A stretch of DNA of 43,248 bases from NCBI GenBank assembly GCA_029210695.1, contig JARGFH010000031.1, positions 1-43,248 on the forward strand, in the 5' to 3' direction. This document shows, piece by piece, positions 1 to 43,248 of the stretch. Numbering within the stretch: position 1 is the first letter of the stretch; each line of letters begins with the position of its first letter. This stretch comes from Acidimicrobiia bacterium. GTDB lineage: Bacteria; Actinomycetota; Acidimicrobiia; Spongiisociales; JAHEDJ01. Below the pieces are notes generated by a model. That model was not told where the DNA came from, ran no database searches, and saw only the letters and a list, made by a program, of their open reading frames with translations. The position numbers and the translations under genes were made by a program.

Positions 1-106
1 GCGTAGTAACCATCAGATTGGCAGAGCCCTCCTAATCAACCGGGAACCCCTACACCCCGCTCAATTCCGAAGCGCCCCTTAACTTCGCCTTTGCTGGCTG
101 GGGATG

Positions 107-154
107 CCCCCCTCCCCTCGAAGACTCGGGACTCCCCCCACTGTGTGGGGGGAG
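107..154. repeat. REP-like palindromic intergenic element
   Basis: CCCCCTCCC...CTCCCCCCAC-TGT-GTGGGGGGAG; perfect 10-bp inverted repeat 132-141/145-154, downstream of the 186..920 gene; could also act as a terminator. Confidence 0.5.
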
Positions 155-185
155 AACGCGGTGTTCGGCTTTGCTTGGCGGCCGG

Positions 186-920
186 TTACTTGCTCGGGTC
201 CCAGGTTCCTTCCGTGTAGCCGGGGATGAACCAGGAGGCCGGCGACCAGTTGTCCGAGTTATCGACGAGGATGCGGGGGTTCGGGTCGCCTTGAGCGGCG
301 AGGATGAGCACCCGTCCCTCGGAGTCTTGCACGAGGAGCCACTCTCCGTCTGGCGACCAGGTCGCCTGGTTGAACGAGTAGTCCTTCGGGCCCTCGACTT
401 CCAGGACCGTGCGATCGACACCGGTCGGGCTCTGCACCACAACGCGCGGTGTGCCGGGATCGAACTCCGTGTAGATCTCCGAACCATCGGGAGCGGTGTA
501 GAGGACCCGGCCGACGGGATCCCGCGGGGTTACCGTCTGATCGACCGATATCCGGTTGAGCGTTGTTCCGGTTTCGGGATCGATTACCCGGAACGTCTGC
601 GACTCACCTCGAAATTCCTGCACCAGCAGCATTCCCTCCGGCGTCCAACCCGGCAGAGGATCGGCGAATCCGATGTTGTTGTCACACAGCACCTCATGCG
701 GTGCTTCACCGCCGGCTGCATCGACCGTCCAGATGCATAGATCGCCGTTGTCCCATTGGCTGAAGGCCACGGTGCCGGGGATCGAGGGGTCCGGCTCGTC
801 CACCAGCGAAGCAAACGTTGGAAGCGGGATGATCGCGAAAGCCAGTACCAGTCCGACGACAACTCCGATTACGACCACCGACGCAATAACCGAAATCCAG
901 ACCTTGCGTGAGTCGGTCAT
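186..920 (-). CDS. Membrane-anchored extracytoplasmic protein, probable TolB/PD40-like beta-propeller
   Basis: N-terminal hydrophobic helix (VWISVIASVVVIGVVVGLVLAF), WTPEG and WSPDG motifs, ATGA overlap with upstream gene. Confidence 0.65.
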   Translation of the reverse strand: MTDSRKVWISVIASVVVIGVVVGLVLAFAIIPLPTFASLVDEPDPSIPGTVAFSQWDNGDLCIWTVDAAGGEAPHEVLCDNNIGFADPLPGWTPEGMLLVQEFRGESQTFRVIDPETGTTLNRISVDQTVTPRDPVGRVLYTAPDGSEIYTEFDPGTPRVVVQSPTGVDRTVLEVEGPKDYSFNQATWSPDGEWLLVQDSEGRVLILAAQGDPNPRILVDNSDNWSPASWFIPGYTEGTWDPSK

Positions 921-1885
921 GATGTCAACTCCTCCGGTTCATGGTCGGCCTCAGCGATGTCTTCCTTGATCTCACCCATCAGCCGCGCCAGCGCCACCGC
1001 GCCGCCGATCAGTGCTGCGCCGGAGAGGAGCAGTGCCACCGGCGCTCCGAGTGAATCCCCGAAGAAGTGGAACACCACCTGCGGAACGAAGATGAACACT
1101 CCGGCTGCACCGAGTCCGAGGAGCACGATCTGGCGTAGCGTGACGCTGGCCACGATCAGGGCTCCCGCCACCACCACGCCGAGGAGCAGAGGCCAGCCCT
1201 CTCCTGCAAACGACAACAGCTGAACGCCGAACAGCGAAGCGGTTCCCCCCAGCGCGTAGCCGGTGATCATCGGGCGGATCGCCGTACCCCAGGTGAGGAA
1301 CAGCCAGGCGGTCCCTACTGCCCACATCGTGATTCCGAAGAACTCGTCGGGCCACTCGAGCAATGCCACCGCCGGCACAGTCGCAGCCAGCACCGCAGCA
1401 AAGAACGCCAGTTGTTGAAGGCTCATGGTTCGGATCCGCCACAGGAAGAAGCCGAGGACACCGGCAACCAGGGCCCCCAGCGTCATCGACGCTTCGTCTA
1501 TCCAATCGAAACCGTCGGCAGACAGAATGCCGAATGTGAAGCCCGTGCCGACCACGGCGAACAACCACAAAAACCCGGCCAAGCGTCGGATCGCCACGAG
1601 GGGCGAATCGCGCAACATCCAGCCGGCAATGAGCAAACCAAGCGTCACGGTGCCGAGCAGAGCCAACCGGCCCCACAGCTCGAGGTCCGCCCAGAACTCC
1701 TGGGCGAGAATCAGCACTGCAATCACGGCCAGCGCTCCACCGAGGTAGCCGAGCGCTTCCACGATCAGTGGAATCCGGCGCTCCGGTGCGGCGGTTCGTG
1801 ACGCTTCAAATGTCCGGATTCGGGATGCTTGATCGTCGGTGATGAATCCGGCTTTCACCCAACGAGACAGTTGTTCTGACAGCAT
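917..1885 (-). CDS. Polytopic membrane protein, DUF2157-like
   Basis: N-terminal LSRWVKAGFITDDQA motif followed by about 10 hydrophobic segments; GGAGG RBS upstream. Confidence 0.7.
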   Translation of the reverse strand: MLSEQLSRWVKAGFITDDQASRIRTFEASRTAAPERRIPLIVEALGYLGGALAVIAVLILAQEFWADLELWGRLALLGTVTLGLLIAGWMLRDSPLVAIRRLAGFLWLFAVVGTGFTFGILSADGFDWIDEASMTLGALVAGVLGFFLWRIRTMSLQQLAFFAAVLAATVPAVALLEWPDEFFGITMWAVGTAWLFLTWGTAIRPMITGYALGGTASLFGVQLLSFAGEGWPLLLGVVVAGALIVASVTLRQIVLLGLGAAGVFIFVPQVVFHFFGDSLGAPVALLLSGAALIGGAVALARLMGEIKEDIAEADHEPEELTS

Positions 1886-2092
1886 GTCTGCCTCCTATTC
1901 ACCTTCATCATCCCGCATACCAGCTCCCAGGACATCAGGGGCCGACCCTCACCGTCCCTCAGGGATCTCAGGGTCGTGCCACATGGTTCAGAGTGCTTCG
2001 TGCGGCTTTGCTCGAGCCTCGCCTTCCCGGTTACGGCCAATCGGCATCATTGGCTAATCTATCGACGAGCCCGGCCCACGCCGGGCTTTGAT

Positions 2093-2174
2093 GCCGGGAT
2101 GCCCGAGCGGCCAAAGGGAGCAGACTGTAAATCTGCCGGCAATGCCTTCGGAGGTTCAAATCCTTCTCCCGGCA
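2093..2174 (+). tRNA. tRNA-Tyr(GTA)
   Basis: Acceptor GCCGGGA/TCCCGGC, anticodon arm GCAGA-CTGTAAA-TCTGC, long variable arm, GGTTCAAATCC T arm; CCA not encoded; TAATCT -10 at 2055-2060. Confidence 0.97.
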
Positions 2175-2270
2175 CAGCAACGTTTACAATCCATGAGCAA
2201 CGGTCCTTGAGTACAGGCCGAGAAGTGCTTCGCACTTCTCAAACGTGCCTGGGCCTAAGGGCCCAGGCAT

Positions 2271-2343
2271 GCCCCCTTAGCTCAGCTGGCAGAGCGCCTC
2301 CATGGTAAGGAGGAGGTCTCCGGTTCGAATCCGGAAGGGGGCT
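2271..2343 (+). tRNA. tRNA-Thr(GGT)
   Basis: Acceptor GCCCCCT/AGGGGGC, anticodon arm CCTCC-ATGGTAA-GGAGG, TTCGAAT T loop; CCA not encoded. Confidence 0.97.
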
Positions 2344-2370
2344 CGGTAGGCGGTGAGCGCAGCTCACCGC

Positions 2371-2405
2371 GGTACCAGGTACGAGGCACCAAGTGCCAAG
2401 TACCA
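2371..2405. repeat. Degenerate 7-bp tandem array (RGTACCA family)
   Basis: GGTACCA GGTACGA GGCACCA AGTGCCA AGTACCA. Confidence 0.8.
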
Positions 2406-2473
2406 AAGGAAGAGGGCGAAGCTGGTGCGGTTGGCATCGCCAACCGCCAACGGCTTGCGTAGCAAGCCGCGGA

Positions 2474-2550
2474 GGCGGCGTAGCTCAGTCGGTAAGAGCG
2501 CTCGACTCATAATCGAGAGGTCGGCAGTTCAAGTCTGCCCGCCGCTACCA
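2474..2550 (+). tRNA. tRNA-Met(CAT), elongator type
   Basis: GGCGGCG/CGCCGCT acceptor, CTCGA-CTCATAA-TCGAG anticodon arm lacking the three initiator G-C pairs, encoded CCA. Confidence 0.93.
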
Positions 2551-2579
2551 AGTGAAGAACAGTACAAGGAGAGAATCCC

Positions 2580-3776
2580 ATGGGTAAGGCGAAGTTTGAG
2601 CGGACGAAGCCGCATGTGAATGTGGGGACGATGGGTCATATTGATCATGGGAAGACGACGTTGACGGCTGCGATTACGAAGGTGTTGTCGGAGTCTGGGG
2701 TTGGTGGGGCGACGGCGTTTACGGCGTTTGATGATATTGATAAGGCGCCGGAGGAGCGTGAGCGGGGTATCACGATTTCGATTGCTCATGTGGAGTATGA
2801 GACGGCGAATCGTCATTATGCGCATGTGGATATGCCTGGTCATGCTGATTACATCAAGAACATGATTACGGGTGCTGCGCAGATTGATGGGGCGATTTTG
2901 GTGGTGTCGGCGGCTGATGGTCCGATGCCGCAGACGCGTGAGCATGTGTTGTTGGCTCGTCAGGTTGGGGTTCCGTTCATTGTTGTGTATATGAATAAGA
3001 CGGACATGGTTGATGATGATGAGCTTCTTGATTTGGTTGAGTTGGAGGTTCGTGAGTTGTTGTCGGAGTATGAGTTTCCTGGTGATGAGTTGCCGGTGAT
3101 TCGTGGTTCGGCGTTGAAGGCGCTTGAGGGTGGGGATGAGGCTTCGGTTGCTTCGGTTATGGAGTTGATGGAGGCGGTTGATACGTATATTCCGGTGCCG
3201 GAGCGGGATACGGAGAAGCCGTTTCAGATGCCGATTGAGGATGTGTTCTCGATTACTGGTCGGGGGACGGTGGTGACTGGGAAGGTTGAGCAGGGGATTC
3301 TCAAGACGGGTACTGAGGTTGAGATTGTTGGGATTCGTCCGACGCGCAAAACGGTGGTGACCGGGGTTGAGATGTTCCGGAAGTTGTTGGATGAGGCTCG
3401 GGCGGGTGACAATGTTGGGTTGTTGTTGCGGGGGATTGGGAAGGATGATGTGGAGCGGGGTCAGGTGATTTGTATTCCTGGTTCGATTACTCCGCATACT
3501 GATTTTGAGGCGAATGTGTATGTGTTGACTCGGGATGAGGGTGGCCGGCATAACCCGTTTTTCCCTGGGTATCGGCCGCAGTTTTATTTCCGGACGACGG
3601 ATGTGACTGGGTCGGTGACGTTGCCTGAGGGTACTGAGATGGTGATGCCTGGTGATAACACGACGATGACGGTGGAGTTGATTAATCCGATTGCTATGCA
3701 TGAGGGTCGTGATTTCGCGATTCGTGAGGGTGGTCGGACGGTTGGTGCTGGTCGGGTCACCAAGATTCTGAAGTAA
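2580..3776 (+). CDS. tuf: Elongation factor Tu (copy 1, tRNA-linked)
   Basis: [27 protein letters not shown] motifs; 398 aa; AGGAG RBS. Confidence 0.99.
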
Positions 3777-3808
3777 GTGACCGGACGGGTCTGGTGGCCC
3801 GTCCGCTC

Positions 3809-3836
3809 GTACCGGGTACTGGGTACTGGGTACCGC
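3809..3836. repeat. 7-bp tandem array GTACYGG
   Basis: GTACCGG GTACTGG GTACTGG GTACCGC, following hairpin CGGACGGGTC-TGGT-GGCCCGTCCG (3782-3805); also present at 26120-26147. Confidence 0.85.
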
Positions 3837-3862
3837 GAACGAGTGAAGCGAGAGAGCAAACA

Positions 3863-4024
3863 ATGCCAAGTGACAAGAGACCGGCCATCACGCTGGCTTG
3901 CGACGAATGTAAGCGTCGCAACTATGTGACGGTGAAGAGCAAATCGAACACCCGTGAGCGGCTGGCGCTCAAGAAGTACTGCCGCTGGTGCGGATCGCAC
4001 ACGCTGCATCGCGAACATCGCTGA
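3863..4024 (+). CDS. rpmG: 50S ribosomal protein L33 (Zn-binding CxxC form)
   Basis: [21 protein letters not shown]...[11 protein letters not shown] at 3863. Confidence 0.96.
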
Positions 4025-4099
4025 ACACGGGGCACGACCCCGACCCGCGGTGCTAGTTTGGCCGCAGGATTCCGCGGGCGGAACAAGCGGGGCCTGATT

Positions 4100-4130
4100 G
4101 AAGAAGGCGGGCGACATGCCTGCCTTCTTC
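4100..4130 (+). terminator. Intrinsic terminator-like hairpin after rpmG
   Basis: GAAGAAGGCGGGC-GACAT-GCCTGCCTTCTTC. Confidence 0.7.
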
Positions 4131-4203
4131 GCGTCCGGTCGGGTGCAGGGAACTCCTCAGCGTCCAGGTGCCAAGTCCGAAGTACCGGGTACCCTCTTGG
4201 CCC

Positions 4204-5046
4204 ATGGGCATGGAAGAACTCCAGGGACGCGTATACCGGCGAAAGTTTCGGGCGGATCGTTCGACGATCTCGGCGTTCATCGAGGCGACCGGCGATGATC
4301 CTGCCCGCTGGCCGAACATCGCCCCACCGGGGCTGGCCGCCGCCGCGGTCTTCGCCGTCGCCCCGGCCTTTCTCTTCGACCCGGATGTCGGCGAGTTCTC
4401 GCGGATCCTTATTCATGCCGACCAAACATTCCGGTGGCTCGCTCCATGGGAGACCGGAGCCGACTACGCCGTCACCGGGACCGTCGATCGGGTGCGCATG
4501 CGAGGCGGAGCGGCGTGGGTGACCTTCTCGGTTGGAGTGGTAGCCGCAGGCAACCGGGTCCTCGATTCCACCTCAACGTTTGTCATGTCGGACCAGCGCC
4601 CCGACTCCGAGGTAGCGGAGCGAAACGAACCCGGTCCTCTCGAACGGGCAGACGAGATCCGTCCGGTTTCCTATCCATCCAGCGGGGAGTTGCCCGAAAC
4701 CGTCCGCTCGGCGAGCCGAGCCGATCTGATCCGGTACGCGGCTGCCAGTCGCGACTTCAATCCATTGCACTGGGATCACGAGACTGCCCGCAATGCCGGT
4801 CTGCCAGGCGTAGTGGTGCACGGCTTGCTCATGGCATCGTGGATGCTGCAAACCGCGACGGCGATCGTATTCCCGTCCGCTGGGCGGCCGATCCACGCCG
4901 CCAAGTTCAGGTTCCGCAACCCGCTCTTCCCCGGAGAAGCAGCTTCGATCACCGGTGCAATCGGCGCCGCACCGGGCCCGGTCAGTCTCGAACTCACATC
5001 CAATTCGGGACCGCTGGTCGGCGGCCTGATCACGGTGGAGCGGTAA
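4204..5046 (+). CDS. Double hot-dog MaoC-family (R)-hydroxyacyl dehydratase, HadA/HadB-like fusion
   Basis: N-terminal domain (ILIHADQTFRW) plus catalytic MaoC motif YAAASRDFNPLHWD...VVHG; same locus position as mycobacterial hadABC; start taken at ATG 4204. Confidence 0.8.
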   Translation: MGMEELQGRVYRRKFRADRSTISAFIEATGDDPARWPNIAPPGLAAAAVFAVAPAFLFDPDVGEFSRILIHADQTFRWLAPWETGADYAVTGTVDRVRMRGGAAWVTFSVGVVAAGNRVLDSTSTFVMSDQRPDSEVAERNEPGPLERADEIRPVSYPSSGELPETVRSASRADLIRYAAASRDFNPLHWDHETARNAGLPGVVVHGLLMASWMLQTATAIVFPSAGRPIHAAKFRFRNPLFPGEAASITGAIGAAPGPVSLELTSNSGPLVGGLITVER

Positions 5047-5050
5047 CCCG

Positions 5051-5617
5051 ATGGAGAATCCAGAAGTCGAACCCGTCGACGAAGCACAGCTGATTCGGAC
5101 GGCTCAGGTCGGCGACAGAAGCGCATTCGAAGAACTGGTTCGAAGACATCAACACGGAGTATTCACCTTGGCTCTGCGACTGGTAAACGATCGGGAGTTG
5201 GCAGCAGACGTCACCCAGGATGCGTTCATCCGGGCCTGGCGCGGACTGCCGCGCTTCCGGGGTGATGCCGCCTTCAAGACATGGATTCATCGGATCACGG
5301 TGAACGCCGCATGGTCGATGAAGAAGCGCACCGGTCGCCACCTGGCCGTTCCTCTCGAGGGTGCTCCCCAGATCGCAGACAAGACGCTGTCGGGCGACCT
5401 CGAGCGAGCAGGGGAGAACCTCGAACTTCGCCACCGCCTGCGGGCTGCACTCGATGAGCTACCGCGTCCCCAGCGCACGGTTGTGGTGCTCAAGGACATC
5501 TACGGTTGGTCGCACGGCGAAATTGCTGAGTCGTTGGGTATCACCGTCACCGCCGCCAAGGTCCGCCTGCATCGCGCCCATCATCGGCTCCGCCAACACC
5601 TCGAAGGTGAATCATGA
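5051..5617 (+). CDS. ECF RNA polymerase sigma factor
   Basis: GDRSAFEELV, DVTQDAFIRAW, FKTWIHRITVN region 2; region 4 HTH WSHGEIAESLGITVTAAKVRLHRA. Confidence 0.93.
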   Translation: MENPEVEPVDEAQLIRTAQVGDRSAFEELVRRHQHGVFTLALRLVNDRELAADVTQDAFIRAWRGLPRFRGDAAFKTWIHRITVNAAWSMKKRTGRHLAVPLEGAPQIADKTLSGDLERAGENLELRHRLRAALDELPRPQRTVVVLKDIYGWSHGEIAESLGITVTAAKVRLHRAHHRLRQHLEGES

Positions 5618-5961
5618 AGGGCATGCTCGCCCGGGAGTGCAAGCGGGTCAGAGGGCGGATCAGCGAAGTCGTGCTCGGCGATGAGCGGCTGTCGGTTGAG
5701 GACGAACGACATGCGGCGGCCTGCCTTTCTTGCCAGGCAGAGATTGCTCGCTACAGAGCCATCGACCGCGCTTTCATCGCTTTGCAGCAGGAGGTTGCCA
5801 TCGCCCCACCCGGGTTGGTGAGCAAGATCATGGCGGGGCTCGATCGCCCGCCCATCCCATGGTTTCGTCGCCCGGGCACCGTCTCGGTGTCGGCAATGTC
5901 GGCCGTTGCTGTGGCGACCACGGTGGCCCTCGCCATTCGTCGCCGCCAGGCAGCAGCTTGA
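5614..5961 (+). CDS. Zinc-binding anti-sigma factor (ZAS) with C-terminal membrane segment
   Basis: HxxxCxxC (HAAACLSC), upstream Cys, hydrophobic C-terminus, ATGA overlap with the sigma gene. Confidence 0.8.
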   Translation: MKGMLARECKRVRGRISEVVLGDERLSVEDERHAAACLSCQAEIARYRAIDRAFIALQQEVAIAPPGLVSKIMAGLDRPPIPWFRRPGTVSVSAMSAVAVATTVALAIRRRQAAA

Positions 5962-6068
5962 TGCCGGAGCCGGCCGGCACTCTCGGCGTACTCATGCCGG
6001 AATCCGGCCACACGTTGTGCGATGTACGTAGTACGTTGTACACGTGGAGCAAAGCTCCGCGGCCCGGC

Positions 6069-6098
6069 TTTACACTGGAGTCTGACGCTCCGTATACT
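6069..6098 (+). promoter_or_regulatory. SigA-type promoter of tRNA-Trp/secE/nusG
   Basis: TTTACA-18 bp-TATACT. Confidence 0.7.
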
Positions 6099-6122
6099 TG
6101 CGCCACCGTCCGAACCCCCCAT

Positions 6123-6198
6123 AGGGGTGTAGCTCGAAGTTGGTTAGAGCGCCGGTCTCCAAAACCGGAGGTTGGGGGTTCGAGTCCCTCCACCCCTG
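6123..6198 (+). tRNA. tRNA-Trp(CCA)
   Basis: AGGGGTG/CACCCCT acceptor, CCGGT-CTCCAAA-ACCGG anticodon arm; canonical position before secE. Confidence 0.95.
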
Positions 6199-6226
6199 CT
6201 GAGAAACCCGAGGAACAAAGAAGATC

Positions 6227-6532
6227 ATGAACCGAGAGATGCGCCGGCTCCAAGAGGCCGAGGACCGACGAGCGAAGAAGCGGGGGCGCGCCCCGCAGAA
6301 GCGTCGACCCAAGCAGAGCACCGGCGAGAAGAAACCGCTCTGGAAACGTCTCGCGACGTTCCTCGGTGAAGTGAGGATCGAACTGCATCGGGTGTCCTGG
6401 CCGACCCGATCGCAGATGGTTGCGTTCACGTCCGTAACTCTGATCACCTCGACGGCCGTCACGCTCTATGTTTTCGGCCTCGACTTCGGCTTCGGCGAAG
6501 CGATTCTCTGGCTGCTCAAGCGAGGATCGTAA
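6227..6532 (+). CDS. secE: Preprotein translocase subunit SecE
   Basis: FLGEVRIELHRVSWPTR motif plus a single TM; synteny. Confidence 0.95.
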   Translation: MNREMRRLQEAEDRRAKKRGRAPQKRRPKQSTGEKKPLWKRLATFLGEVRIELHRVSWPTRSQMVAFTSVTLITSTAVTLYVFGLDFGFGEAILWLLKRGS

Positions 6533-6534
6533 CA

Positions 6535-7242
6535 ATGACAATTGCAGAGACACCTGAAGAGACTCCGGTCGAGACCACTGCTCCGGCCGCCGAAGAAACC
6601 GCAGTAGCGGCCGCCGGCGCGGTTGCCGTTGTTGAGGAGAGCCCGGCAGAGTCAGATCCGGTTGACGAGACCGTCCTCGAAGAAGAGGAGCCCTTGAGCC
6701 CGTTCGATTTGCCGGGCGATTGGTATGTTGTCCATTCCTACTCCGGTTACGAGAACAAGGTGAAGGTAAACCTCGAGACTCGCTCCAAGTCGATGCACAT
6801 GGAGGATCGGATCTACGAAGTTGCCATCCCGATGGAAGACGTCGTTGAGATCAAGAACGGCAAGAAGGTCACCGTCCCGCGGAAGATGTTCCCCGGCTAC
6901 ATCCTCGTGCGCATGCACCTCGACGACGACTCCTGGTACGGGGTGCGGAACACTCCAGGGGTCACGGGGTTCGTCGGATCGGCCAACAAGCCGGTTCCGT
7001 TGTCCCGGCGTGAAGTCGAGCGATTTCTCGGAGTCAAAGAAGAGGAAGACAAGAAGGCGCCTCGCTACAAGCCCTCATGGGAGATCGGCGACAGCGTTCG
7101 TGTACAGACGGGGCCATTCGCCGACTTCAACGGAGTCATCGAGGACATCAACCTCGATCAGTCCAAGGTCGTCGTGCTCGTCAACATCTTTGGTCGGGAC
7201 ACTCCGGTCGAGTTGAACTTCGAGGACATCATCAAGAACTAG
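6535..7242 (+). CDS. nusG: Transcription termination/antitermination factor NusG
   Basis: WYVVHSYSGYENKVK, FPGYILV, KOW GPFADF; acidic N-terminal extension. Confidence 0.98.
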   Translation: MTIAETPEETPVETTAPAAEETAVAAAGAVAVVEESPAESDPVDETVLEEEEPLSPFDLPGDWYVVHSYSGYENKVKVNLETRSKSMHMEDRIYEVAIPMEDVVEIKNGKKVTVPRKMFPGYILVRMHLDDDSWYGVRNTPGVTGFVGSANKPVPLSRREVERFLGVKEEEDKKAPRYKPSWEIGDSVRVQTGPFADFNGVIEDINLDQSKVVVLVNIFGRDTPVELNFEDIIKN

Positions 7243-7277
7243 GTACCAAGTACCGAGTACCAGTACTGGGACCAAGT
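7242..7277. repeat. Degenerate 7-bp array (RGTACCR)
   Basis: GGTACCA AGTACCG AGTACC AGTACTG GGACCA immediately after the nusG stop. Confidence 0.75.
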
Positions 7278-7315
7278 CTTCGTAGGCCTGGACCACTCAA
7301 TGCATAGGAACCAAC

Positions 7316-7744
7316 GTGGGTAGAAAAAAACTGAGTACCGTCTTGAAGCTGCAGATCCCGGCCGGGCAGGCCAGCCCCGCCCCTCCGGTGGGTCCTGCGC
7401 TCGGCCAGTACGGTGTCAACATCATGGACTTCGTCAAGGCCTACAATGAGGCTACGGCGTCGCAGATTGGGACAATCGTTCCGGTCGAAATCTCGATCTA
7501 CGAGGATCGGACGTTCACATTCGTCACCAAGACGCCGCCCGCCGCGGTGTTGCTGCGCCAGGCGGCGCGGATCGAGAAGGGCTCGCCCGAGCCGCAAACC
7601 ATCAAGGTCGGAAAAGTGACTCGCGCCCAGGTGCGCGAGATCGCGGAGACGAAGATGGTCGACCTCAACGCCAACGATGTTGATGCAGCCATGAAGATCG
7701 TCGAGGGCACGGCCCGTTCCATGGGTCTTTTGGTCGAAGGCTAG
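7316..7744 (+). CDS. rplK: 50S ribosomal protein L11
   Basis: [20 protein letters not shown] motifs. Confidence 0.98.
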
Positions 7745-7789
7745 GAACCCTCGACCGGGATGAACAGCGGCGCGACTGCGTGCCGGAAG

Positions 7790-7827
7790 ATGGGAGGTTT
7801 CGCACAAGGCGGAGCCGTTCGAACCAC
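7790..7827 (+). promoter_or_regulatory. Probable L1-binding autoregulatory site
   Basis: TGGGAGG...GAACCAC internal-loop hairpin just before the rplA RBS, resembling L1 operators. Confidence 0.55.
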
Positions 7828-7838
7828 AGGAGAGAGAC

Positions 7839-8555
7839 ATGCCCAAGCACGGCAAGCGATATCGGGATCTGGTACAGCGGTATGACAAAGAGACCGCCTA
7901 CTCCCCGGAAGAAGCCATCGAGTTTGTTCGGATGTTCGCAGATGCGAAATTCGACGAGAGCATCGACGTAGCCTTCAAACTCGGAATCGACCCCCGGCAG
8001 GCAGATCAGATCGTTCGTGGAACTGTCAGCCTTCCTCACGGCACGGGCCAGGTGGTGCGCGTGGTCGTGTTCGCGCAGGCGGATAAGGCCCGCGAGGCCG
8101 AAGCCGCCGGTGCCGACCTGGTCGGGGGTAGCGAACTCGCCGAAGAGATCGCAGGAGGACGGGCTCTCGACTTCGACATCGCCATCGCTACTCCGGACAT
8201 GATGGCTGAGGTCGGGAAACTCGGGCGGGTGCTGGGCCCTCGGGGCCTGATGCCGAACCCCAAGGCCGGAACCGTGACGGTGGATGTCGCCAGAGCGGTT
8301 CAGGAGTTCAAATCCGGCCGCATCGAGTACCGCAATGATCGATTTGGCAACGTCCAGGTTCCGATCGGCAAAGCGTCGTTCGAAGCCGAAGCGCTCGTGA
8401 CGAACCTCGGCGCCTTGGCCGCCGAACTTCAGCGAGTTCGTCCCGCCTCCGCCAAGGGCCGCTATTTCCGTCATCTTGCCATCTCGTCGACGATGGGCCC
8501 CGGGATCAAGATCGACCCGGCTCGCCTAGAAGATCTCGTCAAGGCGAGTAAATAG
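7839..8555 (+). CDS. rplA: 50S ribosomal protein L1
   Basis: [36 protein letters not shown]. Confidence 0.98.
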
Positions 8556-8679
8556 TCGCGGGTCGCTAGTCGCGGGTCGCGGGTCAATCGAAGGGCGGCC
8601 GAACCCGGCCGCCCTTCCTGCTCCGTGCTGATACTCGCGACTAGTAACTCGCGACTAGGAACTAGCAACTCGCGACTAG
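8553..8679. terminator. Bidirectional terminator hairpin flanked by inverted GTCGCGR heptamer arrays
   Basis: Core GAAGGGCGGCCG-AACC-CGGCCGCCCTTC (8590-8617); arrays 8553-8585 and 8633-8679 are mutually complementary. Confidence 0.7.
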
Positions 8680-8681
8680 GG

Positions 8682-8908
8682 GCGGAGAGCGAGGGGGTTC
8701 CGCTGAGAGCGCCGATGCTGCTCGGGCGGCGCCGGGGCCGGGGCCGGCGACTGCGGGCTGCAGTCGCCGTGGGTCACCCTCGCTGCGACGCTGTCAGGGT
8801 AGGGGCTGCACGCGTCGCCGGGTATACCCGGGCCGATCTCAGTTGCGGGCGAGGGCGGTCAGGTCAACCCACCCGTCGTTACGAAACCCCCTTCGGGTGT
8901 CTCTCCGT
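8682..8908 (-). ncRNA. Candidate structured non-coding RNA, Ms1-like
   Basis: Nested closing helices CGGAGAG/CUCUCCG, GGGGGUUUCG/CGGAACCCCC and CUGAGA/UCUCAG; internal hairpins; promoter TAGCCA-17-GATAGT ending 6 nt upstream; terminator downstream. Confidence 0.6.
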
Positions 8909-8914
8909 GTTGGC

Positions 8915-8943
8915 ACTATCGCGCATATGCCGCAACTTGGCTA
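8915..8943 (-). promoter_or_regulatory. Putative promoter of the ncRNA candidate
   Basis: Minus-strand TAGCCA (8943-8938), 17 bp, GATAGT (8920-8915); predicted +1 A at 8908. Confidence 0.45.
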
Positions 8944-8991
8944 GCGGAAACTCGGTGCGTGACGCGGATCGCGCGGATAGAGAAGTTGCGG

Positions 8992-9057
8992 CGTCGCGAG
9001 TCGCGGGTCGCGAGTGGCTGGTGCGTGCCCGCGACTCGCGACGAGTAACTCGCGACG
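8992..9057. repeat. GTCGCGR heptamer array forming a 16-bp inverted repeat
   Basis: CGTCGCGAGTCGCGGG (8992-9007) / CCCGCGACTCGCGACG (9028-9043), plus an extra unit. Confidence 0.85.
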
Positions 9058-9125
9058 ATTCTGACAACTTGCTGTTCCCAACAGGAGGGCGTACGCTCCG
9101 TGCCAACAACTCCAACCTCGGTTCT

Positions 9126-9175
9126 GAGACCGCCGGTGCCTTCGGGCTCAAAGGGTTCGCCCGCCTGCGTAGACC
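9126..9175 (+). promoter_or_regulatory. L10 leader (rplJL autoregulatory RNA)
   Basis: GAGACCGCCGGTGCC-TTCG-GGCTCAAAGGG-TTCG-CCCGCCTGCGTAGAC matches the L10 leader pattern; upstream of rplJ. Confidence 0.75.
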
Positions 9176-9243
9176 GCCTCCCACAGGGGTCCCCGTCTCA
9201 TCATGACCGAGGGACCTTTTCTAATGTGAGGAGGAGTACGCGT

Positions 9244-10053
9244 ATGCCGAGACCTGAAAAGGTCCAAGCAGTTGAAGAAATCAAGGAGCGTCTCGAGAAC
9301 TCTGAGGCGACCTTCCTGGCCGAGTACCGGGGACTGTCCGTGTCCGAGCAGCAGCAGCTGCGTCGCGGATTGCGGGCTGCAGATGCCGAGTACAAGGTTG
9401 TGAAGATGTCGCTGGCCCGCCGCGCCGCGACCGAACTCGGACTCGATGAACTCATCGAGTCGATGCACGGGCCGACGGCGCTTGCGTTCGCGAATTCGGA
9501 TGCGGTTCCGGTTGCCAAGGTTTTGAAGGACTTCGCCAAAGAGCACGATCGTCTCGTGCTCAAAGTTGGTCTGATGTCCGGCAAGCTCTTGCCGCCGGAA
9601 CAGGTGAGCAAGCTCGCCGAAATCGAACCGCGCGATGTCTTGCTCGCCAAGATTGCGGGAGCTGCCAAGGCGCCGCTCAGCAAGATGGCAGGCATGCTCG
9701 GGTCGTTTGTGCGGGATTCCGCTTCGTTGTTCTTCCAACTGCTCGAGATAAAAGAATCGAGTGAACCGGCGCCGGCCGCTGAAGTCGAGGCACCCGCCTC
9801 GACAGACCGGGTCGAGGCTGCTGCCGACCCCGCCGAGGTTTCCGCTCCGGCAGACAAGGCCGAAGTCGCCGAAACGACGACCGATGAAGCAGCCGAGGGC
9901 GAGGAGCCCACAGCTGAAGTTGATCAGACCCATTCGGCCGAGGCAGAACTTGCCGAAGCCGGCGAAGGTCCCGAGGAAGAGGCCGAGTCAGACGACGAGT
10001 CCGATTCCGACTCCCAAAATGATGACAAGGCCGACCAGGCCGAGGAGGAGTAA
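9244..10053 (+). CDS. rplJ: 50S ribosomal protein L10 with long acidic C-terminal extension
   Basis: [34 protein letters not shown] before ATG 9244. Confidence 0.96.
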
Positions 10054-10055
10054 AC

Positions 10056-10439
10056 ATGGCAAAGATGACTACCGACGACCTCTTGGGTGTCTTCGAGGAG
10101 ATGACGGTCCTCGAGCTCAAGGAGTTCCTCGATGCCTTCGAGGAGAAGTTCGATGTGACTGCCGCCGCGCCCATGGCGATGGCCGCCGTCGCTGCCGGAG
10201 GCGCCGATGCTGTTGCCGAAGAGGAGCAAGATGAGTTCAGTGTCTTCCTCGTTGCAGCCGGCGACAAGAAGATCCAGGTGATCAAAGAGGTCCGCGCACT
10301 CACGAGCCTCGGGCTCAAAGAGGCGAAAGAACTCGTCGACAACGCCCCCAATGCGGTGCTCGAGGGTCTGGACAAGGAAACAGCAGAGAAGGCGAAAGAG
10401 AAACTCGAGGGCGCAGGCGCCACCGTGGAGCTCCGGTAG
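10056..10439 (+). CDS. rplL: 50S ribosomal protein L7/L12
   Basis: [31 protein letters not shown]. Confidence 0.98.
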
Positions 10440-10521
10440 CGGTGTCTCGGGACGCTCTGCGTCCCGAGCTTTGGAGTTCGGGCTTCGCCCGGACATCCCC
10501 TGCCTTCGCTGCAACGTATTT

Positions 10522-10555
10522 CGAGAGGGGCCGTCCGGAAGGGCGGCCCCTCTCG
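10522..10555 (+). terminator. Terminator-like hairpin after rplL
   Basis: CGAGAGGGGCCGTCC-GGAA-GGGCGGCCCCTCTCG. Confidence 0.7.
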
Positions 10556-10689
10556 TTGCTCCTCGCGACGACTCCGGGGATCTCGCTATCCAGTACTTGA
10601 ATACCCTTGACCATGCGACCATCAATTCGATACACTTCCCGGGAAGGGGCCGCGGTACAGCACCGCGGATAATTGATTGTTTTTCCGCC

Positions 10690-10718
10690 TTGTAGGCAGG
10701 GCTAGCGCGTGCTATCCT
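10690..10718 (+). promoter_or_regulatory. rpoBC promoter (extended -10)
   Basis: TTGTAG-17 bp-TATCCT with TG at the extended -10 position; A/T tract upstream. Confidence 0.65.
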
Positions 10719-10771
10719 GCTGTTTCGCCGTTTCGAGATATCCATCCCTAGGGTCATAAGGAGGCTCGCCG

Positions 10772-14155
<3,384 letters not shown>

Positions 14156-14183
14156 CCTCCAGCTGTGAGCGAAGGAGCGTGTC

Positions 14184-18134
<3,951 letters not shown>

Positions 18135-18154
18135 TCGGTCGGCTGCTACCGAGT

Positions 18155-18181
18155 GGAAGAAGGGCCTCTGGGCCCTCTTCC
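18155..18181. terminator. Hairpin between convergent rpoC and NTase gene
   Basis: GGAAGAAGGGCC-TCTG-GGCCCTCTTCC. Confidence 0.6.
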
Positions 18182-18236
18182 AATTGCCGGCATCGATCGA
18201 TACCCGGCATAGGGACTTGGCAATGTAAGAACGATG

Positions 18237-18803
18237 TCAGTCGAGTGCCTGCTCCAGGCGGCCGAGCAGATCCGGCATGACCTGCAGAAACGGCTCGGTC
18301 CCGACCATCGCCGCGCATCTGGCCCTGATAGAGGTCCAGTTGATACGGTCGCGCGCAGCTACCGCGAGAGCAAATGCTTCGTTCCATGTGACCGCCGTTC
18401 CGTCGGTTGCCTGGAGCAGCCGGTCCATCATCAGGTCGTTGACGGAGATGATGCGTACGAGTAGTCCTCCCAGATCGATGACCTCGGGCGGTTCCTCGCC
18501 CAGGAGCGTGTCGCCGGGGACCTCAATCGCCACAGCTCCCTTCGGCGACTCGAATACCCAATGGCGGCCTCGTTTCTCCAGACCAGCCGACCGGATGCGT
18601 TCTTCATCGCGGGAGGTGACCGGACCGACGACGTCGACGTCCGTGATCCGACCTATACCCGTGTGAGTCAATTGGGCGCCGCCGCCGACGAGGACGAGTG
18701 GGGCGGCGGTGAGGGCATCGATGGCCGCGACGGCAAACAAGATTCGCTCAGCTGAATCGGCGGGCGCCTCCAATGCTTGCTTCAGCAAGTCCGCGGGTGT
18801 CAT
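18237..18803 (-). CDS. Putative Pol-beta-superfamily nucleotidyltransferase (toxin-like)
   Basis: LVLVGGGA...RITDVDVV (GG plus DxD) motif; ATGA-coupled to the upstream HTH gene. Confidence 0.6.
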   Translation of the reverse strand: MTPADLLKQALEAPADSAERILFAVAAIDALTAAPLVLVGGGAQLTHTGIGRITDVDVVGPVTSRDEERIRSAGLEKRGRHWVFESPKGAVAIEVPGDTLLGEEPPEVIDLGGLLVRIISVNDLMMDRLLQATDGTAVTWNEAFALAVAARDRINWTSIRARCAAMVGTEPFLQVMPDLLGRLEQALD

Positions 18804-19141
18804 GTGAGCAGGTTCTCCTCAGTCGACGTGTCTATGCCCCGCCGGCGCTTCCACTCGAGACGTTTGGCCGCTTCGCGGTTCGTGATTCCGCGCGCCCCCA
18901 GACGTTCTGAACCTTGCTGCATGCGAGCCTGTACGGCGTCGAGGCTCGAGTTCGTGCGCAATGACAAGCTCAGCTCGAGGCCCAGGGCACCTGCAACAAC
19001 CTCGATCGTCGAAAGTCTCGCGTCGACCTTCCCCAGCTCGAGACGCGAAAGGTTGGGCTGGGCAATACCGGTCAGGTCGGAGAGTTGGGCGAGCGTGAGT
19101 CCCATCAGCCTTCTGGAAGCACGAAGTTCTGAACTGATCAT
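18800..19141 (-). CDS. XRE-family HTH regulator (antitoxin-like), leaderless
   Basis: LRASRRLMGLTLAQLSDLTGIAQPNLSRLELGK HTH; extended -10 lies 7 nt before the ATG. Confidence 0.85.
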   Translation of the reverse strand: MISSELRASRRLMGLTLAQLSDLTGIAQPNLSRLELGKVDARLSTIEVVAGALGLELSLSLRTNSSLDAVQARMQQGSERLGARGITNREAAKRLEWKRRRGIDTSTEENLLT

Positions 19142-19169
19142 ATAAGATATATTACCATATATGATCAGT
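19133..19169 (-). promoter_or_regulatory. Operator inverted repeat overlapping leaderless promoter
   Basis: ACTGATCATATA-N13-TATATGATCAGT; minus-strand TGnTAATAT at 19157-19149. Confidence 0.8.
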
Positions 19170-19242
19170 AGTCGGATGGCAGTGAGCGGGTGCGTTCCAG
19201 GTTTGGAATGCTGCTCATGGCCTATTGCCTATTGCCCATGTC

Positions 19243-21507
19243 TCAACGCACTGCCTCGAGTCTCCTGGCGGCCGGCAAGGTCAGCGTGAAGACGCTCTCA
19301 TCGCCGGTGTGGAAATAGGTGAGCGACCCATCCATCAATTCAGCGAGTTGGAGTGAGACCGAGAGGCCCAGACCTACAGAGGCAGGCTGGCTCGGGATGT
19401 TGTGCGCCCTCTGGTAGGGCTTGAAGATCCGATCATGCGCATCGGCCGGAATCGGGTTGCCCGAATCATGAACACGGATCACAACGGTGTGTTCTTCTTG
19501 AGCGAACGTCACCCGAACCCGTTCGCCGCCGTATCGAACTGCGTTGGTCAGGAGATTGCGGAGAATCTGGCGAACACGCGTTGCATCCGCCCAGGCCGGC
19601 CGCACGTTACCGTTGCTCGATACGGACACCTTCTCCGCCGGGAGCAGGGTGTTGCCGGCGAGAACGGACTCCGTCTCTCTTCGCAGATCCACTTCACGTC
19701 TAATGATGGTCAGACCACCCGTCTCCGCTCTAGCGGAAACGAGGAGGTCTTCGACGATATTGGCCACGTCGAGGCTCTGATCGGCGATCAGCGCGATCAG
19801 TTCCCGGACCTCGCGCTCGTCGAATTCGGCCCCGTTCTCGCGCAGTTCATGAGCGAGACCAACCACCGCGGTCAGCGGCGTGCGCAACTCGTGGCTGACG
19901 CTGGCCACGAACTCGTCTTTCGACCTGACCAGTTCTTCGAGGCGATGCCTGTTCTGTTGCCTCTCCCAGAACGCCCCCACCAACGCCGCCGCCGTGTGGA
20001 GCAAGGCTCTCTCGGCTTCTTCCCAGTTGCGCACTTCTAGGTAGTCCGTGAACCCGATCGATCCGGCCCATCGCCCGGAGACCAAGATCGGGATGTTGAG
20101 TTCGACCTTCTCGTCTCCGTACTCAGACCCATTCGCGTTCGGGTCCGTCTCCGGAAACATGGTGAAGTGGTGTCCCTCGGCCAGTCGATCACGCATCTCG
20201 GGGAACTCGTCGTAACAGAACACGTAGTTCTCATATTTGCCGGAGTCCGCGTCGAACCAGATTTCGGGGTCGACGAGTTCCTGGTATCCGGGTCGAATGT
20301 ACTCGTGGGTGACCCGGGCGTAGAGTCGGTCGTCGTCACCAACGAAGTTCTCATCGACGAAGATCTTTTGAGCCTGCATGACCTGCCCGAGGGCGTGGAG
20401 GGTGGCGTCGATCGCCTGTTCATCTTCGTTCATCAGGAGCACTCGCGCGGACTCCGCGATGGCTCGTTCGAACCGGATGCGTGCGGCCTGCGCTTCGGCT
20501 AATTCCTCCAAGCGCTGTCGCTGACCGCGTCGCTCCAGAAAGGCAGCAATCGCAGAAGCGGCCGCCTGGAGCACCGCGATGTCATCCTCATCCCACTCAC
20601 GCGGTTCGAGGTCGTCGGAGACGCCGATGAGTCCCACCCATGTTCCTTCAACAAAGATGGGGATGTCGATTTCCGACTTGATTCCCGAGTGCTCGTACTT
20701 CGCCCGCTCGGTTCCTCCTAGATCTTCCACGCGAAATGCAAACACCTCTCCGGCTTCCATGTGGCGCCGCGCCACCGGCATCGTCGACCACGGGACGTCG
20801 GTCCAGAAACCCTCGGTTGGAGAGTCGGTCCTTGCCCGGGCGGCTTCGTAGAGGATCGACGTGCACAGTCCGATACCCGGTTGCGTGGAGTTCATCTCCA
20901 CGAACACCGATCGTGCCTCCGTTCCTTCAAGTAAGGCGTTCAGCGCAGCCTCGATCGCGTCCTCGTGTTTGCCCTCGTTGAGAATCCTGGTCGCTTCGGC
21001 GACTGCTTGTTCGTAACGAAGGCCGCGAGAGGCGATGTGTTCCGCCCGCCGCGATCGTTCGTCCATGCTGAGCGCCAGGTAGCCGATGAGCAAAAGGATG
21101 AATACCCGGGTCGGCACGAGTTCCGGCGGAGCGGGCGGGTCGGTGAATGGAATCGCCAGCGAGTACATCCCGGCCGCCACCGCCGGTAGAAGTCGCCCAA
21201 GCTGTCGTGGGAGGAGCAGGGGATACACAGCTACCAGCACGACATACCATGGCAAGAAGAGACTCCGCACGCCATCGGTCTGGATCAGCAGGATGAACCC
21301 ACCGATGAGTATGAGCGCCGCTCCAATGACAAGCGGTGGATGACGCCCGGTCTCCGACATGTAGGCGAGACCCACCACGCCGGCTGATGCTACGAGTATC
21401 CAGGGGACCACGCGCGAGTCGCCCTGGAGCACCAGCACAAACGCACCCTGACCAGCGACGCCGATGAGAGCGAGAGCCTGAATCGGAGGTCTCTTGATGC
21501 GGTGCAA
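19243..21507 (-). CDS. Membrane sensor histidine kinase with two GAF domains
   Basis: N-terminal TMs; two GAF-like repeats (IDIPIFVEGTWVGLIG / LNIPILVSGRWAGSIG); H-box SHELRTPLT, NLLTNAVRY, GLGL; start (TTG) uncertain. Confidence 0.9.
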   Translation of the reverse strand: MHRIKRPPIQALALIGVAGQGAFVLVLQGDSRVVPWILVASAGVVGLAYMSETGRHPPLVIGAALILIGGFILLIQTDGVRSLFLPWYVVLVAVYPLLLPRQLGRLLPAVAAGMYSLAIPFTDPPAPPELVPTRVFILLLIGYLALSMDERSRRAEHIASRGLRYEQAVAEATRILNEGKHEDAIEAALNALLEGTEARSVFVEMNSTQPGIGLCTSILYEAARARTDSPTEGFWTDVPWSTMPVARRHMEAGEVFAFRVEDLGGTERAKYEHSGIKSEIDIPIFVEGTWVGLIGVSDDLEPREWDEDDIAVLQAAASAIAAFLERRGQRQRLEELAEAQAARIRFERAIAESARVLLMNEDEQAIDATLHALGQVMQAQKIFVDENFVGDDDRLYARVTHEYIRPGYQELVDPEIWFDADSGKYENYVFCYDEFPEMRDRLAEGHHFTMFPETDPNANGSEYGDEKVELNIPILVSGRWAGSIGFTDYLEVRNWEEAERALLHTAAALVGAFWERQQNRHRLEELVRSKDEFVASVSHELRTPLTAVVGLAHELRENGAEFDEREVRELIALIADQSLDVANIVEDLLVSARAETGGLTIIRREVDLRRETESVLAGNTLLPAEKVSVSSNGNVRPAWADATRVRQILRNLLTNAVRYGGERVRVTFAQEEHTVVIRVHDSGNPIPADAHDRIFKPYQRAHNIPSQPASVGLGLSVSLQLAELMDGSLTYFHTGDESVFTLTLPAARRLEAVR

Positions 21508-21656
21508 TTCCTCTCATTCCTACCCGATGAGGATGGTGTGTGACTACCAATACCTATGTCGGCACCAAGACATGGTTCCTGAAGCTTCTAGGTCCTGTTA
21601 TCGGCGGGTGGTGCGCGCTATGATCCGGTTCCTGGCGGTGTTGCTAGGCACCGGCT

Positions 21657-21685
21657 TTGACGCCTGTCCGGCGGGAACATATACT
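21657..21685 (+). promoter_or_regulatory. SigA promoter of the str operon
   Basis: TTGACG-17 bp-TATACT. Confidence 0.85.
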
Positions 21686-21842
21686 GTGCCGCCGTGGTCC
21701 TCGCGACCACACATTCCCTCTCGCAAAGGGTCTACCGGTGTGACCTGTGCCGGTGTATGCGTCTCGAGAGTGGACAACTCAGGTTTCGGCGGAATCGGTC
21801 GGAGTCGACCGTGCGCCGAATTTCGCGTGTAGAAGGAGAACG

Positions 21843-22214
21843 ATGCCGACAATCCAGCAGTTGGTGCGGCACAATAGGAAGCCGAAGACTAAGAAAGAGA
21901 AGACGCCGGGTCTCGCAGGGGCACCCCAGCGTCGCGGCGTTTGCACGCGCGTCTATACCGTCACTCCGAAGAAGCCGAACTCGGCGCTTCGCAAGGTCGC
22001 CCGCGTCCGTCTTTCTTCTGGGATCGAGGTGACCGCCTACATCCCTGGTGAAGGACACAATCTTCAGGAACACTCGATCGTCCTCGTCCGCGGTGGACGT
22101 GTGAAGGACCTTCCCGGTGTTCGGTACAAGGTCATCCGGGGCACGCTGGATGCCTCCGGAGTTGCCGATCGCCGACAGGCTCGCTCCCGCTACGGGACGA
22201 AAAAGGAGTCCTAA
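21843..22214 (+). CDS. rpsL: 30S ribosomal protein S12
   Basis: [37 protein letters not shown]. Confidence 0.99.
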
Positions 22215-22687
22215 TGGCACGGCGTGGACCTGCATCCAAACGCAAGATCGAGGCCGACCCGGTATTCCGGAGTGTTCTCGTCGGCCAACTGATCAACAAG
22301 GTTCTTCTCAAGGGCAAGAAGGAGAAGGCCCGTACGATCGTGTACGGAGCGATGGAAATCGTCGAGCGCCGCGCCGGGCAAGACCCGCTGACGGTTCTCA
22401 AGCGGGCCATCGACAACCTCAAGCCTCAGCTCGAAGTCCGTTCTCGTCGGGTCGGCGGTTCGTCCTACCAGGTTCCGGTTGAGGTTCCTCCCCGTCGATC
22501 GAACACGCTGGCCATCCGCTGGTTGGTCGGCTACTCGAGGAAGCGCAAAGAGAACATCACGATGGCCGAGCGTCTGGCCAACGAGATTCTCGATGCCAGC
22601 AACCGCAACGGCGCGGCATTCAAGCGTAAAGAAGACATCCACAAGATGGCTGAGTCCAACAAGGCCTTCGCCCATTACCGCTGGTAG
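22214..22687 (+). CDS. rpsG: 30S ribosomal protein S7
   Basis: [24 protein letters not shown]. Confidence 0.99.
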
Positions 22688-22765
22688 GTAGTGAAGCGGC
22701 AGTCACCTAGGTGACCCGGCCGCACGACTGACAAGTCCATAGCGACCGGAGAAGTAGAGAAGAAG

Positions 22766-24877
22766 ATGAGCAACAAGGATGCCTTGACGCACTTGCGTCA
22801 GATTCCTCTAAGCCGTACCCGCAACATCGGGATCATGGCGCACATCGACGCGGGCAAGACCACCTTGACCGAGCGGATCCTCTACTACACCGGTAAGACC
22901 TACAAGCTGGGTGAAGTCCACGAGGGCGCCGCGGTCATGGATTGGATGGAGCAGGAACAAGAGCGCGGCATCACGATCACTTCTGCCGCGACGACCTGCG
23001 CCTGGCACGACCATACGATCAACATCATCGATACGCCCGGTCACGTGGACTTCACAGTCGAGGTCGAGCGTTCCCTTCGAGTACTCGACGGCGCGGTGGC
23101 GGTATTCGATGCCGTGGCCGGGGTCGAGCCGCAGTCGGAGACGGTCTGGCGACAGGCCGACCGCTATCGAGTACCCCGCATGTGCTTCATCAACAAGATG
23201 GACCGGACTGGTGCGGACTTCTATTCGGCGCTCGCTTCAATTCAAGATCGGCTCGAGGCGCGTCCTGTTGCTCTGCAGCTCCCCATCGGTGCGGAAGCGG
23301 AATTCGACGGCGTCATCGACCTGGTCGAGATGCGCGCCCACATCTGGAAGGGCGACGACGGCAAGCACTGGGAAACCACCGATATTCCCATCGACATGCT
23401 CGACAAGGCGAAGGAGTGGCGTCTGTCGATGCTCGAAACCCTCGCCGACAGTGACGAACAGATCATGGTGAAGTACCTCGAAGAGGCTGAGATTTCCGCA
23501 GACGAGATCCACTCCGCGGTGCGGAGTGGTATCCGGCGGATGGACTTCACGCCGGTGCTGTGTGGTTCGGCTTTCAAGAACAAGGGTGTTCAGCCCCTTC
23601 TCGACGCCGTCATTCTCTACCTTCCGAGTCCGGCCAACCTTCCCCCGGTCACCGGATTCAAGCCGGGCGATGAAGACGTCTTGCTGTCCCGTGAGCCAGA
23701 TGACTCAGCTCCCTTTGCAGCACTGGCATTCAAGATCATGAGCGACCAGCACGTCGGCAAGCTCACCTACTTCCGTGTGTATTCCGGCCACGCCTCCAAA
23801 GGCGATTCGATCCTGAACACCAGCAACGGCAAGAAAGAGCGTCTCGGCCGTCTCCTGCGAATGCATGCCAACAGCCGTGAGGACATCGATGACATCTTCA
23901 CCGGCGACATCGTGGCCACGGTTGGGCTGAAGAACACCACGACGGGCGACACCCTGAGCGTGGTCAGCCATCCGATTCAGTTGGAGTCGATGACGTTCCC
24001 GGCGCCGGTGATCTCGGTTGCGATCGAACCCAAGACCAAGGTCGATCAGGAGAAACTCGGCGATGCACTGCATCGCCTCTCCGAGGAAGACCCGACGTTC
24101 CTGGTTCGGACCGACGAGGAGACCGGCCAGACCATCATCGGCGGCATGGGGGAACTCCACCTGGAAGTGTTGGTAGACCGCCTCGTCCGTGAGTTCAAGG
24201 TCGAAGCCAACGTCGGCCGGCCTCAGGTTGCGTACCGTGAGACGATCAAGAAAGCGATCGAAAAAGTCACGATCCGCTACGTCAAGCAGTCCGGCGGCAA
24301 GGGCCAATTCGCCCATGTGGTCATCAGCCTCGAGCCGACCGGTCCCGGAGGCGGATACGAGTTCGTCGACGAGGTCAAGGGCGGCCGTATACCGCGGGAG
24401 TTCATCCCATCGGTCGACACGGGCATTGAGGGTGCCATGGATCAGGGCGTCCTGGCCGGCTACCCACTGGTTGACGTGCGAGCCCATCTCGTTGACGGAT
24501 CGGCGCACGACGTCGACTCGAGCGAAATGGCGTTTCGTATTGCGGGATCCATGGCGCTCCAGGAGGCTGCCAAGCAGGCGGGCGTCAAACTGCTCGAACC
24601 GATCATGGCGGTCGAGGTTGTCACCCCTGAGGACTACATGGGTGACGTGATCGGAGATCTCTCCTCCCGGCGGGGAAAGATCGACAACATGGGTCAGCGG
24701 GGGAATGCTCGCGTCGTCGAGGCAGAAGTGCCGCTGGCTGAAATGTTCGGATACGCCACCGACCTGCGGTCGAGAACCCAGGGTCGCGCAACGTACACCA
24801 TGCAATTCCATTCGTACCAAGACGTACCGGACCAGGTCGCTCAGGAGATCGTGGCGAAGGTTCGCGGGGAAGCCTAA
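22766..24877 (+). CDS. fusA: Elongation factor G
   Basis: [31 protein letters not shown]. Confidence 0.99.
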
Positions 24878-24890
24878 GGAGGGCTCGACT

Positions 24891-26087
24891 ATGGGTAAGG
24901 CGAAGTTTGAGCGGACGAAGCCGCATGTGAATGTGGGGACGATGGGTCATATTGATCATGGGAAGACGACGTTGACGGCTGCGATTACGAAGGTGTTGTC
25001 GGAGTCTGGGGTTGGTGGGGCGACGGCGTTTACGGCGTTTGATGATATTGATAAGGCGCCGGAGGAGCGTGAGCGGGGTATCACGATTTCGATTGCTCAT
25101 GTGGAGTATGAGACGGCGAATCGTCATTATGCGCATGTGGATATGCCTGGTCATGCTGATTACATCAAGAACATGATTACGGGTGCTGCGCAGATTGATG
25201 GGGCGATTTTGGTGGTGTCGGCGGCTGATGGTCCGATGCCGCAGACGCGTGAGCATGTGTTGTTGGCTCGTCAGGTTGGGGTTCCGTTCATTGTTGTGTA
25301 TATGAATAAGACGGACATGGTTGATGATGATGAGCTTCTTGATTTGGTTGAGTTGGAGGTTCGTGAGTTGTTGTCGGAGTATGAGTTTCCTGGTGATGAG
25401 TTGCCGGTGATTCGTGGTTCGGCGTTGAAGGCGCTTGAGGGTGGGGATGAGGCTTCGGTTGCTTCGGTTATGGAGTTGATGGAGGCGGTTGATACGTATA
25501 TTCCGGTGCCGGAGCGGGATACGGAGAAGCCGTTTCAGATGCCGATTGAGGATGTGTTCTCGATTACTGGTCGGGGGACGGTGGTGACTGGGAAGGTTGA
25601 GCAGGGGATTCTCAAGACGGGTACTGAGGTTGAGATTGTTGGGATTCGTCCGACGCGCAAAACGGTGGTGACCGGGGTTGAGATGTTCCGGAAGTTGTTG
25701 GATGAGGCTCGGGCGGGTGACAATGTTGGGTTGTTGTTGCGGGGGATTGGGAAGGATGATGTGGAGCGGGGTCAGGTGATTTGTATTCCTGGTTCGATTA
25801 CTCCGCATACTGATTTTGAGGCGAATGTGTATGTGTTGACTCGGGATGAGGGTGGCCGGCATAACCCGTTTTTCCCTGGGTATCGGCCGCAGTTTTATTT
25901 CCGGACGACGGATGTGACTGGGTCGGTGACGTTGCCTGAGGGTACTGAGATGGTGATGCCTGGTGATAACACGACGATGACGGTGGAGTTGATTAATCCG
26001 ATTGCTATGCATGAGGGTCGTGATTTCGCGATTCGTGAGGGTGGTCGGACGGTTGGTGCTGGTCGGGTCACCAAGATTCTGAAGTAA
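24891..26087 (+). CDS. tuf: Elongation factor Tu (copy 2, str operon)
   Basis: Protein identical to 2580..3776; AGGAGG RBS. Confidence 0.99.
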
Positions 26088-26170
26088 GTGACCGGACGGG
26101 TCTGGTGGCCCGTCCGCTCGTACCGGGTACTGGGTACTGGGTACCGCGAACGAGTGAAACGAGAGAGCAA
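24891..26170 (+). repeat. 1280-bp direct repeat, copy 2
   Basis: Matches 2580-3859. Confidence 0.9.
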
Positions 26171-26485
26171 GTGGCAGACGAAGGACAGAAGATACGGATC
26201 AGGCTCAAGGCCTACGACCACGAGGTGGTCGATGAGTCGGCGCGCAAGATCTCTGAGACGGTTATCCGGACCCAGGCGAAGATCAAAGGGCCGGTTCCGC
26301 TCCCAACGGAGATTCACCGCTACTGCGTGATCCGATCACCGCACGTCAACAAGGACTCGCGAGAGCACTTCGAGATGCGCATTCACAAGCGCCTCATCGA
26401 CATCCTCGAGCCGACGCCGAAGACCGTCGATTCCTTGATGCGTCTCGATCTGCCTGCAGGCGTTGAAGTGGAGATCAAGCTGTGA
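26171..26485 (+). CDS. rpsJ: 30S ribosomal protein S10
   Basis: [28 protein letters not shown] start. Confidence 0.97.
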
Positions 26486-27114
26486 AAGCGATTCTCGGCG
26501 AGAAACTGGGTATGACCCAGGTCTTCGATGATGAGGCGCGGGCGATTCCCGTGACCGTCATCAAGGCTGGGCCGTGCCGTATCGTGCAAATCAAGACACC
26601 AGAGACCGACGGCTATTCGGCCATCCAGCTCTCGTACTTCGAGGTTCCTGCCCACAAATTGACGAAGGCTGAAGCAGGTCACTTCGGCAAGTCCGGCGTA
26701 GCAACCTCGCGCCATCTCGTCGAGATCCGGGTCGATGACCTCTCCTCGTTCGAGATTGGACAAGAGATCACGATCGCCGATGTGCTGGTCAAGGGAGGCA
26801 GGGCTGATGTGTCCGGTGTCTCCAAGGGCAAAGGCTTTCAAGGCGTTATGAAACGCCACAACTTCTCCGGCCAGGGAGCAAGCCACGGCGTCCACAAGGT
26901 TCACCGTGCTCCCGGATCGATCGGCGCCTGCGCCACACCTGCCCGGGTGTTCAAAGGCAAGAAGTTGCCGGGTCGCATGGGCGGCGAGCGCACAACGACC
27001 CTCAATCTCGAGGTTGTCGAGATCGACAGCGCCCGGGGACTCGTGTTGCTCGGCGGTTCGGTGCCGGGGCCTACCGGCGGGGTCGTGCTCGTCCGTGAGG
27101 CGGTGAAGAACTGA
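26482..27114 (+). CDS. rplC: 50S ribosomal protein L3
   Basis: [21 protein letters not shown]. Confidence 0.98.
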
Positions 27115-27866
27115 TGGCAGACATCAAAGCTCCTCTGTTCAGCGCAGACGGCGTTAGCAAAGGCGAGGTCAGCCTGGATCCCGCGGTGTTCGGAATTGAG
27201 CCGAACATCCCGGTCATGCACCAGGTTGTGACCGCGCAGATGGCGGCTGCCAGATCCGGTTCGGCATCAACCAAGACCCGTGCAGAAGTGCGCGGTGGTG
27301 GTCGGAAGCCATGGCGTCAGAAGGGCCTCGGGCGTGCACGGCATGGCTCGATTCGCTCTCCGCAGTGGACCGGTGGCGGTGTCGCGTTTGGCCCCAAGCC
27401 CCGTGACTTCAGCCAGCGGACCCCCAAGAAGATGAAGAAGCTCGCATTACGGGGCGCGCTTTCGGCACGGGCCAGCGAGTCCGAGATCAAGGTGATCGAT
27501 TCCTTCGATTGGATCGAGCCGAAGACCAAGAACGCAACCGCGTTGCTTGCTGCGATAGCTGCCGGACGGAAGATTCTCATCGTTCTCGGCGCAGGCGACG
27601 ATGTGGCCGAACGCTCATTCCGAAATCTCCCGAATGTGCTGACCTGCGACTCGGGCCACGTCACGACCTACGACGTCCTCTGGGCAGAAACCCTCGTGTT
27701 CACCACCGAGACGCTCGGCTCAATCACCGGTCTCGAGAAGTTCGACGTTACGAAGGACGACTTTGTGAAAGAGACTTCGAGCTCGAAGAGTTCCAAAACC
27801 GTGGAGGTTGTAGAAGAACCTGCCACTGCTCCTGACGATGAATCAGACGAGGGGGGTGAGGGCTGA
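27114..27866 (+). CDS. rplD: 50S ribosomal protein L4
   Basis: [15 protein letters not shown]; acidic C-terminal tail. Confidence 0.98.
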
Positions 27867-28153
27867 TGAAGGATCCACGCGACATCATCTTCGAGCCGGT
27901 GGTTTCCGAGAAGTCTTACGACCTCATCGAACACGCCAATACCTACACGTTCGTCGTCGATCGCCGGGCCAACAAGACGGAGATCAAAGAGGCCGTCAAG
28001 TCGATCTTCGGCGTGAAGGTCGTTTCGGTGAACACCATGAACAAGCAAGGCAAAGTGAAGCGGACCGGTTGGGTCCTTGGCAAGCGTCCGAACTCGAAGC
28101 GGGCCATGGTGACGCTCGCCCAGGGCGAATCCATCGACATCTTCGGGGTGTAG
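27866..28153 (+). CDS. rplW: 50S ribosomal protein L23
   Basis: [17 protein letters not shown]. Confidence 0.97.
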
Positions 28154-28156
28154 CGA

Positions 28157-28288
28157 ATGATCTACACGGGTTCACGCGCAATTGAAAAGAACCGTACAAC
28201 GGACAACGGATTCCGCACCACGACGTCGGAATACGAAGTGCGTGGTGCGTGGTACGCAGCTGAGCGCTGCGAAGCAGAGCGAGGCTGA
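28157..28288 (+). CDS. Candidate 43-aa intercistronic mini-ORF within a repeat element
   Basis: ATG 3 nt after the rplW stop, TGA 3 nt before the rplB ATG, same frame as both genes. Confidence 0.35.
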   Translation: MIYTGSRAIEKNRTTDNGFRTTTSEYEVRGAWYAAERCEAERG

Positions 28289-28291
28289 GTC

Positions 28292-29125
28292 ATGCCGATA
28301 AAGAAGAGGAAACCAACTTCACCAGGTCAGAGGTTTCAGACCGTTGCCGACTTCTCGGAACTGACCAAGAAGAAGCCGGAGAAATCGCTGCTCGTCAAGC
28401 AGAGCGAGAGCGCAGGGCGCAACTCCCACGGTCGGATTACTTCACGCCACCGTGGTGGCGGGCACAAGCGCCGCTACCGGATCGTCGACTTCCGGCGCGC
28501 CAAGGATGGAATCCCGGCCACAGTTGCCGCCATCGAGTACGACCCGAACCGCAATGCGCGGATCGCACTGCTGCACTACCACGATGGTGAGAAGCGGTAC
28601 ATCCTGGCTCCCGTCGGGTTGAAGATCGGAGACAAGCTGGAATCGGGCTCCAAGGCCGAGATTCGCCCCGGCAACGCGCTCCCGCTACGGAACATCCCGG
28701 CCGGGACGGTCGTACATGCCATCGAGCTTCGACCCGGTGGAGGGGCCAAGATGGCTCGGGCCGCCGGGACGTCGGTCCAGCTCATGTCGAAGGAGGGCGA
28801 CAAGGCGCTCTTGCGTTTGCCCTCGAGCGAGATGCGGCTGGTGGCGCTCGATTGCCGGGCAACCATCGGCCAGGTTGGAAACACTGAATCCGAGCTCATC
28901 AAGATCGGCAAGGCGGGTCGCAATCGCTGGAAGGGTGTTCGTCCGCAGTCGCGCGGCGTCGCCATGAACCCGGTCGATCACCCGCTCGGTGGTGGCGAGG
29001 GCCGCTCATCGGGTGGCCGTCACCCGGTCAGCCCGTGGGGGAAACCCGAGGGGCGTACTCGCAAGAAGAAGAAGGCGAGCGATCAATACATCGTGCGTCG
29101 GCGAAGCAAGAAAGGGCGGCGCTGA
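28292..29125 (+). CDS. rplB: 50S ribosomal protein L2
   Basis: [26 protein letters not shown]. Confidence 0.99.
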
Positions 29126-29214
29126 TGCATGCATTTGTCGTTGAAACATCCGCCGACGCAATCGCGCAGCTGGCTGCGCCCGTACGTCGGCGAAGCAGGA
29201 AGGGACGGAGGTAA
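29125..29214 (+). CDS. Candidate 29-aa intercistronic mini-ORF
   Basis: TGATG overlap with rplB; ends TAA 2 nt before the rpsS ATG; C-terminus [10 protein letters not shown] mirrors the L2 C-terminus. Confidence 0.45.
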
Positions 29215-29216
29215 TC

Positions 29217-29489
29217 ATGGCGCGCAGCCTGAAGAAGGGTCCCTTCGTTGATGATCATCTGATCGGAAAAGTCGAGGACCTCAATGCCAGGGGAGAGAAG
29301 CGAGTGATACGCACGTGGAGTCGTCGCTCCACGATCTTTCCCGAAATGGTGGGACATACCATCGCCGTTCATGACGGCCGCAAGCATGTCCCCGTATACA
29401 TCACGGAGTCGATGGTCGGGCACAAGCTCGGCGAGTTCGCTCCGACCCGCACATTCCGCGGGCACGCCGGTTCGATGAGGAAGCGATGA
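29217..29489 (+). CDS. rpsS: 30S ribosomal protein S19
   Basis: [27 protein letters not shown]. Confidence 0.98.
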
Positions 29490-29827
29490 AAGCTCACGCA
29501 CAGGCCAAATACATCCGGCAGTCGCCCAACAAGGTTCGGCGGGTTGTCGATCTCGTTCGTGGTCTCCCGGTCGGAGAAGCGCGTCAAGTGCTCGACCTGA
29601 CCCAACGCCGGGCGGCCGGCTACGTACGCAAGGTGCTCGATTCGGCAGTCGCCAACGCCGAGCACAACCTCGCCCTCGACGCCGATGAGCTGTTCGTGTC
29701 CGAGATCTTCGCCGACGAGGGTCCGACGTTGAAGCGTTGGCGTCCCAGAGCCCGAGGCCGGGCAACCCCTATCCACAAGCGCACCAGCCATATCACGGTC
29801 GTCGTGTCCGACGGCGAGGAGGAGTAA
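29486..29827 (+). CDS. rplV: 50S ribosomal protein L22
   Basis: [26 protein letters not shown]. Confidence 0.98.
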
Positions 29828-29831
29828 GAAG

Positions 29832-30968
29832 ATGGGCCAGAAGACACATCCTTACGGCTTCCGCATCGGTATCGTCACCGACTGGAAGTCCCGCTGGTAC
29901 AGCGACAAGGACTACACCGAGCTTGTCAATGAGGATTGGAAGATCCGCGACTATCTCGATGGCGAGTTGAAGCGCGGCGCCGTCAGCCGCATCGAGCTCG
30001 AGCGCACTCGCGACAAGGTGCAGGTCGACGTTCACACCGCCAGGCCGGGCGTTGTCATCGGCCGCAAAGGGTCAGAAGCGGAGCGTCTCCGGGACGGACT
30101 CGAGAAGCTCACCGGGCGCCGCATCAAGCTGAACGTCATCGAGGTAAAAGACCCGGAGACCGACGCACAGCTCCTGGCGCGAGGTGTTGCCGACCAGATC
30201 GAAAATCGGGTTGCCTTCCGGCGTGCGATGAAGCGCACCGTCGCTACCGCCATGAAAGCCGGCGCCGAAGGTGTGAGGGTCGAGTGCAAGGGCCGCCTCG
30301 GCGGCGCCGACATGGGGCGTCGCGAGTGGTACCGCGAGGGACGGGTTCCGCTGCACACGCTGCGCGCCGATGTCGATTACGGCGTTGCCACGGCTCGCAC
30401 GACGGTCGGAGCTATCGGCGTCAAAGTCTGGGTCTATAAGGGTGACGTCGTGGCCACCTCGAAAACCACTCGCGAGAAGATCGCGGCCGAAGCGGCGCTG
30501 GCCACCGGTGGCCCCAGTCGGGGTCGGGTCGCTCCTGCCAAGTCACGGGCTGAAGCCGCCGCCGGAAGTGATAAGATTCCCCGCCTCATTGAAGCCGGTG
30601 GCGGCAAGCGAATCATTGAAGCCGGCGGCGGGAAGCGCAAGGAGACAACGCGACGGGTCGAGTCGACCTCGCGGAAGATCGCTCCCGAAGAGGCAATCAG
30701 CCAGTACGAAGAAGCACGTGACGTGTTCGATTCTGAGGTCTCCGCGGTGGAGGCACCGGTCGAGGAGATCACGGAAGAAACACTCATTGCAGCGGAGCCC
30801 GAAACGGTTACCCCGGCATTGGAAGGAACGGTTGAGGAGGCGCCGGCAGAAGCCGTGGTTGAGGCAGCCGTTACCGGTGCTGAAACCGCCGTGGAAGAGG
30901 CACTCGACGCCGACGCAGCCGAAGTGGTTGAAGGCGGGTCGAGCGAAGTCGACGAAGGAGGCGAGTAG
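29832..30968 (+). CDS. rpsC: 30S ribosomal protein S3 with long C-terminal extension
   Basis: [34 protein letters not shown]. Confidence 0.98.
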
Positions 30969-30970
30969 AG

Positions 30971-31384
30971 ATGTTGATGCCCAAGCGGACGAAGTACCGC
31001 AAGGTGCATCGCGGCCGGAGGCGCGGGCCTGCCAAAGGTGGCACCCGTGTCAACTTCGGTGACTACGGCCTCCAGTCGATGGAAGCTGCCTGGATCACCT
31101 CCAGGCAGATCGAATCGGCCCGTGTTGCGATCACCCGCGCGGTGCGTCGTGGTGGGAAGGTGTGGATCAACATCTTTCCGGACAAGCCGGTGACGGCCAA
31201 GCCCGCCGAGACCCGGATGGGTTCAGGCAAGGGAGCTCCTGAGTTCTGGGTTGCCGTCGTCAAGCCGGGTCGCGTGATGTTTGAGTTGTCCGGAGTCGAT
31301 GAAGATATGGCCAGGGAAGCAATGCGAAAGGCCGGCCACAAACTGCCGGTCAGGACACGATTTGTGACGCGGGAGGAAGGGTGA
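30971..31384 (+). CDS. rplP: 50S ribosomal protein L16
   Basis: [16 protein letters not shown]. Confidence 0.98.
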
Positions 31385-31614
31385 CTGCCGAGGAACTCCG
31401 AGAGCTCTCTCCGACCGAGCTGCACGAGGCGCTTGCCGAAGCGAAGGCTGAGGCTTTCAACCTCCGTTTCCAGCTGGCGACCAACCAGTTGGACAACACA
31501 GCCCGGCTCGGTGACCTCCGTCGCCAGGTTGCCCGCATCATGACGGTGCTGCGAGAGCAAGAACTCGAAGCGTGGCAGGCGCAAATGGCGACTGCCGACA
31601 AGGAAGGTGCGTAA
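31381..31614 (+). CDS. rpmC: 50S ribosomal protein L29
   Basis: [12 protein letters not shown]...RRQVARIMT. Confidence 0.96.
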
Positions 31615-31871
31615 TGGCAGACCGGACACGTCGCAAGACGCAAGTCGGGGTCGTGGTGTCTGACAAACGCGACAAGACGATCACGATTGAAGTCATCAGT
31701 TCCCGGCGCCATCCGATGTACGGCAAGGTCGTTCGGAGCCGTTCGCGGTTTCACGCACATGACGAGGCCAATGATGCTCGCCTGGGTGACACCGTTCTGA
31801 TTGCCGAGACCCGCCCATTGTCGAAGACCAAGCGCTGGCGCGTGGTTGAGGTCGTGGAGCGCGCCCGATGA
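31614..31871 (+). CDS. rpsQ: 30S ribosomal protein S17
   Basis: [28 protein letters not shown] overlap. Confidence 0.97.
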
Positions 31872-32236
31872 TCCAGCAAGAATCCCGTCTCAAAGTGGCT
31901 GACAACAGCGGTGCCAGAGAGTTGCTCTGCATCCGCGTGCTCGGTGGCTCGAAGCGCCGCTACGCCGGCGTCGGCGATGTGATCGTCGGCACCGTCAAAG
32001 AGGCAATTCCGGGAGCGGCCGTGAAGCGTGGCGAGGTCGTGCAAGCGGTCGTGGTCCGCACGGCCAAGGAGCACCGCCGCCAGGACGGAACGTACATCCG
32101 TTTCGATGACAACGCCTGCGTTCTGATCGACACCAACCAGCAGCCGCGCGGCACTCGCATCTTTGGCCCGGTTGCTCGCGAGCTTCGCGAAAAGAAATTC
32201 ATGAGGATCGTCTCGCTCGCTCCGGAGGTGTTGTGA
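31868..32236 (+). CDS. rplN: 50S ribosomal protein L14
   Basis: [19 protein letters not shown]. Confidence 0.99.
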
Positions 32237-32541
32237 TGCGATTGCGTGAAGGTGACAAGGTCAAGGTCATGGCCGGCAAGGATTCCGGGCGAGAGTCCCG
32301 GGTCATCCGTGTCCTGCCCAAGAAGAACAAAGTGATCGTCGAGAATGTGAATACGGCAAAGCGGCACCAGAAGCCGCGCGGCCAGACGATGCAGGGTGGC
32401 ATCATCGACAAGGACATGCCTATGGATGCCTCCAACGTCATGATCATTTGTGACGAATGCGGTCCAACCCGCATCGGGTATCGCGTTGACGGCGACGGAA
32501 ACAAGACCCGCATATGCGTGAAGTGCGGAGGTGAGCTGTGA
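32236..32541 (+). CDS. rplX: 50S ribosomal protein L24
   Basis: [14 protein letters not shown]; start 32233 or 32236. Confidence 0.96.
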
Positions 32542-33095
32542 TTCCCCGGCTGAAACAGCGGTACAACGACGAGATAGCCGCCAAGCTCAAAGAAGAACTC
32601 GGCGTCGCCAACGCGATGCTGGTTCCCCGCCTCGAAAAGATCGTGGTCAATGTCGGCGTTGGTGAGGCGGTTGCCGACAAGAAGGCCATCGAGTCGACCA
32701 TGGAAGAGCTGGCCATCATCACCGGGCAGAAGCCGAAATTGAATCGGGCCAGGAAATCGATCGCCAACTTCAAGGTCCGGAAGGACATGCCGGTCGGCGC
32801 ATCCGTGACTCTGCGTGGCAAACGCATGTGGGAGTTCTTCGATCGGCTCGTCGCCGTGGCGATTCCCCGTGTCCGTGACTTTCGCGGCCTGAACCCGAAA
32901 TCGTTCGACGGGCGCGGCAACTACTCATTCGGTGTCACCGAGCAACTGATTTTCCCCGAGATCGACTACGACAAGGTCGCCGCCGTGCGTGGAATGGATA
33001 TCACCATCTGCACGACGGCCGACAACGACGAACATGCACGGGCCCTGCTGAATGCGTTTGGGTTCCCGTTCCGCAGACAACAAGCGCAGGTGTAG
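32538..33095 (+). CDS. rplE: 50S ribosomal protein L5
   Basis: [23 protein letters not shown]. Confidence 0.98.
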
Positions 33096-33105
33096 GAGCT
33101 AGTTC

Positions 33106-33291
33106 ATGGCGAAGAAATCGATGATTGCGAAGGCCAACCGCACGCCCAAGTTCAAGTCGCGTGCCTACAACCGCTGCAAGCGGTGCGGTCGGCCGCGCGC
33201 CTACCTGCGCCAATTCGGCATGTGCCGTATCTGCGTCCGTGAACTTGCTCGCAAGGGCGAGCTCCCCGGTGTGAGAAAGGCGTCGTGGTAA
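33106..33291 (+). CDS. rpsN: 30S ribosomal protein S14, Zn-binding type Z
   Basis: 61 aa, RCKRCGRPR...CRIC...PGVRKASW. Confidence 0.97.
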
Positions 33292-33293
33292 TC

Positions 33294-33689
33294 ATGATGA
33301 CCGATCCGATTGCCGACATGTTGACCAGGATCCGCAACGGAGTCCAGGCAGGACACACGTCTGTGTCGATGCCTTCTTCGAAGCTGAAGGAAGCCGTAGC
33401 CGGCATACTCGCCGCCGAGGGATACATCGACGGGTTCGATGTCGAGCCAAAAGGGCCTGCCCGCGAGATGACGGTCCAGCTGAAGTACGGCCCGCGCCGT
33501 GAGAAGATCATCAGCGGCCTCCGCCGCGTATCGAAGCCGGGACGCCGTGTCTACAAGCGGGCCGATCAACTTCCCCGCTCACATGGTGGGCTTGGTGTCG
33601 TGGTTATCTCGACGTCGCAGGGACTGTTGCCGGACCGTGAAGCCAGGCGCCGCCAGCTCGGCGGCGAGATTCTGTGTGAGGTCTGGTGA
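33294..33689 (+). CDS. rpsH: 30S ribosomal protein S8
   Basis: TDPIADMLTRIRN, SKPGRRVY. Confidence 0.98.
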   Translation: MMTDPIADMLTRIRNGVQAGHTSVSMPSSKLKEAVAGILAAEGYIDGFDVEPKGPAREMTVQLKYGPRREKIISGLRRVSKPGRRVYKRADQLPRSHGGLGVVVISTSQGLLPDREARRRQLGGEILCEVW

Positions 33690-33690
33690 G

Positions 33691-34233
33691 ATGAGCCGTA
33701 TTGGAAAAGCACCTATCACCGTGCCGTCCGGCGTGACTATCGCCATCGACGGACAGAAGGTGACGGTCAAGGGCCCGAAAGGGCAACTCGAACGGGAGTT
33801 CCATGAGCGCGTTTCTATTGCAGAATCCGACGGTGTTCTCACCGTTGGGCGCTTCAACGACGAACGGCAGTCGCGCGCCATCCACGGTCTGAGCCGGGCC
33901 CTGCTCGCCAATATGGTGACCGGCGTTTCCGACGGGTACAGCAAGGAGCTCTCAATCGTCGGCGTGGGATACCGCGCTGCGCTCAAGGGCAACTCCATCG
34001 ATCTGCAGTTGGGTTTCAGCCATCCGGTGAGCGTCGACGCACCATCGGGGATTACCTTTGAAGTTCCGGAACCCACCAAAATCATCATCAGCGGAATCGA
34101 CAAAGAGGCAGTCGGTCAGGTTGCTTCCGAGATCCGGGCCCTTCGCCCGCCTGAGCCCTACAAGGGCAAGGGAATCCGCTACACGAACGAGCAGGTGCGG
34201 CGCAAGGCCGGAAAGGCAGGTGTTGCACGATGA
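33691..34233 (+). CDS. rplF: 50S ribosomal protein L6
   Basis: [20 protein letters not shown]. Confidence 0.98.
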
Positions 34234-34583
34234 GCATCTCTAGAGGAGCGCAGCGGAAGATCCGCCATCGCCGCGTCCGCAAGCGCGTTGCCGGAACGGC
34301 CACCCGTCCACGGCTGGCCGTGTTCCGCAGCAATCGCTACATCTATGCACAGGTCATCGACGATGTCTCCGGCGTAACGCTGGCCACGGCATCTTCGCTT
34401 GAGAAGGATCTTCGTGGAAGCCGGCTCACCGTTGAGACCGCCACGAAGGTCGGCCATTTAGTCGCCGAGCGTGCTCGCAACGCCGGTGTCGGTCAGGTGG
34501 TATTCGATCGGGGAGGCTATCCGTTCCACGGACGGGTGAAGGCCCTGGCAGAAGCTGCCCGCACAACCGGGTTGGAGTTTTAG
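34230..34583 (+). CDS. rplR: 50S ribosomal protein L18
   Basis: [22 protein letters not shown]. Confidence 0.98.
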
Positions 34584-34591
34584 GAGATACG

Positions 34592-35173
34592 ATGGCAAGA
34601 CAGCAGCGCCAGCAGCGTCCACAGCAGGAAACCGACGGCCCGCAGCTCGACGAGCGGGTTATTCAGATCAACCGTGTCGCCAAGGTCGTCAAGGGTGGGC
34701 GGCGGTTCTCGTTTACCGCGCTCGTTGTCGTTGGTGACGGTAAGGGCAACGTCGGTGTCGGATACGGGAAAGCCAAAGAAGTACCGGCCGCCATTCAGAA
34801 GGGCATGGAGATTGCCCGTCGGGCAATGGTGGCGATACCGATGGCCGGATCGACGACTATCCATGAGAACATCGGCAACCACAGTGCCTCGCGGGTGCTG
34901 GTGAAGCCGGCTGCCCCTGGAACGGGCGTGATCGCCGGTGGCGCCGTGAGGCAGATCCTCGAGGCGGCAGGCATCCGCGATGCCCTCGCCAAGTCGCTCG
35001 GTTCGCCGACCCACCTCAACGTGGCGAAGGCCACCATGAATGCGCTCCTCACTCAGCATCGTCCTGACGAGATCGCCAAGCTGCGCGGCAAGAGCGCTGA
35101 AGAGGTGACTCCTCCGGGATTGCTGGCCGCCTACCGGTCGACCGAGATGATTCGTGCCCAGGCAGGGGAGTGA
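34592..35173 (+). CDS. rpsE: 30S ribosomal protein S5
   Basis: [25 protein letters not shown]. Confidence 0.98.
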
Positions 35174-35180
35174 AGGAACG

Positions 35181-35372
35181 ATGGCTGCCAAGAAACTGAC
35201 AGTGACGCTCCGCAAGAGCCTCATCGGGCAGAAGCCGAAGACACGCGCAACTGTGCGCGGCCTTGGCCTCCGCAGACTGAACCAGACGGTCCAGCACGAC
35301 GACACCGACGCTATCCGGGGAATGCTTCACAAAGTGAAGCACCTGATAGAGGTCGAAGAGAGCAAGAAGTAG
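35181..35372 (+). CDS. rpmD: 50S ribosomal protein L30
   Basis: KSLIG...[10 protein letters not shown]...GMLHKVKHL. Confidence 0.96.
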
Positions 35373-35412
35373 TCGGTACGTACCGGGTACTGCGTACCAC
35401 GAAGAGGAACCC

Positions 35413-35883
35413 ATGGCCGAGAACGAGAAGAAAAAAGCGAAGCTCCAGTTGCACCATCTGAAGCCCTCGCCCGGTTCGAAGAAGAAGGGCATCCGCGTCG
35501 GACGCGGTGAGGGCGGACGTCGTGGCAAGACCGCAGGTCGAGGCACGAAGGGTTTGAAGGCGCGCGGGAAGGTCCGCCCCGGGTTTGAAGGTGGCAGCAT
35601 GCCTTTGCAGCGTCGCCTTCCTCATTTGCGGGGATTCAAGAACCCCAACAAGGAGTACTACGCCGTTGTCAACGTGGAGCTCCTCAACGGGTTCGAAGTC
35701 GGTGCAAACGTGACGCCGGATGATCTTCGATCGGCAGGTCTGATCAAGAAGCGCGGTAACGTCAAAGTCCTGGCCAGGGGAGATCTGACCAAGAAGCTGA
35801 CCGTCCACGCCCACGCCTTCAGCAAAGAGGCCACTTCCAAGATCGAAGCAGCAGGCGGAAAAGCGGAGGTCATTGGAGGCTGA
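35413..35883 (+). CDS. rplO: 50S ribosomal protein L15
   Basis: GRGEG...[18 protein letters not shown]. Confidence 0.98.
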
Positions 35884-35926
35884 GGGTGCAATCGACCTGC
35901 CGGCTGCAAGAATGCCTCCGGATCAC

Positions 35927-35961
35927 AACCTAAAACCCAAGACCTAGAACCTAGAACCCAA
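35927..35961. repeat. 7-bp tandem array RACCYAR
   Basis: AACCTAA AACCCAA GACCTAG AACCTAG AACCCAA. Confidence 0.8.
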
Positions 35962-35986
35962 ACCAGACTCGAAACTCAGGATTGTC

Positions 35987-37312
35987 ATGCTCGCCGTTTA
36001 CCGCCACATGTTCACGATTCCCGATCTGCGCAGGAAGATCCTGTTCACTCTGCTGATCATCGGCATCTATCGCCTCGGGACGAACATCCCCGTCCCGGGC
36101 ACCGATCTCGATGCCGTCCAGTCGATCGCCGAGGGCGCAGAGGTCGGCGGTATCTTCGGCTTGCTGAACTTGTTCTCGGGTGGCGCCTTGGAACGATTCT
36201 CGGTTTTCGCCCTCGGCATCATGCCCTACATCACCGCCAGCATCATCATGCAGCTCCTCGCAGTGGTGATTCCACGTCTTCAGGCTCTTCAGGATGAAGG
36301 CGACCGGGGTCGAAAAGTCATCACCCAGTGGACTCGTTACCTGACCGTCGTCCTGGCGCTGCTCCAGTCGACGGCGTTGACGGCGCTCTTTGCCAGCGCC
36401 GGTGGCGCTGCCCAGCTGGGTCTGAGTCAGCCGCTGATCGCAGACTCGAGCCCCGGCAAATCCGCACTGATCGTGTTGACCATGACGGCCGGCACCGCCT
36501 TCATCATGTGGCTCGGTGAGTTGATCACCCAGCGCGGCATTGGCAACGGCATGTCGCTCATCATCTTCACGAGCATCATCAGCCAGTTACCTGCCAGCTT
36601 CTCGCTGATCTATCAGCAGACGGTCGGTGCTTCCCAACCGATGTTGTTCGTGCTGATCATGCTCGTCTTCGTCGCCATGGTTGTGGCCATTCTCTACATC
36701 GAGCAGGGTCAGCGCCGCATTCCTATCCAGTTCGCCAAGCGGGTACGCGGTCGCCGGGTGCTCGGCGGCCAGGCGACCTACATCCCGCTCAAGGTCAACA
36801 CCGCAGGAGTGATCCCGGTGATCTTCGCGACGAGTGTGTTGTTCTTCCCGGCGCTGATCGTGACGATGATTCCGAACGCGACGAACTCGGTACTCGAGTC
36901 GATTCGGAACTGGGTGAACGAATACCTCGGCTCGGGTGGCAGTTCGACATGGACCTACGTCATCATCCTCTTTGCTCTCATCGTGTTCTTCACGTATTTC
37001 TACACGGCCATCCAGTTCGACCCGGTCCGTCAAGCGGAGACGATTCAGCGTCAAGGTGGGTTCGTGCCCGGTATTCGTCCCGGCAAAGCAACGGTCCATC
37101 ATCTCGAGTACATCCTGAACCGGATCACCCTTCCGGGGTCGATGTTCCTGGCCACGATCGCGGTTCTCCCGGCGGTGGCTTCTGTCATTTGGGGTTTCCA
37201 GATCGGGTTCTCGGGTGTCTCGATTCTCATCGTCGTGGGCGTGGCGCTAGAAACGATGAAACAGATCGAAAGCCAGCTCACGATGCGAAACTACGAAGGA
37301 TTCTTGACGTAG
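35987..37312 (+). CDS. secY: Preprotein translocase subunit SecY
   Basis: ALGIMPYITASII, GIGNGMSLIIF, PGIRPG. Confidence 0.99.
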   Translation: MLAVYRHMFTIPDLRRKILFTLLIIGIYRLGTNIPVPGTDLDAVQSIAEGAEVGGIFGLLNLFSGGALERFSVFALGIMPYITASIIMQLLAVVIPRLQALQDEGDRGRKVITQWTRYLTVVLALLQSTALTALFASAGGAAQLGLSQPLIADSSPGKSALIVLTMTAGTAFIMWLGELITQRGIGNGMSLIIFTSIISQLPASFSLIYQQTVGASQPMLFVLIMLVFVAMVVAILYIEQGQRRIPIQFAKRVRGRRVLGGQATYIPLKVNTAGVIPVIFATSVLFFPALIVTMIPNATNSVLESIRNWVNEYLGSGGSSTWTYVIILFALIVFFTYFYTAIQFDPVRQAETIQRQGGFVPGIRPGKATVHHLEYILNRITLPGSMFLATIAVLPAVASVIWGFQIGFSGVSILIVVGVALETMKQIESQLTMRNYEGFLT

Positions 37313-37330
37313 CAGTCAGAAGCAGCGCGT

Positions 37331-37417
37331 ATGAAGTGCAACGGCCAACGTAACCCAGTCACCACCAGGAGACGCAGTTCTTGGCATGTGCCCGGGGAAG
37401 CGAGGCACCGAACATGA
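37331..37417 (+). CDS. Candidate 28-aa intercistronic mini-ORF
   Basis: ATG 18 nt after the secY stop; its TGA overlaps the adk ATG (ATGA); no clear RBS. Confidence 0.3.
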   Translation: MKCNGQRNPVTTRRRSSWHVPGEARHRT

Positions 37418-38052
37418 GGCTGCTCTTCCTGGGACCGCCAGGAGCGGGAAAAGGGACCCAGGCCAAACGGGTTGCCGCCGAACTCCGGATTCCACACATC
37501 GCAACGGGTGACATGCTGCGGCAAGCCGTCGCCGATGGCACAGAACTGGGGCTCCAGGCGAGGGCCGTCATGGAACGCGGCGACCTCGTCCCCGACAACC
37601 TCGTCATCGCAATGCTCATGGAACGTGTCGGTCGTGACGACGCCAGAGACGGGTTCATTCTCGATGGCTTTCCGCGAACGATTGCACAGGCCGAGGCGCT
37701 CGAGTCTCGTTTCGGCGACGCAGGCCTTGATGCGGCTGTGGTCATCGAGGTTGACACCGAGGAAATCGTCCGGCGGATCTCCGGTCGGCGAGTCTGCCAC
37801 AACGGTCACGTGTTCCATATCGACGAGGCGCCCTCATCGACTGGAGGTGTCTGTGACCAGTGTGGTGAGTCCGTGTATCAGCGCGAGGATGATCGGGCGG
37901 AGACCGTGCGAAATCGCCTCCACGTCTACAGGGATCTCACCGAGCCGCTCATTGCCTTCTACGCGGAACGCGACATCACGATGCACGTCGTCGATGGCGT
38001 CGGTGGCGTTGACGCCATCACCGAGGCCATCATGGCGGCTCTTCGCTCGTGA
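37414..38052 (+). CDS. adk: Adenylate kinase
   Basis: GPPGAGKGTQ, FILDGFPR, long LID domain. Confidence 0.97.
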   Translation: MRLLFLGPPGAGKGTQAKRVAAELRIPHIATGDMLRQAVADGTELGLQARAVMERGDLVPDNLVIAMLMERVGRDDARDGFILDGFPRTIAQAEALESRFGDAGLDAAVVIEVDTEEIVRRISGRRVCHNGHVFHIDEAPSSTGGVCDQCGESVYQREDDRAETVRNRLHVYRDLTEPLIAFYAERDITMHVVDGVGGVDAITEAIMAALRS

Positions 38053-38822
38053 TCACGATCAAGAAACGGGATGAATTCGAGCGAATGGCTGTGGCCGGTG
38101 CCACGGTTGCGGTCGTGTTGCGAACCGTGAAAGAAGCCGCAGCCCCGGGCGTGACCATGAAAGAACTCGATGCGATTGCGGCTGAGGTGATCCGGGGGCG
38201 GGGGTGCACTCCATCTTTCCTCGGATATCACGGCTTCCCTGCTCACATCTGCACATCGCCGAACTCGGTGATAGTGCACGGTATCCCGAACACGTACCGG
38301 CTCAAGCCCGGGGACGTACTCTCCATCGATGCCGGTGCGATCTACGAAGGTTTCCACGGTGACGCGGCGATCACCTTCGGAATCGGCGGGATCGACCCCG
38401 CCGCCCAGAAGCTCCTCGATGCTGCGGAGGCCGGCCTGTGGGCAGGAATTCAAGAGGTCAAGCACGGCGCTCGCCTCGGTGACATCGGCAGCGCCGTCCA
38501 GGCAGAGGCTGATCGGCTCGGATATGGCGTGGTACGGGAGTATGTGGGACATGGCATAGGCCGGCAGATGCACGAAGAGCCACAGGTGCCGAATTTCGGG
38601 AAGAAGGGAACTGGCATGAAGCTCCGGACCGGCATGGCGGTTTGTATCGAGCCGATGTTCAATCTCGGAGGGCCTGAGACAAGAGTTGAAGCAGATGGGT
38701 GGACGGTCGTGACGGCGGATGGGTCGCTTTCCGCTCACTTTGAGCACACGATTGGCATCACCGAAGATGGCCCGGTGGTGTTCACCGCAGGCGATTTGTT
38801 GTCTGGTTCCGACGGCGACTAA
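38049..38822 (+). CDS. map: Methionine aminopeptidase type I
   Basis: VIVHGIP, GHGIG...HEEP, IEPM, AHFEHT. Confidence 0.97.
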   Translation: MITIKKRDEFERMAVAGATVAVVLRTVKEAAAPGVTMKELDAIAAEVIRGRGCTPSFLGYHGFPAHICTSPNSVIVHGIPNTYRLKPGDVLSIDAGAIYEGFHGDAAITFGIGGIDPAAQKLLDAAEAGLWAGIQEVKHGARLGDIGSAVQAEADRLGYGVVREYVGHGIGRQMHEEPQVPNFGKKGTGMKLRTGMAVCIEPMFNLGGPETRVEADGWTVVTADGSLSAHFEHTIGITEDGPVVFTAGDLLSGSDGD

Positions 38823-38972
38823 GATCTCCGTCTGGCCCAAGGGCCGGTTTGAGCGTGTTCGGCTCGAAGTAGGCGGACGAGCTTGAGTTCCCAATCATTC
38901 CCTCACCGCTTTGCGTCTGTGGTGTGAGGCTGTGGAACATCGGTGGTTTGTCCGAGAGTGTCTGGAGACACA

Positions 38973-39086
38973 ATGAAGGTTCGTCCTTCAACTAAGAAAA
39001 TGTGTGAGAAGTGCCGGATCATCCGGCGCCGTGGACGCGTGTGGGTCATTTGTCCGAACCCGCGTCACAAGCAGCGACAGGGGTAA
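38973..39086 (+). CDS. rpmJ: 50S ribosomal protein L36 (not in ORF track)
   Basis: Translated by hand: [44 protein letters not shown]. Confidence 0.97.
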
Positions 39087-39089
39087 CTG

Positions 39090-39467
39090 ATGGCTCGTAT
39101 CGCAGGTGTTGACCTCCCTAGGGAGAAGCGACTTGAGATTGCATTGACCTACATCTTCGGAGTCGGTCGTACCACTGCTCTGAGTATCTGCGATCAACTA
39201 AGCATCGATCGCGGCACCAAGGTGCGCGATCTCACGGACGATGAGGTGTTGCGGATTCGTCGGCATCTCGATCAGAACACGCGGGTGGAGGGTGACCTCC
39301 GGCGCGAAGTACAACAGAATATCCGGCGAAAGGTCGAGATCGGCTCGTACCAGGGAATTCGGCATCGGCGCGGTTTGCCGGTACGAGGGCAACGGACTCA
39401 TACCAATGCCCGGACCCGCAAGGGCCCGAGGGTCGCAATCGCTGGTAGGAAGCAAGTCGGCAAGTAG
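39090..39467 (+). CDS. rpsM: 30S ribosomal protein S13
   Basis: [28 protein letters not shown]. Confidence 0.98.
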
Positions 39468-39486
39468 ATAGGTCGCGGAGGTCCCC

Positions 39487-39873
39487 TTGGCGGAACAGAG
39501 GCGAGTACGTCGCCGTGAGCGCAAGAACATCCCCCATGGGGTGGCGCGCATCAAGGCCAGTTTCAACAACACCATCATTTCAATCACCGATCAAACCGGA
39601 AACTCCATTGTGTGGACCTCCGGAGGTTCGGTTGGTTTCAAGGGCTCGAGGAAGTCGACGCCCTACGCCGCCCAGGTGGCGGCCGAAGAGGCTGCCAGGC
39701 GTGCTGGTGAGCATGGGGTCCGCAAGCTCGACGTGATCGTCAGCGGCACGGGTTCTGGTCGCGATACCGCCGTGCGCACACTGCAGAACATGGGTTTGGA
39801 GATCACCGGCATCCGCGACGTCACTCCGATCCCGCACAACGGTTGCCGGCCAAAGAAGCGCAGGGGAGGCTGA
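39487..39873 (+). CDS. rpsK: 30S ribosomal protein S11
   Basis: [25 protein letters not shown]. Confidence 0.98.
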
Positions 39874-39875
39874 GA

Positions 39876-40481
39876 ATGGCTCGCTACACAGGTCCCCGCC
39901 ACAAGGCATGCCGGAGGGCGCGCACACCGCTGTGCCAGTCGAAGCGCTGCCCCGTCGACAAACGACCGTATCCGCCCGGCGAGCACGGGCGTGCCAGAGT
40001 TCGCGAGAGCGACTACCTGATTCAGCTACGGGAGAAGCAGAAGCTTCGTGCCATGTACGGAATCCTCGAACGGCAGTTCCGCCGTTACTACGAGGAAGCC
40101 GCCAGACAGAAGGGCATCACCGGCGACAGTCTGTTGCTCATCCTGGAGAGCCGGCTCGACAATGTTGTATATCGCGCCGGTCTGGCCGCCACCCGGCCGC
40201 AGGCTCGACAGCTCGTGAACCATGGCCACTTCAACGTCAACGGTAAGAAGGTAGATATTCCCTCTTTCCGGGTTCGCAAGGATGACGTTGTCTCCCTTCG
40301 GGAAGGCAGCAAGGATCTCATCATCGTCCAACACGCCGTCGACACGGGCGACCGCACTCCATCGGAGTGGCTGGAGGTCGACTCGACGGCAAAGCGGGTG
40401 GTCGTGCGCGATCTTCCTAGTCGCGCGCAGATCGACACCCCAATTCAGGAACAGCTCATCGTTGAGCTCTACTCCAAATAG
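39876..40481 (+). CDS. rpsD: 30S ribosomal protein S4
   Basis: MARYTGP, QLREKQK, LESRLDNVVYR, IVELYSK. Confidence 0.98.
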   Translation: MARYTGPRHKACRRARTPLCQSKRCPVDKRPYPPGEHGRARVRESDYLIQLREKQKLRAMYGILERQFRRYYEEAARQKGITGDSLLLILESRLDNVVYRAGLAATRPQARQLVNHGHFNVNGKKVDIPSFRVRKDDVVSLREGSKDLIIVQHAVDTGDRTPSEWLEVDSTAKRVVVRDLPSRAQIDTPIQEQLIVELYSK

Positions 40482-40495
40482 CAAGGGGAACCGTC

Positions 40496-41437
40496 GTGTT
40501 GATCGTCCAACGTCCACAAATCGAGGAGCAGGTTGTCTCCGATATCCGATCGCGGTTCGTCGTAGAACCGTTGGAGCCCGGATTCGGATACACGCTGGGC
40601 AACACCCTGCGTCGAACGCTCCTGTCCCGTATTCCCGGCGCCGCCGTGACCACACTGCAGATCGAAGGTGTGCAGCACGAGTTCTCCACGGTGGAAGGCG
40701 TCGTTGAGGATGTCGTCGACATCATCCTCAACATCAAACAGGTGGTCGTCCGAATGGAGGACAACGAGACTCAGACCATCTACCTCTCGGCCAAGGGGCC
40801 GGGCGAGGTGACGGCAGGACAGCTCAAGGTTCCCGCCGGCGTCGAGATCATCAACCCGGACCTCCACCTGGCCACGCTCTCGTCGAGCGGCCGTCTCGAG
40901 GTCGAAATGAGCGTCGAGCGAGGCGTCGGCTACCGCAGCGCCATGCGCGGGAGCGGCTCGGACGCCATCGGTGTCATGCCGATAGATGCGATCTACTCGC
41001 CGGTTCGGAAAGTCGCATACCGGGTCGAGTCGACTCAGGTTGGTCAGATGACCAACTTCGATCGTTTGATCGTTGACGTCGAGACCGATGGATCACTCAC
41101 CCCGAGTGAGGCCATCTCGTCGGCGGGTAAGACCCTCGGCGAGTTGCTCGGACTCTTCGCCGACATGGGCGAAGGTATCGGGCTGGAACTCGGCGATGTG
41201 GCCGTCGCAGAATCCAGTTCGCCGGATCTCGATCTTCCCATCGAGGCGCTCGACCTTTCGGAACGGCCCCGCAACTGCCTGCGCCGCGCCCAGGTGAAGA
41301 CCGTTGGCGAAATCGTTCAGAAGACCGAAGACGATTTGCTCAACATCACGAACTTCGGACAGAAGAGCCTCGAAGAGGTCATCGCAAAGCTCGACGAGCT
41401 GGGCCTGAGCCTGACCGCCGGAGGGGGCGAAGCCTGA
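40496..41437 (+). CDS. rpoA: RNA polymerase alpha subunit
   Basis: [29 protein letters not shown]. Confidence 0.99.
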
Positions 41438-41787
41438 TGCCTCGTCCCACTAAGGGCGCACGGCTCGGCTCCGGACCGACTCACCAGAAGCACTTGCTGG
41501 CGGGTCTGGCTGCCTCTCTCATCTGGGAGGGCAGGGTGACAACGACCGTTGCCAAGGCCAAAGCAGTGCGGCCGCTGGCAGAGAAGCTCATCACCAAGGG
41601 CAAGCGCGGCGACCTTCACGCTCGCCGCCAGGTGTTGAAGTTGATCCACGACAATGAGATCGTGACGAAACTGTTCGACGAAGTTGGCCCTCGTTATGAG
41701 GAGCGCAACGGCGGGTATACCCGCATTGTCCGCACCGGTCCACGTCGCGGTGACAACGCCGAGATGGCGGTGATCGAACTCGTCTAG
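41437..41787 (+). CDS. rplQ: 50S ribosomal protein L17
   Basis: [22 protein letters not shown]. Confidence 0.98.
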
Positions 41788-41835
41788 ACGAGTTCGAAGC
41801 TGACGGCAGTCAGTAATCAGCCATGAGCTATTTGA

Positions 41836-41865
41836 GAGCGGGCCCTGCGGGGCCCGCTTCTTTGT
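41836..41865 (+). terminator. Intrinsic terminator of the alpha operon
   Basis: GAGCGGGCCC-TGCG-GGGCCCGCTT followed by CTTTGT. Confidence 0.8.
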
Positions 41866-41977
41866 GTTGCAGCTAGTCACCTTTGCTCTGTGGCGCTGAC
41901 GTGCCGGGCAGGATCCGCGCCGATCTGGAGCCGTTCGGCGTACGACCAGGCCCGTGAGCCTGCCCGGTTGCCCCTCT

Positions 41978-42502
41978 TTAGTCTTCGGTTTTGAGGTCTT
42001 TGAACCAGGTGTCGGGGGGATACGCCTCGATGTCTCCTCCAACCTCGATGATTCCCGGCATGATCTCTGCCGAGTTCCACGACAGCCACTTCGCAGGCGT
42101 GATCTCGATCGTCGTGTCCTCATGAGCAGCCAGCAATAGGCCAATGGTTGCCAAGCCGGCCTCAGTCAATAACCGCTCGCGGATCCCCTCATTGATACGA
42201 GCCGCATCCTGTCCCATGATGACCCTGGCCGGGCCTGTGCAAGACACCCAACCGCCGCCGTCCAGCGACACGAAGAAGGTCGCCACCGGCCGGGCTTGGA
42301 CGTTCTTGACCTTTCGGGTCGCGTGTGGGGTCGGCAGATGGACCCGATCATGCTCATCAAGTGAGAAGAGAAGCTCGGTGAGGTGCGGAGACCCGTCGGG
42401 ATTCACTGTCCCCAGGATGGCGTTCCCTTCTTCGAGCAGGCGGGTCCTGAGATCATCGGCGAGTCCCTGAGGTGTCCGATACACGGGGTGTATTCCAGTC
42501 AT
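41978..42502 (-). CDS. Pyridoxamine 5'-phosphate oxidase-like (split-barrel flavin/F420-binding) protein, leaderless
   Basis: LGTVNPDGSPH, KVKNVQARP motifs; -10 TAGGTT 6 nt before the ATG. Confidence 0.8.
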   Translation of the reverse strand: MTGIHPVYRTPQGLADDLRTRLLEEGNAILGTVNPDGSPHLTELLFSLDEHDRVHLPTPHATRKVKNVQARPVATFFVSLDGGGWVSCTGPARVIMGQDAARINEGIRERLLTEAGLATIGLLLAAHEDTTIEITPAKWLSWNSAEIMPGIIEVGGDIEAYPPDTWFKDLKTED

Positions 42503-42615
42503 CTCACGAACCTACCCTGAAACGGCAAGACGATGAAGACGGCGGATTGGCGCGCAAGGCCGGCTGTGCCAACTGGCCGCCTTCAGGTGACCCGACGCTG
42601 AGCGGTCGAACCGTC

Positions 42616-43171
42616 TGTCCATGGCCATGTGAAAGTCCTCGTTGGTGGCCAGCAAAAGTCCTCGCGGTGGATGTGTAGGTAATTCACTGCGGGGCCTCCT
42701 TGAGCGGTGATCGTGACTGATGCAAGTCAGGACACGAGTCACTCACCCGAGGAGGCTGCCGCCCATGTTGTCAGCGAGGAAGACGATGGATGTTGTTTCG
42801 GCGTATAGGGATGTCGGGTCGTATCGGGGTGCCGCGGAGGTCTGCGGGGTTGACCCGAAGACGGTGAAACGCAAGGTGTTGGCTTATGAGACTGGCGAGC
42901 TCGATGATCAACGGGTCAGTCGCAGGGTTGTGGCGAAAAACACCGACGTGGTTCGGGACTTGGTCGTCAAGCGTATCGAGACAACGAAGGCGAGGATCAC
43001 CGCGAAGCGACTGTTGCCCGAAGCTCGGGCGGCCGGGTATGAGGGGTCGGCCCGGAACTTCCGACGGCTGGTCGCAGCCGAAAAGAAGGCGTGGAGGATC
43101 AGCCACGGGCGTCAGCGTCGACCGGCGGTGTGGGTGCCGGGTGAGACGCTGGTGATCGACTGGGGCACCAT
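42616..43171 (+). mobile_element. IS21-family element, left part
   Basis: TG-initiated end with repeated TGGCCA...AAAGTCCTCG boxes (42622-42641, 42646-42664), followed by an IstA-like ORF. Confidence 0.75.
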
Positions 43172-43187
43172 TGACCACGCTCATTGA
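42765..43187 (+). pseudogene. istA: IS21 transposase IstA, truncated
   Basis: HTH SYRGAAEVCGVDPKTVKR, ITAKRL...GYEGS, PGETLVIDWG, then a premature stop. Confidence 0.75.
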
Positions 43188-43248
43188 AACTCCCCAGACC
43201 TGCTCACTGAAATTCCCCACCTCCTGAGAGGGAATACCCACTGTTGGG
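43172..43248 (+). mobile_element. End of a second IS21-like element inserted in istA
   Basis: TG start followed by tandem boxes GCTCATTGAAACTCCCCA / GCTCACTGAAATTCCCCA. Confidence 0.6.

Follow-up and report, generated by a model that had tools for sequence, protein, structure and literature searches.

Textbooks cite tuf as the gene on which selection for optimal codons is strongest. The closest described parallel to the locus considered here is the tufA/tufB pair of Salmonella and E. coli, likewise two co-oriented, nearly identical copies whose identity begins at the boundary of the coding sequence (PMC5485169 and PMC6053082, in the portions available). The accessible part of PMC6053082 reports concerted evolution of tuf in 6 phyla, with two concertedly evolving copies in Acidobacteria, Actinobacteria, and Chloroflexi. 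In Salmonella, according to the available text of PMC5485169, identity stops at the bounds of the coding sequence, mismatch repair lowers conversion between the copies 200- to 1000-fold, and which conversions pass depends on the type of mismatch. In mutS strains, conversion at nt 1126 is 50 to 100 times below that at nt 362 and nt 679 (PMC5485169, same portion); by our calculation, nt 1126 of this 1185-nt gene is 59 nt short of its 3' end. The tufA/tufB literature, in its available portions, describes no compositional consequence of this process, and neither "skew" nor "GC content" appears anywhere in that text of PMC6053082. At the level of listings and abstracts, the literature describes no tuf-specific G/T or G skew.

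The window analyzed here, a stretch of 43,248 nt from an Acidimicrobiia bacterium, carries two tuf copies (Table 1). Unlike tufA and tufB, they are separated by 22 kb, in direct orientation, and remain identical 71 nt beyond the stop codon. The repeat is 100% identical across its 1268 nt, with its 5' edge exactly at the ATG and 0 identical bases upstream; as the initial annotation had claimed, the bias described below starts at this same point. Because the copies are 100% identical, either conversion or duplication must be recent, and this identity, set against 79-80% for the nearest ortholog (protein level, among the matches listed), is that of a concertedly evolving pair. The window contains no other repeat (seed 14, minimum length 40). 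EF-Tu is matched over its full length by the Pfam families GTP_EFTU, D2, and D3 (E = 3.8e-63, 1.9e-21, and 1.5e-37). The hairpins in the shared 3' tail are unusually stable (MFE -38.7 kcal/mol, z = -3.15, equaled by 0 of 200 shuffles), and pairing in their stems may explain why the tail retains C at 19 of its 71 positions. A promoter and terminator consensus scan of positions 1900-4200 gave one promoter-like and one terminator-like site, not above shuffles.

Table 1. Features of the tuf copies and their surroundings in the window
Feature	Position	Strand	Remarks
tRNA-Tyr(GTA), tRNA-Thr(GGT), tRNA-Met(CAT)	2093..2550	+	Immediately upstream of tuf1
Antisense ORF over tuf1	2529..3869	-	446 aa; in phase with sense frame
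tuf copy 1	2580..3776	+	EF-Tu, 398 aa; from Pfam domains and composition
Repeat unit 1	2580..3847	+	1268 nt, equal to 24891-26158; ATG to 71 nt beyond stop
Two stable hairpins, shared 3' tail	3779..3833 (copy 2: about 26090-26144)	+	Terminator-like, no T run
rpmG (L33)	3863..4024	+	Follows tuf1; ordinary composition; Pfam Ribosomal_L33, E = 2e-21
fusA	22766..24877	+	Immediately upstream of tuf2; C3 0.43; unskewed through final 60-nt windows
Antisense ORF over tuf2	24621-26012	-	463 aa; counterpart of 446-aa frame
tuf copy 2	24891..26087	+	Same coding sequence as copy 1 (0 mismatches); 13 nt past fusA
Repeat unit 2	24891..26158	+	Direct orientation, 22,311 nt downstream of unit 1
IS21-family transposase N-terminal fragment ("istA")	42765..43187	+	140 aa; NCBIfam NF033546

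What is peculiar about these genes is their synonymous composition. The third positions of the 398 tuf codons are G 217 times, T 160, C 20, and A once, which gives 377 G/T-ending codons (G/T share, or keto3, 0.947; C3 0.050). The 45 other genes in the window average a keto3 of 0.494 (sd 0.044) and a C3 of 0.392 (sd 0.045), placing tuf at z = +10.3 and -7.6, respectively; against 11,441 pooled codons, chi-square is 382 (p = 1.5e-82). The initial annotation had thus located tuf correctly and understated its bias, and its hand count of 5 C at 3001-3060 versus 20 C at 23281-23340 was reproduced. GC skew inside both copies rises to 0.45-0.49 in 600-nt windows, with most other windows at roughly -0.1 to +0.1. 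A-ending codons are scarce as well: GAA accounts for 0 of 35 Glu codons and AAA for 1 of 17 Lys codons, and there are none in the four-fold families. Since synonymous A is avoided along with C, "G/T-only" is a better description than "C-poor." The C-free options AGR and AGY go unused (0/24 Arg, 0/11 Ser), and TTG supplies 20 of the 25 Leu codons. At four-fold sites, G reaches 0.60, compared with about 0.40 expected from the purine share of the neighbors, and GC3 is 0.59 versus 0.68-0.84 in those genes.

Does the bias follow expression? Across two-fold codons, T/(C+T) stands at 0.31 for 11 non-translation genes, at 0.29 for 26 ribosomal protein genes, and at 0.23 for rpoB/rpoC/fusA/rpoA/secY/nusG, then jumps to 0.83 for tuf; C at four-fold sites in the same classes is 0.38, 0.42, 0.44, and 0.03. 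The bias is non-monotonic with expression, the ribosomal proteins, rpoBC, and fusA leaning slightly the opposite way. Translational selection should treat other highly expressed genes alike and favor C endings for Phe, Tyr, Ile, and Asn; tuf shows neither. The earlier statements that the bias is strand specific and opposed to the neighbors' C-ending preference, and that single-copy highly expressed genes are free of it, are borne out, the latter in the 26 ribosomal protein genes, rpoB, rpoC, and fusA. The bias is also confined to the coding region, where the synonymous sites of the coding strand are nearly all G or T. The tRNA spacers and the 29-nt tuf1 leader have keto shares of 0.46, 0.48, and 0.38, with no G/T skew, and the 3' tail of the repeat has 0.58.

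The few C's that remain are informative. They had been described as C-rich patches, and C does persist locally, but mostly as lone C-ending codons preceding A: Y-ending codons keep C in 12 of 37 cases when the next base is A and in 8 of 143 when it is not (odds ratio 8.1, p = 4e-5). The C-retaining codons fall at the same positions in relatives, and the window and one of them (L012) have 6 retained A/C-ending codons in common, where 1.1 would be expected (p = 3e-4). The bias is restrained by counter-selection at these few sites only. The initial annotation had drawn an analogy to fungal repeat-induced point mutation (RIP), which likewise targets duplicated DNA. RIP acts on both strands, changing C to T with a preference for CpA, and it destroys gene function; in tuf, C is retained preferentially before A, changes of A>G and C>G are seen too, the reading frames are intact, and one strand is enriched, and the analogy fails. 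GC-biased gene conversion (gBGC) is similar in that its conversion bias mimics selection and may override codon preference. However, gBGC lifts G+C on both strands, regardless of which is coding, while in tuf GC3 falls (from about 0.75 to 0.59), T goes up, and one strand is enriched.

Could the gene have come from elsewhere? Its composition is atypical for its genome, and its best protein match is merely 79-80% identical (among the 80 loci in the matches listed), but descent from a donor with G/T-ending codons is very improbable. An EF-Tu tree had been proposed as the way to exclude horizontal transfer; in a quick IQ-TREE search, EF-Tu falls within the Actinomycetota (support 98), adjoining Acidimicrobiia-type MAGs, and the synteny is native, with both the str and the tRNA-rpmG contexts conserved. 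Biased tuf genes of relatives also sit among ordinary neighbors, so no donor genome of such composition is in view. The bias arose in place, in an Acidimicrobiia-type lineage of Actinomycetota. Scarcely conceivable is a genuine antisense gene that constrains the sense codons, despite open frames of 446 and 463 aa. Antisense stops require sense TTA, CTA, or TCA, and tuf has no A-ending codons in those families, so the in-phase frames follow automatically; moreover, their ends differ between the two copies and they match no Pfam family.

Is this an oddity of a single genome? A comparison set of 72 related loci, each of 13 kb and drawn from the genome-scan matches listed, was scored by dSkew3, the third-position GC skew of tuf minus that of its neighbors. 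A tuf-only third-position excess of G over C appears in 14 of the 72 loci (again among the matches listed), and it comes in two flavors. The Actinomycetota flavor (the window, L012, and L011) consists of changes C>T, A>G, and C>G, which produce G/T ("keto") endings; in other phyla, there is C>G alone, at four-fold sites. Accordingly, the three Actinomycetota cases shift from C to T in two-fold codons (0.83/0.81/0.50 versus 0.25/0.15/0.05), whereas eight cases from other phyla do not and instead exchange four-fold C for G (e.g., in L057, G 0.94 versus 0.50). L012 has more T (0.54) than G (0.40) at four-fold sites. In sister lineages the bias is all-or-none (L011 versus L003, the window versus L009). 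When the gene body and the last 20 codons were compared for identity between fusA- and nusG-linked tuf genes of four tight Acidobacteria clades, synonymous sites proved to be near saturation (third-position identity 0.63-0.80). At the protein level, amino-acid-changing substitutions run 11 from A/C to G/T versus 4 in reverse in the window and 7 versus 10 in its sister L009, and pooled counts are 23 versus 12 in three biased lineages and 21 versus 20 in three unbiased ones. These counts are small but suggestive of a G/T drift at the amino acid level in biased lineages. Recurrence of the same tuf-only oddity in other bacteria, together with the contrast to every neighbor, points to a DNA-level process in duplicated tuf rather than ordinary codon optimization.

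What might such a process be? The best, though unproven, explanation is a strand-asymmetric biased conversion between the copies, filtered by mismatch surveillance, a proposal we hold tentatively and rate somewhat short of probable. The substitution pattern of tuf corresponds to the specificity of the actinobacterial mismatch endonuclease NucS: it favors C>T, A>G, and C>G, while exchanges between C and A (no AGR/AGY) and between G and T appear neutral. NucS is present in Ilumatobacter coccineus, another member of the Acidimicrobiia; no nucS was seen within the window. EndoMS/NucS cleaves G/T, G/G, and T/T and spares C/A and the mismatches behind A:T<>C:G changes (PMC6159521, in the portion available), and NucS lowers homeologous recombination at 85-90% identity 5- to 10-fold (PMC5290159, likewise in part). 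In the proposed scheme, single-stranded DNA of leading (here, coding) polarity from one copy would anneal to the antisense strand of the other. If the recipient coding base were G or T and the donor different, a G/T, G/G, or T/T mismatch would form, NucS would cut, and the exchange would be aborted. If it were A or C, the mismatch would be C/A, C/C, or A/A, to which NucS would be blind, and the donor's G or T would be copied in. Because NucS spares mismatches on the A/C side, both copies would come to carry new G/T alleles and would lose A/C alleles, with G against T neutral.

The sign of such a drive rests on two assumptions: that the single-stranded partner usually has coding polarity, and that recognition of a mismatch aborts the event rather than leading to correction toward the donor. 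The cleavage set of NucS comprises exactly the mismatches that would shield G and T alleles. In wild-type C. glutamicum, the leading strand accumulates 48 A>G versus 13 T>C and 67 C>T versus 40 G>A changes (Table 1 of PMC6159521, available in part); unlike the tuf bias, these are genome-wide replication errors, and a role for NucS in biasing conversion between paralogs is our inference. In lineages with MutS/MutL, the same logic would yield G over C alone, at the four-fold sites where that change is possible, since C/C is the mismatch that MutS misses. The mismatches covered for MutS in the available text of PMC5485169 are G/A, C/T, T/T, A/A, C/A, and G/T. The last 20 tuf codons offer a further parallel, as A/C endings make up 10/20 in L012, 10/20 in L011, 15/20 in L056, and 18/20 in L016; these unbiased tails match the lowered conversion near the gene end in Salmonella. 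In the window, whose repeat continues past the stop, only 3/20 are A/C-ending.

Several observations count against mismatch-filtered conversion. A symmetric edge effect predicts that the bias should also fade toward the 5' end, but none of the first 60 tuf codons of the window ends in A or C. In L009, the closest relative among the matches listed, tuf also adjoins tRNA-Met and rpmG, yet it is unbiased. Adjacency of tuf to nusG, read as implying a second copy, is accompanied by a dSkew3 above 0.2 in only 7 of about 27 loci, the Oxalobacteraceae loci having values of -0.13 to -0.17. L025 and L028 show a mild keto-like flavor. The broader proposition, that paralog conversion in bacteria is strand asymmetric with its direction set by the mismatch sensor, toward G/T on the coding (leading) strand of repeated genes in NucS lineages and toward G at four-fold sites in MutS lineages, and that it overrides translational selection in tuf, is possible but doubtful.

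Selection on the transcript or its translation is the reading to weigh against this, and we consider it rather unlikely. In one version, a C-poor, G-rich mRNA evades a C-dependent RNase or Rho; in another, selection for a particular decoding regime acts on the most abundant mRNA of the cell alone. Mycobacterial RNase E cuts before C, and the rut sites of Rho are rich in C and poor in G. In tuf, RNCNT motifs number 15.9 per kb versus 35-36 in fusA and rpoB, and C/G is 0.40 versus about 1.0. Restriction of the bias to the coding region, its recurrence across several phyla, and the sparing of the same few codons across lineages would all suit such selection, and where Rho is concerned, abundant C in the last 60 nt would do no harm, consistent with the unbiased tails of relatives. 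But why, then, would A be shunned no less strictly than C, and AGR/AGY be left unused although they lack C? Maximization of G does not describe L012, with its excess of four-fold T, and leader and trailer sequences in both L012 and L011 are A/C-rich (keto 0.31-0.35) and rich in C itself (41 C of 134 nt). Nor do ribosomal protein genes show a partial shift, sister lineages graded values, or the window an unbiased tail like those of its relatives. Minimization of mRNA structure was rejected as the main cause: tuf has an MFE/nt of -0.296 versus -0.333 when recoded with the neighbors' usage, and recodes with A/C-ending (-0.179) or A-ending (-0.098) codons show how poorly structure avoidance fits.

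Transcription-associated mutation is another way to make a strand asymmetric. In this view, very heavy transcription of tuf, whose copy 1 lies behind tRNA genes, would leave the non-template strand single-stranded and open to deamination (C>U, A>hypoxanthine), R-loops on the G-rich strand perhaps adding to the effect, and conversion would carry the result to copy 2. Coding-strand C>T plus A>G is the classic signature of exposed single-stranded DNA, known from studies of vertebrate transcription and mitochondria. Both tuf1 and the tuf gene of L012 directly follow tRNA-Thr and tRNA-Met, and we infer that the non-template GC skew of 0.45 would favor R-loops. Transcription-coupled asymmetry, with the same coding-strand excess of G+T and direction of skew, is a small effect, graded with expression, that spans non-coding transcribed DNA. 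In contrast, the tuf bias is near-total and limited to one gene with free flanks: the presumed transcribed flanks have keto shares of 0.38-0.58, the 134-nt leader of L012 is reversed (0.31), fusA is unaffected 13 nt upstream of tuf2, and there is no gradation among other highly expressed genes. Transitions alone account neither for more G than T at four-fold sites and the preponderance of TTG among Leu codons nor for the C>G-only flavor of other phyla, and the last 20 codons of L012 and L011 are spared though transcribed. We consider this explanation improbable. Of the two mechanisms first proposed for the locus, biased gene conversion and deamination of single-stranded DNA, conversion is the best candidate left; simple deamination is not supported, in view of the four-fold excess of G over T, the C>G flavor, and the unaffected flanks.

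The bias matters whatever its cause. About 95% of tuf codons end in G/T, many of them codons avoided by highly expressed neighbors, and other phyla show the pattern repeatedly, in two forms that track phylogeny. Reference sets for codon adaptation that rely on tuf, as well as composition-based detectors of horizontal transfer, would be misled in these lineages. If the conversion drive is real, it would be a new non-adaptive force in bacterial genomes, able to beat codon selection and bearing on rRNA operons, IS elements, and other repeats, and tuf composition would be a genomic readout of a lineage's repair system and invading strand. If selection on the mRNA is responsible, tuf would be under a regulatory constraint of its own that is at present unrecognized.

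Two smaller observations can be added. Acidobacteria, Actinobacteria, and Chloroflexi, the phyla with two concertedly evolving copies mentioned above, are also phyla showing the tuf bias here, a point in favor of conversion. Lastly, the reading frame annotated as istA is an IS21 fragment that covers model positions 4-124 of 294 in NF033546 (E = 1.1e-15, below the cut-off because it is truncated) and matches no Pfam family. A milder form of the tuf bias had been noticed at its start, and this fragment is indeed the second most G/T-skewed gene in the window (keto3 0.67, C3 0.25, 140 codons).

The window is a typical translation-gene region in a host of 61% G+C. It reads tRNA-Tyr, tRNA-Thr, tRNA-Met, tuf1, rpmG, three inserted genes, tRNA-Trp, secE, nusG, rplKAJL, and rpoBC, followed by an inserted sensor-kinase block, rpsLG, fusA, tuf2, and the S10, spc, and alpha operons. 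The tuf copies are direct repeats spaced 22,311 nt apart, the only ones found in a repeat search of the window. Their identity starts with the A of the ATG and ends 71 nt beyond the stop codon, 1268 nt in all; upstream of the ATGs they have no base in common. The sensor-kinase block is an unusual break in the rpoBC-str region; in four relatives (L001, L005, L017, and L014), rpsL lies ~300 nt to 1 kb past the rpoC match.

Features of the window and of relatives' tuf loci (L handles)
Feature	Position	Remarks
tuf1	2580-3776	Sequence identical to tuf2
tuf2	24891-26087	Sequence identical to tuf1
Second tail hairpin	3809-3833; copy at ~26120-26144	Made up of GGGTAC x3
Genes between rpmG and tRNA-Trp	4168-5961	MaoC-like dehydratase, ECF-type sigma factor, weak anti-sigma candidate
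rplJ ORF	9100-10053	317 aa as called; L10 domain only at residues 49-147
Block between rpoC and rpsL	18237-21507 (-)	Family-less ORF, HTH_3 regulator, 753-aa GAF histidine kinase
rpsC ORF	29832-30968	378 aa as called, far exceeding its domain
istA fragment	42765-43187	N-terminal 140 aa of IS21-family transposase; abrupt end after DWGTIDHAH
L012 sigma factor	7577-8119	44% identity to the window's, same location
L012 tuf leader	5867-6000	Strongly A/C-rich, G/T-poor, opposite to coding region (G+T 0.31-0.35 across L012, L011, and L003)
L011 tuf leader	5921-6000	As L012
L003 tuf leader	upstream of tuf	As L012
L057 tuf	6001-7191	Four-fold codons 0.94 G-ending, GGG for Gly included; two-fold codons retain C

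The third positions of the 398 tuf codons comprise 217 G, 160 T, 20 C, and 1 A. This G/T share of 0.947 compares with a mean of 0.494 (sd 0.044) in the 45 other genes of the window (z = 10.3), and against 11,441 pooled codons chi-square is 382 (p = 1.5e-82). The initial annotation had called tuf an outlier from hand counts of C in tuf and fusA; the counts (5 versus 20) were exact on recount, and the claim holds across the window. The bias is better described as avoidance of A and C at every synonymous site. GAA is used for 0 of 35 Glu and AAA for 1 of 17 Lys, four-fold families have no A-ending codons, and TTG supplies 20 of 25 Leu. All Arg codons are CGN (AGR, 0/24) and all Ser codons TCN (AGY, 0/11), though AGR or AGY would drop a C. 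Because TTA, CTA, and TCA are absent from tuf, the opposite strand of each copy stays open in phase, giving long ORFs of 446 and 463 aa; neither matched a Pfam family. The milder bias reported for istA is also seen, the fragment ranking second in G/T skew among the window's ORFs (third-position G+T share, 0.67).

Is the gene foreign? In a quick IQ-TREE search, EF-Tu of the window falls inside Actinomycetota (support 98), in an Acidimicrobiia-type clade of seven members, (L001,(window,L009)) plus (L005,(L012,(L003,L011))). A distant donor, which the initial annotation had wished to exclude by such a tree, is thereby rejected. The protein carries uncommon residues within near-invariant stretches, the first two common to L009; NKCD is present in L009. 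The relatives comprise at least 80 loci from a genome search covering genomes other than the window's own, with a best protein identity of 79% among the matches listed. For the 72 of these with at least 300 neighbor codons, third-position GC skew of tuf minus its neighbors has a median of -0.016 and exceeds +0.2 in 14, led among the matches listed by L012 (an Acidimicrobiales MAG, +0.88), L011 (an Ilumatobacteraceae MAG, +0.65), and L057 (a Rokubacteria MAG, +0.48). The window's 0.83 for tuf versus -0.12 for fusA, here the sole comparator in place of the neighbor set used for relatives, would put it beyond every relative in the set. Among the matches listed, 24 of 26 Actinomycetota loci with neighbor data, including all Streptomyces, lie at -0.16 to 0.00, the exceptions being L012 and L011. 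L012 shares the tuf1 layout of the window (tRNA-Thr, tRNA-Met, tuf, rpmG, sigma factor, tRNA-Trp, secE, nusG). Biased and unbiased genes interleave in the tree: the sister of L011 is unbiased L003 (support 98), and that of the window is unbiased L009. The bias has therefore switched state several times.

Broken down by codon class at 16 loci, the anomaly comes in two flavors. In the Actinomycetota (window, L012, and L011), the T share of two-fold C/T codons is 0.83, 0.81, and 0.50 versus 0.25, 0.15, and 0.05 in neighbors, the G share of two-fold A/G codons is 0.98-0.99 versus 0.69-0.89, and four-fold sites hold almost only G and T (in L012, T at 0.54 exceeds G at 0.40). Eight cases from other phyla (L057, L050, L062, L056, L060, L016, L026, and L059) are labeled Rokubacteria, Acidobacteriota, Chloroflexota, Alphaproteobacteria, and Synergistota. 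Here the T share is unchanged (differences of -0.14 to +0.08; L057, 0.14 versus 0.14), the G share of A/G codons barely shifts, and C gives way to G at four-fold sites (G in tuf versus neighbors: L057, 0.94 versus 0.50; L050, 0.72 versus 0.30; L062, 0.72 versus 0.28). This G-ending pattern (L057, L050, L062, L056, and L060) is a second flavor of the same tuf-only anomaly; L025 and L028 are mild and mixed. T enrichment does not follow G+C content; several of the non-actinobacterial genomes have 57-63% G+C. A literature search found no account of a G/T or G skew particular to tuf, and passages of a concerted-evolution paper (PMC6053082) mention neither skew nor GC content.

Does the bias follow expression? 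Eleven non-translation genes have a T/(C+T) ratio of 0.31 at two-fold codons; 26 ribosomal protein genes come to 0.29, the set of rpoB, rpoC, fusA, rpoA, secY, and nusG to 0.23, and tuf to 0.83. C at four-fold sites runs 0.38, 0.42, 0.44, and 0.03 in the same order. Higher expression slightly favors C and tuf alone reverses this, ruling out a bias proportional to expression. The initial annotation had linked the bias to multicopy DNA, and none of these single-copy, highly expressed genes shares it (0.23-0.29). Selection on tuf mRNA or its decoding is unlikely in our estimation. The mRNA is indeed ~11% less structured than a recoding with neighbor usage (-0.296 versus -0.333 kcal/mol/nt), but avoidance of structure is rejected, as A/C-ending (-0.179) or A-ending (-0.098) codons would lower it far more. 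Transcription-linked deamination plus conversion, related to one of the processes initially proposed, seems less likely still; an effect along the whole transcript is ruled out by the unaffected tRNA spacers upstream of tuf1 (G+T, 0.46 and 0.48), the 29-nt leader (0.38), and fusA, unaffected to within 13 nt of tuf2. Causes not yet thought of take up the remainder.

The cause needed is tuf-specific, strand-specific, gene-bounded, lineage-dependent, and acts on DNA, which conversion between copies fits. Tentatively, then, we favor strand-asymmetric gene conversion filtered by mismatch repair. Like biased gene conversion it is a conversion bias, yet it would be strand-specific and steered by repair specificity. 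Actinobacteria have NucS/EndoMS in place of MutS, and Ilumatobacter carries NucS. Passages of the source papers describe an enzyme that cuts G/T, G/G, and T/T, spares C/A and the mismatches behind A:T<>C:G changes (PMC6159521), and represses homeologous recombination (PMC5290159). The usual single-stranded partner is assumed to be the strand of leading (= coding) polarity. Lagging-template gaps and 3' tail polarity at collapsed forks would be expected to favor that strand. A recipient G or T opposite a differing donor base would give a cleavable mismatch and abort the event; a recipient A or C would give an invisible mismatch and be overwritten. At equilibrium every free coding-strand site would be G or T, with G versus T and A versus C neutral. 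The composition of tuf in the window and L012, including the unused AGR and AGY, matches this prediction. C/C is reportedly, from work by Kramer in 1984 and Su in 1988, the one mismatch that MutS misses; in MutS lineages G would thus replace C only where G is synonymous, giving the second flavor. For this organism the chain as a whole is an inference.

Several observations speak against conversion. Many tuf loci adjoining nusG, including those of Oxalobacteraceae, are unbiased (adjacency to nusG being taken to imply a second copy), as is L009 tuf, which sits at the tRNA-Met/rpmG site. Amino acid changes from A/C to G/T show a small excess over the reverse in the window (11 versus 4; L009, 7 versus 10). 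A 5' edge effect was not found in window tuf. On the other side, in the Salmonella copies, according to passages of PMC5485169, identity stops at the bounds of the coding sequence, conversion drops 200-1000-fold through mismatch repair, mismatch type determines which conversions succeed, and the conversion rate in mutS strains is 1-2e-3 in the middle of the gene, which is 1185 nt long, but 2e-5 at nt 1126. The last 20 codons contain 10 A/C-ending ones in L012 and L011, 15 in L056, and 18 in L016, which is ordinary C-ending usage (unbiased L003, 10; L009, 11). L025 and L026 show the same terminal rise in coarser 20-codon bins; across these six loci the bias-free tail spans the last ~20-30 codons. 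In the window, where copy identity is known to run past the stop codon, the bias holds to the stop (3 of 20).

The few codons that escape are nonrandomly placed: 6 retained A/C-ending codons (ATC Ile, AAC Asn, three TTC Phe, and GAC Asp) are common to the window and L012 versus 1.1 expected (p = 3e-4), and the other two pairs are similar. C is kept mainly before A (window, 12/37 versus 8/143 otherwise, odds ratio 8.1; L012, 6.4), which suggests that TpA is avoided at codon junctions. This looks like a strong general drive working against local selection. The 71-nt tail common to both copies retains 19 C. Its composition may be constrained by pairing within stems, since it forms two strong hairpins (-38.7 kcal/mol, z = -3.15). 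The second hairpin has no T run downstream and is therefore not a canonical intrinsic terminator.

Follow-up and report, generated by a model that had tools for sequence, protein, structure and literature searches.

A candidate structured RNA family encoded beside rplA and rplJ in a clade of Acidimicrobiia

The minus strand of positions 8682-8943 in the DNA analysed here (43,248 nt of contig JARGFH010000031.1 from an Acidimicrobiia bacterium, hereafter the window) probably carries a small RNA (sRNA) gene with its own promoter. Judged from sequence comparison, its product would belong to an undescribed family of structured non-coding RNAs that, as sampled, occurs in one clade of Acidimicrobiia. 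A first-pass annotation of the segment had left the choice between a divergent homologue of the mycobacterial Ms1 RNA and a new non-coding RNA family. The latter is borne out by a conserved promoter, covariation, terminators in relatives, a strand-specific G-U excess, single-copy occurrence and the lack of an Rfam match. Our best reading is a clade-specific structured RNA that appears to present conserved C-rich loops.

The candidate gene lies in a cluster of genes for transcription and translation. Their order, assigned with Pfam and on the plus strand throughout, is nusG (6535-7242), rplK (7316-7744), rplA (7839-8555), rplJ (9244-10053), rplL, rpoB and rpoC. Between rplA and rplJ we measured a spacer of 688 nt, in agreement with the roughly 690 bp given before. 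Here, the sRNA gene is convergent with rplA, divergent from rplJ, overlapped by no gene and located 2 kb upstream of rpoB. The segment had also been labelled antisense. It does lie on the minus strand, but there is no gene for it to overlap on the plus strand, so the RNA would be antisense solely to possible rplA read-through. The features of the locus are as follows, where L001 and L002 denote the loci of the closest relatives:

8548-8682, no strand assigned: long hairpin with a perfect 12-bp GC hairpin (8590-8617) in its interior and inverted sets of 7-nt repeats on both sides; fold z -7.7 on the minus and -8.0 on the plus strand.
8682-8908, minus strand: structured core of the sRNA, reaching from the putative +1 (A8908) as far as the 3' half of the terminal helix; fold z -4.73.
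8693-8702, minus strand: 3' strand of helix P1, CGGAACCCCC, which pairs with GGGGGUUUCG at 8882-8891 and closes both ends.
8786-8816, minus strand: hairpin P7 (GACGCGUGCAG ... CUGACAGCGUC), with the loop CCCCUACC at 8798-8805.
8837-8842, minus strand: 5' strand of P3, CUGAGA, which pairs with UCUCAG at 8703-8708 and continues the P1 axis.
8846-8875, minus strand: hairpin P2 (CGGGUGGG / CUCGCCCG), whose loop holds CCUGACCGCC at 8854-8863.
8915-8920, minus strand: -10-like hexamer GATAGT, 17 nt after the -35-like hexamer and 7 nt before A8908.
8938-8943, minus strand: -35-like hexamer TAGCCA, unchanged in L001 and L002 and aligned with TGGACA of distant members.
8985-9060, no strand assigned: another hairpin of heptad repeats, which separates the sRNA promoter from the promoter/leader of rplJ; fold z -4.5 / -4.3.

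The promoter, TAGCCA-17-GATAGT with a start at A8908, had been proposed in the first-pass annotation, and both hexamers are found where it placed them. They lie in a block, 8908-8945, that is invariant in the window, L001 and L002 and has diverging flanks; the +1 itself we infer. A consensus scan for promoters and terminators over 8400-9400 returned none. By manual count, the promoter hexamers agree with the consensus in 8 of 12 positions, one short of the 9 that the scanner requires. The promoter of the distant group reads CCCTGGACA-17-GACACT and aligns column for column with that of the window (TGGACA-17-GACACT with TAGCCA-17-GATAGT). Among the 23 members that have enough upstream sequence, 15 contain the strict pattern T[AG]G[AC]CN-N17-[CG]A[TC]A[ACG]T, which ends 4-32 nt ahead of the covariance-model match described below. 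Five further members show a looser pattern at the same place, and L006, L019 and L020 match neither.

At the other end of the gene, a canonical intrinsic terminator (a GC-rich hairpin and then a T-rich run) lies downstream in 13 of the 24 members (23 loci and the window), as exemplified by GAAGAGCCCCCGAGAGGGGGCTCTTCTG in L009. The sRNAs of the window, L001 and L002 instead run into a long heptad-repeat hairpin with a GC core, and those of L003, L007, L015 and L021 end right at the rplA stop codon, without a terminator. At 8590-8617, the site previously assigned to a terminator, a perfect 12-bp inverted repeat is present, but a minus-strand U-tract is lacking, and termination there is therefore putative. 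The 3' end of the window sRNA may lie anywhere from 8682 to about 8586, and the transcript would probably reach the GC hairpin at 8590-8617, giving a length of about 320 nt, unless it is trimmed to P1. For the whole hairpin of 8548-8682, a role as a bidirectional stop for rplA and the sRNA seems probable; L001 and L002 have a hairpin of like architecture at the same place, with different heptads. The hairpin at 8985-9060 is a possible insulator. The arms 8551-8583 and 9028-9060 are 82% complementary and 444 nt apart, and the miRNA-type matches that Rfam gives at E≤10 in the window spacer fall on the heptad-repeat hairpins.

The rplJ leader is a separate conserved element upstream of rplJ, at 9107-9236, and the sRNA lies further upstream on the opposite strand. 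An L10 (rplJ) leader, which is a plus-strand element ending in an attenuator, was considered for the sRNA itself and rejected, because the true leader is distinct and the sRNA is on the other strand. The best L10_leader match in Rfam was obtained with the rplJ leader of L010 (18.9 bits, sub-threshold); at E≤10, neither this leader nor the nusG-rplK spacer gave anything relevant to the sRNA. We also rejected protein-coding ORFs at 8625-9206 (plus strand), 8879-9184 (minus strand) and 8471-8668 (minus strand), which have no Pfam matches and are not conserved. Relative to L001 and L002 there are indels of 4 and 2 nt, and a 193-aa plus-strand ORF is lost in L002.

The minus strand from 8908 to 8682 (227 nt) folds with a minimum free energy (MFE) of -119.7 kcal/mol, compared with a mean of -98.65 for dinucleotide shuffles, and none of 200 shuffles was as good. 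The plus strand has an equal MFE, but a z-score of -0.76, and its MFE was matched or bettered by 53 of 200 shuffles. The earlier proposal of a structured minus-strand RNA agrees with this difference (z -4.73 versus -0.76), and inspection of the fold and of inverted repeats located all the helices that had been listed in the sequence. We saw the terminal pairing CGGAGAG/CUCUCCG, GGGGGUUUCG/CGGAACCCCC, CUGAGA/UCUCAG, CCGGGUAUACCCGG, GACGC../..GCGUC and CGGCGACUGC/GCAGUCGCCG. The terminal pairing joins 8901-8907 with 8683-8689 and forms an outer extension of P1.

Alternative pairings had been suggested as signs of a pseudoknot or conformational switch. These pairings exist in the window and are used by the single-sequence MFE structure, but comparative support for them is lacking. 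Compared with the window MFE structure that contains them, the family fold is less stable by 3.1 kcal/mol, which is the cost of forcing P2. Among 13 members folded, P2 was part of the MFE structure or within 0.9-3.1 kcal/mol of it in 12; in the exception, L025, the automatic choice of stem was poor. When the P2 3' strand was paired with GGUGG of P8, 95.4% of 87 cells were compatible, no two-sided change was seen and every shuffle equalled this result. A pseudoknot or switch between these strands is compatible with the sequences and shows no covariation. Inspection by eye of the window group, whose three sequences are too few for a judgement, suggests that GGGU(G/A)A might base-pair with the 3' strand of P2; a single G-C/A-U exchange in this pairing distinguishes the window from L001/L002.

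Relatives were gathered as 80 loci from a genome-collection scan with the window RplA, and the sRNA was sought in the rplA neighbourhoods. With blastn, the spacer matched L002 (80.9% over 564 nt) and L001 (76.9% over 523 nt), and a short conserved core matched in more distant loci. The core of the window is 77-81% identical to L001 and L002. After profile searches had extended the core, a covariance model (R1) was built from eight distant members (alignment A4). Of the 80 loci, it detects the RNA in 24 (L001-L016, L019-L023, L025, L026 and L029), all of them from Acidimicrobiia-type MAGs, the L026 copy being cut by a contig end. Matches in 23 of these loci have E≤1.7e-4 and that in L015 has E 1.4e-3, values that are rough owing to a shortened calibration. 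The other 56 loci, among them those of Bacillota, of other Actinomycetota and those titled Acidimicrobiales or Ilumatobacteraceae, gave nothing or noise with this model (E≥0.02).

No copy diverges more than that of the window, of which the covariance model aligns the 5' half only (18.3 bits). A profile of 19 members made without L001 and L002 has its sole match in the 43 kb at 8794-8891 on the minus strand (E 2.9e-9). An nhmmer profile of a 21-member alignment added no members to those found by the covariance model. Conservation and covariation in relatives, which had been put forward as a check, were thus both found (24 of 80 loci, compensatory change in 48 of 56 pairs). The first-pass annotation had also considered that the segment might recur in many genomic copies; we found one copy in the 43-kb window and one per locus.

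The main covariation alignment consists of 23 model-fitted matches with 56 pairs and 1,134 cells, a fitting that leans towards structure, and includes one 44-nt partial match (L014, 5421-5464). In this alignment 93.3% of the cells pair, compared with 70.6% in shuffles (0 of 500 reach the observed value) and 40-48% in slid-partner controls. The covariation score is 0.472, versus 0.067-0.087 for slid partners. Two-sided changes occur in 10 of 13 pairs of P1 (family helix 1, 96.6% of cells paired), in 7 of 8 pairs of P2, and in all six pairs of both P3 (family helix 3) and P7 (family helix 8). Plain MAFFT alignments agree with this in the parts that can be aligned, including A3, which contains the window. 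The P2 pair 42-62 is CG in seven sequences, UA in six and UG in one, the P7 pair 121-137 is CG in seven and GC in six, and the P7 stem swaps between CG, GC, AU and UA beneath its invariant loop. With A4, RNAalifold recovers the whole architecture, and independent MAFFT alignments agree on P2 and P7. G-U cells outnumber A-C cells (89 versus 28), and the RNAalifold energy is -52.4 for the sense strand versus -40.3 for its reverse complement. The strand predicted to be transcribed is therefore the one indicated by promoter and terminators.

All members, including the window, have in common P1, P2 with the loop CCUGACCGCC, P3, and P7 with the loop CCCCUACC; the P2 loop is invariant in nearly all of them. 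The core measures about 200-230 nt, and its interior is branched, with a varying number of helices (up to 10) that compensatory substitutions preserve. In most members a further small hairpin, P8, bears the loop GGACCUGGCA; the corresponding region of the window, L001 and L002 has diverged. Between P3 and P4, Group-1 members open into an internal loop of about 13 x 15 nt, which holds two covarying pairs (helix 4) and is absent from the folds of the window and L001/L002. By the family definition the window is a member: it has P1, the P2 loop, P3, the P7 loop and a promoter of the form T(G/A)G(A/C)CN-17-(G/C)A(C/T)A(C/G)T, without the P8 loop GGACCUGGCA.

Some likenesses were noted in passing. 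CCUG recurs in or beside all three conserved loops when these are read by eye. The P2 loop is similar to CCCnGACCGyC, which forms the 5' strand of the helix in the rplJ leader, and P2 of the window has a 19-nt identity with the end of rplA in L007. We leave the last two unexplained and do not count them as evidence, since other species vary synonymously there.

The position of the gene is near-constant, but its orientation and distance are not fixed. Of 24 loci, 22 have it on the strand opposite to rplA; L011 and L014 have both genes on one strand, and the promoter is attached in each. A distance of about 1.8-2.9 kb separates it from rplA in L025 and L026, and in L025 ORFs that by eye resemble an ECF sigma factor and a partner stand between them. 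In L008-L010 and L029 the distance to rplJ is 1.1-1.9 kb, with hydrolase-like ORFs (again by eye) between the two in L010. Inversion in two loci and displacement in two, in which the gene retains its promoter, argue for an autonomous gene of a trans-acting RNA and not for an antisense element acting in cis. No match to the sRNA turned up in collections of plasmids and phages.

On this basis, the sRNA would act in trans, as a folded scaffold that offers its invariant C-rich loops (CCUGACCGCC and CCCCUACC) to a partner. The partner would most likely be a protein or RNA of the translation or transcription apparatus, in view of the near-constant place of the gene within the rplKA-rplJL-rpoBC cluster. 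This mechanism is inferred from anatomy and synteny only.

As main alternative to a scaffold, the RNA could be a base-pairing regulator that uses its C-rich loops as seeds for G-rich mRNA, like the C-rich-loop sRNAs of Gram-positive bacteria. We consider this rather unlikely. Two invariant unpaired C-rich loops on stable hairpins are what such a regulator would display, and P2 of L016 weakly resembles CcsR1, which at 14.6 bits is the best sub-threshold Rfam likeness (E 0.46, not significant). However, about ten covarying helices make a far larger scaffold than is usual for seed-pairing sRNAs, the loops are without the anti-Shine-Dalgarno CUCC, and their complements are not enriched in the window (9 occurrences versus 6.1 expected for one loop, 6 versus 9.8 for the other). 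The P8 loop GACCUG is complementary to a conserved CAGGUC of the rplJ leader, over 6 nt only and by eye, but in the window group both loop and leader motif are altered and no compensating pattern was seen. A cis-acting device seems very unlikely, whether as convergent or antisense transcription that tunes read-through from rplKA into rplJL-rpoBC, or as a plus-strand structure of the rplA 3' UTR or rplJ leader. The G-U excess and the fold z-score favour the minus strand, the real rplJ leader is a separate element, and both the shared strand with rplA in L011 and L014 and the distances from rplA (L025, L026) or rplJ (L008-L010, L029) disagree with a role in cis. In its favour are the location exactly between both operons in most loci, the two long hairpins that flank the sRNA in the window, and the four loci in which the 3' end abuts the rplA stop codon.

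An Acidimicrobiia counterpart of 6S, Ms1 and CoRP, that is, an abundant RNA that binds RNA polymerase (RNAP) as core or holoenzyme and is encoded beside rpoBC, would fit the size (about 210-230 nt), the paired ends, the own promoter and the location 2 kb upstream of rpoB. It has been proposed that each species has one lineage-specific RNAP-associating RNA, CoRP of Corynebacterium being a newly found case, and the same source argues that more of them await discovery (PMC11077062). The Rfam Ms1 model is narrow and finds only close relatives of mycobacteria (PMC9130861), so a missing match does not exclude analogy. The internal loop between P3 and P4 in Group-1 members could also be seen as an open region, but it holds two covarying pairs and is missing from the window fold. 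At E≤10, three members gave no 6S or Ms1 match, the immediate neighbours lack the Ms1 synteny and no motif in common with S. coelicolor Ms1 was found by string search. We rate an RNAP-binding role as unlikely because conservation falls on the apical loops of covarying hairpins and not on an open bubble. By analogy, the family might be a third or fourth structural solution to RNAP sequestration after 6S, Ms1 and CoRP, with the cluster location tying its dosage to the enzyme, but this too we hold to be improbable. It is most improbable that the segment is a MITE, another mobile-element remnant or a chance GC-rich fold. The complementary arms at 8551-8583 and 9028-9060 do resemble terminal inverted repeats, but they belong to heptad-repeat hairpins that differ in L001 and L002 while the RNA between them is conserved. 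Compensatory changes in most pairs, the single copy per window and per locus, the syntenic place and the lack of plasmid or phage matches also speak against such an origin.

Acidimicrobiia are abundant in soils, fresh water and the sea and are mostly uncultured; to our knowledge, next to nothing is known of their RNA biology. The preferred reading, a clade-specific structured RNA with conserved C-rich loops, would describe an RNA of about 210 nt with about ten covarying helices and invariant loops, fixed beside the genes of L1, L10 and RNAP in about two dozen species. Such traits group it with a small set of bacterial RNAs of complex fold, which usually prove to be ribonucleoprotein components or global regulators. 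The sRNA is thus a candidate for an RNAP- or ribosome-linked regulatory RNA particular to Acidimicrobiia. As a candidate new Rfam family, it could improve the annotation of Acidimicrobiia genomes, and its invariant loops are targets for structural and biochemical work. If the sRNA is clade-specific and has an ordinary function, the gain would lie in better annotation.

Comparison with known RNAs began with Rfam 15, which at the gathering score reports only four tRNAs in the whole window. The families that the first-pass annotation had named for screening (Ms1, 6S, raiA, SRP and RNase P) gave no match to the sRNA of the window, L010 or L016, even with the threshold relaxed to E≤10. Six motif strings searched in the literature returned primer-type matches among the matches listed. 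A search on 6S RNA in Acidimicrobiia gave unrelated papers among the matches listed, and one on structured non-coding RNA of Acidimicrobiia found the raiA work alone. 6S RNA has reportedly been predicted in some non-Actinomycetia actinobacteria.

Ms1 (MTS2823, scr3559), an RNA of Actinomycetia that binds the RNAP core and accumulates in stationary phase, is likewise a structured sRNA gene of Actinomycetota with its own promoter and a length of about 230-300 nt; that of S. coelicolor (226 nt) is near the length of the sRNA described here. Ms1 loci are defined by synteny with a HAD-hydrolase gene, and the RNA is a 6S-like rod that opens in a central bubble and folds into a short hairpin at each end (PMC9130861). 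In contrast, the immediate neighbours here are rplA and rplJ, and in place of a rod with central bubble and terminal hairpins we find ends that pair as P1 and a branched interior. Table 4 of PMC9130861 gives Ms1 predictions in 824 species of 14 orders, with no Acidimicrobiia, and a text search for 'Acidimicrobi' in its main text and supplement had no hits. A string search for the three family motifs found none of them in the RACE-verified Ms1 sequence of S. coelicolor or elsewhere in the supplement that contains it. The earlier suggestion of an Ms1 homologue is not supported by these comparisons: there is no Rfam Ms1 match in three members, the neighbours are different and the ends are paired into P1.

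With 6S and CoRP, the sRNA shares the size class, paired termini, a housekeeping-type neighbourhood and a lineage-restricted sequence. However, 6S has a large, unpaired and conserved central bubble, whereas conservation is concentrated in hairpin loops here, and CoRP of Corynebacterium is about 500 nt long and encoded among tRNA genes (PMC11077062). The C-rich-loop sRNAs such as CcsR1 also have hairpins that display conserved C-rich loops, but they are short, with one or two hairpins, whereas the loops described here sit in a large multi-branch scaffold. The raiA motif RNAs, which occur in Acidimicrobiia (PMC10861870), differ from the new family by their raiA/comFC neighbours, where we find rplA/rplJ, and by a distribution across Bacillota and Actinomycetota, compared with 24 related MAG loci and the window. 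Both are independent transcripts of about 200 nt with many covarying helices, invariant unpaired nucleotides and a translation-linked neighbourhood. In addition, raiA RNAs vary in orientation to their neighbours, a feature that was used against a role in cis there too (PMC10861870).

The surroundings of the small RNA gene in the rplA-rplJ spacer contain several further elements, listed here with their positions.

Features near the RNA gene in the window and in related loci
Window 8551-8585, 8633-8680, 8985-9022, 9028-9060 and 7243-7275: heptad repeats
Relatives: heptad repeats in the two closest loci (L001 and L002) at places equivalent to those of the window, and near the RNA gene in L014, L016, L023 and L006
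Relatives, upstream of the RNA gene in L008-L010, L012, L013 and L025 (for example L010, about 4030-4050): palindrome TCCAG-N7-CTGGA
Window 8848-8866, minus strand: 19 nt of hairpin P2 identical to the L007 rplA gene
Window 9107-9236, plus strand: rplJ 5' leader, conserved across relatives

Tandem 7-nt repeats (GTCGCGG, ACTCGCG, GTACCNA) are abundant between genes of this genome and its relatives. Inverted sets of these heptads form long hairpins, with z-scores of -4.3 to -8.0 for the fold against shuffled sequences. L001 and L002 carry a different heptad (TTGGCCA/TTAGCCN), yet the hairpin architecture and location are those of the window; the structure is therefore kept, not the sequence. The hairpins may act as a terminator, an insulator or a protein-binding array. 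Among the group-1 members of the RNA family, the palindrome lies over the -35 hexamer of the small RNA promoter and is possibly an operator for a regulator.

In some relatives, extra genes adjoin the RNA gene (L010 4091-4911; L025 3770-5343 and 5773-6688). By eye, hydrolase-like reading frames lie upstream on the same strand as the RNA gene; those of L010 seem to carry a frameshift. Also by eye, rplA and the RNA gene of L025 are separated by an ECF-sigma-like gene and a putative anti-sigma partner. L014 contains, 1.5 kb away from the full RNA copy at the same locus, a 44-nt partial match to the covariance model of the RNA (5421-5464, minus strand; 27.6 bits, E about 1e-5). This match, which is included as a row in the alignment of model matches (A6), is probably just a GC hairpin similar to the closing helix P1.

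The end of rplA in L007 (about 3695-3720, encoding DLTALAH) is identical over 19 nt to the loop and 3' strand of P2 in the window (GACCTGACCGCCCTCGCCC). Both stretches have the same sense, despite the genes being on opposite strands, and in other species with the same peptide the codons encoding it vary synonymously. The identity may have arisen by chance or may be a trace of the origin of P2.

Window RplJ (9244-10053) comprises 269 residues, with the L10 domain at residues 1-99 followed by a long, low-complexity and very acidic C-terminal tail; the relatives' proteins are alignable only across its first ~170 residues. The rplJ leader reads AGACCGYYGGUG ... CGCAGGUC, followed by a hairpin and a U-run. 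Searching the window leader yielded no match to the Rfam L10_leader at E<=10, and the L010 leader scored 18.9 bits against this family, below the gathering score of 44. The rplJ leader is a divergent L10 leader outside the reach of the current Rfam model.
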